DNA of 64,000 nt from Candidatus Omnitrophota bacterium. GTDB lineage: Bacteria; Omnitrophota; Gorgyraeia; Gygaellales; UBA12090. Both the position numbers and the translations under genes were made by a program. Shown here one piece after another: positions 1-64,000 of this stretch (positions are counted from its first letter, which is position 1; every line of letters starts with the position of its first letter). The stretch spans positions 87,819-151,818 of the forward strand of contig JAUSCZ010000023.1 of NCBI GenBank assembly GCA_030674475.1. Reading direction: 5' to 3'. The notes beneath the pieces were generated by a model. The model did no database searches, was not told the DNA's origin, and worked only from the letters and a program-made list of their open reading frames with translations.

Positions 1-33
1 TGCCTTTCGGATCATAATGAGATAATTTCGCGG

Positions 34-711
34 GTGCGGGCTAAAAGGCCGCAACTTCTCATAGTGGACAAAGACCTGGCTCCGGCAGGAGGAATTCAGG
101 TTACCCGCGAGGCAAGAGAGCTTGACCGCGACCTGAAGATTGCGCTGTTAGCGAAAGATAATCTCGGCGCTGAAGATAAGTCTAAGGCCCTTCTCTTAAA
201 CGTGCGCGGCATTAAAAAGGATTTAGACAGCCATTTTACTCTTAAGGCGCTTTTGGAGATAAGCCTAGAAATTAATGATAAGGTTGAAGAGAGCCGCTAC
301 TTTCACTTAGGGAAGGTGCTTTTGGTGGATGATGCCGTTAAAATCCGGACGCCCTTGAAGATCTTTCTGAAGACGCGGGGTCTGGATGTCCGCGAGGCCG
401 CGGACGGCAGGCAGGCATTAAGCCGGGTATACGCCGAAAGGCCAAGGCTCGCGGTTATTGACGAAAGAATGCCGGGGATGAGCGGAACAGAACTTTTAAA
501 GAAGATAAAAGAATTTGACCCTTCAATACAGGTTATCTTGATCAGTGGCACCTATGATTCGGACAGCTTCCGGAAGGCGGCGGGATTAGGGGCTTGTGAT
601 TGTATTGCCAAACCCTTCAGCCTCCAGACCCTGGAGGCCTTGGTTTTGTCTGTTTTGATCGTGTCAAGAAAGGTAACAGATGGAAAAACCGACACTGCTT
701 GTGGTCAATGA
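34..711 (+). CDS. response-regulator receiver (REC) domain protein; reading frame is open to the window edge so the true 5' end may lie upstream
   Basis: GTG at 34. The C-terminal half has CheY-like receiver motifs (LLVDD acidic pair, VIDERMPGMSG phospho-acceptor Asp region, conserved Lys in IAKPF). No stop codon in frame between position 1 and 34. Confidence 0.55.
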   Translation: MRAKRPQLLIVDKDLAPAGGIQVTREARELDRDLKIALLAKDNLGAEDKSKALLLNVRGIKKDLDSHFTLKALLEISLEINDKVEESRYFHLGKVLLVDDAVKIRTPLKIFLKTRGLDVREAADGRQALSRVYAERPRLAVIDERMPGMSGTELLKKIKEFDPSIQVILISGTYDSDSFRKAAGLGACDCIAKPFSLQTLEALVLSVLIVSRKVTDGKTDTACGQ

Positions 712-1321
712 CCAAAAGGACCAGTGTGACTGTATCTGCGGATATTTTTCAGAGAGAAATTTCTCTGTGGTGAAGGCTATGACCGGGATTGATGCCCTTG
801 TCCTGGTCAGGAACCGCCGGCCGGATATAGTGCTCCTGGATTTCTCCCTTGGCGGGATTATGGATGGCAGGAATGTCTTAAGCGAGATACGCGTCTACGA
901 CCAAAGCTTGAAGGTGATTATCATTACCGGAGGCATCCTGGACGAAGAAGAGATACAGGAAATCGTCAGTTTAGGGGTAGTCAGCCTGATTCCCAAACCA
1001 ATTGATTTGCCGGGTTTGGAGACGGCGGTCCGGGATTCTTTGGGAACCAGCCGCAAAGGTCCGCTTGAGCTTGAGGAGGCAAAGGCCGCCTTGCGCAATG
1101 TTCAGTCCGGCGGCATATCCTTGATACGGCTAAGGCATAAACTGGCAAATATTTGTAACGATATCAGCGCCCAATGCGAGTTGTATCTTCTCAATGCCAA
1201 GGAAGGTTTTTACAAGGATAAAAACTGCCAGGAGCGCCTGGATATGGCAGTAGCGGTGATTAATTCTGTTTTAGACTCCACATTAAAACTTGCCGAATTA
1301 AGCCGTAAGATTACGGTTTAA
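680..1321 (+). CDS. stand-alone receiver-domain protein with C-terminal helical extension (partly degenerate REC: N in place of second acidic residue)
   Basis: ORF of 213 aa. Receiver-like block LLVVNDQ...DIVLLDFSLGG...KVIIITG...PKPIDL. Overlaps the upstream REC gene by 32 nt, suggesting co-transcription. Confidence 0.5.
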   Translation: MEKPTLLVVNDQKDQCDCICGYFSERNFSVVKAMTGIDALVLVRNRRPDIVLLDFSLGGIMDGRNVLSEIRVYDQSLKVIIITGGILDEEEIQEIVSLGVVSLIPKPIDLPGLETAVRDSLGTSRKGPLELEEAKAALRNVQSGGISLIRLRHKLANICNDISAQCELYLLNAKEGFYKDKNCQERLDMAVAVINSVLDSTLKLAELSRKITV

Positions 1322-1476
1322 GCGATAACCAACCCCCCGTTGAAAGCCTTTTCCATTTCCCCTGCGAAGTTATACTTTTGCCATTGCCCGGCTTAACTGG
1401 GCAATCTAGTGAAAGCGTTTTCTCAAAACCCCGGTTTTGCCCTTATTTTTGCCTTTTTATGTGATATACTTTAGGT

Positions 1477-4400
1477 ATGCTCCTCAAGCTTAAAAAGCTA
1501 ATATCCCTTTTTATCTCTTTTTGCCTCATTCTTGAGCAGACTACTTTTGCTCAAAGTATAAACCTGTCGCATTACTTTGCCAATCCCGGAAAACCTATTA
1601 TTCAAAGCGATAAGTTTAGGCCCTTACACCTAAGGTATCTGGGCTATGATAACCTGAGCCAGGACTTTAAGCTACTCTTAGACAGGGGAGATACCAAGAA
1701 GAAAGACCTGGAGAACAAGGCCTACATAGAGGAAAACACCCAAACCCTGCTCAAATACTTCTTCATCGGATTAGCCTTACCCAATGAGAAGTTCTGGGTC
1801 AACCTAAGGCCGGATGCCCCGGATAACATCATAGATGATGACTTGGCCCAGACAGATGTAGGCAAGATACTTCTTGAAGCAGACCTCCAACTTAAGAAAG
1901 ACACCGCCGGCTGGACCTCGCCCCAGACCCCGGAAGGCAAAGAATATTGGGATAAACTCTACCAGAAGGCTGGAGAGCTATTCGGAACCGAGAACATCAC
2001 TATTCCCACCCTCACCCGTCCCTGGATAGTCCCGGATGAAATAATAATCAGGGAAGCCCCGGATAATGCCTATATCTATAAGGCCACCTTGAAAGTGATG
2101 TTAGAGCAGGATTATCTCCAGGGGAATCCGCGCCTCGGGAGCGCGCAAGCAGTTTATAACTTTTCAGACCCCCGCTTGAAAGAGCTCAACGAATATTCCA
2201 CCCAGCTAATCAAAGAAAAAATAATTCCTAAGTTGACCTGTGAGGTGAATACTTCCAAGAGATACGCTCCCCTTAGACAAGTCTATTACTCTTTAATCTT
2301 AGCCCAGAATTTTAAAAAGAAGTTTAGCCAATCAACCGGAGAAAACCCCTATGTCAAGCTGATTGACTCTCGTAACCTCTCTAACCTCACCTCAAAAGGA
2401 CCCTGGGATAAGCGGACCTACTTTAGGGAATACCAGAAATCATTCCAGCAAGGCGAATACAACCTCAAAGCCACCGCATCCACAGTCTACGGTCAGACTA
2501 TCAGAAGCTATATGAGCGGGGGTGTAATAGTGGATATTACCTCTTCCAGTGTTAATATAACTAAGGTAGAGGCGAATAGAGAGTTGAAGCTAATAAGTAG
2601 TAGCGCGCTACTGGGGCCGATTAAGGTTCCTGCGCCCCCTGGATTTGAGCATAATGAAGCAGGCATTCTGGTCCCAGTCCCTAAGAAAAATAATAACGAT
2701 AACATATCCAATCAAGAACCTAAAGGGCATGAGCCTACAGAAGATAAAACAAAGCCGGAAATCATACTTCCTAACAGGGTAGATATTGATGCTGTCAGTG
2801 GTAAAGACCCGACACAAGAGCAATTCCATGATAAGTTTCTCCTGGAAAGTATGTCTGTTAAGGATATTCCTTTATTCTTCAAGGACTATTTAAAATCCTT
2901 GCGCCGCTACCATCTAAGACAAAAAGACAGGGATTCAGCTTATTCTTTGGAGTTGTCCGGGAAAGGAATCAGCCTGCCTGTTGGGTATGAACTCCTTTAT
3001 AAAATATTCGTTTCTGGCCAAGAAGAGGACATCCGGGAAGAAATGAAGCATCTTAGCCTTGAGGAAAGAAAGCAATTTGATCAGGCAGTGAAAGATTTAG
3101 AGAATCTGTTTATCTTGAAAGGAGTATTCGAGAAGTTTAATACAAATAATAAAGAAAAGATACAGCTTCAGCTTCTAAAAATGGCATATGCCTTTTTTAA
3201 GAAGTTAAAACAGGCAGGATTTAATTATTCTGAAGAGTTTGCTGAAAGTATATTGGAGGGATTAGAAGGAAATATTAAATTATGGGGGGCAATATACGAT
3301 GAACTGCAGATTCATTTACGCGTTGAGACTGAAAAGGCCGGACTCTCCCACCCGGAGGAATTATCGCGTTATTATTATCGGGAAAAATTCAAGCCTTATC
3401 TTGATGTTTCTAACCAGCTCCTCTCTTTGAACGTTTATTGGGATGCCTCCCGTAAAGCAAGGCTGTTAGATAACCTTGAGGAGTTGGTGGTTGTGGAGGC
3501 AATAGAGGAATTTTCCTGGGTTAAGGATATATTCAGTCAGGAGCAAAACCCCGAATTAAAGCTAAGATTTAAATTGATTGAGCCTTTCTTTGGTAAGGTA
3601 TCTTATGAGCCTCTTGAGCATTTAGGCCCGCAAGAAGCTTTTGGTCTGGAACTGGAAAAGGATGTCACGGATGAAGTCCGCTCAGGTAAACTTTTCAACA
3701 CTTCTAAGGGTTGGGAGGCTTTAAGAAAATACTTAAAAGAATACCAGCTGGACTACAATAATACTATGCATATCCATATAGATAGAGGCCGGGGGGATAT
3801 TAATCAGAGAAACCAAGAGGTCTTATATCTTGTAACTAGTTTTCTGGAAGGATACCTATTGTCGCTTAGTACTTCTCGCGCTATAGATTACCTGATGTTA
3901 GAAGCAGATGCCCAATATGCTTTAAGGTATGATTACCTCTCATATTTATATCAAACTATGAAACACGACAGAATGATCCAGTTTAATAATATGGGCAACA
4001 CCACCATAGAATTTCGTTTTGCCATGCCGCCGTTGAGGCATTTAGCCTTAAGTGAAAAAGCCAGGATAATTTATATCAAGGACCTGATTACTCTCTTTGC
4101 CGCGTTAAAAGAGATAATAATGCATCCTGAAGATAGGCTATCCTTAAAATATCTTGGTCTTCCGGTGCAAGCGGCTCAATATAAACAAAAGATTAATTTT
4201 AACCATTTAAATAGGATATTAGAAGTAGTATTCAGGGGGCATCCCCAAGCTAAGGAATCGTTCCGGAGATTGATGCTATTCAGCCAGCGCAAGAGTATTT
4301 GTTCTTATCGCAATAGCAGCAATAAGCAAATAGAGGAAAATGAGGCAAAGGCTTCTTTGCGGAAAGAGATAAGTAATTTTTACTATCTGCAAGGGTTAGG

Positions 4401-5478
4401 TCTGCTCTATGTTATTCATAGTGAATCAAAAGAAGGCATATCCTTGAATGTAGATGAAGACATAAAGGAAAAGATAGGGCAAGCAAAAACTCGTAAAAGA
4501 GAATATCCTCTTTACCATGAGGTCGCCATGTATTTACTTCGGACAGTAGCCGATGATTATGAAAATGAAGAAACAGTAAGAGTTATCTTGGGGGAAAAAA
4601 TGCAAGCTGATGAATATATAGTGGCCTTAGACAATGCTAGTACTTTTGTTGTTCCCGCTTTAGATAAAATTGGGAATAAGAGAGACTATTTTCTAACATA
4701 TGGTCTTCCGGCTTTAGTTCAAAGAGTCCATTATAACTATGAGATGTTTGGGCTCGCCTTAAAAGCCGCTACCGCCTTTAAAGATAGGGAAGAACGAAGC
4801 TATTTTCTGAACTACAGCATCCTGTTCCTGTGGCGGATGAGCGAAGGAGATGTAGCTAAGTTTAAGAAATTACTTGAGCTTGTTCAGCAGGGAGCCGTTG
4901 CCTTTGAGCCTGGGGTAGAACGAAACAATTTCCTGGAACAGGGAGTCAATAGGCTGGCCTACGGAATCAATTATAACTATGAGATATTTGCGGAGAGGTT
5001 GCTGAACATAAAGAATAAAGAATCTTCTTCAGCGCTCACTACAGAATTAAACAGAGGCGGCATTGATCTTACCGCACTGCCTATCACTACCCAACCACCC
5101 CTAAATCAGCCTTTGACGGCTAATATCTCTATAGCCAGCTTGGCTTTAAATCTCAATATTAACTTGGATAATGAGTTCAGGCAGATTCAGGATATGCTCA
5201 AGGCCGGGATTATGCCTTCAAGCGAAAGGATAAGGGAGTATGCTTTAACATCTTCATCTTTGCAAAAAGAGGAAGGCTATGCTCAGGAGATAGGTAGAAT
5301 ACTTGGCTGTATTGCGGAGATATTGAGGTTAGAAGAGGACAGGGGAGTGTCTACTGCTTTAGCCTTAAAGGAGATGCTCATTTTGTTTGAGTCGGATAAG
5401 CCCGCGCGGGATGTGCAGTTTGCCTTAAGCAAAATTACCGTTATGCCCAGGGAGCCGGCGAAGTATAGTTCGCAATAG
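1477..5478 (+). CDS. giant protein (1333 aa), paralog 1 of a three-member novel family. Hydrophobic N-terminal leader ending FAQS, conserved ~330-aa N module, long helical variable middle, conserved ~180-aa C module (GGIDLTALPITTQ ... LKAGIMPS ... LGCIAEILRLEE)
   Basis: Long uninterrupted ORF. N and C modules align residue-by-residue with the ORFs at 5517 and 52639 (and 8280 for the C module). ATG sits directly 3' of TATACT, so possibly leaderless or nearly so. Confidence 0.7.
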   Translation: MLLKLKKLISLFISFCLILEQTTFAQSINLSHYFANPGKPIIQSDKFRPLHLRYLGYDNLSQDFKLLLDRGDTKKKDLENKAYIEENTQTLLKYFFIGLALPNEKFWVNLRPDAPDNIIDDDLAQTDVGKILLEADLQLKKDTAGWTSPQTPEGKEYWDKLYQKAGELFGTENITIPTLTRPWIVPDEIIIREAPDNAYIYKATLKVMLEQDYLQGNPRLGSAQAVYNFSDPRLKELNEYSTQLIKEKIIPKLTCEVNTSKRYAPLRQVYYSLILAQNFKKKFSQSTGENPYVKLIDSRNLSNLTSKGPWDKRTYFREYQKSFQQGEYNLKATASTVYGQTIRSYMSGGVIVDITSSSVNITKVEANRELKLISSSALLGPIKVPAPPGFEHNEAGILVPVPKKNNNDNISNQEPKGHEPTEDKTKPEIILPNRVDIDAVSGKDPTQEQFHDKFLLESMSVKDIPLFFKDYLKSLRRYHLRQKDRDSAYSLELSGKGISLPVGYELLYKIFVSGQEEDIREEMKHLSLEERKQFDQAVKDLENLFILKGVFEKFNTNNKEKIQLQLLKMAYAFFKKLKQAGFNYSEEFAESILEGLEGNIKLWGAIYDELQIHLRVETEKAGLSHPEELSRYYYREKFKPYLDVSNQLLSLNVYWDASRKARLLDNLEELVVVEAIEEFSWVKDIFSQEQNPELKLRFKLIEPFFGKVSYEPLEHLGPQEAFGLELEKDVTDEVRSGKLFNTSKGWEALRKYLKEYQLDYNNTMHIHIDRGRGDINQRNQEVLYLVTSFLEGYLLSLSTSRAIDYLMLEADAQYALRYDYLSYLYQTMKHDRMIQFNNMGNTTIEFRFAMPPLRHLALSEKARIIYIKDLITLFAALKEIIMHPEDRLSLKYLGLPVQAAQYKQKINFNHLNRILEVVFRGHPQAKESFRRLMLFSQRKSICSYRNSSNKQIEENEAKASLRKEISNFYYLQGLGLLYVIHSESKEGISLNVDEDIKEKIGQAKTRKREYPLYHEVAMYLLRTVADDYENEETVRVILGEKMQADEYIVALDNASTFVVPALDKIGNKRDYFLTYGLPALVQRVHYNYEMFGLALKAATAFKDREERSYFLNYSILFLWRMSEGDVAKFKKLLELVQQGAVAFEPGVERNNFLEQGVNRLAYGINYNYEIFAERLLNIKNKESSSALTTELNRGGIDLTALPITTQPPLNQPLTANISIASLALNLNINLDNEFRQIQDMLKAGIMPSSERIREYALTSSSLQKEEGYAQEIGRILGCIAEILRLEEDRGVSTALALKEMLILFESDKPARDVQFALSKITVMPREPAKYSSQ

Positions 5479-5516
5479 AATTTAAAATCACGAATAGATA
5501 TTGTCCTTAACTAACT

Positions 5517-6419
5517 ATGCCCCCTAAGTCTAAAAAGCTAATCTCTCTTATCCTCTGCTTCTTACTTATCTTCCAGCAGACAGGCTTTGCCCAGACCGTC
5601 AGCCTTAACCTGGCTCACTATCTTAGTCAGGCCTCTTCGCCGGTAATCTCTGATACCTTCCGTCCAATCCACCTGCGCTATATCTCTTACGACAATCTAA
5701 GTAATAATTTTAAACTCCTCTTAGATAAGGGGGACTACTTAAAAGCATCGTCAGGCCGCCAGGATACAAAGTCGTCCGAGCAGGAAGATGATCTTAGTCG
5801 TCAGACGCAAGTTTTGCTGCGATATTTCTTTATCGGCTTAGCCCTGCCCAACAGTGCATTTTGGGTAAACCTTAGACCGGATGCTCCGGATAATATCATT
5901 GATGATGACTTGGCCAAGACCGACATCGGTAAGATACTCTTAGAAGCTGACCTCAACCTTAAGAAAGGCATCTCCAGCTTTACCTCACCCCAAACTCCGG
6001 AAGGCAAGGCCTATTGGGATAAACTTTACCAGAAGGCCGAAGAATTATACGGCACCAGCCAGATAACTATCCCCACCCTAACCCGTCCCTGGATAGTCCC
6101 GGATGAAATAATCTTAAGGGAATCTCCAGACACCAGCGCCTACGTCTACAAAGCCACCCTGAAGGTTATGCTGGAAGAAGACTATCTAGGAAAATCCGAA
6201 ACCCTAAACCCTGAATCCGAAACAAATTCCAATTTAAAAATCCAAAACCAAAAACCCTATGAATTCAAAGACCTAAGATTAAGAGAGCTCAATGAATACT
6301 CTACACAGCTGATCAAAGAGTTGATTATCCCCAAACTTACCCAGGAGATCAACTCTTCCAAGAGATACGCCCCCCCTGAGACAAGTCTATTACTCCTTAA
6401 TCTTAGCCCAGCATTTTAA
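5517..6419 (+). CDS. paralog 2 of the giant-protein family, N-terminal piece truncated by a +1 frameshift in a C7 tract
   Basis: Aligns with residues 1-270 of paralog 1 and paralog 3 up to RYAP. Paralog 1 has gctccccttag where this copy has gcccccccctgag (6370-6376). Confidence 0.55.
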   Translation: MPPKSKKLISLILCFLLIFQQTGFAQTVSLNLAHYLSQASSPVISDTFRPIHLRYISYDNLSNNFKLLLDKGDYLKASSGRQDTKSSEQEDDLSRQTQVLLRYFFIGLALPNSAFWVNLRPDAPDNIIDDDLAKTDIGKILLEADLNLKKGISSFTSPQTPEGKAYWDKLYQKAEELYGTSQITIPTLTRPWIVPDEIILRESPDTSAYVYKATLKVMLEEDYLGKSETLNPESETNSNLKIQNQKPYEFKDLRLRELNEYSTQLIKELIIPKLTQEINSSKRYAPPETSLLLLNLSPAF

Positions 6420-6621
6420 AAATAAGTTTAGAAACGAATCCGGCCCCTATTCAAATCTTATAGATTCAAGAGATCTTACTAATCTCACCTCTCAAGAGCC
6501 CTGGGATAAGCTTACTTATTTCAGGGAATATCAAAAATCTTTTCAAGAGGGCGAATATAATCTTAAAGCCAACCAGCCTACAGCCTATGGCCAGACTATC
6601 CGCAGGTATATAAGCGGGGGA

Positions 6622-8064
6622 GTGGAATTGGGAAATAGCGGTTCTTCAGCTCTGATTATTCCAACGAAAAATAACAGAATTATAGATCATCCTGAGATAT
6701 TAAAGGTTAGTAGTGTTATACTGCCAGGCGACCTTAAGGCGTTCGGTAGGTCAACCAGTAGTTCGGCAGTAAAATATGTGCCAGAGCCTGAAGATTTGCG
6801 GATTAGTGATAATCCTGAAATTAGCGGTATCTGGAGTAAAATGGTTGAGGAGAATCTGAAGTTAGGTGAATTTGCCCGGAAATTAGCCGAGTTTTCCCGT
6901 CGTTACGGCGTTATCAATAAATTCCCTCCGGATATATTAAATGAATTGCGCAAGTTTAGCGAGCTTTATAACATTCCGGATAGTAAAAACAAAGCCGATA
7001 AGGACACCATAGCTTATAATTTAGGTTTTATTACTCTTAATAGCGGTATAAAAGAAGAAGATGATTCGCTGTTAGTCGCGCAATTTAAATTCAACCTCTT
7101 GTTTTTAGTGAGCATGGTTAATGCCGGAATAAAACCAGTTGAACTTTTTAATCAATTTAAAGAGATTGATAAGGATAATTTAAATAAAATAGCTACTGGA
7201 GGAAAACTCAAAGATGGTAACGCGTTTTATGATTATACCTGGAAACCGTTTAAGGATATAAGAAGTATCGCTTGGAGTAGTCTTGGCAAAAAGAAAGTTA
7301 ACGATTTCTTTAAAAAATTTGAGTTTTTATTGAACCTTTTTCAGAAAGAACGTATATCATATCATGAGATTGCGCGCCGCCGCCATGCCGGGGAGAAACC
7401 GTATATGGTGATTTTAAAGCAATACCGCGGACAATTTCCCTCGGACATTATTAATTTTCCGCGGGAATATATTGAGCAGCAAGAACCTATTACCAAATAT
7501 GCCCCTGAAGGAGGGAAAATAGGAGATACAGTAAAAAACCCCGGCGGCTTGCTTTTACCGGGTGAATCTGCGGGAAAGGTAAGAAAATTCACGCTTAACG
7601 GCCTGGAGTTTTACGCGAAACGGGTTAATTCTTTATGGACGCGATATCCTGAGGAAGAAATCATGATTTCACTGAAAGCCGCCCAAAGTTTAAAGAAAGT
7701 CAGCCCTTATTTTGGCGTGCAAGAGTTTATCGGTATCGTTTATGACCAGGGAGCCTTTTACTTATTGTCTCGGGCTATTGTCAGTGAGCAGCCTAGACCA
7801 CCGGAAACAATAAGAGATTTGAATCGATTTAAATTAGACGTAGTAGATAGTATGGTTCGCTTAGGGATGCCGAAGCATGATATCCAAAAGGAGGTTGTTA
7901 ATAAATTTGGAGAGATAACTTGGGTATTTTTAGATTTTGAAACGTTTCCTTATCGTCTTGTCAAAGACGCAGCCAAAGCCCTGGAAGCCCTTAAGAGCAG
8001 AAATAACAAAGAAAAGGCAAATGAGAATACCGTATTACTAATGATAGTGATTCAGACGAGTTAA
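6622..8064 (+). CDS. paralog 2 middle piece; reading frame actually continues from the frameshift site near 6377 (YSLILAQHFKNKF...) through to 8064
   Basis: Translating 6377-6621 in this frame restores the conserved N-module sequence (LIDSRDLTNLTSQEPWDKLTYFREYQKSFQEGEYNLK...GQTIRRYISGG) seen in paralogs 1 and 3. Confidence 0.5.
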   Translation: MELGNSGSSALIIPTKNNRIIDHPEILKVSSVILPGDLKAFGRSTSSSAVKYVPEPEDLRISDNPEISGIWSKMVEENLKLGEFARKLAEFSRRYGVINKFPPDILNELRKFSELYNIPDSKNKADKDTIAYNLGFITLNSGIKEEDDSLLVAQFKFNLLFLVSMVNAGIKPVELFNQFKEIDKDNLNKIATGGKLKDGNAFYDYTWKPFKDIRSIAWSSLGKKKVNDFFKKFEFLLNLFQKERISYHEIARRRHAGEKPYMVILKQYRGQFPSDIINFPREYIEQQEPITKYAPEGGKIGDTVKNPGGLLLPGESAGKVRKFTLNGLEFYAKRVNSLWTRYPEEEIMISLKAAQSLKKVSPYFGVQEFIGIVYDQGAFYLLSRAIVSEQPRPPETIRDLNRFKLDVVDSMVRLGMPKHDIQKEVVNKFGEITWVFLDFETFPYRLVKDAAKALEALKSRNNKEKANENTVLLMIVIQTS

Positions 8065-8279
8065 TCTTTAAAGTTAAACCTAAAGCGGAAATATTAAAAA
8101 AGGCAATTGGGTCGCTTCAGCAAAAAGCAAAAAAAATAGAAGAAGAAGGAAAAGCAATAGAAATAGAAAATGAAAAAGTAAATATTTTTGAAAAATATAC
8201 AGCATTCAAGGATGTAATAGATAAAAATATTTTAAACGATCCTGAATTAATAAAGAAAGAGATAAAAAAATTTGGAGAA

Positions 8280-9068
8280 TTGTTAGATAAGTTTGGCGCG
8301 AAGGTGAAAAACATAGTGAAAAATAACAATGAAGAAAAAGTGTCTTTTTCAGGAATAAGTATTTCTATATTTTACGATTTAGTAGATAAATTGAATAAGG
8401 CCAGGCACTACCCGTATTATATTGATTATGGAGCTAAAGTGAATAGTTTTATAAGGGTGATGGATGCGTATATAAAATTATTGTCAGATATTCAAAACCC
8501 GGGAAAAATTGAGGAAGGATGCGCAGAAAGGATGGATGAGTCAAGGAGTGAGCCGGAATTAACCTATTGGTTATTGAAAGAATATAATAAATTGCCTCAA
8601 GAAAAAGAATCTATGAATTCTTCCCCCGTCTTAGCAAGTGAAATCGGTAGAAATATTTTTGCGCCAATTAAGAAAAAAGGCGGTATTGACCTTACCGCCT
8701 TACCCATAACCACCCAATCCCACTTAAATCAGCCTTTGACGGATAATATACCTATAGCAGGCTCGGCCTTAAATCTCAATCGCGCCCTGAGCGATAGTCA
8801 AAGGGTTAATTTAGATAAGGAGCTTCGGGATATTCAGAATATGCTTAAGGCTGGGATTATGCCTTCAGGTGAAAGAATAAAGGAATATGCCTTAGCCTCT
8901 TCGTCTTTGGGGCCGGAAGACCACAACTGGGAAATTGACCGTCTGCTGGGCTGTATTGCTGATGTTTTTAGATTAGAAGAAGAAAAGGCCAAACCCACCC
9001 CGCAAATCTTAAAAGATGTGCTTATTCTGCTGGAATCGGATAACCCCGCCCCGTTACAAATTCTCTGA
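8280..9068 (+). CDS. paralog 2 C-terminal piece carrying the conserved family C module; separated from the middle piece by a second frame change around 8036-8064
   Basis: GGIDLTALPITTQSHLNQPLTDNIPIAG...LKAGIMPSGERIKEYALASSSL...LGCIADVFRLEEE is about 85% DNA-identical to the 3' end of paralog 1. The frame is open back to 8039. Confidence 0.55.
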   Translation: MLDKFGAKVKNIVKNNNEEKVSFSGISISIFYDLVDKLNKARHYPYYIDYGAKVNSFIRVMDAYIKLLSDIQNPGKIEEGCAERMDESRSEPELTYWLLKEYNKLPQEKESMNSSPVLASEIGRNIFAPIKKKGGIDLTALPITTQSHLNQPLTDNIPIAGSALNLNRALSDSQRVNLDKELRDIQNMLKAGIMPSGERIKEYALASSSLGPEDHNWEIDRLLGCIADVFRLEEEKAKPTPQILKDVLILLESDNPAPLQIL

Positions 9069-9226
9069 AACCGTATTTTATGCTATAAGTCTATTGTAAT
9101 TTATTACCGTATGTGAGGTCTCTGCGGCAAGAAACGGGAATTTGTAACGGGGCCCGCCCAGGAATTACAACTTGCCTTAGCCGGGAAACGGTAAATAATA
9201 TTTCTAATTAACCAACTAATTGCGGG

Positions 9227-9242
9227 TGTGAATTATTTCACA
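9227..9242 (+). promoter_or_regulatory. perfect CRP/FNR-family palindrome TGTGA-N6-TCACA upstream of the nuo promoter
   Basis: tgtgaattatttcaca read directly. Its centre lies 15.5 bp upstream of the -35 hexamer. Confidence 0.45.
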
Positions 9243-9249
9243 GAATCGT

Positions 9250-9278
9250 TTGACAGTAATAGGCTTTTGTGTTAAATT
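9250..9278 (+). promoter_or_regulatory. sigma70-like promoter for the nuo operon (TTGACA-N17-TAAATT)
   Basis: ttgaca at 9250-9255, 17-nt spacer, taaatt at 9273-9278, about 57 nt upstream of the nuoA ATG. Confidence 0.5.
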
Positions 9279-9334
9279 AAACTTTCTTCGCTGGCGGGTG
9301 GTTTTGAAAGGATTAAAACTCAATACAGAGTAAT

Positions 9335-9694
9335 ATGTTAGTTAATACTTATAGTTGTGTACTTTTGTTTTTAGCGGCTTCAACTGTGTTTGTCCTGGCC
9401 TCTTTTGTTACCTCCTGGGTTTTAAGGCCGCATAAGCCCAGCCCCCAGAAGCTCTCTACCTATGAATGCGGTGAACCGACTAAAGGGACCAGCTTTATCC
9501 AGTATAATGTTCGCTATTACTTGTTTGCCTTAGCCTTTGTTATTTTTGACGTGGAGGCGGTGTTTTTACTGCCTTGGGCCGTGGTCTGCAAAGACTTCGG
9601 CCTTTTCGGCTTTATTGAGGCAGTGGTTTTCATCTTTATCCTTTTGGCCGGCTTAGTTTATGCCTGGAAAAAGAAGGTGCTGGAATGGCTCTAA
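9335..9694 (+). CDS. nuoA: NADH-quinone oxidoreductase subunit A
   Basis: 119 aa, three TM helices. Typical NuoA/ND3 length and the YECGEP motif. First gene of a contiguous nuo cluster. Confidence 0.85.
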
Positions 9695-10191
9695 TCAATA
9701 AGCTTCCCATAATTACCGAGAAATTGCCCGGCGGCCAGATTATCCTGGCTTCGGTAGATTTTATCCTGAATTGGTCTAAGGAATCCAGCCTCTGGCCGAT
9801 GAGCTTTGGCCTGGCCTGTTGCGCCATTGAGATGATGGCTGCCGGCGCCGCCCGATATGATATGGACCGTTTTGGGGCCGGGGTTTTTCGGGCTTCTCCC
9901 CGGCAGTGCGACCTGATGATTGTTGCCGGCACCGTTAATGAGAAGATGTCCAAGCGGCTCAGGTTGTTATACGACCAGATGCCTGAACCCAAATATGTGA
10001 TGGCTATGGGCAGCTGCGCTATTTCCGGCGGGCCGTATTATTATGATAGTTATAATGTGGTTAAGGGCGTGGATTTAATTGTTCCGGTGGATGTGCATAT
10101 TCCGGGTTGCCCTCCCCGGCCAGAGGCTTTGCTTTTCGGCCTGATGCAGTTACAGAAAAAAATCAAGAAGGAAAGTATTAAAAATGGCTGA
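9685..10191 (+). CDS. nuoB: NADH-quinone oxidoreductase subunit B (N2 Fe-S cluster subunit)
   Basis: [15 protein letters not shown] and PGCPP cysteine motifs of NuoB/PSST. Confidence 0.9.
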
Positions 10192-10633
10192 TCCGGATTG
10201 GGTTTTGGCCCTGAAAAATAAATTTTCTGATACAGTTGAGGAAGTCTCTATCGGCTGTTTGGTCCTGCCCAAGGAAGATATTTTTAGGGCTATTAATTTC
10301 TTAAAGAGAGAATATGGCTTTGATTATCTGATGAATCTGGCGGCTTTGGATTATAAGGATAGATTGGCCGTGGTTTATAATCTGTATTCGTTTAGGCTTA
10401 AGGGTAAGCTTTGCCTGAAGGTATTCTTGCCTCGGGATAATCCCGCCCTAGAAAGCATAACCGGGATTTACGCGGCGGCTAATTGGCAGGAAAGGGAGGC
10501 CTTTGATTTGATGGGAATAAATTTTACCGGCCATCCGGATTTAAGAAGAATCCTCCTGCCGGATGATTATGCCGGATACCCTTTAAGAAAAGATTACACT
10601 AAAGAAGGCTTTCTTCCCATGCCCGCGGTTTAA
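10184..10633 (+). CDS. nuoC: NADH-quinone oxidoreductase subunit C
   Basis: 149 aa, NuoC/30-kDa subunit-like. Position between nuoB and nuoD; not fused to nuoD. Confidence 0.8.
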
Positions 10634-10634
10634 T

Positions 10635-11741
10635 ATGCCTACCTTAGAGACTCAGCAATTTAGCGTAAGTTTTGGCCCTCAGCACCCTTCCACCCACGGA
10701 GTTTTGCATCTGCAGATGGATTTGGACGGCGAGGTGATTGTCAATTGCACGCCCCATATTGGCTATCTCCACCGCGATTTTGAGAAAATCTGCGAAAATA
10801 GAACTTATACCCAGATTATCCCTTTTACCGACCGCCTGGATTATCTGGGGGCGATGAATAATAACTTTGGATACTGTTTGACGGTAGAGAAACTACTGGG
10901 AGTGGTTATTCCGGAGCGCGCCGAATATATCCGGGTGATTATTGCCGAGTTAAACCGGATTGCCAGCCACTTATTGGCCGTGGGCACCTTTGTCCAGGAC
11001 CTGGGGGCCTTTGGCACGCCTCTTTTATATTGCTTCCGGGAAAGGGAGATGATCCTGGATATCTTTGAGCTGACCTGCGGAGCCCGGCTTACCTATAATT
11101 ACTATCGTCTGGGTGGAGTTTCCGCGGATATCCCGGAGGGGTTTGTCCAAAAGGTCAAGGATTTTATCCGCTATTTCCGGCCAAAGTTAACTGACTATCA
11201 CCGTCTAATTACCAATAATGCCATTTTTCTTATCCGCACCAAAGACATTGGGGTTTTGAGTAAGGAAAAGGCGCTTAACTATGCTATTAGCGGCCCCAGC
11301 CTAAGGGCCAGCGGGATAAAGTTTGATTTAAGAAAGGAAGAGCCTTATTCTATTTATCCGCGTTTTGAATTTGACATTCCCACCAGAAATAGCGGCGACT
11401 GCTGGGATAGATATATTGTCAGGATGGAAGAGATGGAGCAGTCCCTGCGCATAGTGGAACAGGCCATAGATAAGATTCCCGAAGGGGATTTTAGCGCCAA
11501 ACTGCCCAAGATTATCAAGGTGCCTGCCGGTGAGTTGTATTTCCGGACTGAATCTCCCCGCGGGGAGCTGGGTTTCTATCTAATCAGCGATGGCTCGGCT
11601 AAGCCTTATCGCTTGAAATGTCGGGCGCCTTCATTTTCCAATTTAAGTGTTATCGCGGAATTAGTCAAAGGGGTAAAGATAGCCGATGTAATCGCTATCC
11701 TGGGAAGCCTGGATATTGTGTTGGGTGAGATAGACCGATGA
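10635..11741 (+). CDS. nuoD: NADH-quinone oxidoreductase subunit D (49-kDa subunit)
   Basis: 368 aa; NiFe-hydrogenase large-subunit-like fold motifs (HPSTHGVL..., RGELGFYL). Confidence 0.9.
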   Translation: MPTLETQQFSVSFGPQHPSTHGVLHLQMDLDGEVIVNCTPHIGYLHRDFEKICENRTYTQIIPFTDRLDYLGAMNNNFGYCLTVEKLLGVVIPERAEYIRVIIAELNRIASHLLAVGTFVQDLGAFGTPLLYCFREREMILDIFELTCGARLTYNYYRLGGVSADIPEGFVQKVKDFIRYFRPKLTDYHRLITNNAIFLIRTKDIGVLSKEKALNYAISGPSLRASGIKFDLRKEEPYSIYPRFEFDIPTRNSGDCWDRYIVRMEEMEQSLRIVEQAIDKIPEGDFSAKLPKIIKVPAGELYFRTESPRGELGFYLISDGSAKPYRLKCRAPSFSNLSVIAELVKGVKIADVIAILGSLDIVLGEIDR

Positions 11742-12727
11742 TGTTTAAAATATCCCCGGAAAATTGGGCTTTTTTAATTGAGTTTGCTTGGCTTTGCGCC
11801 AAGGCCGCCGGGCTTTTGGGCTTTGTCAGCCTTTCGGTTATGTTTTTAATCTGGTGGGAGAGAAAAGTCAGCGCCCATATCCAGTCGCGCCTGGGGCCGA
11901 TGCGGGTGGGTTGGCATGGCTGTCTGCAGACCATTGCCGACACCATCAAGCTTTTGCTTAAAGAAAATATCGTGGCCAAGGATACGGATAAGGTTTCTTT
12001 TTGGCTGGCTCCGCTGGTGTCTTTTGTGGCGGCTTTTCTGCCTTTCGCGGCTATACCTTTTGCTAAGAATTTGGTGGTTCAGGATTTTGGGTTAGGCTTG
12101 CTCTATATCTTCGCGGTGAGCAGTCTGGGAGTAATCGGGGTGTTTATGGCCGGTTGGGGCTCCGGGAATAAATATTCTTTGCTGGGGGCAATGCGGGCCT
12201 CGGCCCAGATTATCAGCTATGAGATTCCTCTGGTGCTTTCGGTCTTAAGTATTGTGATGCTCACCGGAAGCCTGAATATGACTAAGATTGTGGAGGCTCA
12301 AGGGCAGGTGTGGTTTGCCTTTAGCCAGCCGATAGCCTTTTTGATTTATTTCATTTCCGCCTTAGCTGAGACCAACCGGGCCCCTTTTGACATCTCTGAG
12401 GCTGAGTCTGAACTGGTGGCCGGATTTCACACCGAATACAGCGGGATGAAATTTTCCATGTTTTTCCTGGCTGAATATACCAATATGTTTGTTGTTTCCG
12501 CCATAGCCGCCACGCTTTTTTTGGGCGGCTGGCAGGGGCCGTTTTTACCGGGAATATTCTGGTTTCTGGCTAAGGTCTATTTTCTTATATTTTTAATGAT
12601 GTGGATACGTTGGACCTTTCCCCGTTTTAGGGTTGATCAGCTGATGAACTTTGCCTGGAAATTTTTAGTGCCGTTGGCTTTCCTGAATATCTTAGCCACC
12701 GCGTTATTCTTAGTACTAAAAAAATAA
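11738..12727 (+). CDS. nuoH: NADH-quinone oxidoreductase subunit H
   Basis: 329-aa polytopic membrane protein; NuoH/ND1 signatures (ERKVSAHIQSRLGP, EAESELVAGFHTEYSG). Confidence 0.9.
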   Translation: MMFKISPENWAFLIEFAWLCAKAAGLLGFVSLSVMFLIWWERKVSAHIQSRLGPMRVGWHGCLQTIADTIKLLLKENIVAKDTDKVSFWLAPLVSFVAAFLPFAAIPFAKNLVVQDFGLGLLYIFAVSSLGVIGVFMAGWGSGNKYSLLGAMRASAQIISYEIPLVLSVLSIVMLTGSLNMTKIVEAQGQVWFAFSQPIAFLIYFISALAETNRAPFDISEAESELVAGFHTEYSGMKFSMFFLAEYTNMFVVSAIAATLFLGGWQGPFLPGIFWFLAKVYFLIFLMMWIRWTFPRFRVDQLMNFAWKFLVPLAFLNILATALFLVLKK

Positions 12728-12729
12728 AA

Positions 12730-13149
12730 ATGATCAAGAGAATAAAAAGAATATTTTCTGATAGTTTCAGCCTGCTCCAGGGTTTAGCGGTTACCGCCAA
12801 GTATTTATTTAGCCCGGCAGTTACCCTGCAATATCCCACACAACGCTGGACGCCTCCGGAGCGTTACCGGGGGAGGGTGGCTTTGCGGCCGAAGAAATGT
12901 ATCTCTTGCCAGATGTGCGTCCGGGCCTGTCCGAATTATTCCTTAGAGGTGAAGTTTAGCCTGGGGGAAGATAAGAAGAGAAAATTGAGTGGCTTTATAT
13001 ATCATTTAGATACCTGCTTGTTCTGCGGCTTATGCGTTGAACCCTGCCCTACCGCGGCGATATTTATGAACCAGGAGTATGAGCTCGCGGTGTATGAGCG
13101 CAAGGAACTAGTGATGGACTTGACTGAGGCGGATAAAAATGTGGAGTAA
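12730..13149 (+). CDS. nuoI: NADH-quinone oxidoreductase subunit I (2x[4Fe-4S] ferredoxin-like)
   Basis: Two CxxCxxCxxxCP motifs (CISCQMCVRACP, CLFCGLCVEPCP). Confidence 0.9.
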   Translation: MIKRIKRIFSDSFSLLQGLAVTAKYLFSPAVTLQYPTQRWTPPERYRGRVALRPKKCISCQMCVRACPNYSLEVKFSLGEDKKRKLSGFIYHLDTCLFCGLCVEPCPTAAIFMNQEYELAVYERKELVMDLTEADKNVE

Positions 13150-13639
13150 TTTTCTTAGCGCGTCAATTTTTTATCTGATAGCTATAGTCGGCATTATTTT
13201 CGCCATACTCTCGGTTACCTTGAAGAATATGTTTCATAGCGCCCTGGCCTTAATCGTGATGCTTCTGGGTGTAGCGGTGGTCTATATCTATTTAGACGCG
13301 GAGTTTCTGGCCCTGGTCCAGATTTTGATTTATGTGGGGGCGATTATGACCCTGGTTATCTTTGCCATAATGCTTACCGCGGAAATCTATAATAAAAACA
13401 TTAAGCGCCACAACCAGCAGAAGCTGATTTCCCTTATCATTGCCTCCAGTATGGCCGGTTTCCTAATCTTTGTCTTGAGCCGCTTTAAGGCCCAGGCAGG
13501 AGTAAGTTTTTTTGAACCGCTGACTTTAGCCATGATTGGAAAAGAACTATTAACTAAGTATGTGTTGCCTTTTGAGCTGATTTCAATAATCCTGCTGGCG
13601 GCCCTGGTGGGCTCGGCGGCTATAAGCAAGAAAGAATGA
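13139..13639 (+). CDS. nuoJ: NADH-quinone oxidoreductase subunit J
   Basis: 166-aa membrane protein, ND6-like; position in the operon. Confidence 0.8.
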   Translation: MWSNFLSASIFYLIAIVGIIFAILSVTLKNMFHSALALIVMLLGVAVVYIYLDAEFLALVQILIYVGAIMTLVIFAIMLTAEIYNKNIKRHNQQKLISLIIASSMAGFLIFVLSRFKAQAGVSFFEPLTLAMIGKELLTKYVLPFELISIILLAALVGSAAISKKE

Positions 13640-13944
13640 TACCTTTAAGCCATTATCTGATTTTATCGGCCATATTATTTTCTATCGGCCTTTACGGGGT
13701 CTTTACCCGTCGTAGCGCGATAGGGATTTTATTGTCTTTGGAGATTATGCTCAATGCCGTAAATATCAATTTTGTGGCCTTTGCTAAATTTATGGCTCCG
13801 CAAGCCCTCGCCGGGCAGATTTTTGTCATCTTTACTATTGGCGTAGCCGCGGCTTCCACCGTGGTGGGCCTGGCTATAATCGTGGCTATCTACCATAATT
13901 ATAAGACTATTTTTGTGGATGAGATAGATGTGATGAAATGGTAA
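13636..13944 (+). CDS. nuoK: NADH-quinone oxidoreductase subunit K
   Basis: 102 aa, three TM helices, ND4L-like; position in the operon. Confidence 0.85.
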   Translation: MIPLSHYLILSAILFSIGLYGVFTRRSAIGILLSLEIMLNAVNINFVAFAKFMAPQALAGQIFVIFTIGVAAASTVVGLAIIVAIYHNYKTIFVDEIDVMKW

Positions 13945-15857
13945 ACTACGCGTATCTAATTCCTCTGTTTCCTTTGCTGGCTTTCGCGGTTAATATCTTC
14001 TGGGGCCGCAGGCTAAAGGCTAAAAGCGCGCCGGTGGCTATTCTGGCTATGCTGGGCTCTTTGGTTATTTCCTGCCTAATCCTTAAAGAAGTTATTACCG
14101 GGAAAACCCTGGAGCAGAGCGTAGAGTGGTTTAAAGTTGGCCGGTATTCTTTTGAGGCCGGCTTTTTGGTTGACCCCTTGAGCGCGATGATGTTGTGTGT
14201 GGTTACCCTGGTGGGGCTTTTGGTTGAGGTATATTCCATCGGCTATATGCGCGGGGATAAGCGCTATCATCTTTTCTTTGCCTATGTATCCTTATTTATC
14301 TTTTCAATGTTGGGCCTGGTTTTATCCAACAATCTTATCCAGACGTATGTATTTTGGGAGTTGGTGGGGGTGTGTTCGTATCTGTTGATTAGCTTCTGGT
14401 TTGAGAAGAAATCCGCCGCCGACGCCGGGAAAAAGGCCTTTATCACTAACCGGATAGGAGATGCCGGATTTTTCTTAGGCTTGTCTACCCTGTTTTATTA
14501 TTTAGGCACGGCTAACTTTACTCAAATCAGCCAAAGATTAATGCATCATCCTGAGGGCTTAAGCCAGGGTATTTTGGCCCTGGCGGCAGTGCTGATTTTC
14601 TGCGGGGCAGTGGGTAAATCGGCCCAGTTTCCCCTGCATGTCTGGCTGCCGGACGCGATGGAGGGCCCTACCCCGGTAAGCGCTTTGATTCACGCCGCCA
14701 CCATGGTTGCCGCCGGAGTGTATCTGGTTGCCCGAAGCTACGCGGTCTTTGCCGCGGGGCATCTTTCCTTAGAAGTAGTTTCTTATATCGGAATCATCAC
14801 TTCGTTTATGGCCGGCTCAATCGCCCTGGTGCAGACCGATATCAAGCGCATCCTGGCTTATTCCACGGTCAGCCAATTAGGCTATATGATGATAGCTTTG
14901 GGGGTGGGTGGTTATAGCGCCGGGGTGTTTCATTTGATGACCCACGCCTTTTTTAAGGCCCTGCTTTTCCTGTGCGCCGGAAGCGTAATTCATGCTTGCG
15001 GGGTTCAGGATATCCGCCAGATGGGCGGTTTATTCGGGAAGATGAAGGTAACCGCGACTACCTGCCTGATTGGCTGTCTGGCTATTTCCGGGGTTCCGCC
15101 CTTAAGCGGCTTCTGGAGCAAGGATGAGATTTTATTATCGGTGTATAACAGCGGAAACCGGGTGCTTTACGGCCTGACTTTAATTGTGGCTTTTATGACC
15201 GCCTTTTATATGTTCCGGCTTTTGTTTTTGACATTTTTCGGAAAACCCAGGGAGAAACTGCATATCCATAAACCGGCCCCAACCATGGATTGGCCGTTGA
15301 TTATTTTAGCGGTATTCAGTATATTTTCCGGATTTGTCGGCTCACCTTTGATGGGCCATGCCTTTTCCCGTTTTATCTATTTTCATCCTGAGCATACTGA
15401 ACCGAATTATATGGTGATGATTTCTTCTGTTATCGTAGGTTTGGCCGGCATATCTTTGGCTTGGGTATTTTATATTTTATCTCCGGCACTACCCGCGGCC
15501 CTGGCTAAAAATTTCCAGCCGGTTTATAATCTTTTGCTGAATAAATACTGGATTGATGAGATTTACGACAGGTTTATCATTCAGCCGTTTTTACGCCTGA
15601 CCAAGTTTGCTTTCTCCTTTGACCGCTATCTGATTGACGGGGCAGTGAATCTTACCGGAACATCCTGCGTGGCGGTCAGCCGGGTTAAGGGCTGGATTGA
15701 TAAATATATCGTTGACGGTCTGGTTAACCTGATTGCCCTGGTGGTGGGGGCATTGGGTGAGGTTTTCCGCCGCTTACAGACCGGACTTATTCAAAACTAT
15801 ATCCTGTTGATTTTTACCGGGGTGGTGGTAATTGTTTTCTTGTTGAGATTTATTTAA
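13938..15857 (+). CDS. nuoL: NADH-quinone oxidoreductase subunit L (antiporter-like)
   Basis: 639 aa; Mrp/ND5 antiporter-like motifs (WLPDAMEGPTPVSALIHAATMV). Confidence 0.9.
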   Translation: MVNYAYLIPLFPLLAFAVNIFWGRRLKAKSAPVAILAMLGSLVISCLILKEVITGKTLEQSVEWFKVGRYSFEAGFLVDPLSAMMLCVVTLVGLLVEVYSIGYMRGDKRYHLFFAYVSLFIFSMLGLVLSNNLIQTYVFWELVGVCSYLLISFWFEKKSAADAGKKAFITNRIGDAGFFLGLSTLFYYLGTANFTQISQRLMHHPEGLSQGILALAAVLIFCGAVGKSAQFPLHVWLPDAMEGPTPVSALIHAATMVAAGVYLVARSYAVFAAGHLSLEVVSYIGIITSFMAGSIALVQTDIKRILAYSTVSQLGYMMIALGVGGYSAGVFHLMTHAFFKALLFLCAGSVIHACGVQDIRQMGGLFGKMKVTATTCLIGCLAISGVPPLSGFWSKDEILLSVYNSGNRVLYGLTLIVAFMTAFYMFRLLFLTFFGKPREKLHIHKPAPTMDWPLIILAVFSIFSGFVGSPLMGHAFSRFIYFHPEHTEPNYMVMISSVIVGLAGISLAWVFYILSPALPAALAKNFQPVYNLLLNKYWIDEIYDRFIIQPFLRLTKFAFSFDRYLIDGAVNLTGTSCVAVSRVKGWIDKYIVDGLVNLIALVVGALGEVFRRLQTGLIQNYILLIFTGVVVIVFLLRFI

Positions 15858-15929
15858 ATGAAAGTTTTCCCTTGCGTAAACGCTCGTAAATTTCTGCGAA
15901 ATTTACTTCGCACGCTACGGGATTAATTC

Positions 15930-15982
15930 GCGCATAAACTTATGCCTTCCTGCCTACCGGCAGGCAGGCATAAGTTTAGCGC
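15930..15982 (+). repeat. long imperfect palindrome / stem-loop in the nuoL-nuoM intergenic gap; its core TATGCC-TYCCTGCC-TACCGGCAGG resembles the palindrome inside the heptamer-array element at 59918-60024
   Basis: gcgcataaacttatgcc...ggcataagtttagcgc arms of about 15 bp with a central CCTACCGGCAGG, read directly. Confidence 0.5.
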
Positions 15983-16001
15983 TCATTAAGGAGGCTTAGC
16001 A

Positions 16002-17483
16002 ATGTTAGGTTTTCCACTTTTAAGTTCAGCTGTATTCTTGCCGATTTTGGGGATTTTGATTTTGTTTTTTATCCCTAAAAATAAAACCGCTCTAATCCGG
16101 GTAACCAGCGGCATAATTACTTTTCTTACCCTGATTGTTTCGCTGGTAATCTTTACTCACTTTAATAGCAATGACCCCGGCCTGCAATTGCAGGAACGCT
16201 TGAGCTGGATACCCCAGGTGAATATCAATTATCATTTGGGAGTTGACGGATTAAGCTATTCTATGGTTTTCCTGACCGCGCTTTTGTGTTTTCTGGCCTG
16301 CATTGCCTCTAATTCCATCAAGGAGAGAATTAAGGAGTATTATATCTTCTTTCTGCTCTTAGAAACCGGGATGATGGGGACATTCCTGGCTTTGGATCTG
16401 TTTTTGTTTTATGTCTTCTGGGAGATAACCCTGGTTCCGATGTATTTCTTAATCGGTATCTGGGGCGGGCCGAGAAAGGAATACGCGGCCATAAAGTTTT
16501 TCCTGTATACCTTAGCCGGCAGTGTCTTTATGCTCCTGGGTATTTTAGCTTTGTATTTTACCAGCACTCCCCATACCTTTAATATTTTAGAGTTGACCCA
16601 GCAGTCTAAGTTTTTCGCCCAGGCTTTTCAGAACATTGTCTTTTTGGCCTTGTTTTTCGGCTTCGCGGTTAAGGTGCCGGTGTTTCCTTTTCATACCTGG
16701 CTGCCGGATGCCCATGTGGAGGCCCCGACTCCGATAAGCGTGCTTTTGGCCGGGGTTTTGCTGAAGATGGGCGCGTATGGTTTTTTCAGGATAAGCTATC
16801 CTATATTACCCCAGGCCGCCAATTATTTCGGTTTCGCCATCGCGGTGCTGGCGGTAATCAATATCGTGTATGGGGCTTTTGTAGCCATGGCCCAGACGGA
16901 TTTCAAGAAGATGGTGGCCTATTCCAGCGTCAGCCATATGGGCTTTGTAATGCTGGGCCTGGCGGCCTTAAGCCCGGTGGGCTTTAGCGGCGCGGCAATG
17001 CAGATGTTTAACCACGGGATCATCACCGGGGCTATGTTTTTATTGGTGGGAGTTCTTTATGACCGCTCGCATACCCGGGAGATGGGCGCTTTTGGAGGCC
17101 TACGGGTAAACTTGCCGGTTTTCTCGGCAGTGTTGATTTTCTTTTCCATGGCTTCTTTGGGGCTTCCCGGTTTAAGCGGTTTTATCGGTGAGTTTTTATC
17201 TTTGCTGGGCGGCTTTAAGGCTTTTAAGCTGCTCACCGCCATCTCGGTCCTGGGCATTGTGATTACTGCCGGGTATATCCTGGTGATGATTCAAAAGGTT
17301 CTCTTGGGGCCGATGAATGACAAATGGAAGGGCCTGAGCGAAATTAGCTTTCGGGAATTGGTAACCGTGGTGCCTTTGTTAGTTATTGTCTTGGTTTTAG
17401 GGGTTTATCCCAAGCTGGCCCTGGATATTATCAATCCCGCTTTAAATCTTATTCTGAATAATATGGGAGTGGTTTTACCTTGA
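16002..17483 (+). CDS. nuoM: NADH-quinone oxidoreductase subunit M (antiporter-like)
   Basis: 493 aa, ND4-like (WLPDAHVEAPTPISVLLAGVLLKMG). Confidence 0.9.
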   Translation: MLGFPLLSSAVFLPILGILILFFIPKNKTALIRVTSGIITFLTLIVSLVIFTHFNSNDPGLQLQERLSWIPQVNINYHLGVDGLSYSMVFLTALLCFLACIASNSIKERIKEYYIFFLLLETGMMGTFLALDLFLFYVFWEITLVPMYFLIGIWGGPRKEYAAIKFFLYTLAGSVFMLLGILALYFTSTPHTFNILELTQQSKFFAQAFQNIVFLALFFGFAVKVPVFPFHTWLPDAHVEAPTPISVLLAGVLLKMGAYGFFRISYPILPQAANYFGFAIAVLAVINIVYGAFVAMAQTDFKKMVAYSSVSHMGFVMLGLAALSPVGFSGAAMQMFNHGIITGAMFLLVGVLYDRSHTREMGAFGGLRVNLPVFSAVLIFFSMASLGLPGLSGFIGEFLSLLGGFKAFKLLTAISVLGIVITAGYILVMIQKVLLGPMNDKWKGLSEISFRELVTVVPLLVIVLVLGVYPKLALDIINPALNLILNNMGVVLP

Positions 17484-18919
17484 TGAATTTATTGCTTGAT
17501 TTAAAATTTATCCAGCCGGAGATTATCTTAATTATTGCCTCTATCCTGGTATTGATGCTGGATTTTATATTCAAATCCAAGCGCCTGTTGGCCTATTTTT
17601 CCCTGTTTTCTTTATTTTCGGCTTTGCTGGTTTTGGGCCGGGGAACTCTATCGGCTCACAGCCTGTTTTCCGGGATGTTGGTCAGCGACCCCCTGGCTTT
17701 GTTTTTACGGATACTCTCGGTTTTTATTACGGCAATGGTAATTTTGCTCTCCATTGATTATCAGGAGATAGGCCCGGGAATGAGGTCAGAGCTTTATTCC
17801 CTCTTATTGATGGCGGCTTCGGCAATGATGTTTCTTTCCGCTGCCAACAATCTCTTGATGATTTATTTGGGGATTGAATTCATCAGCCTGATTTCTTATG
17901 TCCTGGCCGCCTACTGGAAAGGGAATCTTAAATCCAGCGAGGCCGGACTTAAATATTTTCTTTTTGGTACCGCCTGCTCCATCACTATGCTTTATGGTAT
18001 GTCAATTATCTACGGCATAACCGGCACCCTGGACTTACCGCAGATGAACCAGGCCTTGTTCAATAATCAATTTAGCCCTATAGTCATTTACATTGCTATC
18101 TTGATGGTCTCGGTGGGCCTGGCCTTTAAAGTGGCGATGGTGCCCTTTCATTTCTGGTGCCCGGATGTCTACGAGGGGGCTCCTACGCCGGTAACCGCCT
18201 TTTTCTCCGTGGGCCCTAAGCTGTTGGGATTCGCGGTGTTATTAAGATTTTTGCTCGGAGGCAGTGCTTTATTCTATCAGCATTGGATGCATCTTTTGGG
18301 GATTCTGGCCATCGCCACTATGGTGGTAGGAAATCTGACCGCCCTGGCCCAGACTAATATTAAGAGATTGCTGGCCTATTCTTCAATTGCCCACGCCGGC
18401 TATGCCTTAATTGGCTTAGTGGTCAATACCACTGCCGGATACATTAGCCTGTTTATTTATTTATCAACCTACATCGTGATGAATTTGGGGGCCTTTGCCG
18501 TGGTAATCGCGGTCTCGAACCAGACCAAAAGCGATGAGATCAAGGATTACGCCGGTTTATCGGTCCATTCCCCTTATTTAGCCGCCCTGTTTAGTCTGTT
18601 TCTGATTTCTTTAGCCGGCATCCCGCCCCTGGCCGGCTTTATCGGCAAGTTTTATATCTTTAGCTCGGCCATTAAAGAAGGTTTTCTCTACTTAGCGATT
18701 GCCGCGGTCCTCAACAGCGTCATTGCCGCCTACTACTATTTTAATATCATCCGCGTAATGTATTTAGTTCCCCCTTGCGCCTCAGCCGTAAAAATCAAGC
18801 CCTCCCCAGCCTTAAATCTGGCCCTAGTCTTAAGCTTACTCCTGGTTTTAGCTATGGGCTTGTATCCCAAACCGGTTATAGACTGGGTCAGTGCCGCCCT
18901 AGTCTTTCCCTCGCCCTAA
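17480..18919 (+). CDS. nuoN: NADH-quinone oxidoreductase subunit N (antiporter-like)
   Basis: 479 aa, ND2-like (FHFWCPDVYEGAPTPVTAFF). Confidence 0.9.
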   Translation: MMNLLLDLKFIQPEIILIIASILVLMLDFIFKSKRLLAYFSLFSLFSALLVLGRGTLSAHSLFSGMLVSDPLALFLRILSVFITAMVILLSIDYQEIGPGMRSELYSLLLMAASAMMFLSAANNLLMIYLGIEFISLISYVLAAYWKGNLKSSEAGLKYFLFGTACSITMLYGMSIIYGITGTLDLPQMNQALFNNQFSPIVIYIAILMVSVGLAFKVAMVPFHFWCPDVYEGAPTPVTAFFSVGPKLLGFAVLLRFLLGGSALFYQHWMHLLGILAIATMVVGNLTALAQTNIKRLLAYSSIAHAGYALIGLVVNTTAGYISLFIYLSTYIVMNLGAFAVVIAVSNQTKSDEIKDYAGLSVHSPYLAALFSLFLISLAGIPPLAGFIGKFYIFSSAIKEGFLYLAIAAVLNSVIAAYYYFNIIRVMYLVPPCASAVKIKPSPALNLALVLSLLLVLAMGLYPKPVIDWVSAALVFPSP

Positions 18920-18965
18920 AATTCATCTCAATCCGTTTATCACGTTTAACTATTTTCTCTCTATT

Positions 18966-19050
18966 TCCTCTCCCCTTGCGGGAGAGGTAAGAAATCCTCC
19001 CCTTACCAAGGGGAGGCGAGGAGGGGTTAGGTGAGGGGAAAAATTGCGAG
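18966..19050 (+). terminator. tandem GC-rich hairpins downstream of nuoN (cctctcccc/gggagagg, cctcccctt-acc-aaggggagg, ggggaaa-...-tttcccc)
   Basis: Three perfect 7-9 bp stems read directly after the operon's last stop codon. Confidence 0.5.
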
Positions 19051-19435
19051 TTTCCCCTGATAATTGACTGGCTACCCTAATTGTGATATTTTTATCGACA
19101 ATGGCAATGGCTGTGATAAACTGGGTGTATAAATTGGCCAAAGTAGCTTTGTTACGAGAGTGGAACTATTAGCGGGGTATTGGGATAGATTGGTAAGGCA
19201 ATGGAAGCGAATGATAAAGTTTTGGATTCGTCAGTCATTTGATAGCATCGAACAAGTTGAAAATAGATACGCGAATTTAACCGTGCCTGTTGAAGTGGCT
19301 TTGCAGTAGTTTCCACGAATCAACTTGTTGATAAGGGTACCAATGAAACTATGGAGAGAAACGAGGGATTAAAATCACTCACATTCAGGCGGTGTCATCA
19401 ATAGGGCATTGTGGCCACTGGGGAGCAAGGATATA

Positions 19436-19465
19436 ACACCTTGGCCTATCGGAAGGCCAAGGTGT
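19436..19465 (+). promoter_or_regulatory. perfect 11-bp-arm inverted repeat (acaccttggcc-tatcggaa-ggccaaggtgt) immediately upstream of the hsdM ribosome-binding site
   Basis: Read directly; followed by AAGGAG at 19476-19481 and GTG at 19489. Confidence 0.4.
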
Positions 19466-19488
19466 TCGCTTGTGCAAGGAGATCTCGA

Positions 19489-21495
19489 GTGACAATCAAT
19501 TTTAAAGAAAGCGCAAATTTTATCTGGGGTATTGCCGATCTTTTGCGCGGTGACTATAAACAGTCCGAATATGGTCGTATAATACTGCCTCTCACGGTTT
19601 TACGGCGTTTGGACTGTGTGCTTGAGCCGACCAAGGAAGCGGTTTTGTCATATCTTCCGCAGACCAAAGGCTTATCTCCGGAAGCCGCTGAGACGGTGCT
19701 TAAGAAAAAAGCGAAGTTGTCATTTTGTAATAAGAGCAAATTTGATTTCCAAAAACTGGTTGCCGACCCGAACGATATCGCCGTTAATCTTCGCAATTAC
19801 ATCAATGGTTTCTCCAAAAATGCCCGCAATATTCTGGAGCATTTCAACTTTGATGACCACATCGAGCGGCTCGATAAATCAAACCTCTTATATATGATCG
19901 TCAAGCGTTTTGCCGAAGTTGATTTGCATCCGAACAAGATCCAAAACATCGAGATGGGCTATATATTTGAAGAGCTTATCCGCAAATTCGCTGACTTATC
20001 AAACGAGACTGCCGGAGAACACTTTACGCCTCGTGAAGTTATTCGGCTTATGGTTAATATTCTCTTTCTAAACGACAAGGATGTCCTTACAAAGAAAGGA
20101 ATCGTTAAAACCTTATATGACCCGGCCTGTGGAACCGGCGGCATGCTTTCTGTGGCAGAAGAATATCTTCGCGAGCTTAACCCCGATGCGGATTTACGCG
20201 TATTCGGTCAAGAGTTAAATCCCGAGTCTTACGCTATTTGCAATTCCGATATGCTCATCAAGGGGCAGAATACCGATCACATCAAGTTTGGCAACTCTTT
20301 TACGCAAGACGGCCTTAAGGATGAAAAGTTTGATTATATGCTTAGCAATCCGCCTTTTGGCGTGGAGTGGAAAAAGATAGAAGAAGAGATTACTAAAGAA
20401 TACGAGCAGTTAGGTTTCTCCGGCCGTTTTGGCGCGGGGTTTCCGCGGATTAGCGACGGGTCTTTTCTGTTTCTACAGCATATGATTTCAAAGATGAAGC
20501 CGGAGAATGGCGGCGCGCGGCTGGGGATAGTCTTTAATGGTTCGCCTCTTTTTTCAGGCGGAGCCGGAAGCGGTGAAAGCGAAATCCGCAAATGGATCAT
20601 TGAAAATGATATGCTTGAGGCCATTATCGCGATGCCGGATCAGCTTTTCTATAACACCGGTATTTCAACTTATATCTGGATTGTTACCAACCGTAAGCTC
20701 AAGGATCGTAAAGGAAGAATTCAACTTATCAACGCGGTCGGATTCTTCAAGAAGATGTCCCGGAGCCTCGGCAACAAACGTAATGAGATCAGCGATGAAC
20801 ATATCGCGGAGGTCACAAAGATTTATGGCGCGTTTAAAAATGGGGAATTCAGCAAGATCTTTCCTAATGAGTATTTTGGGTATACCCGTGTAACGGTCGA
20901 GCGGCCATTGCGGTTGAATTTTCAAACTTCCAATGAGAGGATCTCCCGGCTGGATCAGCAAACAGGATTCGTTAATCTTGCCAAGTCTAAGAAAAAAGGC
21001 AGGGAAGGTATCAAAGAGGTTGAGGAAGGCGAAAAATCACAGAAAGCAATCAAAGCTATGCTTGCGGGAATAGACGGAACTCATTTCTATAAGAACCGGG
21101 AGAAGTTTGTAAGGGTTATGGAAGCGGCTATAGATAAGGCTGAATTAAAGATTAAAGCGCCGGTAATAAAAGCTATTCTTGGGGCCCTTTCGGAGAGGGA
21201 TGAGACAGCGGATGTGTGCAAGGACAGGGATGGTAAGCCGGAACCCGACAGCGAATTACGCGACTGTGAGAATGTGCCGCTCGCAGACAACATTGAAACC
21301 TATTTTAAGCGTGAAGTTCTACCTCACGTGCCGGACGCGTGGATGGACAGAGGCAGGGACAAGGTTGGATATGAGATCAACTTTACGAAGGAATTCTACA
21401 AATACAAACCATTGAGAAGCATCAAGGAGATACAAAAAGACATTTTAGAATTAGAGCAACAAACAGAAGGTTTATTAAAGGAGATTTTGCAATGA
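19489..21495 (+). CDS. hsdM: type I restriction-modification N6-adenine DNA methyltransferase subunit M (ORF is open from 19411; the GTG at 19489 has a perfect AAGGAG box 7 nt upstream)
   Basis: HsdM N-terminal domain (NFKESANFIWGIADLLRGDYKQSEYGRIILPLTVLRRLDCVL), motif I DPACGTGGML, motif IV NPPFG. Confidence 0.9.
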   Translation: MTINFKESANFIWGIADLLRGDYKQSEYGRIILPLTVLRRLDCVLEPTKEAVLSYLPQTKGLSPEAAETVLKKKAKLSFCNKSKFDFQKLVADPNDIAVNLRNYINGFSKNARNILEHFNFDDHIERLDKSNLLYMIVKRFAEVDLHPNKIQNIEMGYIFEELIRKFADLSNETAGEHFTPREVIRLMVNILFLNDKDVLTKKGIVKTLYDPACGTGGMLSVAEEYLRELNPDADLRVFGQELNPESYAICNSDMLIKGQNTDHIKFGNSFTQDGLKDEKFDYMLSNPPFGVEWKKIEEEITKEYEQLGFSGRFGAGFPRISDGSFLFLQHMISKMKPENGGARLGIVFNGSPLFSGGAGSGESEIRKWIIENDMLEAIIAMPDQLFYNTGISTYIWIVTNRKLKDRKGRIQLINAVGFFKKMSRSLGNKRNEISDEHIAEVTKIYGAFKNGEFSKIFPNEYFGYTRVTVERPLRLNFQTSNERISRLDQQTGFVNLAKSKKKGREGIKEVEEGEKSQKAIKAMLAGIDGTHFYKNREKFVRVMEAAIDKAELKIKAPVIKAILGALSERDETADVCKDRDGKPEPDSELRDCENVPLADNIETYFKREVLPHVPDAWMDRGRDKVGYEINFTKEFYKYKPLRSIKEIQKDILELEQQTEGLLKEILQ

Positions 21496-22583
21496 AAAAA
21501 CCATATGCTCCGCAATCATTGCCGCTTGATTCATTAGATTGGGTTAGATTTGTTTCGCTTATAGGACCGGCCAATGCCGAATTGGCGCGCTATGACGGAA
21601 TTCTGCAAGGGATTCTTAACCCTAGAGTACTGCTTTCCCCGCTAACAACCAATGAGGCAGTTCTTTCTTCAAAAATTGAAGGAACGCAGGCTTCGTTACA
21701 GGAAGTTTTGGAGTTTGAGGCATCCCCTGATTTAAGAACAGAGAAGCGAGAAGATATTCTGGAGATTCTCAATTATCGTAAGGCGATGCAGTTGTCCGTA
21801 GATTGGCTTAAGTCCAAGCCCATTACGCTTAATATGATCAAGGATGTTCATAACACGCTTTTAGACAGCGTGAGAGGTAAGGATAAAGCCCGCGGGCAAT
21901 TTCGCAGGTTACAAAATTGGATTGGGAAACCCGGGACGCCCATGGAAGAAGCTATGTATATTCCTCCAGACCCTATGTTTCTCATGGATCATTTATCCAA
22001 TTTTGAGAAATATATCCATTTTGATGAAAAAGACCGGCTTGTTCAGTTAGCCATCGTTCACGCGCAGTTTGAAATTATTCATCCTTTTTTAGATGGGAAT
22101 GGACGTTTGGGGCGTATTCTGATACCACTCTTTCTTTATGAGAAGAAAGCATTAGGGTCGCCGATGTTTTATATCAGTGAATATCTGGAATCCCATCGCG
22201 ATGAATATTACGCCAGGTTGAACGCGATAACCTCCGATGGGCAATGGAACGACTGGATTGAGTTTTTCTTAAAAGCCGTGCTTGAACAGGCAAAGAATAA
22301 TAGCGCAAAGGCAAAGGCTATCTTAGATCTTTACAATGCCAAAAAAGATAAGATTATGGCCGTAACTCATTCGCAATATACAGTTAAAATTTTGGATACT
22401 TTATTCAAGACGCCGATTTTTAATATGACTGATTTTATAAAAATTTCAGGTATTCCCAAAGCAAGCGCAACCCGAATTCTGAATATTCTTAAAAAAGAAG
22501 AAATGCTGGCGGTTTTACATCAAGGGAGAGGGAGATCTCCCGGGGTTATGGCTTTTACCAAATTATTAAAGATTTGTGGCTAA
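21492..22583 (+). CDS. Fic/Doc family protein (AMPylase-type, with C-terminal winged-helix) inserted between hsdM and hsdS
   Basis: Canonical Fic motif HPFLDGNGRLGR; overlaps the hsdM stop by 4 nt. Confidence 0.85.
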   Translation: MKKPYAPQSLPLDSLDWVRFVSLIGPANAELARYDGILQGILNPRVLLSPLTTNEAVLSSKIEGTQASLQEVLEFEASPDLRTEKREDILEILNYRKAMQLSVDWLKSKPITLNMIKDVHNTLLDSVRGKDKARGQFRRLQNWIGKPGTPMEEAMYIPPDPMFLMDHLSNFEKYIHFDEKDRLVQLAIVHAQFEIIHPFLDGNGRLGRILIPLFLYEKKALGSPMFYISEYLESHRDEYYARLNAITSDGQWNDWIEFFLKAVLEQAKNNSAKAKAILDLYNAKKDKIMAVTHSQYTVKILDTLFKTPIFNMTDFIKISGIPKASATRILNILKKEEMLAVLHQGRGRSPGVMAFTKLLKICG

Positions 22584-22735
22584 TAAAATTGCCTTTATCG
22601 TACATAACAATTCTTGTGTATATTCTATTGCGCGCAAATTACTTTGTGTCTCGTAATATCATATAAATGAGACACAAATTGGTTTATGAATAATGCGTGA
22701 AACACGAGCCATTTATAGCATAACTCATTATTTAA

Positions 22736-22861
22736 CAGACGGTTATGAAATACATAAAAATAGAATATCAGTCTTTACGTAGCCTTGAGGAAATTAGCAA
22801 AGATATCCTGGCCCTGGAAAAAGGAACTGAGGGGTTGATGGATGAGATTTTGGGAGGATAG
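22736..22861 (+). pseudogene. remnant of a second hsdM 3' end (about 40 codons)
   Basis: Translation TVMKYIKIEYQSLRSLEEISKDILALEKGTEGLMDEILGG parallels the C-terminus of the intact HsdM (TKEFYKYKPLRSIKEIQKDILELEQQTEGLLKEILQ). Confidence 0.6.
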
Positions 22862-22866
22862 ATAGT

Positions 22867-24213
22867 ATGAGTAACAATGATAATTATAGGATTGGAGAAC
22901 ATATCCGTGAAGACGGAAAGAAATATGCGGAGTTTGATACATTGGGTTTTGACTCTACGCGGGAAATTTTCATAAAAGTCATTAAGCCTGCGGGGCCTCC
23001 TCTGACGATTGGACTATATGGCTCGTGGGGAAGCGGAAAAACTGAGATGATAAAGGCGCTGGAAGAGGATTTAAAAACCAGCGACTGTTTAACGTTGATT
23101 TTTGATGCGTGGAAATATAGATATGAATGCAACTTGATTTTGCCTCTTATCTGTGCCCTTCAGCGGGAGCATCTATCTAAAATTGAGGATGCCAAAGATA
23201 GCGCTAAGAAGATAGTAACAAGCGCCGCGCTGGTTATGGCTAATCAGTTTCTTAAAAATAAGATAGGAGTTAATATCGGAGAAGTAAAGATGGCTCTCCA
23301 GACTTATGAGGAGGAATACAAACACTACAAGAAATACGATGATAATGTTGCGTTGATAGAGAAAGAATATAAGGATTTTATTGGGGTCCTTTTGAATAAA
23401 ACAGAGAAGAAAAAATTAACAGTATTCATCGATAATCTTGATCGTTGCCTTCCGGATATTACTGTAAACCTTTTAGAGGATATTTCTAGTTTTCTTTCGA
23501 TTCAAGGGGTGCCATGTATTTACGTGTTAGCAATGGATAAAGAGAATGTTATTAAGGCAATAAATCATCGTTACCCGGATTTTGACGGAATGCATTATTT
23601 AGAGAAAATCGTACATATCGGATTGAAGATGCCTTTGCCACGTAAAAGAGAAAATCACAACTCCAGTTATGGGACATATCATTTTCTCAAAAGATATGAG
23701 TGGGGTAAAAAATATGAAGCAGTTTCAAAATCTGGGGATTCAAGGGATAAATTGTTTGAAAGATTAGTTGCTATCGATAATGTGTTTGGAGGTGACCTTT
23801 TAGGAAATCCTCGGCGTGCAGAGCGTATCGTGAATAAGCTGATGATGTTAGAGATAATGGGGTTATTCCAGGCAGAAAGAAGCCATGACGACGTCTCTAT
23901 GTTGATTTTTTTATTGCTTCTTTGCGAGTATTTCCCGAAAATTTACGAGTCTTTAAAAGATAATGCGGATTTTAAATATCTGTTGGAAAATTTACAGATG
24001 TGCAAACAAAAAGAAACCACGCCATTTAATCAAAGAAAAGAAAGAGAAAGGCTTGAACCAAACTCGCGCATTCCAAACGAGATTATCTTTAATGCATATT
24101 GCGACGATGAAAAATTTTTCCATTTTATTAGAGACTTTGCAGATTTGGCAAATATTAATGATCTGCCAAAAAGGTTGATGGAAATAAAAAGTAATTTGGG
24201 TTATATCGGATGA
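22867..24213 (+). CDS. KAP-family P-loop NTPase
   Basis: Walker A GLYGSWGSGKT near the N-terminus, Walker B-like VFIDNLDRC, 448 aa; typical KAP NTPase architecture. Confidence 0.7.
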   Translation: MSNNDNYRIGEHIREDGKKYAEFDTLGFDSTREIFIKVIKPAGPPLTIGLYGSWGSGKTEMIKALEEDLKTSDCLTLIFDAWKYRYECNLILPLICALQREHLSKIEDAKDSAKKIVTSAALVMANQFLKNKIGVNIGEVKMALQTYEEEYKHYKKYDDNVALIEKEYKDFIGVLLNKTEKKKLTVFIDNLDRCLPDITVNLLEDISSFLSIQGVPCIYVLAMDKENVIKAINHRYPDFDGMHYLEKIVHIGLKMPLPRKRENHNSSYGTYHFLKRYEWGKKYEAVSKSGDSRDKLFERLVAIDNVFGGDLLGNPRRAERIVNKLMMLEIMGLFQAERSHDDVSMLIFLLLLCEYFPKIYESLKDNADFKYLLENLQMCKQKETTPFNQRKERERLEPNSRIPNEIIFNAYCDDEKFFHFIRDFADLANINDLPKRLMEIKSNLGYIG

Positions 24214-24229
24214 TGGCGAAGAAGAACTT

Positions 24230-25474
24230 ATGAAAAGGTATCCTGTATATAAAAATTCGGGGATTGAGTGGATTGGGAAAGTGCCGCAAGATTGGCAAGT
24301 TAATCGCCTGAAAACAGTCTGTACTTTTACCTATGGAGATTCTTTGGCGGATGAAGATCGGATTGAGGGCGGCATCCCTGTTTATGGCTCAAACGGAATT
24401 GTCGGTTATCATAACAAAGCAATTACCCATAAGCCGTGCATTATTATCGGGCGCAAAGGTTCATACGGCAAAGTGAATTTTTCGCAAACAGAATGCTTCC
24501 CAATTGATACTACCTATTTTGTTGATGATCGTTCAGCAAAATGTGATTTGAAATGGCTTAGCTATGTTTTGCCGCTTTTAGAACTGGATAAATTTTCCAA
24601 GGACACCGGCGTTCCAGGGCTTAATCGCGAAGATGCGCATGATAAAAGAGTGCCAATTCCTGAAAGTGAGGTTAAAAAAGTCATTACTGATTATCTTAAC
24701 CGCAAGACGGCGCAGATTGATGACCTGATTGCTAAAAAAGAGCGCATGATTGAGCTTCTCAAGGAGGAGCGGACGGTGATTATCAATCAGGCTGTGACAA
24801 AGGGGCTTAATCCCAAAGCTGAAATGAAAGAATCTGGCATTGAATGGTTAGGTAGGGTACCGAAACATTGGAGACTAAAACGGCTGAAATATGTCGTCAA
24901 TATCAATCCAGTAAGACCAAATACAATTTCAGAAGAATCAAAGGTTATTTTTATAGCCATGGAATCTATGAGTACTGACGGAACTTATGACAATTCTGTT
25001 ATGCGTTCATATTTAGAAGTAAAGACCGGATTTACTTATTTTGCTGAAGACGATGTAATTTTTGCTAAAATAACACCATGTTTTGAAAATGGCAAGGGGG
25101 CATTACTCCGTAATTTAGGATCTGCCATTGGCTTTGGCTCAACAGAATTTCATGTTTTGCGTTCAGTGAGAAATGAAACAATTCCAGAATATTTGTATTT
25201 TCTTACAATCTCTGGGTTATTCCGGAGATTAGGCGAAGCATTTATGCAGGGCGTGGCTGGACAGAAAAGAGTAACAAACGATTTTGTGCAAAATTTTCTT
25301 ATTGGAGTGCCTCCGATTGATGAGCAAGAGGCCATTTCCTCTTTTCTTGCAGATAAAATAAGAAAAATCGATGCGCAAGTGGCGCGAGAACAAAAATCAA
25401 TCGAGCTGCTCAAAGAATACCGCACTTCTTTGATCTCTGAAGTAGTAACGGGGAAAATCTGTTTATGCGAGTAA
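24230..25474 (+). CDS. hsdS: type I restriction-modification specificity subunit S (two target-recognition domains)
   Basis: Two variable TRDs separated by the conserved central repeat (TAQIDDLIAKKERMIELLKEERTVIINQAVTKGL) and C-terminal repeat (IRKIDAQVAREQKSIELLKEYRTSLISEVVTGKI). Confidence 0.85.
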   Translation: MKRYPVYKNSGIEWIGKVPQDWQVNRLKTVCTFTYGDSLADEDRIEGGIPVYGSNGIVGYHNKAITHKPCIIIGRKGSYGKVNFSQTECFPIDTTYFVDDRSAKCDLKWLSYVLPLLELDKFSKDTGVPGLNREDAHDKRVPIPESEVKKVITDYLNRKTAQIDDLIAKKERMIELLKEERTVIINQAVTKGLNPKAEMKESGIEWLGRVPKHWRLKRLKYVVNINPVRPNTISEESKVIFIAMESMSTDGTYDNSVMRSYLEVKTGFTYFAEDDVIFAKITPCFENGKGALLRNLGSAIGFGSTEFHVLRSVRNETIPEYLYFLTISGLFRRLGEAFMQGVAGQKRVTNDFVQNFLIGVPPIDEQEAISSFLADKIRKIDAQVAREQKSIELLKEYRTSLISEVVTGKICLCE

Positions 25475-25483
25475 TGTTACGAG

Positions 25484-26692
25484 GTGTTGATTATGCCACA
25501 TAGTATTCCGGCACTTGTTACGCCATCGGTTATGAGGTGGGCGCGAGAACAGGCAGGGTTTGACATCCCGACTGCTGCGCATCGTATTGGACGTTCAGAA
25601 GCAGATATTCGAGCATGGGAAAATGAAGCGACAACGACAAGGCCAACTTTGGCGCAAGCTCGTAAAGCAGCTGAAGTATATCGTAGGGCACTGGCAGTTT
25701 TTTATCTATCGGAACCACCCAAAGGATACCAAGTTATTAGGGACTTTAGACATTTAACAGATGCCAGTCTGCAAGCATTTAGTCCTGAATTGATGCAGGT
25801 AATTAATTTATTAGAATATAGACAAGAGTGGTTAAGAGAGTGGCGGATTGAAGAAGGGGAAAAAAAGATTGATTTTATTGGGTCTATAGCGATTACTATG
25901 GCGCCAGATAAAGTCGCTGGTGAAATAAAAGATAAGCTAGGCGTTGATTTCAAAGAGCATTTTAAGCGTCGGACTCGCGAGGATACATTATTGTTATGGG
26001 TTCGTTATGCAGAAGCTTTAGGCATTAATATCTGTCGTCAAGGCGAAATTGCATGTGAAGAAGCTAGGGGCTTCGTACTAACGGATGAATACGCCCCCTT
26101 TGTGTATATTAATAGTTCTGATGCAAAGGTGGCCCAACTTTTTACCTTAGTTCATGAGTTGGTACATTTGTGGCTTAACTTGTCAGGTATTTCTAATCTT
26201 GAAGGTATTGGGCGCACTGGGAAGACAGAAAACGACCGGATTGAAATATTTTGCAATAAAGTCGCATCGTTAGTATTGCTGGATGATAAACTATTCTTAG
26301 AGAAATGGGCAAAAACAGATACAAACGACCCTCTTGAAAAAAAGATAGCAGATGTCGCTAACATTGCAAAGGTTAGCGATGAAGTAGTTGCTAGGCGTCT
26401 TTTAGACAAGAGTATAATTACCATTGATAAATACGTTGATTTACGCAGGCAGTTTCAAGAGCGCTGGATACAGCATAAAAAAGACGCAAAGATTAGAAGA
26501 CAGGATTCCAAGGGTTATCCTTCTCCGCACTTAATGGCTGTCTTGGGAAATGGAAGGCTTTTTACCACAGCTGTCTTAGATTCATATTCTGGGGGATTTT
26601 TGTCGAGTACAATCGCGGCTAGTTTGTTAAATGCGAAAGTTAACAATTTCCAGAAGCTATCCGTATATGCCGGTATGGGTGAGGGGAAATAA
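25484..26692 (+). CDS. ImmA/IrrE-family zinc metallopeptidase fused to an N-terminal Xre-type HTH (COG2856-like)
   Basis: HEXXH motif HELVHLWL, N-terminal HTH region, 402 aa. Confidence 0.7.
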   Translation: MLIMPHSIPALVTPSVMRWAREQAGFDIPTAAHRIGRSEADIRAWENEATTTRPTLAQARKAAEVYRRALAVFYLSEPPKGYQVIRDFRHLTDASLQAFSPELMQVINLLEYRQEWLREWRIEEGEKKIDFIGSIAITMAPDKVAGEIKDKLGVDFKEHFKRRTREDTLLLWVRYAEALGINICRQGEIACEEARGFVLTDEYAPFVYINSSDAKVAQLFTLVHELVHLWLNLSGISNLEGIGRTGKTENDRIEIFCNKVASLVLLDDKLFLEKWAKTDTNDPLEKKIADVANIAKVSDEVVARRLLDKSIITIDKYVDLRRQFQERWIQHKKDAKIRRQDSKGYPSPHLMAVLGNGRLFTTAVLDSYSGGFLSSTIAASLLNAKVNNFQKLSVYAGMGEGK

Positions 26693-27186
26693 TGGACTTG
26701 AATAAGAAATACTGTCTTGATGCCAATGCATTTATTGAGCCATGGAATAAATATTTCACTATTAACCGGTGTCCTGGATATTGGGATATTTTAGAGGATT
26801 TGGGCAAGAAGCTAATTATTTTTTGCCCTGATCAAGTTAAGCGAGAAATTGATAGGGTCGACGATGGTCTAAAATCGTGGCTCGATGCGAGGCATTTCTT
26901 CTTTAGGCAAGAAACAGAGGTTGTACAGCAACATGTGCGTACGATTTTAAAAGCATTTCCTCAGTTAATCAATGTTGGGGCAAATCGGTCTATGGCCGAT
27001 CCATGGGTTATTGCTCACGCAATGGCTGAACAGGCGGTTGTAGTAAGTAAAGAATATCTGGTGCGTCCGGGACAGAAGAGTGCACAAATAAAGGTCCCAG
27101 ATGTGTGTAAGCATTTCAAGATCGCCTGTATTAATGATTTTAGTTTTATTGATGAGCTTGGCATAAAATTTAAGGCTAGTATTTAA
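26692..27186 (+). CDS. DUF4411-family protein (recalled as a predicted PIN-like nuclease partner of ImmA/IrrE; not verified)
   Basis: 164 aa; start overlaps the ImmA/IrrE stop (ATGA). Family assignment is from memory of the sequence pattern and the usual ImmA/IrrE pairing. Confidence 0.45.
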   Translation: MDLNKKYCLDANAFIEPWNKYFTINRCPGYWDILEDLGKKLIIFCPDQVKREIDRVDDGLKSWLDARHFFFRQETEVVQQHVRTILKAFPQLINVGANRSMADPWVIAHAMAEQAVVVSKEYLVRPGQKSAQIKVPDVCKHFKIACINDFSFIDELGIKFKASI

Positions 27187-27619
27187 ATTTGCGGATGAGG
27201 CAGTTTAAGTGCTATTTATAGTTTTTTTGAAGGGTTAATGAGGAGCTGGGGGGATTGATAAAATGAAAAGGGGCTGTTAGGTTCGGGCCAACAACCCCTC
27301 AGAAATGCCGACGGCTTTACTTGGTAAAGCCTTTATATAGTATATCATAGCATAGCATATATGCAAAAAAATAAAATTTTAGTGGATGGTGCAAAGTTGT
27401 TATTGAAATACGTGCATCAACAATGCAAGAAATATTACTCCAACCGCTGGTTGGAGTAATCGGCTGAGATGTTAGCTATATTTTGTTTTGGGCCTGATTT
27501 TTTATGTAACGCGATGTAACTGAAAGTGTTTAAAAATATAAACATTATTACAATACATTGATAATAAATGAGTTATGAGCATAAAGCATGTATCTTATAT
27601 GTAATTTTTGAAATAATTT

Positions 27620-30600
27620 ATGAGGCTTAGAATGGTTTCAATTATTAACGAAAAAGCTTTTGAAGAATCCATCGAACAAAGCCTGATTGATCATGGCGGC
27701 TATGTGAAGGGCGATCCGAATAATTTCAGTCGGGATCTGGCGATTGATCAAGCGGTCCTGTTTCAGTTCATCAAGGATACCCAGAAGAATGTTTGGGATA
27801 GCTTGACGGCTATCCATGGCGCGGATGTTGAAAAGAAGTTTTTATATCGTCTCAATCAAGAACTGGACGCGCGTGGAATGCTTGATTGTTTGCGCCGCGG
27901 CGTCACTGATTATGGCAAGAAAATCATGCTCGCCTATTTTAAGCCGGTCAGCAAATTAAACCCGGAAACCCAGAAACTGTTCGATAAAAACATCCTCACC
28001 GTTACCCGGCAGGTTCATTACAGCACCAAAGATGAAAGCTCGATAGACATGCTTTTGTCTATCAACGGCCTTCCTGTGGCTACCATTGAGTTAAAGAACC
28101 CGTTTACCGGTCAGGATGTGGATGATGCCAAGCGGCAGTATAAATATGACCGCGACGAGCGTGAGCTTTTGTTTCAGTTTAAGAAGCGCGCCCTTGTCCA
28201 CTTTGCCGTGGATACGGATGTTATTTACATGACTACGCGCCTTCAGGGGAGCAAGACAAGGTATTTGCCTTTTAATAAAGGCTATAACAAAGGTTCCGGG
28301 AATCCCCCGAATCCAAGCGGCCATAAGACAGCGTATTTATGGGAAGTCGTCTTGGTAAAAGATAGCTGGATGGATATCTTGGGAAGATTTTTGCATTTAG
28401 AAGTTGAAGAAAAGGCTTTTGATGGTAGAAAGTTCAAGATTGAGACACTGATATTCCCGCGCTATCACCAGCTTGATAGCGTCCGGAAGCTTTCCTCCGA
28501 TGCTCTTGCAAATGGAGCAGGAAAGAATTATTTGATTCAACACAGCGCCGGGAGCGGAAAAAGCAATTCTATCGCATGGCTTGCCTATCATTTGGCGGGC
28601 CTGTATGACAAAGGCGATAAGCGGATATTTGACGCAGTGATTGTGATCACCGATCGCATTGTTCTGGATAAGCAGTTACAGGATACGATTTATCAATTTG
28701 AGCACAAGTTAGGGGTGGTTGAGAAGATTGACAAAGATTCTACCCAATTGGCTCAAGCTCTCACCAGCGGAACGAATATTATTATCACCACGCTTCAAAA
28801 ATTTCCCTTTGTTTTGGATAAGGTTGGGGCATTGCCTAGGCGAAATTACGCGGTTATTGTTGATGAGGCGCATAGCTCGCAGGGTGGCGAATCCGCTAAA
28901 AAAATGAAAGACGTTCTTTCGGCCCTTGATAAAACCGAGATCGTATCGGAGAAGGCCGATGAGGACGATGATATTGAAGATGAAATCCGTGAATCCATGC
29001 TTAAACGGGGCCCTCGGCCAAATTTGAGCTTCTTTGGATTTACCGCAACACCCAAAGCAAAAACGCTGGAGTTTTTTGGACAAAAGGGCATAGACGGCAA
29101 ACCACAACCATTTCATCTTTATTCTATGCGGCAGGCGATCGAAGAAAGATTTATTTTTGATGTCCTTGAAAACTACACTAGCTATCAAACATTTTTCCAG
29201 TTGTCCAAGAAGATCGAAGACGACCCGAATATGAATAAGAAAAAGGCCGCCTGCGCGATTGCGCGCTTCTTGACGCTCCATCCGTATAACTTGGCGCAGA
29301 AGACCGAGGTCATGATTGAGCATTTCCGGCAGGTCACTATGAAAAAGATCGGTGGTAAAGCTAAAGCGATGGTAGTTACGGCTTCGCGCGAGCATGTGGT
29401 GCGGTATAAACATGAGTTTGACCGTTATCTAAAAGAAAAAGGGTATAAAGATATAAAGGCTCTCGTTGCTTTTTCCGGAAAAGTTTTATTGGATGGAATT
29501 CCTCCGGAATATACCGAAGAGGGTATTAATACCTATATTGATAAACAAGGGCAAACCAGATATGTTAGGGAAAAGGAGTTACCTGGGAAGTTTGCTACTT
29601 CTGAATATCAGATTTTACTTGTAGCAGAAAAATATCAGACCGGCTACGATGAGCCGCTTTTGCATACCATGTATGTGGATAAGCGGCTTGACGGCGTTAA
29701 AGCGGTGCAGACGATGAGCCGTTTAAACAGGACGTGTCCGGGTAAAGAAGATACATTTATCTTGGACTTCGTTAATAAGCGCGAAGACATATTAGCGGCT
29801 TTCCAGCCATATTATGAGCAGACCCAGTTAAGCGATGTTACGGATCCGAACAAGCTTTACGACCTCAAAACCAAGCTGGATTCGTTTAGGGTGGTATATC
29901 AATCAGACATTGATGCATTCTGTGTCGTATTCTTCAGGAATAAAGAATTACAGACGAAGCGCGAGCATGCTCAATTGAATTCAATAGTAGATGTGGCGGT
30001 TGAGCGGTTTAAGGTAATTGAAAAAGATGAGCACAAAGAAGATTTTGTCAATACCTTGGGCGTATTTGTTCGGCTGTATGCGTTCTTGGCGCAGATTATG
30101 CCCTTTCAGGATATTGAGCTCGAGAAATTCTACGCCTATTCCCGACTATTGTTGAAAAAACTTCCGGGGCCTGACCGCGGCGAAAGGTATCATCTTGGCG
30201 ATGAGGTCGCTCTTGAGTATTACCGCCTGCAAAAAATAGCTGATGGCAAAATTCAATTGCAAAAGGATTCGGGTGCGGCTATCGAGCCGATTTCAGAGGC
30301 CGGAACAAAGAAAGACAAAGACGAATACGCCTTGTTGTCCGAAATAATCAATCTTCTTAATGACAGATTCGGGACTGATTTTACCGAAGCCGACAAGCTT
30401 TTCTTCGATCAGATTGAAGAAGAAATGGTTATGGATGAGAAATTAGGCGTTCAAGCCAAGACCAACACAATGGATAATTTCAAATACGGGTTTGAAGATG
30501 TGTTTATCGCGAAGCTTGTTGACCGGATGGATCAGAATCAGGATATCTTCAACAAAATTATGGATGACAAAGCTTTCGCGGCTGTCGTAAAAGACTATTT

Positions 30601-31150
30601 ATTGAAAAAGGTTTACGATCGCTTAAATAAGGACAGTGGCGATCAGCCAGAACGTCCGTTGTTTTTTAAAGATGTGAGTCCGGATGAAGAGGTTGCGGAG
30701 GACCAGAAGTATGTTGATTTTCTGCCGGTATATTCGCTCCAGGCTGTAGCGACAAGCTTTGGTAAGGAAGAGCACGTGGAAATGCTTGGATGGAAGAAAA
30801 TAAAAAATAAACGGCTGAATAAAGACATGTTTATTGCTCAGGTTGTTGGTAAGTCAATGGAGCCGACAATTTTGGATGGTAGTTTTTGTCTTTTCCGCTT
30901 TGAGCGGGGCGGCTCGCGCAATGGTTTGGTGGTGCTTGTCGAATCTCGGTTGGTTACCGATCCTGAAACCAGCCAGAAATTTACAATCAAGCGCTATAAA
31001 AGTGAAAAAGAAACTTTGCCCGATGGCGGGTGGAGGCACAAGCGCATAATACTCTCACCTGATAACAAAGACTTTAAAGATATCACTCTGGAGAATGTGA
31101 GCGGTGATGATTTTAGAATCGTAGCAGAATTTGTAGAGGCATTATCTTAA
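27620..31150 (+). CDS. hsdR: type I restriction enzyme R subunit with a C-terminal LexA/UmuD-like S24 serine peptidase domain fusion
   Basis: SF2 helicase motifs (GSGKS Walker A, VIVDEAHSSQ DEAH box, GFTATP, QTMSRLNR). The C-terminal ~110 aa carry S24 motifs: VVGKSMEPTILDGSFCLF (Ser nucleophile), FTIKRYK (catalytic Lys), RIILSPDNKDF...GDDFRIVAEFVEAL. Confidence 0.85.
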   Translation: MRLRMVSIINEKAFEESIEQSLIDHGGYVKGDPNNFSRDLAIDQAVLFQFIKDTQKNVWDSLTAIHGADVEKKFLYRLNQELDARGMLDCLRRGVTDYGKKIMLAYFKPVSKLNPETQKLFDKNILTVTRQVHYSTKDESSIDMLLSINGLPVATIELKNPFTGQDVDDAKRQYKYDRDERELLFQFKKRALVHFAVDTDVIYMTTRLQGSKTRYLPFNKGYNKGSGNPPNPSGHKTAYLWEVVLVKDSWMDILGRFLHLEVEEKAFDGRKFKIETLIFPRYHQLDSVRKLSSDALANGAGKNYLIQHSAGSGKSNSIAWLAYHLAGLYDKGDKRIFDAVIVITDRIVLDKQLQDTIYQFEHKLGVVEKIDKDSTQLAQALTSGTNIIITTLQKFPFVLDKVGALPRRNYAVIVDEAHSSQGGESAKKMKDVLSALDKTEIVSEKADEDDDIEDEIRESMLKRGPRPNLSFFGFTATPKAKTLEFFGQKGIDGKPQPFHLYSMRQAIEERFIFDVLENYTSYQTFFQLSKKIEDDPNMNKKKAACAIARFLTLHPYNLAQKTEVMIEHFRQVTMKKIGGKAKAMVVTASREHVVRYKHEFDRYLKEKGYKDIKALVAFSGKVLLDGIPPEYTEEGINTYIDKQGQTRYVREKELPGKFATSEYQILLVAEKYQTGYDEPLLHTMYVDKRLDGVKAVQTMSRLNRTCPGKEDTFILDFVNKREDILAAFQPYYEQTQLSDVTDPNKLYDLKTKLDSFRVVYQSDIDAFCVVFFRNKELQTKREHAQLNSIVDVAVERFKVIEKDEHKEDFVNTLGVFVRLYAFLAQIMPFQDIELEKFYAYSRLLLKKLPGPDRGERYHLGDEVALEYYRLQKIADGKIQLQKDSGAAIEPISEAGTKKDKDEYALLSEIINLLNDRFGTDFTEADKLFFDQIEEEMVMDEKLGVQAKTNTMDNFKYGFEDVFIAKLVDRMDQNQDIFNKIMDDKAFAAVVKDYLLKKVYDRLNKDSGDQPERPLFFKDVSPDEEVAEDQKYVDFLPVYSLQAVATSFGKEEHVEMLGWKKIKNKRLNKDMFIAQVVGKSMEPTILDGSFCLFRFERGGSRNGLVVLVESRLVTDPETSQKFTIKRYKSEKETLPDGGWRHKRIILSPDNKDFKDITLENVSGDDFRIVAEFVEALS

Positions 31151-31181
31151 GGTAAAAATAAATAAATAAGGGATAGCTCAA

Positions 31182-31209
31182 TTGATTTAAAAGGTTTATT
31201 TGTTATAAT
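31182..31209 (+). promoter_or_regulatory. sigma70-like promoter TTGATT-N16-TATAAT upstream of the ABC-F gene
   Basis: ttgatt at 31182-31187, tataat at 31204-31209. Confidence 0.45.
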
Positions 31210-31306
31210 GGCGCTAAACTTCCTAACACTGGTTTGTTTATGCCGAATTCGTGGCGCGATGTCTACCGCGGCAATCGTTTTTTATGAAAGGTTAAAGGGA
31301 TAAAAT

Positions 31307-32941
31307 ATGATTTCAGTTAATAATGTGTCATTACAATTCGGTCAGCGTAAGCTGTTCTCAGAGGTCAGCATTGTTTTTTCGCCGGGCAACTGCTATGGCT
31401 TGATTGGCGCCAATGGTTCGGGTAAATCCACATTTTTAAAGATTCTTTCCGGAGAGGTTGATTCGTCCGCGGGAGAAGTTGCTATTGCTCCGGGTAAGCG
31501 GCTCTCTACCTTAAGACAGGATCAATTTGCCTTTGATGAATATACGGTATTAACCACGGTGATTATGGGGCATAAAAAGCTTTATGAAATTATGCTGGCC
31601 AAAGACGCGATATATTCTAAAACGCCTTTTACCGACGCTGACGGAATGCACGCCGCGGAGCTGGAGGGAGAGTTCGCTGAACTAGAGGGATGGAACGCTG
31701 AATCCGACGCGGCTAAGTTGTTAAGCGAACTGGGTATTGAGGAATTCCTGCATACGGCGCAAATGAAAACGCTTGAGGCCGGGCAGAAGGTGCGAATATT
31801 GTTGGCCCAGGCCTTATTTGCTAATCCCGATATCCTGCTCTTGGATGAGCCTACCAATTATCTGGATGTTGAGTCGAGTATGTGGCTGGAGGAATTTCTC
31901 TACGCTTTTGAGAATACCGCTATCATTGTCTCGCACGACCGGCATTTCTTAGATAAAGTCTGCACCCATATCGCGGATATTGATTTCGGTAAGATCCATC
32001 TCTATCCCGGCAATTATACTTTTTGGTCGGAGGCCAGCCAGCTGGCGGCGCGCCAGCGCAGTGAATCTAACAAAAAGATAGAAGAGCGGCGCAAGGAATT
32101 GAAAGATTTTATTATGCGTTTTTCCGGCAACGCCTCTAAGGCCCGCCAGGCCACCAGCCGCAAAAAAACCCTGGAAAAGCTTACTATAGAGGACATTGAA
32201 CCTTCTTCGCGCAAATACCCCTATATCAATTTTGAACCGGAGCGCGAGGCCGGCAATGACCTCCTGAATATAGATCATCTGTTTAAAACAGTTGACGAGC
32301 AGAGTATGTTTGAGCGGTTGAATATTACCATTCGCAGGGGTGATAAGGTTGCTTTTGTCGGCCCAAATGACCTGGCCAAGACCATACTTTTTCAGATTTT
32401 GATGAATGAGGCTCAATCGGATAGCGGCACTTTTAAGTGGGGCTCTTCTACCAAGCGGGCGTATTATCCCAGAGATAATTCCGCGTTTTTTAGCCGGGAC
32501 CTGACCATTATTGATTGGCTCAGGCAGTATTCCGCCAACACGGAACAGGAGTTTATCCGCGCCTTCTTAGGCCGGATGCTTTTTTCCGGGGAAGAATCGC
32601 TTAAGCCGGTAACTGTTTTATCCGGAGGAGAGAAGGCGAGGTGTATGTTAGCCCGGATGATGGTTTCTCAGCCTAATGTGCTTATTCTGGATGAACCGAC
32701 CAATCATCTGGACTTGGAAGCGATCACCTCCTTAAACCGAGGCCTGGAGAAATTCCGCGGGACCATCTTGTTTTCTTCCCACGATCATCAGTTAGTCCAG
32801 ACGGTAGCCAACCGCATTATCGAGATTACCCCTAAGGGATATATTGACCGGGTGGACACCACCTATGATGAATACCTGGCCAATGAGCAGATAAAACAAC
32901 AGCGCCATGAACTATACGCGGGGCGCCCGCTAAGTAAATAA
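31307..32941 (+). CDS. ABC-F family ATPase (two nucleotide-binding domains, no TM domain)
   Basis: NBD1 Walker A GANGSGKST, Walker B ILLLDEPTNYLD. NBD2 signature LSGGEKAR, Walker B ILILDEPTNHLD. NBD2 Walker A (GPNDLAKT) and NBD1 signature (LEAGQ) are degenerate. Confidence 0.8.
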   Translation: MISVNNVSLQFGQRKLFSEVSIVFSPGNCYGLIGANGSGKSTFLKILSGEVDSSAGEVAIAPGKRLSTLRQDQFAFDEYTVLTTVIMGHKKLYEIMLAKDAIYSKTPFTDADGMHAAELEGEFAELEGWNAESDAAKLLSELGIEEFLHTAQMKTLEAGQKVRILLAQALFANPDILLLDEPTNYLDVESSMWLEEFLYAFENTAIIVSHDRHFLDKVCTHIADIDFGKIHLYPGNYTFWSEASQLAARQRSESNKKIEERRKELKDFIMRFSGNASKARQATSRKKTLEKLTIEDIEPSSRKYPYINFEPEREAGNDLLNIDHLFKTVDEQSMFERLNITIRRGDKVAFVGPNDLAKTILFQILMNEAQSDSGTFKWGSSTKRAYYPRDNSAFFSRDLTIIDWLRQYSANTEQEFIRAFLGRMLFSGEESLKPVTVLSGGEKARCMLARMMVSQPNVLILDEPTNHLDLEAITSLNRGLEKFRGTILFSSHDHQLVQTVANRIIEITPKGYIDRVDTTYDEYLANEQIKQQRHELYAGRPLSK

Positions 32942-32963
32942 AGGACCCCACGATTCTGAAAAT

Positions 32964-34487
32964 ATGAAAAAAATTATAATAGTGGGTTTTGTTATGTCAG
33001 TAAGCGTTAGCATCGGTATTTTTTTTATTCTTCAAAAGCGTTCAGTGCCGCCACCGGTTAGTAAATGCGGCGATAACATCTGCGATGAATTTGAAAAAAG
33101 AAGCCCTTATTTATGTCCCAAAGATTGCGTATCTCTGCCCAGCGTTTTTAATAGGTCATCGCTTGATTCTCCCTTTGGAATGTTGCCATTTTTTTCGTTT
33201 GATAAGTCTCTTCGCGAAGGCCCGCCGCCGAAGCCCGAGCACTTTGATTTTAAGCCAACCGAAGATTTGGGTCTTAAATGGGGCAGGGCTCATTATTTAA
33301 TATGGTCAATGGTTCAGCCCACAAAGAACGATGTTGATAAAGAAAGGTATGATTGGTCGGATAGTGATTCGGTTTTAGGCTCTTATCCGGAGGGTTTCAA
33401 TGCCGTTGAAAACATAATAGCGTTTTCCGCCAAGGTGGATGATGAAGGAGAACATCTGGATAATTTTTCCTTTCCCAATAAAGAAGCAGAGGAGGAATAT
33501 ATTCGTTTTGTCAAAAAAGGAGTAGAAAGATATGACGGAGACGGCAAAGATGATATGCCTGGTTTGAAAAACCCGATAAAATATTGGCAAGTTGAAAACG
33601 AGCCGGACTTAAAAGCGAAAAAAGATTGGAGCGGTTACGCGAATTTGCTGAAAATAACTTATGAGGGGATAAAATCGGTGTGCGCCGATTGCCAGGTTAT
33701 AATCGGAGGAATGGGCGGGGAAATGAGAGGGTTAAATGAATTTTTTAAACCTGCTTTAGAAAAGCTTGGCGGGAAATATTTTGATATTTTTGACTACCAT
33801 TGTTATGGGAGTAAGGAAGATTGGTATAAATGCGGGCGCTTGGCGGAAGAAATAAAGATGGCTTTCCCGGATAATAATTTTGAAATCTGGCTTACTGAAA
33901 CGGGCACATGGAGTGGAAATCATAACGACCCGTCCGGCCAACCTTCCAAAATACAAACAGAAGAGGATCAGGCAAAAGCCCTTGTCAAATTCTATGTGTA
34001 TCCTCTTTCTAGGGGGGTTAAGAAAGTTTTCTGGGCATGGGGAATTTTGGAGGGTTTTGGAGGTCCGGAAAATAACATTTTTGATAAAACAGGTTTGATG
34101 TATGACGGTTATTATTCTGATGATCTTGGTTTCGGAGTCAAAAAACTCTCCTATTACACCTACAAAAAAATGGTGGAAATGCTTGAAGGCAGTGAGTGGG
34201 ATACTATTGAAACAATTACCGAGAAAAATGATATGTACGCGTATAAGTTTTTAAGAGGCGGCAAAACTGTCTGGATCGCGTGGAACGATAGCGATAGCGA
34301 GAAAGAGGTGGTAATAGAAGATATTGGTTCGCAAGAAGTTAAAATAACCGAAGCAGTCGCGAATTGCGACTCAGGAAAAGAGGTTAAGGATCGCTCAACC
34401 GCCTTCTCAACAAAAACTGAAGGCATTAAAAACGGGAAGATAATGCTAAAGATAAAAGATATACCGGTTTTTGTGGAGGAAATTTAG
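32964..34487 (+). CDS. membrane-anchored or secreted glycoside hydrolase, clan GH-A (cellulase-like TIM barrel)
   Basis: N-terminal hydrophobic helix. ENEP (acid/base) in WQVENEPDL and TETG (nucleophile) in IWLTETGTW, spaced as in GH5/GH39-type enzymes. Confidence 0.55.
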   Translation: MKKIIIVGFVMSVSVSIGIFFILQKRSVPPPVSKCGDNICDEFEKRSPYLCPKDCVSLPSVFNRSSLDSPFGMLPFFSFDKSLREGPPPKPEHFDFKPTEDLGLKWGRAHYLIWSMVQPTKNDVDKERYDWSDSDSVLGSYPEGFNAVENIIAFSAKVDDEGEHLDNFSFPNKEAEEEYIRFVKKGVERYDGDGKDDMPGLKNPIKYWQVENEPDLKAKKDWSGYANLLKITYEGIKSVCADCQVIIGGMGGEMRGLNEFFKPALEKLGGKYFDIFDYHCYGSKEDWYKCGRLAEEIKMAFPDNNFEIWLTETGTWSGNHNDPSGQPSKIQTEEDQAKALVKFYVYPLSRGVKKVFWAWGILEGFGGPENNIFDKTGLMYDGYYSDDLGFGVKKLSYYTYKKMVEMLEGSEWDTIETITEKNDMYAYKFLRGGKTVWIAWNDSDSEKEVVIEDIGSQEVKITEAVANCDSGKEVKDRSTAFSTKTEGIKNGKIMLKIKDIPVFVEEI

Positions 34488-34565
34488 TAAACTTGGTTTC
34501 TGTGATAAAGTAGTAGCACGAAAATAGCTATTGTTAGGTAATGCTCCCCATTACGCAAGGACAGA

Positions 34566-34802
34566 ATGAATAATAGTATTGAAAGGGATTTGGGCGAACA
34601 GCCTATAGCGCGGATAATGATAGCGGATGGATTAAGCCCGCATGATATTGTAGCCGCCTCAACCAAACAGATGACGCACAAGATGATATCGCGCGCGGCC
34701 AAGGGCAGAAGATTGACGCCCCCGGTGCAATTAAAGATTCTTAACGCCTTAAACAAAGCCACAGGAAAAAACTATTCATTAAGGGATCTCTTTAATTATT
34801 AA
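34566..34802 (+). CDS. small hypothetical protein (78 aa), possibly DNA-binding
   Basis: ORF preceded by AAGGA 5 nt upstream of ATG; preferred over the overlapping minus-strand ORF. Confidence 0.35.
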   Translation: MNNSIERDLGEQPIARIMIADGLSPHDIVAASTKQMTHKMISRAAKGRRLTPPVQLKILNALNKATGKNYSLRDLFNY

Positions 34803-34833
34803 ATCAAAGACCTTTAGAGGAAGGGAGTGAGCT

Positions 34834-36144
34834 ATGAATAAGATGGGTATAAAGTGGCTTTATCAGGAGTTGCCTGAGTTAATAATCAGGGGTGTTTTGA
34901 CCCAAGAAGCGGCTGATAAGATACGGCAGTATTATGGCGAAGTAAAAAGTATAAGTAAAACGACTGTAATGCTGATTATTTTAGGAACCATAGGAGCTCT
35001 TTTAATCGGCCTGGGGATAATCCTTTTGCTTGCCCACAACTGGGAGCAGCTTTCACGATTTACCAGAGCTGTCCTTTCTTTGGTCCCCTTAGTCATAGGA
35101 CAAGCCTTGGCCTTATGGGTTTTGTGGAAAAGGCCGCAATCCGGCGCGTTCAAAGAAGGCTCGGCAACTTTTTTGAGCCTCATGGCGGGAGCCTCAATAG
35201 CCTTAATCAGTCAGACCTATAATATCCCAGGAGATACAGGGACTTTTATTTTAACCTGGATGCTTCTTATTATCCCTTTGGTGTATCTTATGCAAGCGTC
35301 AATACCCGCGGTAATTTATTTAATAGGCATTACCGCCTGGTCCGGAACCCATGGGGATAACCCGGTTACGTCGGTTCTGTTCTGGCCTTTAGCGGCCATA
35401 GCTATGCCGCATTTTATCTGGGCTTTACGTCAAGAGATGTATGCCTTGCGCGCTGCCTTATTTTCTTTAACTATGATTATCTGCGTTTCTTATGCCGCCA
35501 GTTTCAGCTTGGGAAAAACCTGGCCCGGCTCCTGGGTTATTATTTTCCCCAGCATATATTCTGTGTTTTATTTTCTTGGGCGATTAGAAGTTAACAAGAT
35601 TACTACTAATTGGCAAAGGCCGTTACGTCTGATAGGGGCCATAGGGTTATTTATACTCGCGTTTCTATTTACCTTTCGTTATATCTGGCAGTATTTAGAT
35701 GATTATTCTTACGGAATGAGCGGAAATATCGCCGGCATCAGCGCTCTGCCGGATTATATTATAACCTTAGCGATCATAGCCGCGGCAATATTGTTATTCT
35801 ACGACCAGGTTAAACGTAAGAACATTACGATTTCATTGCCGGGGGCAGTTCCTTTATTAGCAATAATAGCTTATTTTTTTCGCGGACAGTCAATAGTCTT
35901 ACCTTTAATGATTTTTAATCTTTACCTGTTTATTTTGAGTCTGAGCCGGATGACAGCCGGTATTCGCGGCAATAATCTGGCGGTTATTAATACCGGGATG
36001 TTGATGCTGGCGATACTCATTATCGCCAGGTTTTTTGACAGCGATATTAGTTTTATCATAAAAGGGCTGGTATTCATAATCGTAGGTATCGGATTTTTAG
36101 TTACCAACGCGATACTCGTCCGCCGAATGAGAGGTGTAAAATGA
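34834..36144 (+). CDS. polytopic membrane protein, DUF2157-like
   Basis: 436 aa, about 12 predicted TM helices. Translationally coupled (ATGA overlap) to the downstream GDYXXLXY-like gene, a pairing I recall for DUF2157. Confidence 0.45.
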   Translation: MNKMGIKWLYQELPELIIRGVLTQEAADKIRQYYGEVKSISKTTVMLIILGTIGALLIGLGIILLLAHNWEQLSRFTRAVLSLVPLVIGQALALWVLWKRPQSGAFKEGSATFLSLMAGASIALISQTYNIPGDTGTFILTWMLLIIPLVYLMQASIPAVIYLIGITAWSGTHGDNPVTSVLFWPLAAIAMPHFIWALRQEMYALRAALFSLTMIICVSYAASFSLGKTWPGSWVIIFPSIYSVFYFLGRLEVNKITTNWQRPLRLIGAIGLFILAFLFTFRYIWQYLDDYSYGMSGNIAGISALPDYIITLAIIAAAILLFYDQVKRKNITISLPGAVPLLAIIAYFFRGQSIVLPLMIFNLYLFILSLSRMTAGIRGNNLAVINTGMLMLAILIIARFFDSDISFIIKGLVFIIVGIGFLVTNAILVRRMRGVK

Positions 36145-36701
36145 ATCGCAGGCTGATTATCGGATTATTTATATGCCTATCCTTTATTCAAATCACTGCT
36201 CCTCTGTCCATGATTATAAGGCGGGAATCTGTTCTTAAGAATGGCGAGCAGTTTAAATTCAAGACCGCGCCGGTTGATCCTTACGATGCCTTTAGGGGAA
36301 GATATGTTGCCTTGCGCCTTGAAGAGAATTATGTTCCTGCCGTGAAAGAAATAAAATTAAGCCGGGGCCGGACGGTATACGCGCTTATCACTACAGATAG
36401 CCAGGATTTCGCGAGATTTACTGCCGTAGTTACCGCCAGGCCGTCCGATAAACCGTATATTCAGACAAAGGTGCTATATGTCACCAGTGATAAAGTATAT
36501 TTAGATTTACCAATTGACCGGTATTATATGGAAGAAACTGCCGCTCCTGCGGCAGAAAGAATTTATCAGGAACACGCTCAGCGCGGCGCGCAAGACGCCT
36601 ATATTATGGTGAGGATAAAAGACGGCTTCGCTGTTATAGAAAGTCTTTATGTCGGCGCTCAGACCATTGAAGACGCGCTTAGGCAGGAAAGAAAAAGATA
36701 A
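36141..36701 (+). CDS. GDYXXLXY-domain-like protein with N-terminal signal/anchor
   Basis: 186 aa, N-terminal hydrophobic helix. C-terminal QDAYIMVRIKDGFAVIESLYVG resembles the GDYxxLxY motif region. Confidence 0.4.
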   Translation: MNRRLIIGLFICLSFIQITAPLSMIIRRESVLKNGEQFKFKTAPVDPYDAFRGRYVALRLEENYVPAVKEIKLSRGRTVYALITTDSQDFARFTAVVTARPSDKPYIQTKVLYVTSDKVYLDLPIDRYYMEETAAPAAERIYQEHAQRGAQDAYIMVRIKDGFAVIESLYVGAQTIEDALRQERKR

Positions 36702-36719
36702 TAGGTTTGAGCCGGCTAG

Positions 36720-36753
36720 GTCTTGAAACTTGACGGTTACTTTCTAAACATGG
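36720..36753 (+). repeat. direct repeat copy 1 (GTCTTGAAAnTTGACnGTTACTTTC...ATG) flanking the 36982-38016 cassette
   Basis: gtcttgaaacttgacggttactttctaaacatg; matches 38065-38097 at about 28 of 33 positions. Confidence 0.55.
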
Positions 36754-36981
36754 TAAAACATATCAGGGATATCTTTGAGGAAAATAAATCCGGGAGCGAA
36801 TATTAAAATTAATAATTAAGTATCGTATCCCGCTAATCTTTATGCGAGATACCGTTTGACTAAGAAGGGTGCTAAGGAAAAGATGAGATAATGTTTAATG
36901 TCCGGGTCTGACCCCTAAAGTTTCTGGTAACGCTAAAGCTATTTATTTTTTGGGTAATTAAGATGGTGAAGGAGAAATAAA

Positions 36982-37395
36982 ATGAAAAAACTAACGGTTT
37001 TGTTATTGTGCTTATTTTGTTTTGGTTGCGAGCAGAAATCAATCAAACCACCTTCAAAATTAGAAGACAGAGAAGCAGAACTTTTAATGAAAAATTCACT
37101 TAATGAAAATATAGAATTATTGGCTGTCAAATATGGCGTTGATACAAAGACTCTGGAAGGGGTTATTGGCGATTATGAAGAATTAACTCAAGGGATTAGT
37201 ATAACAAGAGCAATGCATAATATTGCAGATAAAACCAATGAAGAAAAAGCTACGACTTTAAAGCCGCAAATCGTGAGTATTCAGGTTGCTATAGAAGCGG
37301 TAAGCAACAAGTATCAAATTCCTAAGGAGAAAGTCGGCAATATATTGATTGATAACAAAATGATGATGCAGTATTCAGGGGAGCGAGATGAATAA
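36982..37395 (+). CDS. small lipoprotein (lipobox LFCFGC)
   Basis: Signal peptide plus lipobox cysteine MKKLTVLLLCLFCFGCEQ; GGAGA 6 nt upstream of ATG. Confidence 0.5.
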   Translation: MKKLTVLLLCLFCFGCEQKSIKPPSKLEDREAELLMKNSLNENIELLAVKYGVDTKTLEGVIGDYEELTQGISITRAMHNIADKTNEEKATTLKPQIVSIQVAIEAVSNKYQIPKEKVGNILIDNKMMMQYSGERDE

Positions 37396-37615
37396 AAAAC
37401 AATTAATAGTTGCTTGGGTGTCAATTTTATCTTATTGCTTAATGCTTTTATATTTTATGCTAAAGCGTTGGGCTTTATTCTATGAAACTGGGGGGTATGG
37501 TAAAAGCTTATCTGAACTTTTAACCGGAGTATACCAAGTTATAACACTATACTTTATTCCAATCTTTATTATTGGCGGTCTCATAATCTATACTCTAAGG
37601 GACAAGAAGAAATGA
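37388..37615 (+). CDS. small membrane protein (75 aa, 2 TM)
   Basis: Overlapping start/stop with neighbours, indicating a three-gene operon. Confidence 0.4.
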   Translation: MNKKQLIVAWVSILSYCLMLLYFMLKRWALFYETGGYGKSLSELLTGVYQVITLYFIPIFIIGGLIIYTLRDKKK

Positions 37616-38016
37616 AAAATAAAGCGTTGGTTCAAAAACAATTTGATAAAATTTTTGAATATTTTAAAGAAGATGTTTTTACTGGACAGACTGATAGAAA
37701 AAAAATGGAGAAAATAGCCAAATTGGTTGCTGATAATATTAATAATAACTATAAACAATTAATCTTCTTTTTATTATTAAAACTTGCAAAAATAGATAAA
37801 AAAATTGATGAGTATTTTGAGTTCATTGGGGTTAGTTCTGCAGCTAATGCGTATTGCATTGTAAAGAAGTTAGGTTTAAATAATAAGGAAACCAAAGAAA
37901 TTTTTGCTGATATGCAGACAGAAACTAAGTGGGGTATAGAAAAAATAAGAAAAGAAAAGAAAGAAATAAGAGAATTGGTAAAGATGTTTTCATTAAGATT
38001 GAGAAGAAAAAAATGA
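37612..38016 (+). CDS. hypothetical lysine-rich protein (134 aa)
   Basis: ORF coupled to the upstream gene; no recognisable motif. Confidence 0.35.
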   Translation: MKNKALVQKQFDKIFEYFKEDVFTGQTDRKKMEKIAKLVADNINNNYKQLIFFLLLKLAKIDKKIDEYFEFIGVSSAANAYCIVKKLGLNNKETKEIFADMQTETKWGIEKIRKEKKEIRELVKMFSLRLRRKK

Positions 38017-38064
38017 CTTTCAGGCTAATACAGACGTCTTAAATAGAGCATTAAAGGGGTCAAG

Positions 38065-38097
38065 TCTTGAAAATTGACAGTTACTTTCCAGATATGA
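38065..38097 (+). repeat. direct repeat copy 2 (partner of 36720-36753)
   Basis: gtcttgaaaattgacagttactttccagatatg. Confidence 0.55.
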
Positions 38098-38339
38098 GAG
38101 AATGGCGGGGTTAACCCTTGTCCCGACGAAAAGTCGGGATCCCGACCTTGTCGGGAAAATGTGAAAAGATTTGATAAATAAAGAAAAGGATTGCCCATAA
38201 TTTTAGAGTTAGGTTGATTGAGGCATATAGTTGTTATAAAAACTTGTAATTTACGGCAAAGAGTGATGTAATTGTATCAGATATTGAAGCGATTAATAAG
38301 CTTAATCGCCTCTCGGATTATTAATTTTATCTTTTCTAC

Positions 38340-38669
38340 ATGGCAACAAGTAATTGCAGAGATTTTGGCATTGAAAACATCAATGCTTTCCGCGTTAATG
38401 AAAATATTCACGATTTTTCAAATTTGATTAAAGATTATAAGCATAGATTAAAAACAACAGCAGAAAAATGTTCACGTTCATATCCTTCAGGAATAGTAGA
38501 ATATGATGAATATTATCCTGCAAAATCAAGGGATATCATCGACCAGATTGACTGTCTTCTTGCCCAGCACTACGGTTTCACCCACGAGGAGTTGGATTTC
38601 ATCATTAACTACGACAACAAATACCGCATGGGCAAGGAACTGGACAATGGGGAGGAGAATGAAAAATGA
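38340..38669 (+). pseudogene. 3'-terminal fragment of a DNA methyltransferase / type IIG-like restriction-modification gene
   Basis: C-terminal block LAQHYGFTHEELDFIINYDNKYRMG is the characteristic tail of N6-adenine MTase/Eco57I-like proteins; no catalytic domain is present upstream. Confidence 0.5.
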
Positions 38670-39700
38670 GCAAAACGATGCGTAAAACTTTTATCTCTGA
38701 AATCAAAGAAATCATAAACCAATCACGCAGAGCGGCCATTCGTAATGTGGACTTTCAACGTGTGTTAATGTATTGGCATATTGGGAAAGGTATATTTGAA
38801 GAAGAACAGCATGGCAAAGAGCGAGCTTACTATGGTGATTATCTTATTAAGAACCTGGCTAAAGAATTGGAACCAGAATATGGAAGTGGTTTCTCAGTAA
38901 GAATTTTGGAAATCAGCCGCCAATTTTATCGTACTTATCCAATTGCGAACGCGCTGCGTTCGCAATTGAACTGGAGTCAGTACCGGCTTTTGTTACGCAT
39001 TGGGAATCAGGATAAAAGAGAATACTATCTGCTCGAAGCAATTAATAATAGCTGGACTGGCAGGGAATTGGAGAGACAGATAAACTCAGGTCTGTATGAA
39101 CGATTGTTATTAAGCAACAATAAAGAAGCGGTTTTATCTGTAGCCCGCAAAGAGAAGATGCCTGAAGAACCGCAGGAAATCATCAAAGACCCAATGGTGT
39201 TAGAATTCCTTGGTTTGGAGCGTAAAGCAAAATACTATGAAAGAGATCTCGAAACCGCGATAATCAATCATCTTCAAATCTTCTTGCTGGAATTGGGAAA
39301 TGGTTTTTCTTTTGTAGCAAGACAAAAGCGGATACTCTTAGAAGATGATGAGTTTTTTGTGGACTTGGTGTTTTACAACCGCTTGCTGCGGTGTTTTGTC
39401 ATTATTGAGATCAAAGCGCAAAAACTCACGCATCAGGATTTAGGACAGCTGCAAATGTATGTGAATTACTACGACCGCACTGAAAAGTTACCAAAAGAAA
39501 ATCCGACTATCGGAATTTTACTTTGCGCTGATAAAAATAATACAGCGGTTAAATTTGCCCTCCCGGAAGATAATAAGACGATTTTGACGAGTCAATATCA
39601 GTTGTATCTGCCCACAGAAAAGCAGTTAATCAGTGAAGTAAAAAAAGACTTGGAAAGATACCGCATGGGCAGCCAACAGGATAACGGGGACGAGAAATGA
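38666..39700 (+). CDS. DUF1016 (YhcG-like) PD-(D/E)xK nuclease-family protein
   Basis: N-terminal YhcG_N-like block (NVDFQRVLMYWHIGKGIFEEEQHGKERAYYGDYLIKNLAKELEPEYGSGFSVRILEISRQFYRTYP). C-terminal PD-(D/E)xK core (VDLVFYNRLLRCFVIIEIKAQK). Confidence 0.7.
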   Translation: MSKTMRKTFISEIKEIINQSRRAAIRNVDFQRVLMYWHIGKGIFEEEQHGKERAYYGDYLIKNLAKELEPEYGSGFSVRILEISRQFYRTYPIANALRSQLNWSQYRLLLRIGNQDKREYYLLEAINNSWTGRELERQINSGLYERLLLSNNKEAVLSVARKEKMPEEPQEIIKDPMVLEFLGLERKAKYYERDLETAIINHLQIFLLELGNGFSFVARQKRILLEDDEFFVDLVFYNRLLRCFVIIEIKAQKLTHQDLGQLQMYVNYYDRTEKLPKENPTIGILLCADKNNTAVKFALPEDNKTILTSQYQLYLPTEKQLISEVKKDLERYRMGSQQDNGDEK

Positions 39701-39909
39701 TTGCGGCAGTTGATGCCGGAAGATTGTTGATTGTTACACCGTTTGTAAATAGCGTGAAGCGCGTATCAGCAGAAACCGCGGAAAAAAGAAATCGATTCAT
39801 GTTTGAACTGGCGGATGAGATTGCCATTGGCTATGCCGGCAAGGGCGGTATGTTAGAGAGGCTGGTTGCAGAAGTTAAAGGTAAGAAAGTAATCAGGATT
39901 CAAGAATGA
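39697..39909 (+). CDS. short ORF (70 aa), probable gene remnant of unknown family
   Basis: Coupled to the DUF1016 stop. Contains IVTPF...GYAGKGGMLERL resembling the C-terminal part of a Rossmann-like enzyme; no full domain. Confidence 0.25.
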   Translation: MIAAVDAGRLLIVTPFVNSVKRVSAETAEKRNRFMFELADEIAIGYAGKGGMLERLVAEVKGKKVIRIQE

Positions 39910-39942
39910 ATGTCCCGCTAATCTTTCTCCAGGAGGTGAAAA

Positions 39943-41904
39943 ATGGACTCAAGGGCGAAAAAAATGGAAACAGTTTCATCGGAAAATAGGCAATTCCCTC
40001 CGTCAGAGGCTTTCCGCCGGCAGGCCTATATTTCTTCAATGGCAGAGTACACCAAACTCTATAAAAAAAGTATTCGCGATCCCGAAGGTTATTGGGAATC
40101 CGTGGCCAAGGAACTTACCTGGTTTCAGAAATGGGATAAAGTCCTGGATGAGAGCGGCGCCCCTTTTTACAAATGGTTTGTCAACGGAAAAACAAATATT
40201 ACCTATAACTGCCTTGACCGCCATTTAGGAAGCGCGACGGGTAATAAGGCGGCGCTGATCTGGGAAGGGGAGACCGGGGAACAGCGCACGCTTACCTATA
40301 TCCAGCTCCACCGGCAGGTATGCCGGTTTGCCAATGCTTTAAAAAATATGGGTATTGGCCGCGGTGACCGGGTGGCTATTTACCTGCCTATGATTCCGGA
40401 GCTGGTTATCAGTATGCTGGCCTGCGCCAGGATAGGGGCGGTGCATTCGGTGATTTTCGCGGGATTTTCCGCGGACTCTATCCGTGACCGCGCGCTTGAT
40501 TGCGAGGCTAAGCTTATTATCACCGCTGATGGCGGATGGCGCCGGGGTAACATTTTACAGCTAAAAAATATTGTGGATGAAGCGATGCATGAGTGCGCCT
40601 GCGTTAAAAACATTATTGTAGTCAGGCGCTCTCCGGATAATTCTTTTCCCTGCCATATGAAAGAAGGGCGCGACCATTGGTATCATAGCATTATTGACGG
40701 TGTTTCTTCGGAGTGCGCGCCTCTGCCAATGGATAGCGAAGATATGCTTTTCCTTCTTTATACCAGCGGAACCACCGGCAAGCCCAAGGGAATTATCCAT
40801 ACCACCGGTGGATATATGGTGTATACCTACATTACTACCAAATATGTATTTGATTTAAAACCTCACGATGTTTATTGGTGCACTGCTGATATTGGGTGGG
40901 TTACCGGCCATAGCTATACGGTGTATGGGCCGCTGGCTAACGCCGCAACAGTGCTTATTTACGAAGGCGCGCCGAACTGGCCGGATAAAGGGCGCCTATG
41001 GAAAATGGTTGAGGAACATTCGGTAACCATATTCTATACCGCGCCGACCGCTATTCGCTCATTTATGAAATGGGGAGATGAATGGCCCAATAAATACAAT
41101 CTTTCCTCACTGCGCTTACTGGGGACAGTGGGAGAGTCAATTAACCCTGAGGCCTGGATGTGGTATCAACGCGCTATCGGTAAAGACCGATGTCCTATTG
41201 TGGATACCTGGTGGCAGACTGAAACCGGCGGGATTATGATTACTCCTTTACCCGGCTGCACATCTACCAAGCCGGGCAGCGCCACTCTGCCTTTTTTTGG
41301 GATAGAGGCGGCAGTTTTATCGGAAGAAGGTAAAGATGTTGAAGCCGGGATACTTGCTATCTGTAAGCCGTGGCCGGGAATGTTGCGGGGGATTTACGGT
41401 GATAATGAACGTTATAAGCAGGCCTATTGGTCAAAATGGCCGGGAAAATATTTTCCCGGGGACGGTGCCAAGAAAGACAAAGACGGTTATTATTGGATTT
41501 TGGGCCGGATAGACGATGTGGTTAATGTTGCCGGGCACAGGATAGGCACCGCGGAGCTGGAGAGCGTGTTTGTTGAGCATGAGACTGTCGCGGAAGCGGC
41601 AGTTATTAGTATTGACCATGAAATTAAGGGTCAGTGTTTGGTGGGTTTTATCAGTTTAAAAGAAAGCCGTCAAGCTGATGATAAACTGGCTGAGGAATTA
41701 AAAGAGTGGATTGGCAAAAAGATTGGACGATTCGCCATGCCGGAGAAAATTATTTTTGCCTCCGACCTTCCTAAAACCCGATCGGGAAAGATTATGCGAC
41801 GCCTCCTGCGTGATATCGCTAGCGGACGCGCGTTGGGTAATGTTGCTACTTTGGCCGACGCCAGTGTGGTTGAGCAATTAAAAAAGAAATACGAAGAGGA
41901 TTAG
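39943..41904 (+). CDS. acs: acetyl-CoA synthetase (AMP-forming)
   Basis: [14 protein letters not shown]-binding motif, [27 protein letters not shown]-terminal [11 protein letters not shown]; 653 aa. Confidence 0.85.
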
Positions 41905-41923
41905 AAAAAACATGGGAGCGGAT

Positions 41924-42052
41924 ATGATTAAGAAAACATTCAAGTTTATTATTGTGGGGATATTGTTGCTGTCTACTTCAGGCTGTGCCTTATTGGGTAT
42001 CGCGGCGAGCGCGGCGGCCAGCTATGGAATTTACCAGGCTACCAGGAAATAA
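41924..42052 (+). CDS. small lipoprotein peptide (42 aa, entericidin-like size)
   Basis: ATG at 41924 preceded by GGGAG. MIKKTFKFIIVGILLLSTSGC lipobox; below the ORF-track length cutoff. Confidence 0.4.
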   Translation: MIKKTFKFIIVGILLLSTSGCALLGIAASAAASYGIYQATRK

Positions 42053-42246
42053 ACTCAGGCCCTGGACTTAAAACTTGGCAGACACCTTGGCGTTTTGGCT
42101 ATATTGAAAGCCAATGCCAAAGATATTAAATAAAAGGATTGGATTCCGCGAAGGGTTTATGCTAATATAGCGGAAGTTTAATTATAGGCTCTTGCCGGAG
42201 TTTTTAGAGAAGTTGGCAGGAGAGAGTATTACAAAAAGGAGGTAAG

Positions 42247-42417
42247 ATGGGATATCAAGATGGTGGTGGTGGTGGATTTAATAGGGGGCCGCGGGAAATG
42301 CACAAAGCGGTTTGCGATGATTGCAAAAAAGAGTGCGAAGTTCCTTTCAAGCCCAGCGGAGGCCGTCCGATTTACTGTAAGGATTGTTTCTCTAAGCGCA
42401 AAGACAGCGGTCGTTAA
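42247..42417 (+). CDS. small zinc-ribbon protein (56 aa, Gly-rich N-terminus, CxxC...CxxC)
   Basis: MGYQDGGGGGFNRGPREMHKAVCDDCKKECEVPFKPSGGRPIYCKDCFSKRKDSGR. AAAGGAGGT 4 nt upstream of ATG, intrinsic terminator immediately downstream; missed by the 60-aa ORF cutoff. Confidence 0.55.
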   Translation: MGYQDGGGGGFNRGPREMHKAVCDDCKKECEVPFKPSGGRPIYCKDCFSKRKDSGR

Positions 42418-42430
42418 GAAGGCCATAAAG

Positions 42431-42476
42431 GAAACAAAAGGGACGGTTCTATTTTTTAAAGAATAGAATCGTCCCT
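42431..42476 (+). terminator. intrinsic terminator after the zinc-ribbon gene
   Basis: aaagggacggttcta-ttttttaaagaa-tagaatcgtccctttt: about 14-bp stem followed by a T run. Confidence 0.6.
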
Positions 42477-42527
42477 TTTGTTCAAATATCGTTGCCTGGC
42501 ATTATTTCTTGTGATAAGATAAGGCTT

Positions 42528-44252
42528 ATGAACGTGGATATTACCATAAAAATAGCCGGGGAGGCCGGCCAGGGCTTGCAGACTATTGGCCGGCTTCTGG
42601 CTAAGGCGTTTTCCCGGGGAGGCTGGCATGTATTTGCCAATCAGGTTTTGCAATCAAGAATCCGGGGCGGGCACAATTGGTTTCAAGTCCGAGTCTCGGA
42701 TATTAAAATTTTGGCCCCCGCGGAGGTTACTGATATTCTGATTGCCCTGGATAATGAAAGTGTTTATCATACCCGAGAGCTTAGTGAAAATTCGATTACC
42801 ATCTTTGATTCTTCCCTGATTAAATATAATTCCGAAAAGGGATTAATTTTGGATATTCCCTTTGAAAAGACCGCCAAAGAAAGCGGGGGAAATAAGCTGA
42901 TAAGTAATACCGTGGCCCTGGGAGCGGTGTTAGGCCTTCTGGAATACGATATAAATATTTTATTTGGCCTGCTTAAGGAAAGCTTTCAAGAAAAGGATCA
43001 AGGGATTGTTCAGGCTAATATTCAGGCGGCCCAGGCCGGATACAATCTCGCCTACCAAAAGATTAAAGCAAATAAGCTTCCCCGTTTAAACAGGACAAAC
43101 GGCCATCCGAGGATGCTGATTAATGGAAGCGAGACCATAGCTTTAGGGGCCTTGGCCGCCGGATGTAAATTTATCTCAGCTTATCCGATGAGCCCTTCCA
43201 CCGGCATAATGACCTATCTTGCTTCCCAGGCGGAGGAGTTTAAGGTATTAGTGGAGCAGTCCGAGGATGAGATTGCTTCCATAAATCTGGCCTTAGGGGC
43301 TTCTTATGCCGGGGTCCGGGCCATGACCGCTACCAGCGGCGGAGGTTTCGCCCTGATGGTTGAGGGCCTCAGCTTAGCCGGGATGACTGAAACCCCAATA
43401 GTTATTGTGGATGCCCAAAGGCCGGGCCCGGCCACCGGTCTGCCTACCCGGACCGCCCAGGAGGATTTGGAGTATGTAATTTATGCCGGTCACGGTGAAT
43501 CTCCCCGGGCGGTATTGGCTCCTCTAAGCATAGAAGATGCCTTTTATCTGACGGTAAAGGCCTTTAACCTGGCGGATAAATACCAGATACCGGTAATAAT
43601 TTTGAGCGACCAATTATTAGCTGATTCCTATTTAACCGTGGATAGTTTTGATGTTGAAAGCCTAAAGATTGAAAGGCATATCTTAAGCGATGAGGAGTTA
43701 AAGAATATAAAAAACTACAAAAGATACCAAATTACCGATTCGGGAATTTCTCCCCGGGCCTTGCCGGGAAATCCTTACGGCCTGGTGGTGGCGGATAGTG
43801 ATGAACACGATGAAGAGGGCCATATTACCGAGGATGTGGATTATATACGCCCGGAGATGGTCAAGAAAAGAAATCGTAAGACAGCCGGTTTATTGAAAGA
43901 GATGTCCGCGCCGATACAATACGGCCCCCCGGAGGCCAAAAACATAATCATCGGTTGGGGTTCAAGTTACGGCGCGCTTAAAGAAGCGGTGGATATCCTG
44001 AATTCGGAAAAAGAAAAGGTGAGCTTAGCGCATTTTAACCAGGTCTGGCCTTTAAATAAAGAATATTTTGACTTTCTGAATACGGCGGAATTCGTCTGCG
44101 TTGCGGAAAATAATTTCCGCGGGCAATTCGCCCATTTGATTGCCGGGGAAACCGGAAAGGTAATCAAAAACAGGATAAATAAATTTAACGGCTTGCCTTT
44201 TTCGGCGGCAGAGATAGTCCGGGAATATAAGAGGCTAAAAAATAGTTTATAG
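42528..44252 (+). CDS. korA: 2-oxoacid:ferredoxin oxidoreductase, fused gamma-alpha subunit (ORF opens with TTG at 42492; ATG at 42528 preferred)
   Basis: N-terminal gamma-like domain (IKIAGEAGQGLQT), alpha domain (SETIALGALAAGCKFISAYPMSPST), C-terminal domain III; 574 aa from 42528. Confidence 0.8.
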   Translation: MNVDITIKIAGEAGQGLQTIGRLLAKAFSRGGWHVFANQVLQSRIRGGHNWFQVRVSDIKILAPAEVTDILIALDNESVYHTRELSENSITIFDSSLIKYNSEKGLILDIPFEKTAKESGGNKLISNTVALGAVLGLLEYDINILFGLLKESFQEKDQGIVQANIQAAQAGYNLAYQKIKANKLPRLNRTNGHPRMLINGSETIALGALAAGCKFISAYPMSPSTGIMTYLASQAEEFKVLVEQSEDEIASINLALGASYAGVRAMTATSGGGFALMVEGLSLAGMTETPIVIVDAQRPGPATGLPTRTAQEDLEYVIYAGHGESPRAVLAPLSIEDAFYLTVKAFNLADKYQIPVIILSDQLLADSYLTVDSFDVESLKIERHILSDEELKNIKNYKRYQITDSGISPRALPGNPYGLVVADSDEHDEEGHITEDVDYIRPEMVKKRNRKTAGLLKEMSAPIQYGPPEAKNIIIGWGSSYGALKEAVDILNSEKEKVSLAHFNQVWPLNKEYFDFLNTAEFVCVAENNFRGQFAHLIAGETGKVIKNRINKFNGLPFSAAEIVREYKRLKNSL

Positions 44253-44329
44253 TTTATAGTTGATAGTTTATAGTTAATAGCAAATATAGCTAAAACCCTA
44301 AACCCTAAACCCTAAACCCTAAACTAAAT
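44244..44329 (+). mobile_element. heptamer-array element copy A: (AGTTKAT)x5 - AGCAAATATAGCT - (AAACCCT)x4, filling the korA-korB gap
   Basis: Tandem 7-mers read directly. The korA stop codon lies inside the first array and the korB ATG abuts the last repeat; related copies at 52528-52638 and 59918-60024. Confidence 0.6.
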
Positions 44330-45184
44330 ATGATGGTTGATTTGAACAGTTTTGGAAAATTTGAAACGGCCTGGTGTCCGGGATGCGGAGACTTCGGGAT
44401 TCTGGGGGCGCTCAAAGACGCCTTGGTTAAGCTTGACCTTGAGCCGCATAAAATGGTCCTGGTTTCCGGCATAGGCCAGGCGGCGAAATTGCCCCATTAT
44501 CTTTATAGTAATGTTTTTAACGGCCTGCACGGCCGGGCCATTCCGGCGGCCACCGGCATCAAGATGGCCAACAATAAATTGACGGTGTTAGTTACCTCCG
44601 GTGACGGGGATATCTATGGCGAAGGCGGTAATCATCTTATCCACGCTATCCGCCGGAATATAGATATAACCGTGATAGTGCATAATAATCAGGTGTATGC
44701 CCTCACCCTGGGCCAGGCTTCTCCCACCAGTGACTTAGGCTATGTAACCAGGGTCCAGCCGCGCGGGGTGATTGATGAGCCGATTCATCCTCTGGCTATG
44801 GCCATAGCTTTGGGCGCAGGTTTCGCGGCCAGGAGTTTTGCCGGGGACAAGGAGCATCTTTCTTTGATGATTCAGGAGGGGGTAAAATACCGGGGTTTGG
44901 CCATTATTGATGTCTTGCAGTGGTGCGTTACCTTTAATAAAAAAAATAATTTTGCCTGGTATAAAAAACGGGTTTATAAATTAGGGCCGGAGTATGATTC
45001 TTCTGATAAAACTAAGGCCTTAGAAAAATCCCTGGAATGGGGAGATAAAATTCCCCTGGGAATAATCTATAAGAACGGCCGACCCAGTTTTGAAGAGGCC
45101 TACGGCCTGCCGAAAGACAAGGCCCTGGTAGATGAGGAAATTGAGCCGGCCAAAGTAAATTCAATCTTAAAGGAATTTATTTAG
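44330..45184 (+). CDS. korB: 2-oxoacid:ferredoxin oxidoreductase beta subunit (TPP-binding)
   Basis: CPGCGDFGIL N-terminal motif and TPP-binding GDGD (TSGDGDIYGEGGNH). Confidence 0.85.
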   Translation: MMVDLNSFGKFETAWCPGCGDFGILGALKDALVKLDLEPHKMVLVSGIGQAAKLPHYLYSNVFNGLHGRAIPAATGIKMANNKLTVLVTSGDGDIYGEGGNHLIHAIRRNIDITVIVHNNQVYALTLGQASPTSDLGYVTRVQPRGVIDEPIHPLAMAIALGAGFAARSFAGDKEHLSLMIQEGVKYRGLAIIDVLQWCVTFNKKNNFAWYKKRVYKLGPEYDSSDKTKALEKSLEWGDKIPLGIIYKNGRPSFEEAYGLPKDKALVDEEIEPAKVNSILKEFI

Positions 45185-45192
45185 AGATAAAG

Positions 45193-47061
45193 ATGATTGA
45201 TTATCGGAATTTTTTATCCAGCCTTTCTAAAAAGCAGTGGGAAAGGATTGGTTTACAGCGGCGCTCCGGGGTAGTCGCGCCTTTGTTTTCCCTTTATTCG
45301 CAATACAGCTCCGGAATAGGGGAATTGACGGATTTAATCTTTTTGATTGATTGGTGTAAGGCTTGCGGGATGAGTATTATCCAATTACTTCCGATGAATG
45401 ATGTGGGTTTTGACTTCCGGCCTTACGATGCCCAGAGCACTTTTGCCCTGGAGCCGATGTATCTGTCTTTGCGGGGGCTAAAGGCAGTCAAGATGTCTGC
45501 TTTTAAGGCTAAGCTGGATAAGCTCAGTGAGAAGTTTCCGGCCGGGGGAGAGCGGGTGGATTATGGAATAAAACAGGCTAAGCTAGAGCTTCTCTGGGGA
45601 GTCTTCGAGAATCACCGGGATTTGACTGACTCCGGCGGCGTTAAAGATTTCAACCGTTATTTAGAGGAGAATAAATTTTGGCTCGCGGATTATGCCTTAT
45701 TCAAGGTAATTAAGGAAAAGAATAATCAGTCCGGATGGGAAGCCTGGGAAGATAAGCTGAAATATCGGGATCAAAAGGCCCTTGAATTATTTGAGCAAGA
45801 TAATTTAGAAAGGATAAGTTTTCACAAATGGCTGCAGTGGCAGTTATATGAGCAGTTTAGGGTGATCAAGAAATATGCCCAAGGCCGGCAGGTTTTCATA
45901 ATGGGAGATTTGCCGTTTTTGGTTTCCCGGGACAGCGCTGATGTCTGGGCCAAGCAGGATTATTTTAAGTTGCATCTTTGCTCCGGAGCGCCCCCGGATA
46001 TGTATTTTGCTCACGGCCAGCGCTGGGGGATGCCGGTGTATAATTGGCCGGCGATTGAGAAGAATGATTACGATTACCTGAAAGAAAAATTAAAATATGC
46101 CCAGAATTTCTACGATTTTTTTCGGATAGACCATGTGGTGGGAATATTCCGGGTCTGGACTATACCTTTAGATGAGCCTCAGGAAACCGGCGGCCTAAAT
46201 GGCACCTTTGACCCGGCTGATGAAAGCGTATGGGAGGAACACGGCCGCAAGATCCTTACGGTGATGGTGGAAAATACCACTATGCTGCCTTGCGCCGAGG
46301 ACTTAGGGGTAATACCACCTTGTTCTAATAAAGTTTTGTATGAACTGGGCATCCCCGGCATAGAGGTCCAGCGCTGGTCTAAGGATTGGGGCCGGACCTA
46401 TAATTTTAAGGCCCCGGGTGATTACCGGATAAATTCGGTGGCTACGGTTTCAACTCACGACAGCAGTTCGCTGTGCGCCTGGTGGCAGTTTGAGGCCGGG
46501 ACTATTGATGAACAGCTTTTTAAGAGAAAGTGCAAAAAATGGGGAGTGAACTTTGAGGAGTTAAGGAATGAACTTTTTGATTTAAAGCAATCAACGCATA
46601 ACCGTCTGCGCTGGAAAGAGAGCGTCCAAAACCCGGATGTCCTGCTTGAGAAATTGAAATTACCCCGGGATAGGGCCGGAGAATTTATCAATTTGTACTT
46701 AGAATCCCACGGAGAAAAAGGCAAGTTCTTAAATTATTTGGAGCCACAGGCGAAGCAGAAGGCAGGTCCTTCCGAGCCCGCTCGCATAGCTATGGAGAAG
46801 GCCTGTCTTTCTGACCTTATCCGTATGGCTATGGAGAAGGCCAGTAACACCGCTTCTATTTTCAGTATTCAGCTTCTCCATGATTGGATTTCCATAGACT
46901 GCCTGAATGAATGCGACCTTTGGGAATTCCGGATTAATTTTCCCGGAACCGTCAGCCCTAAGAATTGGTCATTAGTTATGCCTTTGTCTTTAGAGGATAT
47001 GCTGGCTTTACCGATGAATACTATTATCAAAAATATTAATTCCAAAGCCGAAAGGATATAA
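45193..47061 (+). CDS. malQ: 4-alpha-glucanotransferase (amylomaltase, GH77)
   Basis: GH77 catalytic motifs (RIDHVVGIFRVW, MGDLPFLVSRDSADVWA, LPCAEDLGVIP, STHDS); 622 aa. Confidence 0.8.
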   Translation: MIDYRNFLSSLSKKQWERIGLQRRSGVVAPLFSLYSQYSSGIGELTDLIFLIDWCKACGMSIIQLLPMNDVGFDFRPYDAQSTFALEPMYLSLRGLKAVKMSAFKAKLDKLSEKFPAGGERVDYGIKQAKLELLWGVFENHRDLTDSGGVKDFNRYLEENKFWLADYALFKVIKEKNNQSGWEAWEDKLKYRDQKALELFEQDNLERISFHKWLQWQLYEQFRVIKKYAQGRQVFIMGDLPFLVSRDSADVWAKQDYFKLHLCSGAPPDMYFAHGQRWGMPVYNWPAIEKNDYDYLKEKLKYAQNFYDFFRIDHVVGIFRVWTIPLDEPQETGGLNGTFDPADESVWEEHGRKILTVMVENTTMLPCAEDLGVIPPCSNKVLYELGIPGIEVQRWSKDWGRTYNFKAPGDYRINSVATVSTHDSSSLCAWWQFEAGTIDEQLFKRKCKKWGVNFEELRNELFDLKQSTHNRLRWKESVQNPDVLLEKLKLPRDRAGEFINLYLESHGEKGKFLNYLEPQAKQKAGPSEPARIAMEKACLSDLIRMAMEKASNTASIFSIQLLHDWISIDCLNECDLWEFRINFPGTVSPKNWSLVMPLSLEDMLALPMNTIIKNINSKAERI

Positions 47062-47063
47062 GT

Positions 47064-47366
47064 ATGTTTATTTTTTCTAACTTTTTAATGGCTATTGCCC
47101 ATATCTTAGAAATTGCTTTGACTATTTTCTATTGGCTAATACTCATCCGGGCTCTGATCAGCTGGGTGAGCCCTGACCCTTATAATCCGGTAGTACAGTT
47201 TCTGGAGAAAGCTACCGAATGGGTGCTCTCGCCGATAAGGAGGATGCTCCCCCATAACCTTAGAATGGGAATTGACCTCTCGCCCCTGATTGCTTTCTTC
47301 GCGATCATGTTCTTAAAGTCGTTTTTGGTCAAGACCTTAGCGGATATAGCGTTAAGAATGAGATAG
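47064..47366 (+). CDS. yggT: YggT/Ycf19-family small membrane protein
   Basis: 100 aa, two TM helices, LIRALISWVSPDPYNPVVQFL...SPIRRMLP characteristic of YggT. Confidence 0.7.
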   Translation: MFIFSNFLMAIAHILEIALTIFYWLILIRALISWVSPDPYNPVVQFLEKATEWVLSPIRRMLPHNLRMGIDLSPLIAFFAIMFLKSFLVKTLADIALRMR

Positions 47367-47368
47367 GG

Positions 47369-48112
47369 ATGTTTAATAAAATATTCAAAGCGGACACCCG
47401 TTGGTATGCCGCGGCCTTTATTGTTATCCTTCTGGTATCGGCAAAGTTTTATCAGCCTAAGGATATAGGCTATGTATTTTCAATCTGTGTTTCAAGCTGT
47501 ATTTTAGATTTTATCATACTGTGTTTAATCAACCGCAGGCCTTCTTTTCCCTTGAGCGCCCTGGTAAGCGGCTTAATAATCTCCGGGGTATTGGCCCCCG
47601 GCAGTTTTTCTTATGTGGCGGCGCTGGCGGCTATTTTTTCTAAACATATAATCAGGATTTCCGGAAGGCATATCTTTAATCCGGCTGGGTTCGGACTTTT
47701 TATTGCCAACGTTTTTTTAGGCCTGCCGCTTATCTGGACAGTATACGTGAATCCCTGGTTAGCGGTTCTATTCGGCCTGTTCCTGGCTTATAGGGTTAGA
47801 AAGCTAAGTTTAGTTCTTAGTTTCACCTTAAGCCTTTTTTTGTTATCCTTAGCGTATAGCCTGATTACGCGTCAGGGAGCATGGGCTAATGCCGGGCTTC
47901 TGAATTATTTCTTTATTTTCTTTATGCTCATTGAACCTAAGACCTCCCCGGTTTATTTAAGAAGCAAGATTATCTATGGTATAATAGTTAGCGTTTTGGT
48001 TATTCTGTGTTTTGCCTTTTTGCCCAAATATGACTTTTTGGTCTTGGGTTTGTTGTCGGGAAATATGCTACATGCCCTGTTGCGGCGAAAGACAGCTTTA
48101 AACTGGAGGTGA
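47369..48112 (+). CDS. short RnfD/NqrB-like polytopic membrane protein (247 aa), lacking the usual C-terminal flavin-attachment region
   Basis: HIFNPAGFGLF resembles the GxNxFNPA motif and FFMLIEPKTSP resembles the FFMxTDPVTSP motif of RnfD/NqrB. The protein is about 100 aa shorter than canonical RnfD. Confidence 0.4.
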   Translation: MFNKIFKADTRWYAAAFIVILLVSAKFYQPKDIGYVFSICVSSCILDFIILCLINRRPSFPLSALVSGLIISGVLAPGSFSYVAALAAIFSKHIIRISGRHIFNPAGFGLFIANVFLGLPLIWTVYVNPWLAVLFGLFLAYRVRKLSLVLSFTLSLFLLSLAYSLITRQGAWANAGLLNYFFIFFMLIEPKTSPVYLRSKIIYGIIVSVLVILCFAFLPKYDFLVLGLLSGNMLHALLRRKTALNWR

Positions 48113-48115
48113 AAT

Positions 48116-48226
48116 ATGGTTACAGTTATAGTGGTATTAGTCGTGGTTTTGATTATCGCGGCCTTCTTGCTCAAGAATAAAGGCGGTGGATGCGGCTGTG
48201 GAAGCACTCCTGAGAAAAAAGCTTGA
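48116..48226 (+). CDS. FeoB-associated Cys-rich membrane peptide-like small ORF (36 aa)
   Basis: MVTVIVVLVVVLIIAAFLLKNKGGGCGCGSTPEKKA: single TM helix, then basic residues, then a GCGCG cluster. GGAGGT 5 nt upstream of ATG. Overlaps the start of the next gene in another frame. Confidence 0.4.
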   Translation: MVTVIVVLVVVLIIAAFLLKNKGGGCGCGSTPEKKA

Positions 48227-49034
48227 GAAATTAAAAGAGGCCCTCTTATCCTATAAGAAGGTGGTTATTGCTTATTCCGGCGGGGTTGATTCCAGCTTCT
48301 TGCTTAAATGCTGTGTTGATTTTTTAGGTCCAGACCAGACTATCGCGGTAACCGCGGTTTCGCCTACCTATACCCGAAAAGAACTGCAAACCGCCCAGGA
48401 AATTGCCCAAGGGTTAGGGGTTATTCACAAAATTATTCACACCTCGGAAGTAGATGACCCAAATTTCAAGGCCAATCCCCAGAACCGCTGTTACTATTGT
48501 AAGAGCGAACTATTTTCCCTGTTGCAGTCATTAGCCAAAAAAGAGAAGGTGAGCTTTGTCCTGGACGGCACCAATGCCGATGACCTGAAAGACTATCGTC
48601 CGGGAAGCCTGGCTAAGAATGAGTTGGGAGTAAAATCGCCATTGGCTGAGGCGAATTTTACCAAAGAAGAAATCCGTGCTGCCTCTAAGGAATTGGGATT
48701 AGCAACCTGGGACGCGCCCCAGATGTCCTGTCTGGCCTCGCGTTTTGCCTACGGCCAGGAAATAAGATTAGAGGATTTAAGCCGGATTGAAAAAGCGGAA
48801 AATTACATCCGCGCCTTAGGCTTTAAGATGGTGCGCCTGCGGCATTATAAGCTCGCGGATGAAACCCTTTTGGCCCGCCTGGAGGTGGAGGGGGAAGATG
48901 TAGAGAAGGTTGCAAGTTACAAGTTGCAAGTTACAAATAAATTGAAAGAATTGGGATATAATTATATCACGCTGGATTTGGAAGGATATCGAACAGGAAG
49001 CATGAATGAGGGAATAACCGGAGGTAAGATATAA
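48186..49034 (+). CDS. PP-loop ATP pyrophosphatase, LarE-like ATP-dependent sulfur transferase family (COG1606)
   Basis: SGGVDSS PP-loop motif (VVIAYSGGVDSSF), 282 aa; family-typical Cys (QMSCLASRF). Confidence 0.6.
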   Translation: MDAAVEALLRKKLEKLKEALLSYKKVVIAYSGGVDSSFLLKCCVDFLGPDQTIAVTAVSPTYTRKELQTAQEIAQGLGVIHKIIHTSEVDDPNFKANPQNRCYYCKSELFSLLQSLAKKEKVSFVLDGTNADDLKDYRPGSLAKNELGVKSPLAEANFTKEEIRAASKELGLATWDAPQMSCLASRFAYGQEIRLEDLSRIEKAENYIRALGFKMVRLRHYKLADETLLARLEVEGEDVEKVASYKLQVTNKLKELGYNYITLDLEGYRTGSMNEGITGGKI

Positions 49035-49035
49035 A

Positions 49036-50199
49036 ATGGAACGGATATATTTAGATTACGCGGCTACTACGCCTTGCGACGCGCGGGTAGTGGAGGCAAT
49101 GCAGCCGTATTTTAGCGAGAAGTTCGGCAATCCCTCAAGCATACATTCTTTTGGTCAGGAGGCCAAGAAGGGTTTGGAGGATAGCCGTCAGGTTTTAGCG
49201 GATTTTTTGGGGGCAAAGCCTGAAGAGATTGTTTTTACCTCTGGTGGCACTGAGTCTAATAATTTTGCAATTTTTGGCATTGCCGCGGCGCAAGAGAAAA
49301 AAGGTAATCATATTATTACCAGCGTGATTGAACATCACGCGGTGAGCGAGCCGTGCAAAGTTTTAGAGAAGAAAGGCTATGCTACAACTTATGTGAAAGT
49401 GGATAAAGAGGGCATAATTGATCCGGCCGAGGTTAAAAAAGCGATTACCGATAAAACGGTCTTGATCTCCATAATGCAGGCTAATAATGAAATTGGGACC
49501 ATTCAGCCCATAGCGGAAATCGGTAAAATTGCCAAAGAAAAAGGGATTACCTTTCATACCGACGCGGTGCAAAGCGTAGGCCATATCCCGGTCAATGTCA
49601 ATGAGTTGAGTGTGGATTTATTAAGCCTTTCGGCGCATAAGTTTTACGGGCCCAAAGGGGTCGGGGCGTTGTATATCCGTAAGGGCATCCGGATAAACCG
49701 TCTTTTGCATGGTGGAGACCAGGAAAAAGGCCGCCGGGCCTCAACCTCTAATGTCAGCGGTATTGTGGGCATGGCCAAGGCCATTGAATTATGTAAAGAA
49801 AAGTTAAATGAGGAAGTCAAATTTCAGTCTGATTTACGCGATACCCTGATTAAAGGTTTAACGGCTAAGATTGAGAGAATTTATCTTAATGGCCATTCTA
49901 AATTGAGACTGCCTAACAATGTAAATATATCTTTTGAGTATATTGAAGGCGAGTCAATGCTTTTGAATCTGGATATGTTAGGGATTGCCGCTTCCACCGG
50001 CTCAGCCTGCACCTCCAGTTTTTTAGAGCCTTCCCATGTCCTGCTGGCTATTGGCCGTCCGCATGATCTAGCCCATGGCTCATTAAGGTTTTCTTTAGGC
50101 CGCTGGACTAAAAAAAGCGATATTGATTACCTTATTGAGGTTCTTCCGGGAATAGTGGATAAATTGCGCCAGATGTCGCCTCTATATGAAAAAAAATAA
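49036..50199 (+). CDS. nifS: cysteine desulfurase (NifS/IscS class)
   Basis: PLP-Lys motif SAHKFYGPKG, active-site loop SGSACTS, 387 aa. Confidence 0.85.
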   Translation: MERIYLDYAATTPCDARVVEAMQPYFSEKFGNPSSIHSFGQEAKKGLEDSRQVLADFLGAKPEEIVFTSGGTESNNFAIFGIAAAQEKKGNHIITSVIEHHAVSEPCKVLEKKGYATTYVKVDKEGIIDPAEVKKAITDKTVLISIMQANNEIGTIQPIAEIGKIAKEKGITFHTDAVQSVGHIPVNVNELSVDLLSLSAHKFYGPKGVGALYIRKGIRINRLLHGGDQEKGRRASTSNVSGIVGMAKAIELCKEKLNEEVKFQSDLRDTLIKGLTAKIERIYLNGHSKLRLPNNVNISFEYIEGESMLLNLDMLGIAASTGSACTSSFLEPSHVLLAIGRPHDLAHGSLRFSLGRWTKKSDIDYLIEVLPGIVDKLRQMSPLYEKK

Positions 50200-51217
50200 G
50201 AAAGCGTTAAGAACTAAAAAATACAGGCTGATGCCAGGAGATGGTAGTTTTATAGCGCGTATCACGGATAGCGTGCTTAAAGGGAGAGAGGTGAATCTCA
50301 GGCAGGCTAAGAGGCTGAACGCGATAAAAGGCGACGATATTTACAGTCTTTTTAATTCGGCCTACAAAATCCGCAAGAAATTTCGGGGGAAAAAGGTGGA
50401 GCTTTGCGCCATCACCAATGCCCGAAGCGGGGCCTGCGCGGAGAACTGCGCTTTTTGCGCCCAGTCCAGTTGGAATAAAACCGCGGTTAAGGTTTATCCC
50501 TTACTTAGCGAGAATGAGCTCTTTAAAAGGGCTAAGCAGGCCCAAAAAACCGGGGCGGGTTATTTTTGTATTGTTACCAGCGGCCGGCGCATCCAGAAGA
50601 AAAGCGATTTTTTGAAAATCTGTAAGGCTATTTCCAAAATCCGCTCTAAGCTAAAACTTAATGTTGATGCCTCATTAGGAGAACTAAGCCTTGATGAAGC
50701 CCGGGCGCTTAAAGACGCTGGCTTATTTCGCTATAACCATAACTTGGAGACTGCCGCAAGCCTGTATCCGGAAGTCTGCACTACCCACACCTATTCTGAC
50801 CGGATAAGGACAATTGAAAATGTCAAACAGGCGGGTTTAGAACTTTGCTGCGGCGGGATATTCGGGATGGGGGAGAGCTGGGCCCAGAGACTGGATCTGG
50901 CTTTTGCCTTGAAAAAGTTTAACCCGGAGTGCATCCCGGTAAACTTCCTGAATCCTGTTGCCGGAACTAGACTTGGCCGGAAAAAACCCTTATCTCCCCT
51001 GGAATTCCTCAAGATTACCGCTATCCTGCGTTTTATCTTTCCCCGCCAGGAAATAAAAATCTGCGGTGGCAGAGAGACCAACCTAAGGAGCCTTCAGCCG
51101 TTAATGTTTTTGGCCGGAGCAGACTCAATGATTATCGGCGACTACCTCACCACCAAAGGCAATCCTCCCCAGGACGACCTTAAAATGATTCAGGATTTAG
51201 GTTTATCCACGAATTGA
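50186..51217 (+). CDS. bioB: biotin synthase-like radical SAM enzyme
   Basis: CxxxCxxC (CAENCAFC) radical-SAM triad, YNHNLETA motif as in BioB; genomic context with bioF/bioC/bioH/bioDA. Confidence 0.65.
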   Translation: MKKNKKALRTKKYRLMPGDGSFIARITDSVLKGREVNLRQAKRLNAIKGDDIYSLFNSAYKIRKKFRGKKVELCAITNARSGACAENCAFCAQSSWNKTAVKVYPLLSENELFKRAKQAQKTGAGYFCIVTSGRRIQKKSDFLKICKAISKIRSKLKLNVDASLGELSLDEARALKDAGLFRYNHNLETAASLYPEVCTTHTYSDRIRTIENVKQAGLELCCGGIFGMGESWAQRLDLAFALKKFNPECIPVNFLNPVAGTRLGRKKPLSPLEFLKITAILRFIFPRQEIKICGGRETNLRSLQPLMFLAGADSMIIGDYLTTKGNPPQDDLKMIQDLGLSTN

Positions 51218-51232
51218 CCCGGACGTGCTACA

Positions 51233-51275
51233 GTAGCGGCGCGATTTATCGCGCTTGGAAGGAGATTTTCGGGTG
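51233..51275 (+). promoter_or_regulatory. conserved leader element (palindrome GGCGCGAT-TT-ATCGCGCT + AAGGAG + N8 + GTG) upstream of bioF; second copy at 62324-62366
   Basis: 43-nt sequence about 88% identical to 62324-62366; the differences inside the palindrome are compensatory. Confidence 0.55.
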
Positions 51276-52436
51276 ATAAATTTTAAAGAAGAATTGGCCG
51301 CGCTGGAAGCCAGAGGCTTAAGGCGCAAAATGCGCTTTGTTTCTTCGTCTTGCGATAGATACATCACGATTGAGGGTAAAAAGGTTTTAAACTTTTGCTC
51401 CAATAATTATCTGGGCCTGGCTAATGATAAACGGCTGAAAGCGGCGGCAATCTCGGCAATCAATAAATTTGGAGTGGGAACTGGGGCCTCAAGATTAGTT
51501 TCCGGCAGTAATATCCTGCATAAGCAATTAGAAGAAAAATTGGCTGATTTTAAAAGGCAGGAAGCCTGTTTAGTTTATCCCAGCGGCTATAGCGCCAATT
51601 TAGGGATAATTTCCGCCTTGGCAGATAGAAACAGTATTGTTTTTTGCGACCGCTTGAATCACGCTTCAATTATTGACGGGATTATCTTAAGCCGGGCCGA
51701 GCTGGTGAGGTATCCGCATCGGGATGTAGAAGCGTTAGAAAAATTGTTAGGTTACCATGTCACAAAGTCACAAAGTCACCAGAAACGATTGATAGTAACC
51801 GATAGCGTATTTAGTATGGATGGGGATATTGCTCCTTTGCCGGAGCTTTTGCGCTTAGCCAAAAAATACGATTGCCTGCTGATGATTGATGAAGCCCACG
51901 CCACCGGCGTTTTGGGTAAGAGCGGCAGAGGGACCTTGGAACATTTTGGCCTCAAGGCCAATAAGCGGATAATCCAGATGGGGACTTTGAGCAAGGCTTT
52001 GGGTGGCCTGGGCGGATTTCTCTGCGCAAGCCGGGAGCTGATTGACTATTTGGTTAACCGTTCGCGTTCCTTTATCTTTAGCACTGCCTTGCCCGCGGCT
52101 CTATGCGCCAGCGCTTTAGAGGCAATCAGGATAATTGAGAGAGGCGGCAATCAGCACGCAAGGCTTTTAAGTAATGCCAATTTTTTAAGAGACGGCCTAA
52201 ACTCCTTAGGTTTTAATACCTTAGAGTCTCAAACCCCGATTATTCCCATCCTCACCAAAGAACCGCGCCTAACCATGGAGTTCAGCCAAAAGCTATTTGA
52301 AAAAGGCATCTTGGTTCAAGGCATCCGCCCCCCGGCTGTCCCCGATAACCTCTGCCGTCTCCGGGTCACGGTGACGGCCAGCCACACCAAAGGCGATTTA
52401 GAGTTTGCCTTAAGTATGTTTAAAAAGATAAGATAA
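51273..52436 (+). CDS. bioF: 8-amino-7-oxononanoate synthase (ORF track starts at TTG 51255; GTG 51273 has AAGGAG 8 nt upstream)
   Basis: Class II aminotransferase fold of alpha-oxoamine synthases; PLP-Lys in TLSKALGGLGG; context with other bio genes. Confidence 0.65.
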   Translation: MINFKEELAALEARGLRRKMRFVSSSCDRYITIEGKKVLNFCSNNYLGLANDKRLKAAAISAINKFGVGTGASRLVSGSNILHKQLEEKLADFKRQEACLVYPSGYSANLGIISALADRNSIVFCDRLNHASIIDGIILSRAELVRYPHRDVEALEKLLGYHVTKSQSHQKRLIVTDSVFSMDGDIAPLPELLRLAKKYDCLLMIDEAHATGVLGKSGRGTLEHFGLKANKRIIQMGTLSKALGGLGGFLCASRELIDYLVNRSRSFIFSTALPAALCASALEAIRIIERGGNQHARLLSNANFLRDGLNSLGFNTLESQTPIIPILTKEPRLTMEFSQKLFEKGILVQGIRPPAVPDNLCRLRVTVTASHTKGDLEFALSMFKKIR

Positions 52437-52527
52437 TAGTAGCTCCTGCCCAAGAAAGCGCTTGCCCAAAACCCCTGTTTTGCCCTTGTTTTTACCCCTT
52501 TTATGTGGTTTACTTTAGGTAGCCGAA

Positions 52528-52638
52528 TTAGTTTATAGCTGATAGTTGATAGTTTAGAGCAAAAGATTAGCGAACTAAATAGAATTTATGTTTGTTTTTT
52601 TGCTATCAACTATCCGCTATCAACTATCAACCAAATAT
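52528..52638 (+). mobile_element. heptamer-array element copy B with terminal inverted heptamer arrays, inserted exactly between the ancestral leader (…CTTTAGGT) and the start codon of giant paralog 3
   Basis: Left array agtttat-agctgat-agttgat-agtttag, right array (reverse complement) gctatca-actatcc-gctatca-actatca. The flanking 52464-52524 aligns with 1424-1476 upstream of paralog 1, where the ATG follows immediately. Confidence 0.65.
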
Positions 52639-55600
52639 ATGCCTTTACGCCTAACCAAATTCCTATCTCTGTTTCTCTCTTTCTGCCTTATCCTTGAGCA
52701 GAGCGTCTTTGCTCAAAGCATAGACCTTTCCCATTACTTTGCCAACTCTGGCAAACCTATTATCCAGAGCGATAAATTTCGGCCCTTACACCTAAGGTAT
52801 CTAGGCTATGATAACTTGAGTCAGGACTTTAAGCTACTTTTAGATAAGGGAGATACTAAGAAGGAGGACTTAGAGAACAAAGCCTACATAGAAGAAAACA
52901 CCCAAACCCTGCTCAAATACTTCTTCATCGGATTAAGCCTGCCTAATGATAAGTTTTGGGTTAACCTAAGGCCGGATGCCTCGGAGAATATCATAGATGA
53001 CGACTTAGCCAAGACAGATATCGGCAGGATTATGCTGGAAGCTGATGTCCAGCTAAAGAAGGATACTGCAAGCTATACCTCACCCCAGGCCAAAGAAGGC
53101 CGGGAATACTGGGATAAGCTGTATAAGAAAGCAGAAGAGCTATTCGGAACCGAAAACATCACCATCCCCACCCTAACTAGGCCATGGATTGTCCCGGACG
53201 AGATTATTTTAAGAGAATCTCCGGATAACAGCGCCTACATTTACAAAGCTACCCTCAAGGTGATGTTGGAAGAGGACTACCTAAAAACCAGCAACCAGCC
53301 CGTCCTGGCAAAGCGAAGCGGGCCAGGGAAACCAGTAACCAGTAACCAGGTATATTCTTTTAGTGACCCCAGGCTAAAAGAGCTTAATCAATATTCTACC
53401 CAGCTAATCAAGGAAACCATAATCCCCAAGCTCACCCAGGAGATCAACTCATCCAGGAGATACGCTCCCCTAAGACAAGTCTATTACTCTCTCATCTTAG
53501 CCCAGCACTTTAAACGGAAGTTTGCCAAGCAGCCCTCGGGGCAGGCAGGAGAAAATCCCTATGTTAAGCTGATTGACTCCTGTAACCTTACCAACCTAAC
53601 CTCCAAAGAACCCTGGGATAAACTTACCTGCTTCCAAGGCTATCAGAAATCCTTTCAGCAGGGAGAATACAATATTCAAGAGCCGGTGTATACGCCTACG
53701 GGGCAGGCAATAAGAAGCTATTTTAGTGGGGGGCAGCTTCTAACAAATATTCTCAGAGTAACAACGGTAACCCCGGGGTTTGGACCACCTTCTATTTCAG
53801 GCAGCATCCATTTGAAAAAAATTGACTATTCTGTTTCGCCGGTTGCCAAAGGGGACGTAAGCCTTTTGACTGGGTTAAGGTCAAGCTCAGCGATTGAGGA
53901 AAGAAATAATGCGTCTTTATTATCTATGGGAAACTCGACCTTGAAAGGAAGGCCAACGAGAATAATGCTTTCTTTCTTTTCTAACGTTCGTGATAAATCT
54001 AAGCTTGACAATCCATTGGGAGTCGCAGTCTTAGGTGGTACTTTGAAACAGCAACTTAAGGATACTGTCCATATTGTTATGGCACATCATCTGATTGATG
54101 GCGGAGTAGAAGGAATCATCGAAAAAATAAAGATTGAGCATCCGGAAATATTAGGATTATCTCTCGGCTTTGGTTCTTTGCAACAACTGATTACTGTTAT
54201 GCAATATATTCGTTCATTGCCAGCCGCGGAAAGACCCATTGTTGCTTTAGGTAATGTTGTAGCGACTTATAACACAGAATTTTTTCTGAAGCAATACCCG
54301 GAGGTTTTTATTTGTGCAGGGCAAGGTGAAATGGCAATAGTCGATCTCGTCAAATATCGCAGAGGCGAAATAAAGAAAAATGAAATACATGATGTTGTGT
54401 ATATGAATGATGGTCAGATTATTGCAAATCCAAGGAGTCAGTCATTTCTCGTAGATATGGGAACGCCTATGACAGACTTTTTGCCCGATGTAGTAAAATC
54501 CGGGGGTGTTGTTTATATGGAGACCTCGCGCGGCTGTCCTTTTAATTGTACGATATGCGCGCGCAGACCTTTTTTGGGCATAGGTTGGAAAGGCAGGAAT
54601 TTAGATAATATTATTGGCGATATGGAGAAGGCGGCTAACTTGGGCGTCAAATTTATTAACTTTGTTGATGAAGATCTATTTGCTGGCGGTATGAAAAGGG
54701 TGATTCGTTTTGCTCAAATGATTCATGAGGCAAGAAAAGCAGGACGGATTCCTGATGATCTTATTTTTGGTACATCGGTAAGCGTAAGGAATATTTACAG
54801 AATAAATGATTCATTAGAAAATAATCTAAAAAGAAAGCAAGCCTTGGAATTATTGAAAGAGGCCGGCCTTACAGTTCTTTTCATAGGGATTGAATCTGGT
54901 TCGCCAAAGCAACTCGAGCGCTATGGTAAGGCTGCAACCATCAAAGAGAACGAGGAAGCCATTAGGATTATTGAGGATTGTGGAATATGGACTATCCCGG
55001 GTTTTATTATGCTGGATCCGCTTGTGACAATAGAGGAGATCAGGGAGAATATTGATTTTTTAAGACGAACAGGGATGGATGCCCGGATTACGTATCCTTT
55101 AAAGACATATATCCCAATGATAGGAAGCTCTTACACTCAAAAATTAATTGAAGAAGGTTTAGTTTATTCAGTCTCCTATATTCCTGATCGGTTAGCATAC
55201 GAATATTCATTTAGAGAAAAAAGAGTCGCAGATATCTTAAAAAGAATAAAAGATTGGGAAGAAAGCCAAGCAATGTTTTTCTGGGATCTAAAAATTATTT
55301 TTCGTTCCTCGCGTTTTGGTGAATTAAGCCGGGATAAACAAGAATTGGTTAGGACATTAGTTGATAAACAAACCAAGATTTTATTAGATTATTTGGATGA
55401 AATGGTTAATCTAAGCTTGAGCGAAATAGAACAAAAAGAAGTTTTTCAGAGAATATCTTTTAAGTTTGGCGTCCGCTTGATTAACGATATGTTGGAGGCC
55501 TTGCAGTACGTGGAAAATGGTTATTTGCCGCTTGGAGACAAAGAATTCAGAAGTATTATACAGAAAAGTATTATTCGGGAGATTTTGCGGTTATACTTTA

Positions 55601-56247
55601 CACAAAAACAATTTTCGATGGAGGAAGTAAGGCGTATTATCTCTGAGGAATTCCACTATAAATTTAAAGAAGATATTTTAAAGGAAATTTTTGCTTTGTT
55701 TATTAAGGAAGAACGCATCAAACAAATAGACGATAAGACGTTCTGCTTACACGAAAAGTTTTTTGTCTACAGGAATATTCCGTGGCCAGATTTGCCTAGG
55801 CCAGCTAAAGTTATAGTTGGCATTGATGATTTGGCAAGCTCGCCGTTGATTCCTCAGAAAGTTAAATTCCCGGGTGGCATCGACTTACGTTTTCTCCCTA
55901 TAGTTACCCAGGCCATAAGCAACCTAAGTTTGAACGCTTCCCGTATTCCTTTAAGCAAGTTGGATAGCATTAACCTTAATCAGGAATGGCGCCAGATACA
56001 AAAGATGGTTGAAGCCGGCATTACGCCATCAGCGGAGAGGATTAAGGAGTATATCCAGCTATCTTATCTTAATAAAGGTGAACCTAATGATATGCAGAAA
56101 GTCATTTCTTGCATTGCGGATATATTAAGATCTGAAGAAGAGCGCTGCGTTTCTACTGAGCCAACGCTAAAAGATATTCTGGTTGTGCTTGAGTCAGGAC
56201 GGTCGGCTCAGGAACTAAAAGCTGTTTTTACCGGTAGTCAGTCCTAA
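52639..56247 (+). CDS. giant paralog 3 (1203 aa from ATG 52639; ORF track begins at 52588 inside the inserted element). Family N module + B12-binding-like domain + radical-SAM core + family C module
   Basis: N-terminal 330 aa align with paralogs 1 and 2. Middle has a Rossmann-like B12-binding region, then radical SAM CxxxCxxC (CPFNCTIC) and FINFVDEDLF. C-terminus has the family C module (GGIDLRFLPIVTQ ... VEAGITPSAERIKEY ... ISCIADILRSEEER). Confidence 0.7.
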   Translation: MPLRLTKFLSLFLSFCLILEQSVFAQSIDLSHYFANSGKPIIQSDKFRPLHLRYLGYDNLSQDFKLLLDKGDTKKEDLENKAYIEENTQTLLKYFFIGLSLPNDKFWVNLRPDASENIIDDDLAKTDIGRIMLEADVQLKKDTASYTSPQAKEGREYWDKLYKKAEELFGTENITIPTLTRPWIVPDEIILRESPDNSAYIYKATLKVMLEEDYLKTSNQPVLAKRSGPGKPVTSNQVYSFSDPRLKELNQYSTQLIKETIIPKLTQEINSSRRYAPLRQVYYSLILAQHFKRKFAKQPSGQAGENPYVKLIDSCNLTNLTSKEPWDKLTCFQGYQKSFQQGEYNIQEPVYTPTGQAIRSYFSGGQLLTNILRVTTVTPGFGPPSISGSIHLKKIDYSVSPVAKGDVSLLTGLRSSSAIEERNNASLLSMGNSTLKGRPTRIMLSFFSNVRDKSKLDNPLGVAVLGGTLKQQLKDTVHIVMAHHLIDGGVEGIIEKIKIEHPEILGLSLGFGSLQQLITVMQYIRSLPAAERPIVALGNVVATYNTEFFLKQYPEVFICAGQGEMAIVDLVKYRRGEIKKNEIHDVVYMNDGQIIANPRSQSFLVDMGTPMTDFLPDVVKSGGVVYMETSRGCPFNCTICARRPFLGIGWKGRNLDNIIGDMEKAANLGVKFINFVDEDLFAGGMKRVIRFAQMIHEARKAGRIPDDLIFGTSVSVRNIYRINDSLENNLKRKQALELLKEAGLTVLFIGIESGSPKQLERYGKAATIKENEEAIRIIEDCGIWTIPGFIMLDPLVTIEEIRENIDFLRRTGMDARITYPLKTYIPMIGSSYTQKLIEEGLVYSVSYIPDRLAYEYSFREKRVADILKRIKDWEESQAMFFWDLKIIFRSSRFGELSRDKQELVRTLVDKQTKILLDYLDEMVNLSLSEIEQKEVFQRISFKFGVRLINDMLEALQYVENGYLPLGDKEFRSIIQKSIIREILRLYFTQKQFSMEEVRRIISEEFHYKFKEDILKEIFALFIKEERIKQIDDKTFCLHEKFFVYRNIPWPDLPRPAKVIVGIDDLASSPLIPQKVKFPGGIDLRFLPIVTQAISNLSLNASRIPLSKLDSINLNQEWRQIQKMVEAGITPSAERIKEYIQLSYLNKGEPNDMQKVISCIADILRSEEERCVSTEPTLKDILVVLESGRSAQELKAVFTGSQS

Positions 56248-56329
56248 CCAAAAAGTGGCATTTCCCGCCTAGTTTATTTTTTTTCCGCCTTCTCTTCCAT
56301 TATTCAATTTATCATTAGTAACTGTTAAG

Positions 56330-56400
56330 CCAAACCTACCCCGCTAACCTTAAAAGATGTGCTTATCCGGCTGGAAAATGACCCATCCTTATTTGACTAA
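56330..56400 (+). pseudogene. orphan 3'-end remnant of another giant-family paralog
   Basis: cctaccccgctaaccttaaaagatgtgcttatccggctggaaaatgac parallels 8994-9045 of paralog 2 (…TPQILKDVLILLESDNP); an in-frame stop interrupts it. Confidence 0.5.
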
Positions 56401-56537
56401 AGAGGGCTGGAAGAAGCTGGGGGGAGATAAAAGAGGGGGAGGAGATTGCCTGCCTATCCTGCCATCGGCTTCCCGTCTCGCCTTTGGCTCGCCGAGGCGG
56501 ACGCCGCGAGGCGAGCAGTCAAGCGGTATTAGGAGAT

Positions 56538-56801
56538 TTATCTTCTACGGTAGGCGTCTTCGCGGGTGTCAACGCCGTCAATAATTATATTAAGGCCTTC
56601 AATATAGAAACAAATACGATACTTTCCGACTCTGAATCTATGTGTAGCTGGCGGAAGATTAACCAGGGGTTTGGCAAAATGCAGGGGATTGCGGGAGGAA
56701 ATATATAGGCCGATTTTCTCGATAATTCTGTTTTGCAGTTGGTGGGAGAGCCTCTTGAAGTCTCGTTCTCCGGCAGGGGTAAATTCAAGACTTTCAATCA
56801 T
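56538..56801 (-). CDS. RelE/ParE-family type II toxin
   Basis: 87 aa; LEFTPAGERDFKRL ... HRFRVGKYRICFYI ... VDTREDAY matches the RelE/ParE fold signature. Confidence 0.75.
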   Translation of the reverse strand: MIESLEFTPAGERDFKRLSHQLQNRIIEKIGLYISSRNPLHFAKPLVNLPPATHRFRVGKYRICFYIEGLNIIIDGVDTREDAYRRR

Positions 56802-56809
56802 CTTGCTGG

Positions 56810-57262
56810 TCAGGATAATCCTAGCTCATGCTTGATCTTCTCAAAAGGAACCAGCCCTAACTTTTGGGCTTCAACAATGCCCTTTTTTAGTTTTAGCGCT
56901 AATTTAGGGTTGACCGGCAGGTGGGTTTCGATGGCGTCAATAAGCCAGCCGACAGGATTGTGGTGGACATATTCTTTGGCTGGAACGTTTTCTTCAAATT
57001 TCGTATCAAAGGCACAAAGCATATCCCAAAGCGAATATGTGTCAAATATAAAATACTTAGGAGAGCCGCCCTTATCTGTTATTACTCCGGCTTTGAAATT
57101 TTTAGGAGAAGATAATCCGGCATTTTTAAGCTCTTTGGCAGAAACAGCTGAAAATTTTGTCAGCTTCTCTAGCTTCACTAATTTTTTCCCCAAAGATATA
57201 CTGGACAATGATTTTGCTTTCATTTCTTTGCTCCTCAATAAAGAGGATAACATATCCAGCAA
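56810..57262 (-). CDS. Phd/YefM-like antitoxin (start codon uncertain; internal Met codons possible)
   Basis: Directly upstream of and co-oriented with the RelE gene (8-nt gap); the central region resembles the Phd/YefM fold. Confidence 0.5.
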   Translation of the reverse strand: MLDMLSSLLRSKEMKAKSLSSISLGKKLVKLEKLTKFSAVSAKELKNAGLSSPKNFKAGVITDKGGSPKYFIFDTYSLWDMLCAFDTKFEENVPAKEYVHHNPVGWLIDAIETHLPVNPKLALKLKKGIVEAQKLGLVPFEKIKHELGLS

Positions 57263-57329
57263 TTCAAGTCAAGGCAATTTCCAGGATTTGTCTTGATACT
57301 GAGTGATTACTTTAAGATTATATAGTATC

Positions 57330-57360
57330 TTGACAAGTCATATATAATATGTTATATAAT
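57330..57360 (+). promoter_or_regulatory. sigma70-like promoter (TTGACA-N17-TATATA/TATAAT) positioned so that transcription would start at or within about 3 nt of the ATG of the HTH-Fic gene (leaderless mRNA candidate)
   Basis: ttgaca at 57330-57335; tatataat at 57353-57360; ATG at 57365; no SD. Confidence 0.4.
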
Positions 57361-57364
57361 AATT

Positions 57365-58291
57365 ATGCTGAATAGCAATAATTATATTGGCAAAATCAGG
57401 GAAATGCTGGAAAAAACCGGCTGGGGGCAAGCTCAATTTGCCCAGGAGCTGGGCGTAACTTTTGCCACAGTTAACCGCTGGCTCAACGGCCACCACAGGC
57501 CGCATTTGAGCCAGATACGCCAGATTGAGAGGTTACATAAAAACATTATCGGAATCATCCCGGTAACCAAGCAAGAAATGGAGCAGATTATTTTACAGTT
57601 GAAGGCCAAGATAAAGCAGTATCCGGATATTAAGAAAATCTTGCGGGATGATACAACATCCGAGGAGTTTCTGTTGGAGTTGACCTATAATTCCGACGCC
57701 ATTGAGGGGAATACATTAACTAAGAAAGAGACGGAAACAGTTATCTTCAATAACGCCTCTATCAAGGATAAAAGCTTAATTGAACATCTGGAGGCGGTAA
57801 ATCATGCGGTGATCCTGAAGGATATTTTTTCGGGGAAGATTGGCTGCCCGGTTGATGAAGAGCTGATAAAAAAGACGCATAAGATATTGATGCAGGGCAT
57901 CCGGGATGACGCCGGCGAATACGCCAGCCATCAGAGGGCAATCCGGGGGGTGGATTTGATCCTGCCGTCCCCCGATGATATTGCCGGGGAAATGAAGTTA
58001 TTTTTAAGCAAAGTTAATGACTTCCCGCCTCGACCGATTGAGCATATTGCCAGGATGCACGCGGATTTTGAGGCGATTCATCCTTTCGGCGACGGCAATG
58101 GCCGCGTAGGACGGCTGATTATGATTGTTCAGTTAATTCATTGTGGTTTTGCTCCCTGTATCATTAGCGTTAATGAAAAAGCCCGGTATTATGAATCCCT
58201 AGAATATGTCCAAAAAAAGTCTGAAACGCATCTTGTGTGTTTCCTGGCTGAAGCGGTATTGAAGGGCTATGAGTTAATTAGTTCTCACTGA
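57365..58291 (+). CDS. Fic-family protein with N-terminal Xre-type HTH
   Basis: HTH (GQAQFAQELGVTFATVNRWLNG) and Fic motif HPFGDGNGRVGR. Confidence 0.8.
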   Translation: MLNSNNYIGKIREMLEKTGWGQAQFAQELGVTFATVNRWLNGHHRPHLSQIRQIERLHKNIIGIIPVTKQEMEQIILQLKAKIKQYPDIKKILRDDTTSEEFLLELTYNSDAIEGNTLTKKETETVIFNNASIKDKSLIEHLEAVNHAVILKDIFSGKIGCPVDEELIKKTHKILMQGIRDDAGEYASHQRAIRGVDLILPSPDDIAGEMKLFLSKVNDFPPRPIEHIARMHADFEAIHPFGDGNGRVGRLIMIVQLIHCGFAPCIISVNEKARYYESLEYVQKKSETHLVCFLAEAVLKGYELISSH

Positions 58292-58450
58292 AAAACTCTC
58301 GTTTTTCAGTGAGAACTAATTCCAAAGGGGCTCACGCCCCTATGGCGTTCGTTCCGACTCCGTCGGAACTCACTGTTACCCCTTAAGGGGGTTGCCTGCA
58401 ACCCCCTTAAAATCCCCCAGTAGTTACCACTTTTTCAGTGGTAACTAATT
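58279..58450 (+). other. cluster of five consecutive perfect stem-loops bounded by direct repeats TTTTTCAGTGRKAACTAATT (58302-58321 and 58431-58450); candidate structured RNA or REP/MITE-like insertion
   Basis: Five stems read directly: a 17-bp stem covering the Fic stop; aggggc-tcac-gcccct; gttccgac-tcc-gtcggaac; ttaagggggttg-cctg-caacccccttaa; agttaccact-ttttc-agtggtaact. Confidence 0.5.
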
Positions 58451-58469
58451 GGCAAGAGATATAAATGAT

Positions 58470-59171
58470 ATGGTTAAGACCCTGGTCTTTATCCACGGCT
58501 GGGCCAGCGCGCCGGAGATCTGGCAGAGGCAGAGGGAATATTTTGCCAAAGATTATGAGGTTGTCCTGCCGGATATAAGTCCGGCCCGGGATATTCAAGA
58601 AGCGGCAGGCCTGCTCAAGGATGCAATTAAAGACAGGAAGGATTTTGTCCTGATTGGCTGGTCTCTGGGCTGGATGGTGATTTTAGAAGCGCTCAAGAGT
58701 TTATCCTTAAAGCCTAAGGCCGTGGTGGCGGTAAATTCTACGCCTAATTTTTGCTCTGACGAATATCTGGAGACAGGTTTTACCCAAACCCATCTGAATA
58801 AGATGATAAGGGATTGTAAGCGCGATCCCCAAAAGACCAGGGAGAATTTTTATAAAGGACTCCTTACAGAGAGCGGAAAGAGCATGGCCAGCAGTTTTCA
58901 GTTTAAAAACATAGATTATAGCAAGCTGATTTATGGCTTGTCCATGCTTAAGGATGCTAATTACCGGGATTTTATCCGGGCTATAGATATCCCGGCGCTG
59001 ATTATTACCGGGGCCAGGGATACTATTTGTGTTCCTCAGGTATCCGAATATATGCGTCAGAGGATTAAGCAGTCGGAATTAAAGGTTTTTGACTGTGGGC
59101 ACTTGCCGTTTCTGGATAAGGCTGAGGAATTTAATTTCGCGATAGCTGATTTTATTAGAAAGTTAAAATGA
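58470..59171 (+). CDS. bioH: alpha/beta hydrolase, BioH-like pimeloyl-ACP methyl ester esterase (ORF track starts at TTG 58449)
   Basis: VFIHGW N-terminal motif, nucleophile elbow GWSLG, C-terminal His in CGHLPF; adjacent and coupled to bioC. Confidence 0.55.
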   Translation: MVKTLVFIHGWASAPEIWQRQREYFAKDYEVVLPDISPARDIQEAAGLLKDAIKDRKDFVLIGWSLGWMVILEALKSLSLKPKAVVAVNSTPNFCSDEYLETGFTQTHLNKMIRDCKRDPQKTRENFYKGLLTESGKSMASSFQFKNIDYSKLIYGLSMLKDANYRDFIRAIDIPALIITGARDTICVPQVSEYMRQRIKQSELKVFDCGHLPFLDKAEEFNFAIADFIRKLK

Positions 59172-59929
59172 TTTCCACTCAAAAAATAAGAGATAATTTT
59201 TCCCGCAGCGCGATACATTATGAGAAATACGCGGATATTCAGGCCAAGCTGGCCCAAGAACTACTGGAAGAGGTAATCGGAGCAGGATATACAGCGAATG
59301 AGGTCTTGGACATTGGATGCGGAACCGGATGGCTATTGGGTGAGCTAAAGAGATTTCTGCCCCAAAGCCGGCTCTGGGGTTTGGATATCAGCCTGGCAAT
59401 GGCGCGTAAGACAAAAGCAAAGATTGAAGAGGTGTTGACCGCGGATGCCGCCTTTTTGCCGTTTAAGGATAAGGCCTTGGACCTGGTTTTATCCAATGCC
59501 GTTTATCAATGGGTGCCGGATTTGGAGGCGGCCTTTAAAGAGGCGCGTAGGATTCTTAAATCCGGCGGCTGTTTTATGTTTAATTGCTTTGGGGCCAAGA
59601 CCTTGCGGGAACTGCGCCAGTGTTTTGGGATAGAGGAAACCTTTCTTCCTCGGGCGGATTTTATAAGAGAGGCGTTGGAGAGGGCAGGGTTTTCCTGCCC
59701 GGAGTTTAAGGTCAGGGAGTGCAACCGGCATTTTGATAATTTAGCCGATATCTTAAGCTGGCTGAAATATATCGGGGTAAACCGGATTAATCAGCATCAG
59801 GGGTTTTTAACCCCGTCCCGGCTGGCTAAGGCCGACCATTTCTATCGCAGTAACTTTCGCGGTAACGGCCAGGTCTATGCCACCTTTGAGGTCATCAGCG
59901 TAAAAGCAATAAAAGCAGTTGATAGTTGA
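59168..59929 (+). CDS. bioC: malonyl-ACP O-methyltransferase
   Basis: SAM-binding motif LDIGCGTGW, about 250 aa, N-terminal YEKYADIQ typical of BioC; the stop codon lies inside element copy C. Confidence 0.6.
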   Translation: MISTQKIRDNFSRSAIHYEKYADIQAKLAQELLEEVIGAGYTANEVLDIGCGTGWLLGELKRFLPQSRLWGLDISLAMARKTKAKIEEVLTADAAFLPFKDKALDLVLSNAVYQWVPDLEAAFKEARRILKSGGCFMFNCFGAKTLRELRQCFGIEETFLPRADFIREALERAGFSCPEFKVRECNRHFDNLADILSWLKYIGVNRINQHQGFLTPSRLAKADHFYRSNFRGNGQVYATFEVISVKAIKAVDS

Positions 59930-60024
59930 TAGTGTATGCCTGCCTGCCGGCAGGGTTTATAGCAAATAAATTAAAACTGTTTATCAATGAGCTATAAACT
60001 ATCAACCATAAACCATAAACTAAA
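59918..60024 (+). mobile_element. heptamer-array element copy C (GTTGATAGTTGATAGT - palindrome CCTGCCGGCAGG - …AAACTAT CAACCAT AAACCAT AAACTAA) between bioC and bioDA
   Basis: Read directly; provides the bioC stop codon and abuts the bioDA ATG with no SD. Confidence 0.6.
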
Positions 60025-62049
60025 ATGTCTAATTCTATATTTATCACCGCAACCGATACCGGAGCCGGGAAAACCATTATTTCCTGCGCCATTGGCCTGG
60101 CCTTGCAAAAAAAAGGTATTGATGTTGGATATATGAAACCATTTCAATGCTCCGGCGATGACACGGATTTTGTGATTAAGACCTTAGGTATTCAAGACGA
60201 TAAAAATTTGGTTAATCCTTATTACGCGAAAGAGCCGCTTGCTCCCTATGTCGCCTTTAAAAGGGAAAAAATAAGGATCAATTTAGATAAAGTCTTTTCC
60301 GCGTATCATAAGTTAAAAAAAAGACACGAATTCCTTATCATTGAAGGCGCCGGCGGGCTGTTAGTTCCCTTGCGAGAAAATTATCTGGTTGCGGATTTGA
60401 TCCGGGACCTGGATGTCCCGGCGCTCATTGTGGCCAGGGCAGGCTTAGGGACATTGAATCATACTTTGCTTACCCAAAGATACGCCCTGGATTACGGGGT
60501 TAAGGTTAAAGGCGTAATCATTAATAATTATCAAGGAAAGACTGCCGCGGAAAAGACCAATCCCAATGTCTTAAAGGAATTCCTGGATGTGCCTATTTTA
60601 GGAATAGTTCCTTGGTTGAAAAATGTTAAGTCTAAAGATGGCTTGAGGAGGCTGGGGAAAATAGCCGGGGAAAATATAGATTTAAAGACTTTACTAAAAA
60701 CAGAAAAGCCCCTCACCCGGCAGTTGATTAAGCGGGATAAGGATTTCCTCTGGCATCCTTTTACCCAGATGCGGGATTGGCTTAAGGATGAGCCTTTAAT
60801 TATTGATGAGGCCAAGGGGAATTATTTGAAAGATACTAACGGCAAATGGTATTTAGACGGAGTCTCCAGCCTTTGGGTGAATGTTCACGGCCACCGCAGA
60901 AGAGAGATAGACATAGCCATAAATAGACAACTGAATAAGGTGGCCCATAGCACATTGTTGGGATTAAGCAATGTGCCTTCTATTGAATTGGCCCAGCGGC
61001 TGGTAGAGATTGCCCCCAAAGGCCTGATCAAGGTTTTTTATTCCGACAGCGGCTCAACCGCGGTGGAGATTGCCTTGAAGATGGCTTATCAATATTGGCA
61101 GTATCTGGATAAGGCTAAAACAAGATTTATTCATTTGGAGAACGCCTATCATGGAGATACCATAGGCTCGGTGAGTGTGGGCGGGATGGATTTGTTTCAT
61201 AAGACCTACAAGGGTCTGCTTTTTGAGAGCTATAAGGCGGATTCGCCTTATTGCTACCGCTGTCCCAAGGGTAAAAATTATCCTGGGTGTAATTTTGAGT
61301 GTCTGGATAGGCTAAGAGATATTTTAAGACAACATCATTCTTCAACTGCCGCGCTTATAGTTGAGCCTTTAGTCCAGGCCGCCGGCGGTATCATTGTTTG
61401 GCCTGAAGGCGTATATAGGAAGATGCGCGAGCTTTGCCATAAGCATAATGTGCTTTTGATTGCCGATGAGGTGGCCGTAGGTTTTGGGAGGACTGGCTAT
61501 ATATTTGCCTCTGAGACTGAAGGTGTAACGCCGGATATCTTGTGCTTAGCCAAGGGGATTACCGGGGGGTATCTGCCTTTAGCCGCCACCCTGACTACCC
61601 AAAAGATATTTGATGCCTTTTCGGGAGAGTATAAGGAACAAAAGACTTTTTTTCACGGACACACCTATACCGGAAATCCCCTGGCCTGCGCCGCTGCCTT
61701 GGCCAATTTAGGGCTTTTTAAAAAAGAAAAAACCCTCCAAAAACTTCAGCCCAAGATTAAATTTTTAGGAAAAGAATTAGAGAAGTTTAAGAAATTGGAG
61801 CATATCGGAGACATCCGCCAGAAGGGTTTTATGGTGGGAATTGAACTGGTAAAAAATAAAGGAACCAAAGAGCCGTATTCCTGGGAAGAAAGGATTGGGA
61901 TAAAGATTTGCCAAAAGGCCAGGGAATATGGGGTCATCCTGCGCCCCTTAGGCAATGTCATTGTCCTTATGCCGCCTTTGGCGATAAGCAAAGAGGAATT
62001 GAAACAGCTTGTTGATGCCGCCTATAAGGCGATAAGTTTTGTGCAATGA
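60025..62049 (+). CDS. bioDA: bifunctional dethiobiotin synthetase / adenosylmethionine-8-amino-7-oxononanoate aminotransferase fusion (BioD-BioA)
   Basis: N-terminal BioD P-loop FITATDTGAGKT and EGAGGLLVP. C-terminal class-III aminotransferase motifs (DEVAVGFGRTG, HGHTYTGNPLACAAALA). 674 aa, a single ORF. Confidence 0.8.
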   Translation: MSNSIFITATDTGAGKTIISCAIGLALQKKGIDVGYMKPFQCSGDDTDFVIKTLGIQDDKNLVNPYYAKEPLAPYVAFKREKIRINLDKVFSAYHKLKKRHEFLIIEGAGGLLVPLRENYLVADLIRDLDVPALIVARAGLGTLNHTLLTQRYALDYGVKVKGVIINNYQGKTAAEKTNPNVLKEFLDVPILGIVPWLKNVKSKDGLRRLGKIAGENIDLKTLLKTEKPLTRQLIKRDKDFLWHPFTQMRDWLKDEPLIIDEAKGNYLKDTNGKWYLDGVSSLWVNVHGHRRREIDIAINRQLNKVAHSTLLGLSNVPSIELAQRLVEIAPKGLIKVFYSDSGSTAVEIALKMAYQYWQYLDKAKTRFIHLENAYHGDTIGSVSVGGMDLFHKTYKGLLFESYKADSPYCYRCPKGKNYPGCNFECLDRLRDILRQHHSSTAALIVEPLVQAAGGIIVWPEGVYRKMRELCHKHNVLLIADEVAVGFGRTGYIFASETEGVTPDILCLAKGITGGYLPLAATLTTQKIFDAFSGEYKEQKTFFHGHTYTGNPLACAAALANLGLFKKEKTLQKLQPKIKFLGKELEKFKKLEHIGDIRQKGFMVGIELVKNKGTKEPYSWEERIGIKICQKAREYGVILRPLGNVIVLMPPLAISKEELKQLVDAAYKAISFVQ

Positions 62050-62323
62050 GGATGAAGAGAATGTGGCTGACGGTTTTCTCGCTCAAGTCGATTTTGCCCC
62101 GCCTTTGGCGGGGCCGCCAAAGGTCTTTCGTATTTTCGGCGGCGGCGGGCCTCGCCCCGGCGGCCTCGTCGGGGCTCCGACAGCCGCGCCGTCCCGATAT
62201 TGTCCCGACTATCGTCGGGACATCGGGATTCCCGAAAATCCGAAAGCTGCTTTGGCTAAAATCGACATTCGCTGCGAAAACCGTCAGCCCCATTATTTAC
62301 ATTCTATCTTTTAGAAGTTTTAT

Positions 62324-62366
62324 GTAGCGGTGCGATTTATCGCACCTGTAAGGAGATTTTCAGGTG
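62324..62366 (+). promoter_or_regulatory. second copy of the conserved leader element (palindrome GGTGCGAT-TT-ATCGCACC + AAGGAG + N8 + GTG) upstream of the YjeF-N gene
   Basis: See 51233-51275; the palindrome arms carry compensatory substitutions. Confidence 0.55.
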
Positions 62367-63017
62367 AAAAATATAATTTCTGTCAGCCAGGCCAGAGAAA
62401 TTGATAACAGGATGCGGGAGAATTTTGGCGTGCCTTGTCTTGTGCTTATGGAAAATGCCGGAAGGTCGGTTGCTGAGGAGGCATTAAAGGCGTTAAGGGA
62501 TAAGAAAAGAACAGGTGTTGTTATCGTATGCGGAAAAGGTAATAACGGCGCTGACGGATTGGCCGCCTGCCGCCATCTGATGTGCCGGGGAATCAAGCCC
62601 AAGATATTCTTAGCCGCAAAGATTAGCCAGGTGCGGGGTGAAGCCAGGGTAAATTTGGATATTCTCTTAAAAATGAAACAGAAGGTGGTTGAGGTAAATA
62701 ATAAGAACTTAGCATTGGTAAGAAGATCTATTCTTGAATCCGGTTTGATTATTGATGCCCTTTTGGGAATAGGGATAAAAAGAGAGGTAAGAGGGATATT
62801 CCGGGATTTGATAAATATTATTAATGTCAGTAAGGCTTATATAATCGCGGTGGATGTCCCTTCAGGCCTGGATGCGGATAGCGGTAAGGCGCTGGGTTGT
62901 TGCGTAAAGGCGGATAAGACCGTAACCTTTGTGGCTAAGAAACAAGGAATGATTTCAGGGGCCGGCCCTGAATACTGCGGCAGGGTGATTGTGAGAGATT
63001 TAGGCGTAAAAATATAA
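62364..63017 (+). CDS. nnrE: NAD(P)H-hydrate epimerase (YjeF N-terminal domain, stand-alone)
   Basis: VIVCGKGNNGADG motif of the YjeF-N domain; 217 aa, with no C-terminal dehydratase domain. Confidence 0.65.
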   Translation: MKNIISVSQAREIDNRMRENFGVPCLVLMENAGRSVAEEALKALRDKKRTGVVIVCGKGNNGADGLAACRHLMCRGIKPKIFLAAKISQVRGEARVNLDILLKMKQKVVEVNNKNLALVRRSILESGLIIDALLGIGIKREVRGIFRDLINIINVSKAYIIAVDVPSGLDADSGKALGCCVKADKTVTFVAKKQGMISGAGPEYCGRVIVRDLGVKI

Positions 63018-63024
63018 CTTACTT

Positions 63025-63858
63025 ATGTCTGGGATTTTTAAGACGGAGAATACTCCGACTATTCTTTATCGGCAATGGATGATTCCAGAGTCCGGGGTGG
63101 TGTTGTTGCTGGTCCACGGTCTTGGCGCGCATACCGAGCGTTGGGAAGCCTTGGCGGATTTTTTTCAAAAGAATAATATCTCATCTTACGCCCTGGAACT
63201 TAAGGGTTTTGGCCGAACACAAGGAGAAAGAGGGGATGTGGATAGTCTGGATACCTACTTTCAGGATATTCGCTCACTCTATGATATAATCAGACAGGAG
63301 AATCCGAATAAAAAAATCTTTCTCCTGGGCGAGAGTATGGGGGCATTGATTTGTTTTTTATTTGCCGTTTCAGCCCCGCGGCTTTTTCCCGGCTTAATCT
63401 GTATCAGCCCGGCCTTTGCCGGTAAACTGCATTTTAACCTTTGGACATATCTAAATATAGGGCTGGCCTTGGTTTTTAATCTTAAAAGGCATTTTCCAGT
63501 GCCGATTACTCCTCAAATGTGCACCCAGGATACTGAATATCAAAAGATAATTGATGCTGACCCTCTGGATAAGCATACTGCCACAGCCCGGCTTTACTGG
63601 AATATCTTTAAGGCTCAAAAGAAGGTTAAATCTTGGGGAGATAAAATCAATATTCCCTTGTTGGTTTTAACCGCGGGAGAAGATACGGTAGTGGATTCTT
63701 TAGCCACGCGCAAAATTTTCAACAGCTTAAGAATTAAAGACAAAGAGATTATCAATTATGCCGGCATGCGCCATGCCCTTTCCGTTGATTTAGGAAAGGA
63801 AAAGGTTTTTGGAGATATTTTACGCTGGTTAGAGAAAATAATGAGAGGATCGCTATGA
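63025..63858 (+). CDS. alpha/beta hydrolase (lysophospholipase/monoacylglycerol lipase-like)
   Basis: LLVHGLGAH, nucleophile elbow GESMG, C-terminal His in MRHAL; 277 aa. Confidence 0.6.
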
Positions 63859-64000
63859 AAAAATGTCCTTATTGCGCTGAAGAGATACAGGATGAGGCCC
63901 TTAAATGCAAGCACTGCGGGGAGTTCCTGGAGAAGAAAGAAAAGGAGAAATGGTATCTTAAGACTAATATACTGATAATTTCTTTTCTCTGCACGGGGCC
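63856..64000 (+). CDS. partial ORF (runs off the window end): zinc-ribbon (CPYC...CKHC) followed by a TM segment
   Basis: ATG at 63856 overlaps the upstream stop; [45 protein letters not shown]…. Confidence 0.35.

Follow-up and report, generated by a model that had tools for sequence, protein, structure and literature searches.

Two members of a family of large modular secreted proteins, paralog 1 and paralog 3, are encoded in a 64,000-nucleotide stretch of Candidatus Omnitrophota DNA (the window), and nearly the same block of sequence stands upstream of both. Paralog 1 starts directly after this block, whereas in paralog 3 a palindromic stretch of heptamer repeats lies between block and start codon. 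What this stretch is, how it arose, and what it would mean for the expression of paralog 3 are the questions raised by this locus. A preliminary description regarded it as a 115-bp insertion that displaced a promoter from its gene, with the two paralogs offering a clean before-and-after view. The main features are the following.

1411..1476, + strand: predicted promoter module of paralog 1
1477..5478, + strand: coding sequence of paralog 1 (1333 aa, no Pfam domain)
52437..52520, + strand: predicted promoter module of paralog 3, homologous to 1411-1476 and to 11 distinct versions on other Omnitrophota contigs
52521..52638, + strand: element B, a palindromic heptamer-array element, from sequence reading and hairpin fold
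52639..56247, + strand: coding sequence of paralog 3 (1202 aa), from homologue N-termini

Window positions 1411-1476 are the homologue of 52454-52520, with 56 of 67 aligned columns identical. The local alignment score was 82, compared to 14.1 +/- 2.4 (maximum 27) in 2000 shuffles, which confirms the claimed homology of the two upstream regions, and no further match to the block was found elsewhere in the 64-kb window. MAFFT alone set the gap elsewhere; manual and local alignments were unambiguous. In paralog 1, the block ends in CTTTAGGT and is followed without a gap by the ATG at 1477. In paralog 3, the same CTTTAGGT stops at 52520, the next triplet is AGC, and the conserved ATG (MPLRL...) is found at 52639. 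This leaves 118 nt in between (52521-52638), or 116 nt if the TA on either side is a duplication. Thus, an extra inverted-heptamer element does stand between the upstream block and the start of paralog 3, and the near-copy blocks described earlier are real, although they extend further (over 1411-1476 and 52454-52520) and the insert measures 118 rather than 115 nt. An independent Logan assembly (L001) contains 46882-52869 at 100% identity, so element B did not arise through misassembly of the window.

Paralog 3 consists of a signal peptide and a shared N-terminal module (~365 aa), a B12-binding/radical-SAM cargo, and a shared C-terminal module (~120 aa); the N- and C-terminal modules are 76% and 46% identical to those of paralog 1, respectively. 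Structure prediction of the shared N-terminal module reached a mean pLDDT of 52, which is too low for searching by fold. The NCBI annotation of the protein (P0121, 1219 aa, 100% identical) starts at 52588, within element B. Homologue N-termini align from 52639, and by this alignment the true start is 52639, not the annotated 52588. The public gene model, which began 17 codons too far upstream, is corrected accordingly, and the earlier remark that the open reading frame from 52588 translates the element itself was right:

52588..52638, + strand: spurious 17-codon in-frame N-terminal extension (MFVFFAINYPLSTINQIY), read from element B

Two proteins with radical-SAM cargo were considered as orthologues with an empty site and rejected: P0122 (75% identity) lies at a contig end and has a different N-terminus and context, and P0124 is more distant.

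The nature of the shared block was approached through its other occurrences. The search pattern GAAAGCG-N12-18-GTTTTGCCCTTRTTTT matched 11 metagenome contigs together with L122 and L123, and alignment of the 11 distinct versions showed TGn[TC][AT]TA[CT]T and 6 nt, followed by ATG in 7 of 11. From this alignment the -10 box, with an extended consensus of TGnTATACT, was assigned by us and not by a promoter scanner. The parts of the two + strand modules are as follows.

52454-52465: GAAAGC/GCTTGC half-palindrome
52467-52482: CAAAAC-CCCT-GTTTTG (the module also holds GTTTTGCCCTTGTTTTT)
52506-52507 and 52509-52514: predicted extended -10 of paralog 3, TG and hexamer TTTACT
52515-52520: putative discriminator TTAGGT
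1462-1463 and 1465-1470: predicted TG and -10 TATACT of paralog 1
1471-1476: TTAGGT of paralog 1

No -35 box was recognised in the module, and a consensus scanner called no + strand promoter near either upstream block because it needs one. An alternative -10 reading, TACTTT, two bases rightward, was rejected, as the transcription start would then fall inside the ATG. The preliminary description had taken the block for a leader. From its layout it reads as a promoter and not as a transcribed leader, since only 6 nt separate the extended -10 box from the ATG, and since in L129-L131 the module drives another, unrelated gene, with a UTR of ~45 nt and an AAGGAG Shine-Dalgarno (SD) sequence. A conserved promoter module is thereby defined for this protein family in Omnitrophota.

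In promoters of leaderless mRNAs, known for instance from Actinobacteria and Deinococcus, the -10 box precedes the start codon by 6-7 nt. Paralog 1 shows this spacing (TGaTATACT at 1462-1470, ATG at 1477, no SD), its ATG coincides with the predicted transcription start, and an in-frame TGA stands at 1462-1464. Neither paralog 1 nor the 7 versions with this 6-nt spacing have a usable SD sequence. Because the distance is exactly 6 nt in 7 of 11, leaderless mRNAs are predicted, and the ancestral arrangement was probably leaderless; no published report of leaderless usage in Omnitrophota was found. Paralog 3, unlike the promoters of Actinobacteria and Deinococcus, has lost the direct -10/ATG arrangement. 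If its ancestor was leaderless, element B would create a 5′ UTR, which goes beyond the mere displacement of a promoter suggested earlier. An altered expression of paralog 3, expected in the same description, would be a possible consequence. The paralog 3 promoter itself may be weak or decayed, as its -10 hexamer TTTACT has no A at position 2.

Whether the two paralogs represent the states before and after a single event was answered by a syntenic sister genome, L145, with 90.6% DNA identity to window positions 41920-52522. High-identity synteny ends exactly at 52522; downstream of it L145 has another gene of the family with different cargo, and identities are mosaic across the junction. L145 has a 28-nt mini-hairpin spacer at this position, and the left junction TTTAGRTAG is common to both genomes. 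A 30-nt mini-hairpin spacer is likewise present at the module junction of L123. Given this common left junction and the spacer already present in L145, the event must be old and not a single step, and the clean before-and-after pair does not hold. The direct junction with ATG is indeed the commonest state (7 of 11 versions), but paralog 1 does not represent the state directly preceding paralog 3. Element B and the L145 spacer differ by 90 nt, which is not a multiple of 7, and their cores differ; simple slippage therefore cannot explain element B.

The element is built as follows, on the + strand.

before the left array: left flank, 8 nt, AGCCGAAT
52529-52556: left array, four units of TAGTTKA (TAGTTTA, TAGCTGA, TAGTTGA, TAGTTTA)
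52557-52602: palindromic core, 46 nt
52603-52630: right array, four units of CTATCMR (CTATCAA, CTATCCG, CTATCAA, CTATCAA)
52631-52638: A-rich tail, CCAAATAT

It folds as a hairpin of ~100 nt (-40.6 kcal/mol, z = -7.1) with arms of 37 nt each that are 81% complementary. Searching the whole window against Rfam 15 gave no match at the gathering score, and at E <= 1 the interval 52380-52720 gave only plant miRNA precursor hairpins far below threshold. No tRNA was found by a tRNA scan, and the window holds no second copy of the core.

Two further elements of like architecture are present in the 64-kb window:

44243..44329, + strand: element A, between OFOR alpha/gamma and OFOR beta (ATG 44330)
59917..60024, + strand: element C, between bioC and a bioD-bioA fusion (ATG 60025)

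Both are intra-operon: the preceding gene has its stop codon within the left array, and the next gene starts close behind the right array. Both must therefore be transcribed and compatible with translation. In element A, which reads (TAGTTKA)5.4, core CAAATATAGCTAAAA, (CCCTAAA)4 and CTAAAT, the OFOR alpha/gamma stop TAG (44250-44252) falls in array unit 2, and the two arms have lost their complementarity. In element C, the bioC stop TGA (59927-59929) falls in the left array (AGTTGAT x2.4), a small nested palindrome that recurs elsewhere occupies 59936-59958, and the right array reads CTATAAA, CTATCAA, CCATAAA, CCATAAA, CTAAA. Unit counts per arm are thus 4 + 4 in B, 5.4 + 4 in A, and 2.4 + 4 in C. 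The distance from array end to ATG is 8 nt in B (ATG 52639), 6 nt in A (ATG 44330), and 5 nt in C (ATG 60025), and all three elements finish in AAC[TC]AAA(T) before the ATG. They also share AGCAAAWA at the array/core junction, while the cores themselves are unlike. No SD core lies between arrays and ATGs, although this is weak evidence because about two thirds of the window ORFs have none either.

The position of A and C bears on two explanations at the level of DNA. Element B could be an array of binding sites for a regulator, placing paralog 3 under new transcriptional control. Direct heptamer repeats do serve as protein-binding arrays, for example the heptad TTTTGAT repeats that ToxR binds at the ctxAB promoter and the SARP heptamer repeats, and element B lies directly downstream of the -10 box, so that a protein bound to it would stand in the way of RNA polymerase. 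However, two of the three window copies are inside operons far from promoters, arrays in other phyla adjoin start codons rather than promoters, and the units drift freely (CCCTAAA, CCATAAA, CTATCAA) at homologous positions, so that we consider such a role very improbable.

Element B might instead carry a promoter of its own, either TAGAAT (52580-52585) or TTGATA-N17-GATAGT within a TTGATAG array, in which case the right arm alone would be transcribed as an unstructured, U-rich, G-poor leader of ~45 nt and the old promoter would be redundant. TAGAAT does lie in the core, and a start ~7 nt downstream of it would give the leader UUUGUUUUUUUGCUAUCAA...AUAUAUG; (TTGATAG)n also reads as TTGATA, 17 nt, GATAGT, and the loss of A at position 2 in the upstream -10 hexamer would fit. 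On the other hand, no -35-like hexamer was found 16-18 nt upstream of TAGAAT, no + strand promoter was called in 52300-52800, the left array has just four imperfect units, and A and C sit inside operons, between subunit genes that do not require a further promoter. An own promoter is thus unlikely in our view.

Comparison of the element A junction between genomes shows how these arrays change. The flanking genes overlap in L141-L143; elsewhere a spacer separates them, which measures 35 nt (L138-L140 and L145), 56 nt (L144) or, in the window, 77 nt. Relative to L145, the two arrays of the window are longer by 28 and 14 nt, exact multiples of 7, which points to in-situ repeat dynamics rather than recent transposition. 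An array inside the NAD synthase gene similarly has 4 or 5 units in different sister genomes.

These changes have to be weighed against the possibility that a recent non-autonomous MITE (Correia-like or IS630-like) hit the TA of GGTATG, duplicated the TA and pushed the promoter 116 bp away. This is essentially how the locus was read in the preliminary description. The flanks GGTA|...|TATG, compared to GGTATG in paralog 1, agree with it, as do the long hairpin with its complementary arms, the three elements of one architecture that share AGCAAAWA, and genomes of other phyla in which copies with a conserved core are numerous (e.g. Planctomycetaceae L006, L010, L023, L028, L052, L053, L062). The TA at 52520-52521 and 52638-52639 is, however, only 2 bp in AT-rich DNA, and was rejected as proof of transposition. 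The history shared with L145 argues against a fresh one-step insertion, as do the unlike cores of A, B, and C, among which no near-identical copies occur in the window, the growth of element A by whole heptamers, and the lack of a transposase among ~39 window ORFs scanned with Pfam. MITEs of the Correia/NEMIS type are ~100-150 bp palindromes in transcribed intergenic DNA whose RNA folds into long hairpins in 5′ UTRs or intercistronic regions. Element B resembles them in its palindromic form, size, setting and possible TA duplication, but it has no defined terminal inverted repeats besides its simple repeats, and length changes by unit slippage. The arms are plain heptamer arrays without a GTAG-bearing REP unit, whereas REP/REPIN sequences are doublets of one conserved 20-40 nt REP with a GTAG motif, accompanied by a RAYT gene. 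A recent MITE insertion is, taken together, quite unlikely, and we read element B as a slippage-prone heptamer-repeat leader instead.

Arrays of this kind extend well beyond Omnitrophota. We found 121 inverted TTGATAG/CTATCAA elements in ~13 phyla, in 62 of which (51%) a long ORF starts within 20 nt of the array end. Counted per side, 28% are start-adjacent, compared to 10.5% of random non-ORF positions in the same loci (2.7-fold, p = 2e-14). ATG lies within -6 to +5 nt of the array end on 32 sides, with a sharp peak of the distance at 0-5 nt, and the stop of the upstream ORF is inside the opposite array in 37 of 68 start-adjacent sides. The inverted-array form of heptamer repeats is thus now seen in ~13 phyla. 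In the same loci, tandem arrays of period 7 dominate (65, against at most 3 for each of periods 5, 6, 8, and 9) with many different units, and for this reason no claim is made that TTGATAG itself is special or horizontally transferred. Loci of Omnitrophota covering 142 kb contain 26 arrays of period 7. The TTGATAG pattern had 0 matches in viral contigs, which were hence of no use as a control, and matching the heptamer sequences to the literature returned chance matches only.

The dominance of period 7 with many units, in the cross-phylum and the Omnitrophota loci alike, is also what neutral, slippage-prone junk would give, that is, arrays that grow by replication slippage and persist where they are harmless, in short stop-start spacers, with no role in expression; recurrence of one heptamer across phyla would then merely reflect very many arrays with many units. 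Unit numbers that differ between sister genomes and the lost complementarity of element A arms are in keeping with this, and so is the count of G-U pairs in the hairpins, 99 in sense and 120 in antisense orientation, a difference that is not significant (56 oriented elements). G-U versus A-C asymmetry, tried as a sign of RNA-level selection, was absent from these 56, and nothing in it shows selection on the RNA fold. Neutrality does not account for the peak of array-to-ATG distance and the excess of start adjacency, the AAC[TC]AAA(T) common to the three window copies, or the maintenance of elements at essential intra-operon junctions whose orthologues are 81-92% identical. We thus regard a purely neutral origin as rather doubtful.

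Start-abutting heptanucleotide repeats have already been noted in giant sulfur bacteria (PMC4679880) and cyanobacteria (bioRxiv 10.1101/2022.06.06.494920). The TAACTGA repeats immediately precede start codons, and SD sequences are rare there (PMC4679880); their hosts are marine Beggiatoaceae, some Cyanobacteria, and Bacteroidetes, Omnitrophota not being reported among them (MacGregor 2015, PMC4679880). In Nostoc recO, eight heptamer units overlap the start codon (bioRxiv 10.1101/2022.06.06.494920). Elements A-C show the traits of such start-proximal repeats of the TAACTGA or STRR type, namely at least 2 units, a start-adjacent position, and, in element A, a unit number that varies between close relatives. 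As with TAACTGA, they are tandem heptanucleotides of 2-6 or more units, mostly intergenic and a few nt upstream of start codons, they stand in place of a recognisable Shine-Dalgarno sequence, before essential genes too, and their distribution across phyla is patchy. There are differences as well: neither TAACTGA nor STRR1-3 is the unit of elements A-C, and the window units TAGTTKA/CTATCAA, CCATAAA, and CCCTAAA are not mentioned in PMC4679880. Window elements are inverted array pairs round a core that form hairpins, whereas a single inverted TAACTGA set has been reported (PMC4679880), and their stop-rich array is distal, whereas TAACTGA has stops in the gene-facing orientation.

The cyanobacterial STRR sequences are reportedly intergenic heptamer arrays, often near start codons, in which small dispersed palindromic repeats of ~20-25 nt are said to be nested. 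The nested small palindrome of element C recalls these, its mobility being putative, although phylum and unit sequences differ.

We therefore consider it somewhat probable that element B consists of transcribed, hairpin-forming inverted heptamer arrays of the STRR/TAACTGA class, located between the family -10 box and the start of the radical-SAM paralog. The mRNA of the ancestral gene would have been leaderless, and the two sister genomes would have split only after a short hairpin spacer had been acquired; this spacer would later have been enlarged or replaced, at a site where family members may also have recombined. Starting at the family promoter, or reading through from bioF, transcription would now give a 5′ UTR of ~118 nt that opens with a long hairpin and ends in a G-poor, A-rich, SD-less segment (right array and CCAAAUAU), where the ribosome would start at 52639. 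We infer the transcription start, the leaderless state, and the co-transcription of element B from sequence. The left array has stop codons in all three frames and the right array has neither stops nor start codons, which would explain why these elements are tolerated, and may even be of use, precisely where one gene stops and the next starts.

With one promoter and one gene family, the loci form a graded series from no spacer (predicted leaderless) through a 28-30-nt mini-hairpin to the 118-nt double array, and the intra-operon copies with unit numbers differing between sister genomes form a second one. Together, the two series make the role of start-abutting heptamer repeats directly testable.

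A broader reading joins these observations, and we put it forward as a speculative and rather improbable one: inverted heptamer-array hairpins would act as punctuation in operons and would spread horizontally, as a cassette, across phyla. In such a cassette, the distal array would end translation in every frame, the hairpin would set a boundary to the RNA, and the proximal G-free array would attract ribosomes, with no need of an SD, via a conserved factor such as ribosomal protein S1; a dedicated mechanism would impose the 7-nt period. If this were true, element B would have converted a leaderless gene of Omnitrophota into a leadered one.

The family of large proteins in the window looks modular, with constant N- and C-termini and a swappable middle. 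Paralogs 1 and 3 have in common an N-terminal module of ~365 aa (76% identity), which begins with a signal peptide, and a C-terminal module of ~120 aa (46% identity), and differ in their middle regions. Paralog 2, which lies directly downstream of paralog 1 and has no promoter module of its own, is split, and either is a pseudogene or carries sequencing frameshifts. Going by the labels of its homologues, the organism belongs to Candidatus Omnitrophota. All credible genes in window 1-64000 are on the + strand; ORFs on the minus strand are few and overlap those on the + strand. The features referred to here, including three heptamer-array elements (A, B and C), are as follows.

1477-5478, + strand, paralog 1 (1333 aa; middle without Pfam match)
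5517-9068, + strand, paralog 2, in three ORFs (5517-6419, 6622-8064 and 8280-9068)
9335-18919, + strand, nuo operon
19411-31150, + strand, type I restriction-modification system with Fic and KAP NTPase genes
44243-44329, + strand, element A, between the alpha/gamma and beta subunit genes of 2-oxoacid:ferredoxin oxidoreductase (OFOR)
+ strand, first part of element B, AGCCGAAT
52529-52556, + strand, left array of element B, four TAGTTKA units
52557-52602, + strand, core of element B, 46-nt and palindromic
52603-52630, + strand, right array of element B, four CTATCMR units
+ strand, last part of element B, CCAAATAT
52639-56247, + strand, paralog 3 (1202 aa; middle with B12-binding and radical-SAM domains)
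59917-60024, + strand, element C, between bioC and the bioD-bioA fusion

Local alignment of 1411-1476 with 52454-52520 gave 56 identical positions out of 67 and a score of 82, far above shuffled sequences (14.1 +/- 2.4, maximum 27), and no further match to this block was found elsewhere in the 64-kb window. The regions upstream of paralogs 1 and 3 are thus homologous, as first proposed, though over other bounds. In paralog 1 the ATG directly follows ...CTTTAGGT, while in paralog 3 the shared block and the ATG are separated by 118 nt; an additional stretch is indeed present, but it is not the 115 nt of the preliminary description. This stretch, element B, is predicted to form a hairpin of ~100 nt (-40.6 kcal/mol, z = -7.1), and 46882-52869 was reproduced exactly in the Logan assembly of run SRR13727527. 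All homologues compared begin with M-x4-5-K-[LF]-[IL]-S-L at the position of 52639, in agreement with the start proposed there. The longer ORF from 52588, used in the NCBI protein (P0121, 1219 aa), starts inside element B and translates it, gaining MFVFFAINYPLSTINQIY from 52588-52638. Judging from the homologues, we consider the public model of the radical-SAM gene to be 17 codons too long, with the start at 52639 and a product of 1202 aa. Paralog 3 also has heptamer arrays in its coding region, (AACCAGC)2...(AACCAGT)3 at 53291-53349, within a 12-aa insertion relative to paralog 1, and the same loop bears heptamer arrays in other family members (L122 4978-5004, L123 854-872, L145 11251-11269).

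The shared block had been called a leader, a label that its use in other genomes does not bear out. A search pattern derived from it, GAAAGCG-N12-18-GTTTTGCCCTTRTTTT, matched 11 metagenome contigs, and two further loci were added via close homologues. The sites are window 1411-1476 and 52437-52520, L122, L123, L125-L135 and L145, and 11 distinct versions align across ~68 nt, comprising a GAAAGCGCTTTC palindrome, CAAAAC-N4-GTTTTG, GTTTTGCCCTTRTTTTT and an extended -10 box, TGn[TC][AT]TA[CT]T. In seven of the 11 versions (paralog 1, L122, L125, L127, L128, L134 and L135) this box is followed, after exactly 6 nt, by the ATG of a family member. Transcription usually starts 7 nt after the -10 hexamer, and in paralog 1 (TG at 1462-1463, TATACT at 1465-1470) the start so predicted is the A of the ATG at 1477. 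An unrelated gene stands behind this module in L129-L131, with a UTR of ~45 nt that contains a Shine-Dalgarno sequence, AAGGAG, in between; the module therefore acts upstream of the transcription start and is not itself UTR, from which we infer that the usual mRNAs of the family would be leaderless. No -35 box was evident, and a consensus promoter scanner made no + strand call near either leader. TATACT is replaced by TTTACT in paralog 3, L123, L145 and L127. That element B itself carries the promoter of paralog 3 is quite unlikely in our judgment.

L145, a groundwater contig of a sister genome (ERZ909593), was reached from the OFOR beta subunit through close orthologues. Window 41920-52522 and this contig are collinear at 90.6% DNA identity, and the alignment ends at the left edge of element B. 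After bioF, L145 has the promoter module, at 85% identity to the paralog 3 copy, and next TTTAGATAG-AAGTTACAGCTTCCATAAAATCC-ATG; the spacer, 28 nt long, contains a small hairpin and an A-rich tail, and L123 has an analogous one of 30 nt. The downstream gene (L145 10555-13220) and paralog 3 have only the N-terminal module in common, at 70% aa identity; the cargo in L145 looks GNAT-like, unlike the radical SAM of paralog 3. The paralog 3 promoter is 88% identical to that of L123, 85% to L145 and 73% to paralog 1, whereas over the first 300 coding nt paralog 3 most resembles paralog 1 (84%), with no more than 73% identity to L145. Given these mosaic identities and the spacer in the sister genome, the junction is an old, shared insertion site and a recombination breakpoint between family members, and the 118-nt element is a short spacer enlarged or replaced. 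Paralog 1 therefore does not provide the clean "before" state once envisaged. The TA on both sides of element B (GGTA|...|TATG) fits a TA duplication, which is weak evidence. Like Correia elements and other MITEs, the elements are palindromic, of comparable size and situated in transcribed spacers; near-identical copies were not found in the window, however, nor was a transposase among the ~39 window ORFs scanned with Pfam. We regard recent insertion of a MITE as improbable.

Elements A and C have the same build as element B. AGCAAAWA stands at the array/core junction and AAC[TC]AAA(T) before the ATG terminates the element in all three. In A and C the upstream gene terminates at a stop codon within the left array, and between the right array and the ATG lie 5-6 nt without a Shine-Dalgarno (SD) sequence. 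Because they separate genes of one enzyme or pathway, these two must be transcribed and must permit translation of the next gene. A DNA-level array bound by a regulator seems very improbable. Read directly from the sequence, (TTGATAG)n has TGA or TAG in each frame, and (CTATCAA)n contains neither a stop nor ATG, GTG or TTG.

At the OFOR alpha-beta junction, L141-L143 (82% aa identity) have overlapping genes, L138-L140 and L145 (92%) a 35-nt mini element (TAGTTTA TAG caaatatagctaaaa CCATAAA CTATAAA CTAAAT ATG), L144 (81%) a 56-nt variant and the window 77 nt. Between the window and L145 the element A junction differs by two indels, +28 nt and +14 nt, both exactly divisible by seven; the one other intergenic indel of at least 6 nt in the 10.6-kb alignment (32-nt, at 42078) is not a heptamer array. 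An array inside the NAD synthase gene (48909-48936) differs from L145 by one unit, with small compensating indels. These changes indicate that the arrays grow and shrink in place.

In species-representative genomes, the exact pattern GATAGTTGATAG-N30-60-CTATCAACTATC was found in at least 120 stretches (L002-L121). Hosts among the matches listed belong to ~13 phyla, namely Chloroflexota, Acidobacteriota, Planctomycetota, Gemmatimonadota, Armatimonadota, Bacteroidota, Cyanobacteriota, Verrucomicrobiota, Omnitrophota, Binatota and Thermodesulfobacteriota, along with single contigs labelled Gammaproteobacteria and Clostridia. Some genomes, e.g. Planctomycetaceae and Acidobacteriota MFD03602, supply many loci with cores conserved within the genome. 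Among the matches listed, a long ORF starts within 20 nt of an array end in 62 of 121 elements, often overlapping it as CAACTATG, and 32 of 242 sides have an ATG within -6 to +5 nt. Per side, 28% are start-adjacent, compared with 10.5% at random non-ORF positions of the same loci (p = 2e-14), and the upstream ORF stops inside the opposite array for 37 of 68 start-adjacent sides and within 60 nt for 23 more. In the same loci, 65 other arrays of period 7, built from many different units, were counted, against at most three for periods 5, 6, 8 and 9, and the Omnitrophota loci show the same period-7 pattern. TTGATAG may therefore recur because the pool of heptamer arrays is very large rather than because one sequence has spread. 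G-U pairs in the hairpins showed no strand bias (99 vs 120), which gives no sign that the RNA fold itself is under selection. We think neutral slippage junk an unlikely reading. With somewhat better than even confidence, we read element B as a heptamer-repeat leader that is transcribed and forms a hairpin, placed at an old junction prone to recombination, where promoter and gene are normally joined without a leader.

The nearest description is that of the TAACTGA repeats (MacGregor) of Beggiatoaceae, some Cyanobacteria and Bacteroidetes, heptamers in tandem immediately before start codons. SD sequences are rare at these sites, the distribution is patchy, a single inverted set was reported, and a role in translation was suggested but untested there (PMC4679880). 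In Nostoc, heptamer repeats overlap start codons with unclear regulatory effects (bioRxiv 10.1101/2022.06.06.494920). The window elements differ from TAACTGA repeats in unit sequence, host phylum and their inverted pairs round a core; no Rfam family matches, and the literature searched contained no account of such repeats in Omnitrophota. The repeat type is known but unexplained, and the locus provides a series of states with which the role of such repeats could be tested.

The biotin cluster (50186-62049) consists of bioB, bioF, paralog 3, a 187-aa ORF, an HTH-Fic gene, an alpha/beta hydrolase, bioC and the bioD-bioA fusion, and is interrupted by paralog 3, the 187-aa ORF and the HTH-Fic gene. 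A small palindrome, CCTGCCTRCCGGCAGGCAGG, lies between nuoL and nuoM (15944-15972), is nested in element C (59936-59958) and, in the paralog of the sister genome, adds 21 nt in frame to the signal-peptide region (L145 10620-10645). It resembles the very small dispersed repeats known from cyanobacteria.

Follow-up and report, generated by a model that had tools for sequence, protein, structure and literature searches.

Our analysis of the 64-kb window, i.e., the whole stretch of Omnitrophota DNA under study (64,000 nucleotides), revealed that paralog 3 (52639–56247, + strand; 1202 aa) is a mosaic protein, composed of a Sec-type signal peptide, a ~340-residue N module, an OxsB-like enzyme and a ~125-residue C module. 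The N and C modules define a very large, multi-copy family that is restricted to Omnitrophota and has no annotation. The radical-SAM enzyme is, as judged by alignment with its relatives, an intact cassette placed whole inside paralog 3. That a radical-SAM member of this family bears an export signal is puzzling, since the cofactors on which such enzymes depend occur only within cells.

Domain organization of paralog 3

The ORF is open throughout its 1202 codons, and its start was placed at MPLRLTKF based on the family alignment. The public annotation starts at 52588, 17 codons upstream of 52639, and the identical NCBI protein (P0001) is labelled "radical SAM protein [Candidatus Omnitrophota bacterium]". 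The Sec-type leader (residues 1–25; 52639–52713, + strand as for all parts of the gene), with predicted cleavage after VFA, is the sole hydrophobic segment of the protein. It is followed by the N module (residues 26–365; 52714–53733), which ends in ...IRSYFSGG, and by a variable Ser/Gly/Pro-rich linker (residues 366–423; 53734–53907) that is unconserved in the family alignment. The payload occupies residues 424–1057 (53908–55809), as delimited by alignment with the stand-alone protein P0231. It comprises a Rossmann-like cobalamin-binding domain (residues 458–570; 54010–54348), a radical-SAM partial TIM-barrel (residues 627–808; 54517–55062) with the [4Fe-4S] cluster motif CPFNCTIC (C633, C637 and C640; 54535–54558), and a C-terminal helical part (residues 809–1057; 55063–55809) ending in IPWPDLPRPA. 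The C module (residues 1079–1202; 55873–56244) consists of the peptide GGIDLRFLPIVTQ and a helical bundle of ~90 aa. The gene is located amid housekeeping and biotin-synthesis genes, with a radical-SAM biotin synthase among these.

Identity of the radical-SAM payload

The first-pass annotation of this DNA had proposed a B12-binding domain followed by a radical-SAM core, and had named a fortuitous CxxxCxxC motif in a region without the TIM-barrel signature as what would speak against it. All strings it quoted are present in the translation of 52639–56247, with VHIVMAHHLIDGG, ILGLSLGFGS and PIVALGNVVATYN at residues ~477–545 (1202-aa numbering), CPFNCTIC at residues 633–640 and FINFVDEDLF at residues 672–681. 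The Pfam Radical_SAM profile (PF04055) matched residues 627–808 with 58.6 bits (cut-off 29.5; E 1.1e-15), taking in profile positions 1–166 of 166; the profile spans the barrel and the motif is no chance occurrence. Together with the OxsB match described below, this bears out the radical-SAM call and a genuine cluster motif. The B12-binding profile (PF02310) scored 28.2 bits (E 1.8e-6; residues 459–570), just below its cut-off of 32.1, which two homologues, P0005 and P0230, pass; the proposed Rossmann domain is backed by this profile and by the structure-sequence searches with OxsB. The enzyme lies where it had been placed, although its block is slightly larger than first drawn.

Twenty B12/radical-SAM models of NCBIfam match across both domains. 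None of the equivalogs (BchE, Mcr glutamine C-methyltransferase, ArsL, PhpK, HpnJ/HpnR and others) reaches its curated cut-off, the best scores being 85.6 versus 481 (BchE) and 84.5 versus 360 (TIGR04014), with the rest further below. All six family members with a radical-SAM core, and the stand-alone homologues as well, keep the Cys triad without change. Independent assemblies contain proteins with the architecture of paralog 3, namely P0002 (65% identity over 98% of the length), P0003 (55% identity in the core), P0004, P0005 and P0007. Residues 424–1057 are confirmed, at the sequence level, as a complete class-B (cobalamin-type) radical-SAM enzyme; [4Fe-4S] binding, SAM cleavage and cobalamin use are predicted from the retained motifs. 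No genes for cobalamin synthesis or uptake were found within the 64-kb window.

The best solved relative of the payload is OxsB from Bacillus megaterium (PDB 5UL2; oxetanocin A biosynthesis), which aligned with an E of 5.7e-41 over OxsB residues 160–497, covering the Rossmann and radical-SAM domains. Using published definitions of the cluster, SAM and cobalamin motifs (PMC9204698), we found that the OxsB cluster cysteines and the SAM and cobalamin motif positions are retained or conservatively swapped in paralog 3. Both proteins have the three cluster cysteines (C313/C318/C321 in OxsB), R323, the ribose-motif Glu, K448 (aligned to K764 of paralog 3) and the GXIXGXXE Ile, with D679, E752 and I790 standing at OxsB E363 (GGE), E436 (ribose) and I474 (GXIXGXXE). 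In the cobalamin domain, both have the G-x-S motif (G506/S508; OxsB G182/S184), the Gly of beta4 (G538; OxsB G216) and the Gly-Glu pair (G563-E564; OxsB G241-E242), and in both the barrel is followed by a helical region. The two differ in the cluster motif, CX3CX2C in paralog 3 versus CX4CX2C in OxsB, in the lower-face Asn186 of OxsB (under the corrin), which is Gly in paralog 3, and in H325-K326, which is unconserved. Identity is low outside the motifs, the N-terminal domain I of OxsB (residues 1–159) has no match in paralog 3, and no OxsA-type HD phosphohydrolase gene adjoins paralog 3, P0002, P0229 or P0231. Based on the CX3CX2C motif, the Gly at Asn186, and the lack of both domain I and a neighbouring OxsA-type gene, orthology to OxsB was rejected. 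OxsB is a stand-alone cytoplasmic biosynthetic enzyme, whereas the enzyme of paralog 3 is a cassette behind a signal peptide.

The payload aligns end to end with residues 8–647 of P0231 (649 aa; 48% identity), a stand-alone radical-SAM protein of the same enzyme family from Candidatus Termititenax persephonae. P0231, P0229 and P0232 are 48–53% identical to the payload over the whole 634 residues, from the first beta-strand to IPWPDLPRPA, and the stand-alone homologues keep the C-terminal helical part to their very end. Unlike paralog 3, these three proteins lack the N and C modules; a hydrophobic leader is absent in P0231 and present, in an N-in type, in P0229 and P0232. Their gene neighbourhoods have nothing in common.

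Leader and topology

The leader of paralog 3 reads MPLRLTKFLSLFLSFCLILEQSVFA↓Q (the arrow marks the predicted cleavage site) and can be divided into MPLRLTK-FLSLFLSFCLIL-EQSVFA↓Q, with an h-region of ~12 residues and K/R on its N side. Leaders were counted by rule, a Sec/SPase I pattern being a basic n-region, an h-region of 7–15 residues and small residues at -3/-1. Of the 211 complete family N-termini, 197 have a tripartite leader in which the -3/-1 residues are small, 144 have a G-x-A↓Q signal-peptidase-type site and 1 has a lipobox-like leader. The signal-like leader that the first-pass annotation had noted on the flanking modules of the other paralogs (paralog 2: MPPKSKKLISLILCFLLIFQQTGFAQ) is shared by paralog 3, which starts likewise. 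Tat export was rejected because the leader of paralog 3 has no twin-arginine (RR) motif; RR-like leaders make up 2/211 in the family. With K/R preceding the hydrophobic stretch, the positive-inside rule predicts that everything after this stretch is outside. A signal-anchor topology, which had been offered as one option, is not favoured given the short h-region, the N-side K/R, the G-x-A↓Q site and the absence of a second hydrophobic segment in paralog 3.

The N and C modules define an Omnitrophota family

The family search returned >2000 matches with diverse Pfam payloads, and the family amounts to 8079 clusters at 50% identity (one representative each). The N module is always located at residues 1–350 of these representatives, whose lengths range from 410 to 7391 aa; members are mostly 0.6–2.5 kaa long, with a single leader and without TM helices. 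Genomic matches numbered 501; nearly all of the best 80 of the 501 bear an Omnitrophota/Omnitrophica label, and a genome typically has many copies. Among the 120 best relatives, 116 start with the N module and carry the C module at their very end; the centres are unrelated, and the radical-SAM core occurs in 6 only. As far as architecture goes, the earlier suggestion that the family bears diverse enzymatic payloads is borne out.

N-module identity is 55–76% across genomes and paralogs. Paralog 1 (1477–5478, + strand; 1333 aa) has the leader, N module and C module as in paralog 3, with 71–76% identity in the N module and 45% in the C module; its centre (800 aa) is unrelated to that of paralog 3 and had no Pfam match. 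By consensus, the C module consists of a GGIDFRxLPIVTQ peptide and a helical bundle. The bundle of the P0077 model is composed of five helices with a pLDDT of 83–93, and the GGIDF peptide is disordered, the full-length AF2 model being of poor quality. Neither module matched Pfam, NCBIfam, PADLOC, PHROG or a known fold, the C module had no PDB match, and no likeness to known secretion, translocation or pore-forming domains was detectable in either.

Enzymes of a cytoplasmic type predominate among the payloads. Represented are class I methyltransferases, GNAT, Peptidase_M23, FHA+metallophosphatase, PPDK_N/PEP-utilisers, HEAT and TPR, and further Fic, HPr, HPr kinase, DnaJ, CheR, RIO1, HD and cytidylate kinase; in one relative the radical-SAM core is fused to cytidylate kinase. 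Three relatives have a Peptidase_M23 payload, with P0012 combining M23 and GNAT. The M23 substrate, peptidoglycan, is extracytoplasmic, and the M23 payloads were counted toward export of the family.

Mosaic origin and shared upstream element

The N module, payload and C module of paralog 3 each have different nearest relatives, and N- and C-module identities to paralog 3 are anticorrelated across relatives (rho -0.59, p 2.5e-12). P0002, the nearest relative of the payload, is 78% identical in the core but only ~50% in the N and C modules. GC3 falls from 0.55 in the N module to 0.30–0.38 in the payload, and paralog 1 has a like dip. The discordant relatives and the GC3 shifts indicate that the centres of the family are exchanged by recombination. 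Paralog 2 (5517–9068, + strand), located by tblastn of family proteins against the region, has its N module, centre and C module spread over three ORFs, with frame changes near 6331–6374 and near 8064.

A conserved element upstream of paralog 3 (52455–52522, + strand) contains the palindrome GAAAGCGCTTGC (consensus GAAAGCGCTTTC) and -35/-10-like boxes. It is ~85% identical to 1412–1478, 5' of paralog 1, and no fewer than 18 loci of other genomes have the same element directly 5' of a family gene. In the 929 kb scanned, 27/27 copies of the palindrome precede a family gene by no more than 260 nt. The family genes thus have a conserved promoter region in common, with a palindromic putative operator, and co-regulation is the favoured reading. 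No conserved neighbour gene (secretion, chaperone or immunity) was found beside family genes in 79 loci.

Proposed function and alternative explanations

Radical-SAM chemistry needs cytoplasmic iron-sulfur machinery, SAM, reductant and a cobamide, and therefore the destination of paralog 3 should show where the family acts. Omnitrophota are described as ultra-small and host-dependent or predatory (PMC10066038). We tentatively favour, at slightly short of an even chance, a modular, co-regulated family of exported effectors whose payloads would act in the cytoplasm of another cell. The family would constitute an arsenal of ultra-small, host-dependent producers. The leader would move the unfolded chain over the cytoplasmic membrane, the N module, which is invariant, would serve, perhaps together with the C module, as the common handle for a shared export, attachment or translocation step, and the variable centre would be the business end. 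Because enzymes that depend on ATP, SAM or acetyl-CoA make up the overwhelming part of the centres, their site of action would be the cytoplasm of the partner or prey cell. The enzyme of paralog 3 would obtain its iron-sulfur cluster, cobamide, SAM and reductant inside the recipient, and would there modify a small molecule or protein by radical chemistry. Nucleotides are a lead to the substrate, given that dAMP/dADP/dATP are substrates of OxsB and that the core is fused to cytidylate kinase in one relative. A more specific proposal, in which paralog 3 is exported cofactor-free through an Omnitrophota delivery platform, matured with the recipient's cofactors and active there as an effector, for instance by turning nucleotides into antimetabolites, is somewhat unlikely, and would be the first such case. 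We know of neither a radical-SAM effector nor a radical enzyme of the iron-sulfur or cobalamin kind that is exported by Sec. The absence of a known delivery domain and of conserved secretion/immunity neighbours, and the biotin-gene surroundings, were counted against the effector reading.

Alternatively, the proteins may be exported and kept by the producer, with N modules that perhaps co-assemble and build or dock to a periplasmic or cell-surface scaffold displaying the variable centres, and with a radical-SAM centre that works in an unusual compartment outside the cytoplasm or as a non-catalytic binding module. This is consistent with the family-wide Sec-type leader; the extreme N-module conservation fits a common lattice or partner, and HEAT, TPR and M23 payloads suit a surface or periplasmic role. 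In two preprints (10.1101/2023.11.21.568195; 10.64898/2026.06.07.730766), giant Omnitrophota proteins are read as membrane-anchored or extracellular. We nevertheless consider such a scaffold unlikely, as most identifiable payloads need ATP, SAM, acetyl-CoA or PEP, absent outside the cytoplasm, and the conservation of all cluster, SAM and cobalamin motifs would be unexpected for a mere binding module. To our knowledge, there is no Fe-S assembly outside the cytoplasm.

It is also unlikely that the leader is an uncleaved tether or unused, and that paralog 3 is an ordinary B12-dependent radical-SAM enzyme of the producer cytoplasm, held at the membrane by its N and C modules. Radical-SAM chemistry requires cytoplasmic cofactors, which speaks for this explanation, as do the intact catalytic motifs, the leaderless closest stand-alone homologue (Ca. 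Termititenax) and the housekeeping and biotin genes around paralog 3, radical-SAM biotin synthase included. For TM-only giant proteins with such domains, the 2026 preprint (10.64898/2026.06.07.730766) favours the cytoplasmic face. However, the N-side K/R would put the remaining chain outside, the h-region of just ~12 residues is followed by the conserved G-x-A↓Q site, two close homologues without N and C modules also have N-in type hydrophobic leaders, and M23 peptidase payloads, which occur between the same modules, must be exported.

That the radical-SAM region is decayed or fortuitous, or the fusion an assembly artefact, is highly improbable and was rejected on sequence grounds: the B12-binding Pfam score just below threshold, the NCBIfam matches far under equivalog cut-offs and the frame-disrupted neighbouring paralog 2 could be cited in its favour, but the OxsB match extends over both domains with the cofactor motifs kept, the architecture recurs in five proteins from independent assemblies (P0002, P0003, P0004, P0005 and P0007), and the 1202-codon ORF is uninterrupted.

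Comparison with known systems

MARTX, CdiA and Rhs-type toxins are modular: their delivery parts are conserved, and their enzymatic cassettes can be exchanged. The Omnitrophota family resembles them in having conserved terminal regions that flank or precede variable enzymatic cassettes, with borders marked by short peptides, here ...YFSGG at the N-module end and GGIDFRxLP at the C-module start. Recombination between modules and many paralogs per genome are further features shared with polymorphic toxins. The variable part is internal, as in MARTX, whereas it is C-terminal in CdiA and Rhs. In contrast to polymorphic toxins, family genes have no adjoining immunity or dedicated secretion genes (79 loci), and the payloads have a regulatory or metabolic look, unlike that of classical toxins. 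Neither the N nor the C module shows sequence or fold likeness to RTX repeats, TPS/FHA-1, Rhs, CPD or PAAR. T9SS cargo was rejected as well; in place of a C-terminal beta-sandwich CTD of ~80–100 aa, the C module is a predicted disordered peptide plus five helices.

Giant Omnitrophota proteins with signal peptides or TM helices (archaeovorin and dockerin types) are the subject of the two preprints (West-Roberts et al. 2023, 10.1101/2023.11.21.568195; the 2026 complete-genome preprint, 10.64898/2026.06.07.730766). They share with the N-module family the phylum and an unusual repertoire of methyltransferases, GNAT, PPDK_N, HEAT/TPR and Radical_SAM behind predicted signal peptides, and the N module, too, heads large proteins, of up to 7391 aa. 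The giant proteins treated there are ≥10,000–85,000 aa long with many TM helices, whereas most N-module members have 0.6–2.5 kaa, a single leader and no TM helices. The N module, C module, GGIDF motif and shared promoter are undescribed in the searchable text of both preprints.

Omnitrophota are widespread, uncultivated and ultra-small, and are thought to live off other cells. One odd gene has led here to a defined family with thousands of members, a leader, an N domain conserved more strongly than most housekeeping proteins, a C module, a putative operator and swappable centres. If delivered into other cells, these proteins would represent a new effector platform and a new use for radical-SAM chemistry; if kept in the producer, they would point to unusual cell biology in Omnitrophota. 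Either way, the family merits domain definition in public databases.

Between the conserved upstream element and the ATG of paralog 3 lies an insert of ~117 nt with three copies of CTATCAACTATC (52541–52628), one inverted and two direct. This 12-mer occurs 7 times in the window, versus 0.34 expected, and is always intergenic.

Domain architecture of paralog 3

Paralog 3 is encoded on the forward strand by an ORF (52588/52639-56247) of 1219 or 1202 residues depending on the start, which was set to 52639 (MPLRLTKF...) by family alignment; residue numbers refer to the version of 1202 residues. The first-pass annotation had placed a B12-binding and a radical-SAM domain in this protein, and all the strings it quoted were found in the translation. 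Radical_SAM of Pfam matched residues 627-808 over the full profile (58.6 bits, cut-off 29.5, E 1.1e-15), while the B12-binding match at residues 459-570 (28.2 bits, E 1.8e-6) was slightly under the cut-off of 32.1, which two homologues, P0005 and P0230, exceeded. Twenty NCBIfam B12/radical-SAM models spanned both domains; none of these 20 matches reached its equivalog cut-off, and since all scores were far under it, paralog 3 belongs to the class and to none of the named enzymes. The closest solved structure was OxsB (5UL2; E 5.7e-41, over OxsB residues 160-497). Pfam, NCBIfam and the OxsB match thus bear out the domain call, and the CxxxCxxC motif is not fortuitous. When the N module, the C module and the core were searched with PADLOC, the radical-SAM core was the sole match. 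The domain call alone is ordinary, as the NCBI label already reads 'radical SAM protein'; what stands out is how the protein is built, how large its family is and the paradox of where it is located.

OxsB motif positions (PMC9204698) were transferred onto paralog 3 by alignment. The cluster cysteines C313/C318/C321 of OxsB correspond to C633/C637/C640, R323 of the Cys loop to R642, E363 of the GGE motif to D679, E436 of the ribose motif to E752, the SAM contact K448 to K764, and I474 of GXIXGXXE to I790. The cobalamin motif G182/S184 aligns with G506/S508, the beta4 Gly G216 with G538, and the Gly-Glu motif G241-E242 with G563-E564; N186, at the lower face of the corrin, is not conserved (G510). 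These domain matches and aligned positions show that paralog 3 contains a predicted complete class B radical-SAM enzyme whose cofactor motifs are intact. Its cluster cysteines are spaced CX3CX2C, those of OxsB CX4CX2C, and Asn186, domain I and the partner phosphohydrolase OxsA are missing; on these grounds an OxsB orthologue was ruled out. By its sequence, the enzyme is a new member of the OxsB-like branch of the class B enzymes.

The payload is a whole enzyme

Used alone as the query, the core retrieved stand-alone homologues that match the payload end to end. In P0231, a 649-aa radical-SAM protein of Candidatus Termititenax persephonae, residues 8-647 align with residues 424-1057 of paralog 3 at 48% identity, and the alignment takes in the long helical tail as well as the closing IPWPDLPRPA motif. 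The enzyme block, proposed in the first-pass annotation at 53830-55730, therefore stands, with its borders moved to 53908-55809, a slightly wider span. Past five close relatives, identity was at most 35%, to ordinary cytoplasmic B12-radical-SAM enzymes of ~510 aa without leaders. Two further close homologues of the payload, the stand-alone proteins P0229 and P0232, have no N or C modules, yet they carry basic-then-hydrophobic leaders (MLLKRKRNKIIALFLTQIFIYIFAVMHCNFIFADD and MCACVFRKKAVWITIILVGMVSSTLLASE, respectively), and the export-signal puzzle therefore extends beyond the scaffolded form.

In two other members of the family the core shares one polypeptide with another enzyme domain, namely a cytidylate kinase domain (residues 1764-1979) in P0007 (locus L002 519-6743) and a PPDK_N ATP-grasp domain (residues 1464-1787) in P0004. 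The radical-SAM and CMP-kinase pairing of P0007 resembles that of viperin and CMPK2, and by this analogy hints at nucleotide substrates. Together with the substrates of OxsB (dAMP/dADP/dATP; PMC9204698), the P0007 and P0004 fusions are weak leads towards nucleotides as a possible substrate class of the payload.

Family size and payload variety

The window encodes three family members (paralog 1, 1477-5478; paralog 2, 5517-9068; and paralog 3), and its source, a Candidatus Omnitrophota MAG, at least seven among the best 120 matches. The N module is present in all 120 of these proteins, as a rule N-terminally; 116 have the C module at the extreme C-terminus, and only 6 have the radical-SAM core. 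Precomputed Pfam matches placed other domains at the centre: class I methyltransferases (at least 13 proteins), GNAT, Peptidase_M23, FHA with metallophosphatase, PPDK_N/PEP-utilisers, HEAT, TPR, Fic, HPr, HPr kinase, DnaJ, CheR, RIO1, HD and cytidylate kinase; the majority of centres had no Pfam match. With such varied centres between shared ends, the earlier suggestion of a family with diverse enzymatic payloads is upheld for the architecture.

With a profile of the N module, 8079 representatives clustered at 50% were retrieved (E<=1e-30 for 6688), and in these the module invariably occupies residues ~1-350 of proteins ranging from 410 to 7391 aa. Scanning species-representative genomes gave 501 confirmed matches, and the best 80 of these nearly all bore the label Omnitrophota or Omnitrophica, with a few labelled 'bacterium' or 'uncultured Planctomycetales' and with eight or more copies in single genomes. 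P0003, P0007 and P0230 start with an N module of a second, divergent kind (~30-34% identity; ...LNLPAPG...PLQFDFI..GDD...LWVNLSPYE...). The radical-SAM-bearing proteins with such a module have a different C-terminus, still opening with GGIDF or GGADY, and the family therefore extends beyond its main type.

Mosaic structure

The N modules closest to that of paralog 3 (70-76%) occur with the most distant C modules (33-46%), and the closest C modules (65-75%) with N modules of only 54-64% (Spearman rho -0.59, p 2.5e-12, 115 proteins). P0002, the nearest relative of the payload, shares 78% identity with it in the core and about 50% in each of the N and C modules; at the protein level it is 65% identical to the window gene, with synonymous sites saturated. 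Within paralog 3, the N module has a GC3 of 0.549, close to that of the housekeeping genes around it (0.47-0.58); the payload has 0.30-0.38 and the C module 0.43. Taken together, the discordant identities, the P0002 relationship and the GC3 dip show module exchange by recombination, possibly combined with homogenisation of N modules. Payloads of foreign or younger origin could account for the dip, as could GC-biased conversion of the conserved modules. Both intact paralogs (52639-56247 and 1477-5478) follow this course: GC3 is ~0.55 in the N module, falls to 0.30-0.40 towards the centre and recovers in the C module. Paralog 2 consists of three ORFs (5517-6419, 6622-8064 and 8280-9068), separated by two frame changes, one near 6331-6374 and one near 8064, that compensate each other, and is either a pseudogene or a MAG assembly error.

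A shared upstream element

A segment of ~68 nt directly 5' of paralog 1 (1412-1478) is repeated 5' of paralog 3 (52455-52522) with ~85% identity, and in at least 18 loci of other genomes it likewise directly precedes a family gene. In its consensus, AGAAAGCGCTTTCCCAAAACCCCTGTTTTAGCCTTGTTTTTGCC..TTTTATGTGGTATACTTTAGGTA, the perfect 12-bp palindrome GAAAGCGCTTTC comes before boxes of the -35/-10 type. The palindrome occurs 27 times in 929 kb, each time no more than 260 nt upstream of a family gene; owing to this confinement the family looks like a regulon, which suggests a single putative regulator for the whole family.

A different 12-mer, CTATCAACTATC, was counted 7 times in the window, near-copies included, where 0.34 would be expected; every occurrence is intergenic, and some form inverted pairs (44255-44273, 52541-52628 and 59921-60003). 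One group makes up an insert of ~117 nt that separates the promoter element from the start codon of paralog 3, and another lies between bioC and bioD-bioA; a small repeat element is one possibility for these copies, an operator another.

Leader, terminal modules and localisation

The leader consensus of the family is M..K..K-ILSLLLCFLLIF-EQSGFA|Q. Rule-based counting found the tripartite pattern in 197 of 211 complete N-termini and G-x-A at -3/-1 in 144, with two twin-arginine-like and one lipobox-like sequence; Tat and lipoprotein readings were rejected on these counts. In paralog 3 the leader is the only hydrophobic stretch. The C module (1079-1202) runs from a Ser/Pro-rich linker through a GGIDFRxLPIVTQ peptide to a five-helix bundle. 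Modelling of the short member P0077 at full length (pLDDT 53, pTM 0.25) gave a usable prediction for the C-terminal bundle only (pLDDT 83-93), with the peptide predicted disordered; a T9SS-CTD reading was rejected on this combination of disordered peptide and helices. Foldseek matched the model to generic helical repeats, and Foldseek and PDB sequence searches found no C-module relatives of known type. Profile and sequence searches of both modules against PDB sequences, PHROGs and PADLOC gave no match. The N module ends ...YFSGGIDF in some members, so that similar short motifs stand on both sides of the payload. In the searchable literature neither of the two modules was found described, nor was the GGIDF motif or the operator.

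These results show that the enzyme was inserted as a cassette into a family that bears Sec leaders, is specific to its phylum, recombines and is co-regulated. Most payloads of the family depend on cofactors of the cytoplasm, yet by its leader and the positive-inside rule the chain should lie outside the cytoplasm of the producer, and some members carry peptidoglycan-directed M23 domains. For these reasons the most economical reading, to which we give somewhat less than an even chance, is an exported effector family whose payloads would act in the cytoplasm of another cell. The leader would carry the chain out of the producer's cytoplasm, and the recipient's cytoplasm could be the source of the cluster, cobamide, SAM and reductant. 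Omnitrophota are seen as host-dependent or predatory nanobacteria (PMC10066038), and bioRxiv 10.1101/2023.11.21.568195 and 10.64898/2026.06.07.730766 describe giant leader-bearing Omnitrophota proteins with the same domain repertoire, including Radical_SAM; both agree with exported effectors. MARTX-type and polymorphic effectors likewise have conserved ends and swappable centres, whereas every homology-based test for membership among them was negative for the Omnitrophota family.

A producer-bound surface or periplasmic scaffold would accommodate the leader and would keep the enzyme away from its cytoplasmic cofactors; we consider it unlikely. Just as doubtful is a membrane-tethered cytoplasmic enzyme, which would have these cofactors at hand and would run against the positive-inside rule. 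An artefact or decayed domain is very improbable beside the intact motifs.

Gene neighbourhood

Paralog 3 lies between bioF and a Fic-HTH gene within a biotin cluster ordered nifS-like, bioB, bioF, paralog 3, Fic, bioH-like, bioC and bioD-bioA. This otherwise contiguous cluster (49036-62049) is interrupted by paralog 3, by two unannotated overlapping ORFs (56733-57296 on the forward and 56810-57262 on the reverse strand) and by the HTH-Fic gene (57365-58291). Members with the radical-SAM core share no synteny, P0002 adjoining cutA/dsbD/thioredoxin genes and paralog 3 the bio genes. Across 79 family loci no conserved accessory, secretion or immunity gene was found beside the family genes, and glmS/rsmI synteny was limited to one orthologous subset. 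The 64-kb window contains no cobalamin genes and no secretion genes; a CbiA-type match at 60025 was rejected as a cobalamin gene, being part of a BioD-like domain.

Elsewhere in the window, a Fic_N-Fic gene (21492-22583) directly follows hsdM (19411-21495). The type I restriction R subunit (27620-31150) comprises HSDR_N, SWI2_SNF2/ResIII and T1R_D3, with an unusual C-terminal fusion to a LexA/UmuD-like Peptidase_S24 domain (residues 1056-1171).

What the first reader, a model, noticed from the sequence alone, without database searches (positions are those of the whole stretch)
56330..56400. Orphan 3' end of another giant-family paralog sits about 90 bp downstream of paralog 3, a cassette-exchange scar
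About 70 nt (cctaccccgctaaccttaaaagatgtgcttatccggctggaaaatgac...) parallel the last codons of paralog 2 (…TPQILKDVLILLESDNP) but are interrupted by a stop. The same pattern recurs in two other systems in this window: the hsdM 3' remnant at 22736-22861, and the shared tail of the MTase fragment and DUF1016 gene (14 identical nt ataccgcatgggca at 38622 and 39658). This suggests that new modules are swapped in by recombination within short conserved 3' sequences, leaving the displaced 3' end behind.
Basis: seen in the sequence. Interest (0 to 1): 0.6.

Follow-up and report, generated by a model that had tools for sequence, protein, structure and literature searches.

The report
Gene-tail fragment hitch-hiked with toxin cassette
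The 72-base orphan gene end is real, but comparison with a related genome indicates it arrived as the end piece of a roughly 955-base insertion carrying a toxin-antitoxin gene pair, so it is an ordinary footprint of sloppy DNA insertion and not a scar of gene-module swapping at this spot.

Summary
Observation confirmed. Window 56329-56376 matches the 3' end of paralog 2 (8988-9035) at 43/48 nt (blastn E=7e-13; z=25 against shuffles). In frame it reads AKPTPLTLKDVLIRLENDPSLFD*, the last 24 codons of the family's C-terminal domain.

The "cassette-exchange scar" reading is not supported here. A syntenic contig from a related Omnitrophota genome (L006) has the same p3-type C-domain, stop codon and 79-nt 3' spacer. 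It then runs straight into the Fic promoter and Fic gene. Relative to L006, the window carries one 955-bp extra segment (56327-57281): relic, 12 nt, then a RelE/ParE-type toxin-antitoxin operon.

The same operon (85-90% nt) lies next to the 3' end of other family genes in at least three other, non-syntenic contexts, always with the same right-hand boundary.

Best reading: the operon was inserted here and dragged along the last 72 nt of its former upstream neighbour, a p2-type gene.

Module swapping does occur in this family. Central regions differ completely between syntenic genes, with the breakpoint at the start of the C-domain, and this leaves no scar.

Modest interest.

The parts
52639..56247 (+). 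Paralog 3. Signal peptide, then conserved N-domain, then a centre with B12-binding and radical SAM domains, then conserved C-domain (55873-56232). The listed ORF starts at 52588; the probable start is M18 at 52639.
56248..56326 (+). Native 3' spacer of the p3-type gene. It is orthologous to L006 3062-3136 and ends ..AGTAACTGTT.
56327..57281 (.). 955-bp segment present in the window and absent from the syntenic site in L006, where only GGG stands. It contains the relic, a flank and the toxin-antitoxin operon.
56329..56400 (+). The finding: a non-coding relic of the last 24 codons plus stop of a p2-type family gene. It forms the left end of the inserted segment.
56413..56454 (.). Flank shared at 92.9% with L014 10531-10571. 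It travels with the operon in two contexts.
56455..56514 (.). GC-rich 60-nt stretch with an imperfect hairpin. L014 has a short hairpin here instead.
56538..56801 (-). 87-aa RelE/ParE-superfamily toxin gene.
   Evidence: Pfam ParE_toxin 21.7 bits, just under the 23-bit cut-off. PDB sequence search: Rv2866 (3g5o_B) E=4.8e-5 and RelE 9g12_A.
56810..57262 (-). Partner gene upstream of the toxin, the presumed antitoxin. 150 aa from the TTG start; public databases aa from an internal ATG. It matches no Pfam or NCBIfam family.
57244..57272 (-). Predicted sigma-70-type promoter (TTGACT, 17 nt, TATCCT) at the very edge of the conserved module. The module ends ..AAGTCAAGGCAA at 57277 in all contexts.
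57282..58291 (+). Fic upstream region (promoter-like TTGACA..TATAAT) and HTH-Fic gene (57365-58291). Orthologous to L006 3140-4154.
8988..9035 (+). Closest relative of the relic: the 3' end of paralog 2 (5517-9068). Paralog 2 is itself broken by two frameshifts. Its position upstream of nuoA is conserved in five other contigs.
1477..5478 (+). Paralog 1, in tandem with paralog 2. Its C-domain plus 23 nt downstream (5037-5501) is 89.9% identical to the end of the 2012-aa gene that precedes the same operon in L014.
It lies between an inserted Fic gene (21492-22583) and a KAP NTPase gene (22867-24213). The KAP ribosome-binding site lies inside the remnant.
38621..38663 (+). Tail of ORF 38340-38669. 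It is repeated at 39658-39700 as the tail of the DUF1016/YhcG gene (36/43 nt).

Best explanation
The 72-nt stretch is a decaying, non-coding relic of the last 24 codons of a paralog-2-type member of an Omnitrophota-specific protein family. Members have a signal peptide, a conserved N-domain, an unrelated variable centre and a conserved C-domain.

The relic is not what remains of a gene that paralog 3 displaced. It is the left end of a discrete 955-bp piece of DNA (56327-57281). The rest of that piece is a complete RelE/ParE-type toxin-antitoxin operon, running from its -35 box to about 20 nt past the toxin stop, plus about 100 nt of flank.

Shown:
(a) The piece is absent, to within 3 nt, from the same locus in a related genome.
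(b) The operon recurs next to the 3' ends of other family genes in unrelated contexts, with the same right-hand boundary.
(c) The relic is closest to this genome's own paralog-2 tail.

Inferred: the operon once sat 12 nt downstream of a p2-type gene. A DNA fragment whose left break fell 72 nt inside that gene was then inserted, by illegitimate (non-homologous or microhomology) joining, between the paralog 3 spacer and the Fic promoter. The relic has no function of its own and is drifting.
For: Empty site. L006 matches window 55897-56326 (83.6% over the last 226 nt, covering the stop and the whole spacer). It resumes at about 57282/57317-58278 (86.9%) and continues into the next gene, 58446-59229 (86.2%). 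Only GGG in L006 stands in place of window 56327-57281.

Module boundaries.
- L014 and ten further contigs of the same locus share window 56413-56454 and 56515-57277 at 90-93%.
- L065-L072 share 56536-57274 at 85.6%.
- In every case similarity stops at ..AAGTCAAGGYWA, which is window 57277.
- L014 has no other homology to the 64-kb window apart from family domains.

Recurrent neighbourhood. The operon faces the 3' end of a family gene in four contexts:
- the window;
- L014, a 2012-aa gene with a p1-type tail, 107 nt away;
- L066, a 1356-aa member of a distant subtype, 39 nt away;
- L073, a 3269-aa gene ending 9 codons after the GGIDL motif, 15 nt away. This gene matched neither family profile.

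Most homologues of the partner gene sit on contigs of about 1 kb, as expected of a sequence found in several contexts.

Relic origin. It matches this genome's p2 tail at 43/48 nt, against 38-41/48 for p2-type tails elsewhere. It shares GATGTGCTTAT with p2 and L015 only.

Census. Among 77 complete C-domain ends (many redundant), orphan tail pieces occur only in the window and L013, and a C-domain-start relic occurs in the L014-type locus. All of these abut toxin-antitoxin genes. A fourth orphan, L011, does not: its called neighbours are a transglutaminase/TPR gene and an aminotransferase gene.

Independent assembly L001 reproduces the junctions.
Against: - Only one empty-site comparator (L006) was found. 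It is a 4.9-kb metagenome contig, about 13-17% diverged.
- Polarity (insertion here, or precise loss in L006) is inferred from parsimony, not shown.
- No donor locus was found with a complete p2-type gene followed after 12 nt by this flank and operon.
- No transposase, integrase, terminal inverted repeats or clear target duplication explain the mobility. AAGCCAA at 56327-56333 and AAGGCAA at 57271-57277 form an imperfect 7-mer repeat, which my rough estimate puts at about 0.1 probability by chance.
- The sharp right boundary could partly reflect selection on the -35 box and not an element end.
- The 84-nt spacer in L014 shows weak, collinear resemblance to the p3-type spacer (p=0.04 against L006, not significant against the window). 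If real, the spacer-relic-operon composite would be older than assumed.
Confidence: 0.65

Rival explanations
1. Same discrete unit, opposite polarity. The arrangement spacer, relic, operon, Fic is ancestral, and the L006 lineage lost the 955-bp unit by precise excision or deletion.
For: The indel alone does not give direction. A weak collinear resemblance of the L014 spacer to the p3-type spacer could mean the composite predates the split between the window and L014 copies.
Against: A deletion would have to hit both ends of the unit to within a few nucleotides. Loss of a toxin-antitoxin pair is usually counter-selected (established knowledge of addiction modules). The operon occurs in at least three other contexts, which shows it moves. 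Even if true, the relic still belongs to the operon unit and not to a gene displaced by paralog 3.
Confidence: 0.15
2. A p2-type gene followed by the operon once occupied this locus. An incoming fragment carrying paralog 3 replaced its body, using one homologous crossover upstream and one illegitimate join (homology-facilitated illegitimate recombination). The last 72 nt of the old gene were left behind.
For: This mechanism is the accepted explanation for orphan 3' pieces in Rhs, CDI and T6SS effector loci (PMC5361080). Central regions and N-domains of this family do differ between syntenic genes. L013 shows a gene, a MNT/HepT pair and then a relic tail 75% identical to the gene's own tail, which fits displacement.
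Against: The incoming fragment would have had to end within about 3 nt of the point where L006-type and resident sequences regain homology. L006 has no unaccounted spacer bases, and the window has no duplicated Fic-upstream bases. The p3-type C-domain, stop and spacer are at orthologous identity (80-93%) with L006, contiguous with Fic there.
Confidence: 0.08
3. Decay of a tandem paralog. Paralog 3 was followed by a full p2-type gene, as paralog 1 is followed by paralog 2, and a deletion removed all but its last 72 nt.
For: Tandem arrays exist: p1-p2 here, and L005, L045 and L046. Family members decay often. Frameshifted or internally deleted genes occur in p2, L012, L015, L017, L042, L043 and L067.
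Against: Two independent deletions, one here and one in L006, would need the same left end to within 3 nt. The L006 deletion would also have to end exactly at the operon boundary. No trace of an N-domain or centre lies between 56248 and 56328.
Confidence: 0.06
4. The p2 tail (8988-9035) and the relic (56329-56376) are attL/attR-like direct repeats of a 47-kb island integrated into the 3' end of paralog 2.
For: They are 48-nt direct repeats at 90% identity in the same orientation, 47.3 kb apart.
Against: The interval holds the nuoA-N complex I operon, acetyl-CoA synthetase, PFOR, 4-alpha-glucanotransferase, biotin synthase and aminotransferases. It has no integrase. The p2-nuoA adjacency is conserved in five other contigs.
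Confidence: 0.01

Closest known systems
C-terminal displacement in Rhs, CDI and T6SS effector-immunity loci, producing orphan 3' modules by homology-facilitated illegitimate recombination (PMC5361080 and references therein)
   Same: A multi-copy family with conserved regions, module diversity, and orphan 3' gene pieces lying just downstream of an intact gene.
   Different: In those systems the 5' part is constant, the 3' toxin tip is variable, and orphans keep immunity genes at the site of the displaced gene. Here the 3' C-domain is conserved and the centre is variable. The orphan is 72 nt of the conserved tail. The empty-site comparison places it inside an inserted toxin-antitoxin segment and not at the site of a displaced gene.
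Chromosomal type II toxin-antitoxin operons of the RelE/ParE superfamily as horizontally mobile two-gene cassettes (general knowledge of the field)
   Same: A small toxin (87 aa) with RelE/ParE similarity, a partner gene 8 nt upstream in the same operon, patchy distribution and several genomic contexts.
   Different: The partner protein matches no known antitoxin family. The operon is repeatedly found facing the 3' end of one particular gene family. This copy carries a piece of such a gene.
Integrative elements that duplicate the 3' end of their target gene (tRNA, tmRNA and protein-gene att sites)
   Same: A copy of a gene's 3' end lies as a direct repeat some distance from the intact gene end.
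   Different: There is no integrase. The segment between the repeats is core genome. The relic is not adjacent to the gene it resembles.
Integron gene cassettes, which often carry toxin-antitoxin pairs
   Same: A promoter-proximal unit of about 1 kb found in different contexts. GTTRRRY-like heptamers sit at the left junction (GTTAAGC in the window, GTTGGGC at the empty site).
   Different: There is no attC-type hairpin in the relic or flank (z=0.3-0.4). There is no matching core site at the right junction, no integron integrase in the window, and the unit carries its own promoter.

Membership tests
Omnitrophota N-domain/C-domain modular protein family (no Pfam or NCBIfam name) | Sequence match to the conserved C-terminal domain | tested here: met
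   The relic matches profile positions 93-110 of 121 (9.9 bits, too short to be significant alone). It also matches p2-type tails in 8 loci at 79-90% nt.
Omnitrophota N-domain/C-domain modular protein family (no Pfam or NCBIfam name) | Complete gene: signal peptide, N-domain, centre and full C-domain in one frame | tested here: not met
   Only the last 24 codons are present. An in-frame TAA lies immediately upstream. No N-domain or centre lies in 56248-56328. It is a relic, not a gene.
RelE/ParE type II toxin-antitoxin system (for the adjoining operon) | Small toxin with RelE/ParE-superfamily sequence signature | tested here: inconclusive
   Pfam ParE_toxin E=3e-4, 21.7 bits against a cut-off of 23. 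PDB sequence search: Rv2866 3g5o_B E=4.8e-5 and RelE 9g12_A E=0.03. No NCBIfam hit.
RelE/ParE type II toxin-antitoxin system (for the adjoining operon) | Antitoxin gene immediately upstream in the same operon, with a recognisable DNA-binding antitoxin fold | tested here: inconclusive
   The gene order and 8-nt spacing fit. The 137/150-aa partner matches no Pfam or NCBIfam family. Its structure was not modelled.
RelE/ParE type II toxin-antitoxin system (for the adjoining operon) | Toxicity neutralised by the partner | not testable with these tools
   This needs expression experiments.
Rhs/CDI/T6SS-type C-terminal displacement arrays | Constant 5' region with a variable 3' toxin tip, and orphans that retain immunity genes | tested here: not met
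   Family members share only the N- and C-domains, and the centres are unrelated. The orphan is conserved-tail sequence with no immunity-like ORF.
Rhs/CDI/T6SS-type C-terminal displacement arrays | The orphan is the leftover of the gene formerly at that locus | tested here: not met
   Syntenic L006 joins the p3-type spacer directly to Fic. The relic lies inside the 955-bp indel with the toxin-antitoxin operon.
Integron gene cassette | attC hairpin, core sites at both junctions and an integron integrase nearby | tested here: not met
   Folding z-scores are 0.3-0.4 for the relic region. A GTTRRRY motif occurs at the left junction only. No integrase was found among the window ORFs of at least 100 aa that were scanned.
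Integrative island with att duplication of a gene 3' end | Integrase and accessory cargo between the direct repeats | tested here: not met
   The interval 9069-56328 contains the nuo operon and central metabolism genes, with no integrase. The p2-nuoA synteny is conserved.

The most novel reading that the evidence does not exclude
The toxin-antitoxin operon spreads preferentially between the 3' flanks of this multi-copy gene family. It does so because it carries pieces of family-gene tails, such as this relic, which act as portable homology arms. The paralog family would then serve as a network of landing pads, and the relics (window, L013, L014-type, truncated C-domain in L073) would be by-products of homology-facilitated illegitimate recombination. 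Operon insertions would in turn drive truncation and turnover of the family genes.
Probability: 0.15. Interest if true: 0.55.

Novelty: new member of a known kind. Interest (0 to 1): 0.3.

Why it matters
The result corrects a tempting inference. A gene-end fragment lying just after an intact paralog looks like a displacement scar. One syntenic comparison shows instead that it travelled with a neighbouring selfish cassette.

It also gives a dated, nucleotide-resolved example of how toxin-antitoxin operons move in an uncultured phylum. They move as minimal promoter-to-stop units with variable, progressively trimmed flanks.

Finally, it shows that in this Omnitrophota family the real module exchange concerns the N-domain and centre. 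The breakpoint lies at the start of the C-domain, and the C-domain and downstream DNA stay with the locus.

The repeated adjacency of one operon to the 3' ends of family genes is the only element a specialist might find unexpected. It is not yet tested against a proper background.

Tried and rejected
1. 47-kb island bounded by the p2 tail and the relic. Rejected: the interval is core genome with no integrase.

2. Integron-like or attC-like site. Rejected: no hairpin and no second core site.

3. Transposon or MITE ends. No terminal inverted repeats are conserved across contexts. The 11-nt pair 56441-56451 / 57272-57282 is not kept in L014. The imperfect 7-mer AAGCCAA/AAGGCAA at the insert ends is not significant.

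4. Known RNA in the region. None found in Rfam.

5. Extension of the relic upstream into 56248-56328. That stretch is instead orthologous to the p3-type spacer of L006.

6. A decayed copy of the relic in the 84-nt L014 spacer. Not significant (p=0.09 and 0.55).

7. Exact-sequence look-ups of paralog 3 and the toxin. Not on record. The Fic look-up returned only a contig identical to the window.

8. A general census for orphan tails downstream of family genes. They are rare: the window and L013 among 77 ends. Leaving a displaced 3' end is therefore not a routine outcome in this family.

10. Pfam and NCBIfam scans. Neither names the N-domain, the C-domain, or the centres of paralogs 1 and 2.

Full report
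**1. The observation**

The intergenic stretch after paralog 3 (stop at 56245-56247) contains a 48-nt segment, 56329-56376. It matches the 3' end of paralog 2 (8988-9035) at 43/48 positions without gaps.
- It is the only significant hit of 56248-56537 in the whole window (E=7e-13).
- It scores 25 standard deviations above shuffled controls.
- The 3' ends of paralogs 1 and 3 do not match at nucleotide level.

In frame, the segment and the 24 nt after it read AKPTPLTLKDVLIRLENDPSLFD*. This parallels paralog 2, AKPTPQILKDVLILLESDNPAPLQIL*. An in-frame TAA lies directly upstream, and similarity to p2-type genes stops sharply there. An independent Logan contig (L001) is identical over 55114-58349.

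**2. The gene family**

Paralogs 1 (1477-5478), 2 (5517-9068, broken by two frameshifts) and 3 (52639-56247) share three parts:
- a signal peptide;
- an N-domain of about 370 aa;
- a C-domain of about 120 aa that starts GGIDLxxLPIxTQ.

Their centres are unrelated. The centre of paralog 3 is a B12-binding radical SAM enzyme, and the other two match no Pfam family. Homologues are confined to Candidatus Omnitrophota MAGs. Genes range from 1.8 to 9.5 kb and often lie in tandem. Many are frameshifted or internally deleted. AlphaFold models of both conserved domains (pLDDT 76-78) have no PDB fold match.

**3. The decisive comparison**

Contig L006 is binned as Methanosarcinales but is clearly Omnitrophota-like. 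It is syntenic with the window.
- Its family gene has a p3-type C-domain.
- Its stop codon and the following 79 nt match window 56101-56326 at 83.6%.
- It then continues directly into the Fic promoter and HTH-Fic gene (86.9% to 57317-58278) and the next gene (86.2%).

Junction alignments show L006 ..AGCTGTT-GGG-CAGAATTTT.. against window ..AACTGTT-[56327..57281]-CAGGATTTG... So the window carries one extra 955-bp segment. That segment begins with the relic. It continues with 12 nt, a 42-nt flank, a GC-rich 60-mer, and an operon on the minus strand. The operon encodes a 150/137-aa protein and an 87-aa RelE/ParE-superfamily toxin.

**4. The operon is a discrete, mobile unit**

The same operon occurs in other settings.
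- In L014, and in ten further contigs of the same locus, it lies downstream of a 2012-aa family gene whose C-domain is 90% identical to that of paralog 1. It shares window 56413-56454 and 56515-57277 at 90-93%.
- Nothing else in L014 is homologous to the window apart from family domains.
- In L065-L072 it lies 39 nt from the stop of a 1356-aa family member of a distant subtype, next to spoVG, sharing 56536-57274 at 85.6%.
- In L073 a more distant copy lies 15 nt from the stop of a 3269-aa gene that ends 9 codons after a GGIDL motif. That gene matched neither family profile.

In the three contexts that share nucleotide similarity (the window, L014 and L066), similarity ends at ..AAGTCAAGGYWA (window 57277). 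This is just outside a predicted -35 box and 4 nt from the right end of the L006 indel. Most homologues of the partner gene sit on contigs of about 1 kb.

**5. Interpretation**

The relic and the operon form one indel unit. The simplest history has three steps:
1. The operon stood 12 nt downstream of a p2-type gene.
2. A fragment whose left break lay 72 nt inside that gene was inserted between the paralog 3 spacer and the Fic promoter by illegitimate joining.
3. The relic has since drifted. It shows 5 changes in 48 nt (2 synonymous, 3 not), with stronger divergence in the last codons.

The relic is closer to this genome's own p2 tail (43/48) than to p2-type tails elsewhere (38-41/48). This suggests a donor in the same lineage.

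Polarity is inferred, not shown. A precise loss in L006 is the main alternative, and it would still tie the relic to the operon.

**6.

Three arguments apply.
- Replacement of a resident p2-type gene by an incoming paralog 3 fragment would require that fragment to end within about 3 nt of the point where the two lineages regain homology. L006 has no unaccounted spacer bases, and the window has no duplicated Fic-upstream bases.
- Decay of a tandem paralog would require two deletions with the same left end.
- Crossing-over within a conserved 3' sequence cannot leave a displaced copy.

Module exchange in the family is nevertheless real. Identity between L006 and the window is random upstream of about 55880 and is 73-93% from the start of the C-domain onward, apart from one indel region near 56060-56080. 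L014 matches paralog 1 only from 19 nt before GGIDL. The centre, and at least part of the N-domain, is what is swapped. The C-domain and downstream DNA stay put, and no scar results.

**7. How general are such relics?**

Among 77 complete C-domain ends (many redundant), orphan tails were found only in two places:
- the window;
- L013, where a gene is followed by a MNT/HepT pair and then a relic 75% identical to the gene's own tail.

A relic of a C-domain start lies beside the operon in the L014-type locus, and a stand-alone 85-codon fragment lies in L011. The first three abut toxin-antitoxin genes. L011 does not: its called neighbours are a transglutaminase/TPR gene and an aminotransferase gene.

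Toxin-antitoxin-like genes also directly follow family genes in several other loci:
- L047: MazE/PIN;
- the L022 group: DUF6036 nucleotidyltransferase;
- L042: a gene I judged HEPN-like by eye, with no Pfam match.

I did not test this against a genomic background.

**8.

- The hsdM remnant (22745-22861) is real at protein level (z=15). It lies between an inserted Fic gene and a KAP NTPase gene, whose ribosome-binding site it contains.
- The DUF1016/YhcG gene and the preceding 109-aa ORF end in a shared 43-nt tail (36/43, z=12).

Both could be either displaced ends or hitch-hiked flanks. No comparator was available for either.

**9. Comparison with known systems, and verdict**

The closest named phenomenon is C-terminal displacement in Rhs, CDI and T6SS loci through homology-facilitated illegitimate recombination (PMC5361080). 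This case fails its defining features: a variable 3' tip, retained immunity genes, and an orphan at the site of the displaced gene.

It is better described as an ordinary footprint of illegitimate insertion of a RelE/ParE-type cassette. That makes it a new instance of a known kind of event, in a poorly known phylum. Interest is modest. The one lead worth following is the repeated association of this operon with the 3' ends of the family genes.

Noticed in passing
window 58285-58446: An insertion of about 165 bp relative to syntenic L006, flanked by TAATT on both sides. It is built of four or five near-perfect hairpins and replaces the last codons of the Fic gene (..ELISSH* here, ..ELIGKRYK* in L006). 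It is single-copy in the window and in all fetched loci, with no Rfam family. It looks MITE- or REP-like.
   Followed up: partly
window 6370-6376 and about 8030-8060: Paralog 2 is split into three frames. The first frameshift is one extra C in a C7 run, where paralogs 1 and 3 have GCTCCCCT. It could be a pseudogene, a slippage-prone tract or a sequencing error. Frameshifted or centre-deleted members are frequent elsewhere (L012, L015, L017, L042, L043, L067).
   Followed up: partly
window 52639-56247: Paralog 3 places a B12-binding radical SAM enzyme domain behind a Sec-type signal peptide, between two conserved domains with no known fold relatives. Other members carry HEAT, phosphoglucomutase or enolase-N domains. 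The family's function, and why cytoplasmic-type enzymes carry a signal peptide, is unexplained.
   Followed up: partly
window 19411-31150: A type I restriction-modification operon is interrupted by extra genes. The order is hsdM, Fic, hsdM 3' remnant (22745-22861), KAP NTPase, hsdS, M78 peptidase, DUF4411, then hsdR carrying a C-terminal S24 peptidase domain.
   Followed up: partly
window 38340-39700: The 109-aa ORF 38340-38669 ends ..HYGFTHEELDFIINYDNKYRMGKELDNGEENEK*. It overlaps the start of a DUF1016/YhcG nuclease gene whose last 14 codons repeat that tail (43-nt direct repeat, z=12). The DUF1016 gene seems to have been inserted into the tail of the preceding gene.
   Followed up: partly
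L014 11385-11590 (and L054-L064): On the promoter side of the operon lies a relic encoding an intein C-terminal motif (VYDIEVEGTHNFVPQGIVAHNT). It is followed by the first 20 codons of a family C-domain (GGIDFTALPITLQSPLNQPL). This would be the remains of an intein-containing family gene.
   Followed up: no
L073 1204-1260: A 3269-aa gene ends ..VGGIDLSGLNLSYVN*, 9 codons after a GGIDL motif and 15 nt from the stop of the toxin. It looks as if the operon truncated a family-type C-domain, but the gene matched neither family profile. The other side of the operon has a weak N-domain match (14.9 bits), possibly the start of the next family gene.
   Followed up: partly
L066 2081-6151 and L067 1420-2806: The same family gene next to the operon is full-length (1356 aa) in one groundwater sample. 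In another sample it is reduced to N-domain plus C-domain, with the centre deleted.
   Followed up: no
L011 3017-3268: A stand-alone 85-codon C-domain fragment lies between two minus-strand genes, with no N-domain nearby. It is an orphan family relic in another Omnitrophota genome.
   Followed up: partly
window 56455-56514 and L014 10572-10589: Between the shared flank and the operon, the window has a GC-rich 60-mer with an imperfect hairpin (GCTCGCC..GGCGAGC). L014 has a short CCTGCC..GGCAGG hairpin in the same place. This is a variable terminator-like element inside an otherwise 90% identical module.
   Followed up: no
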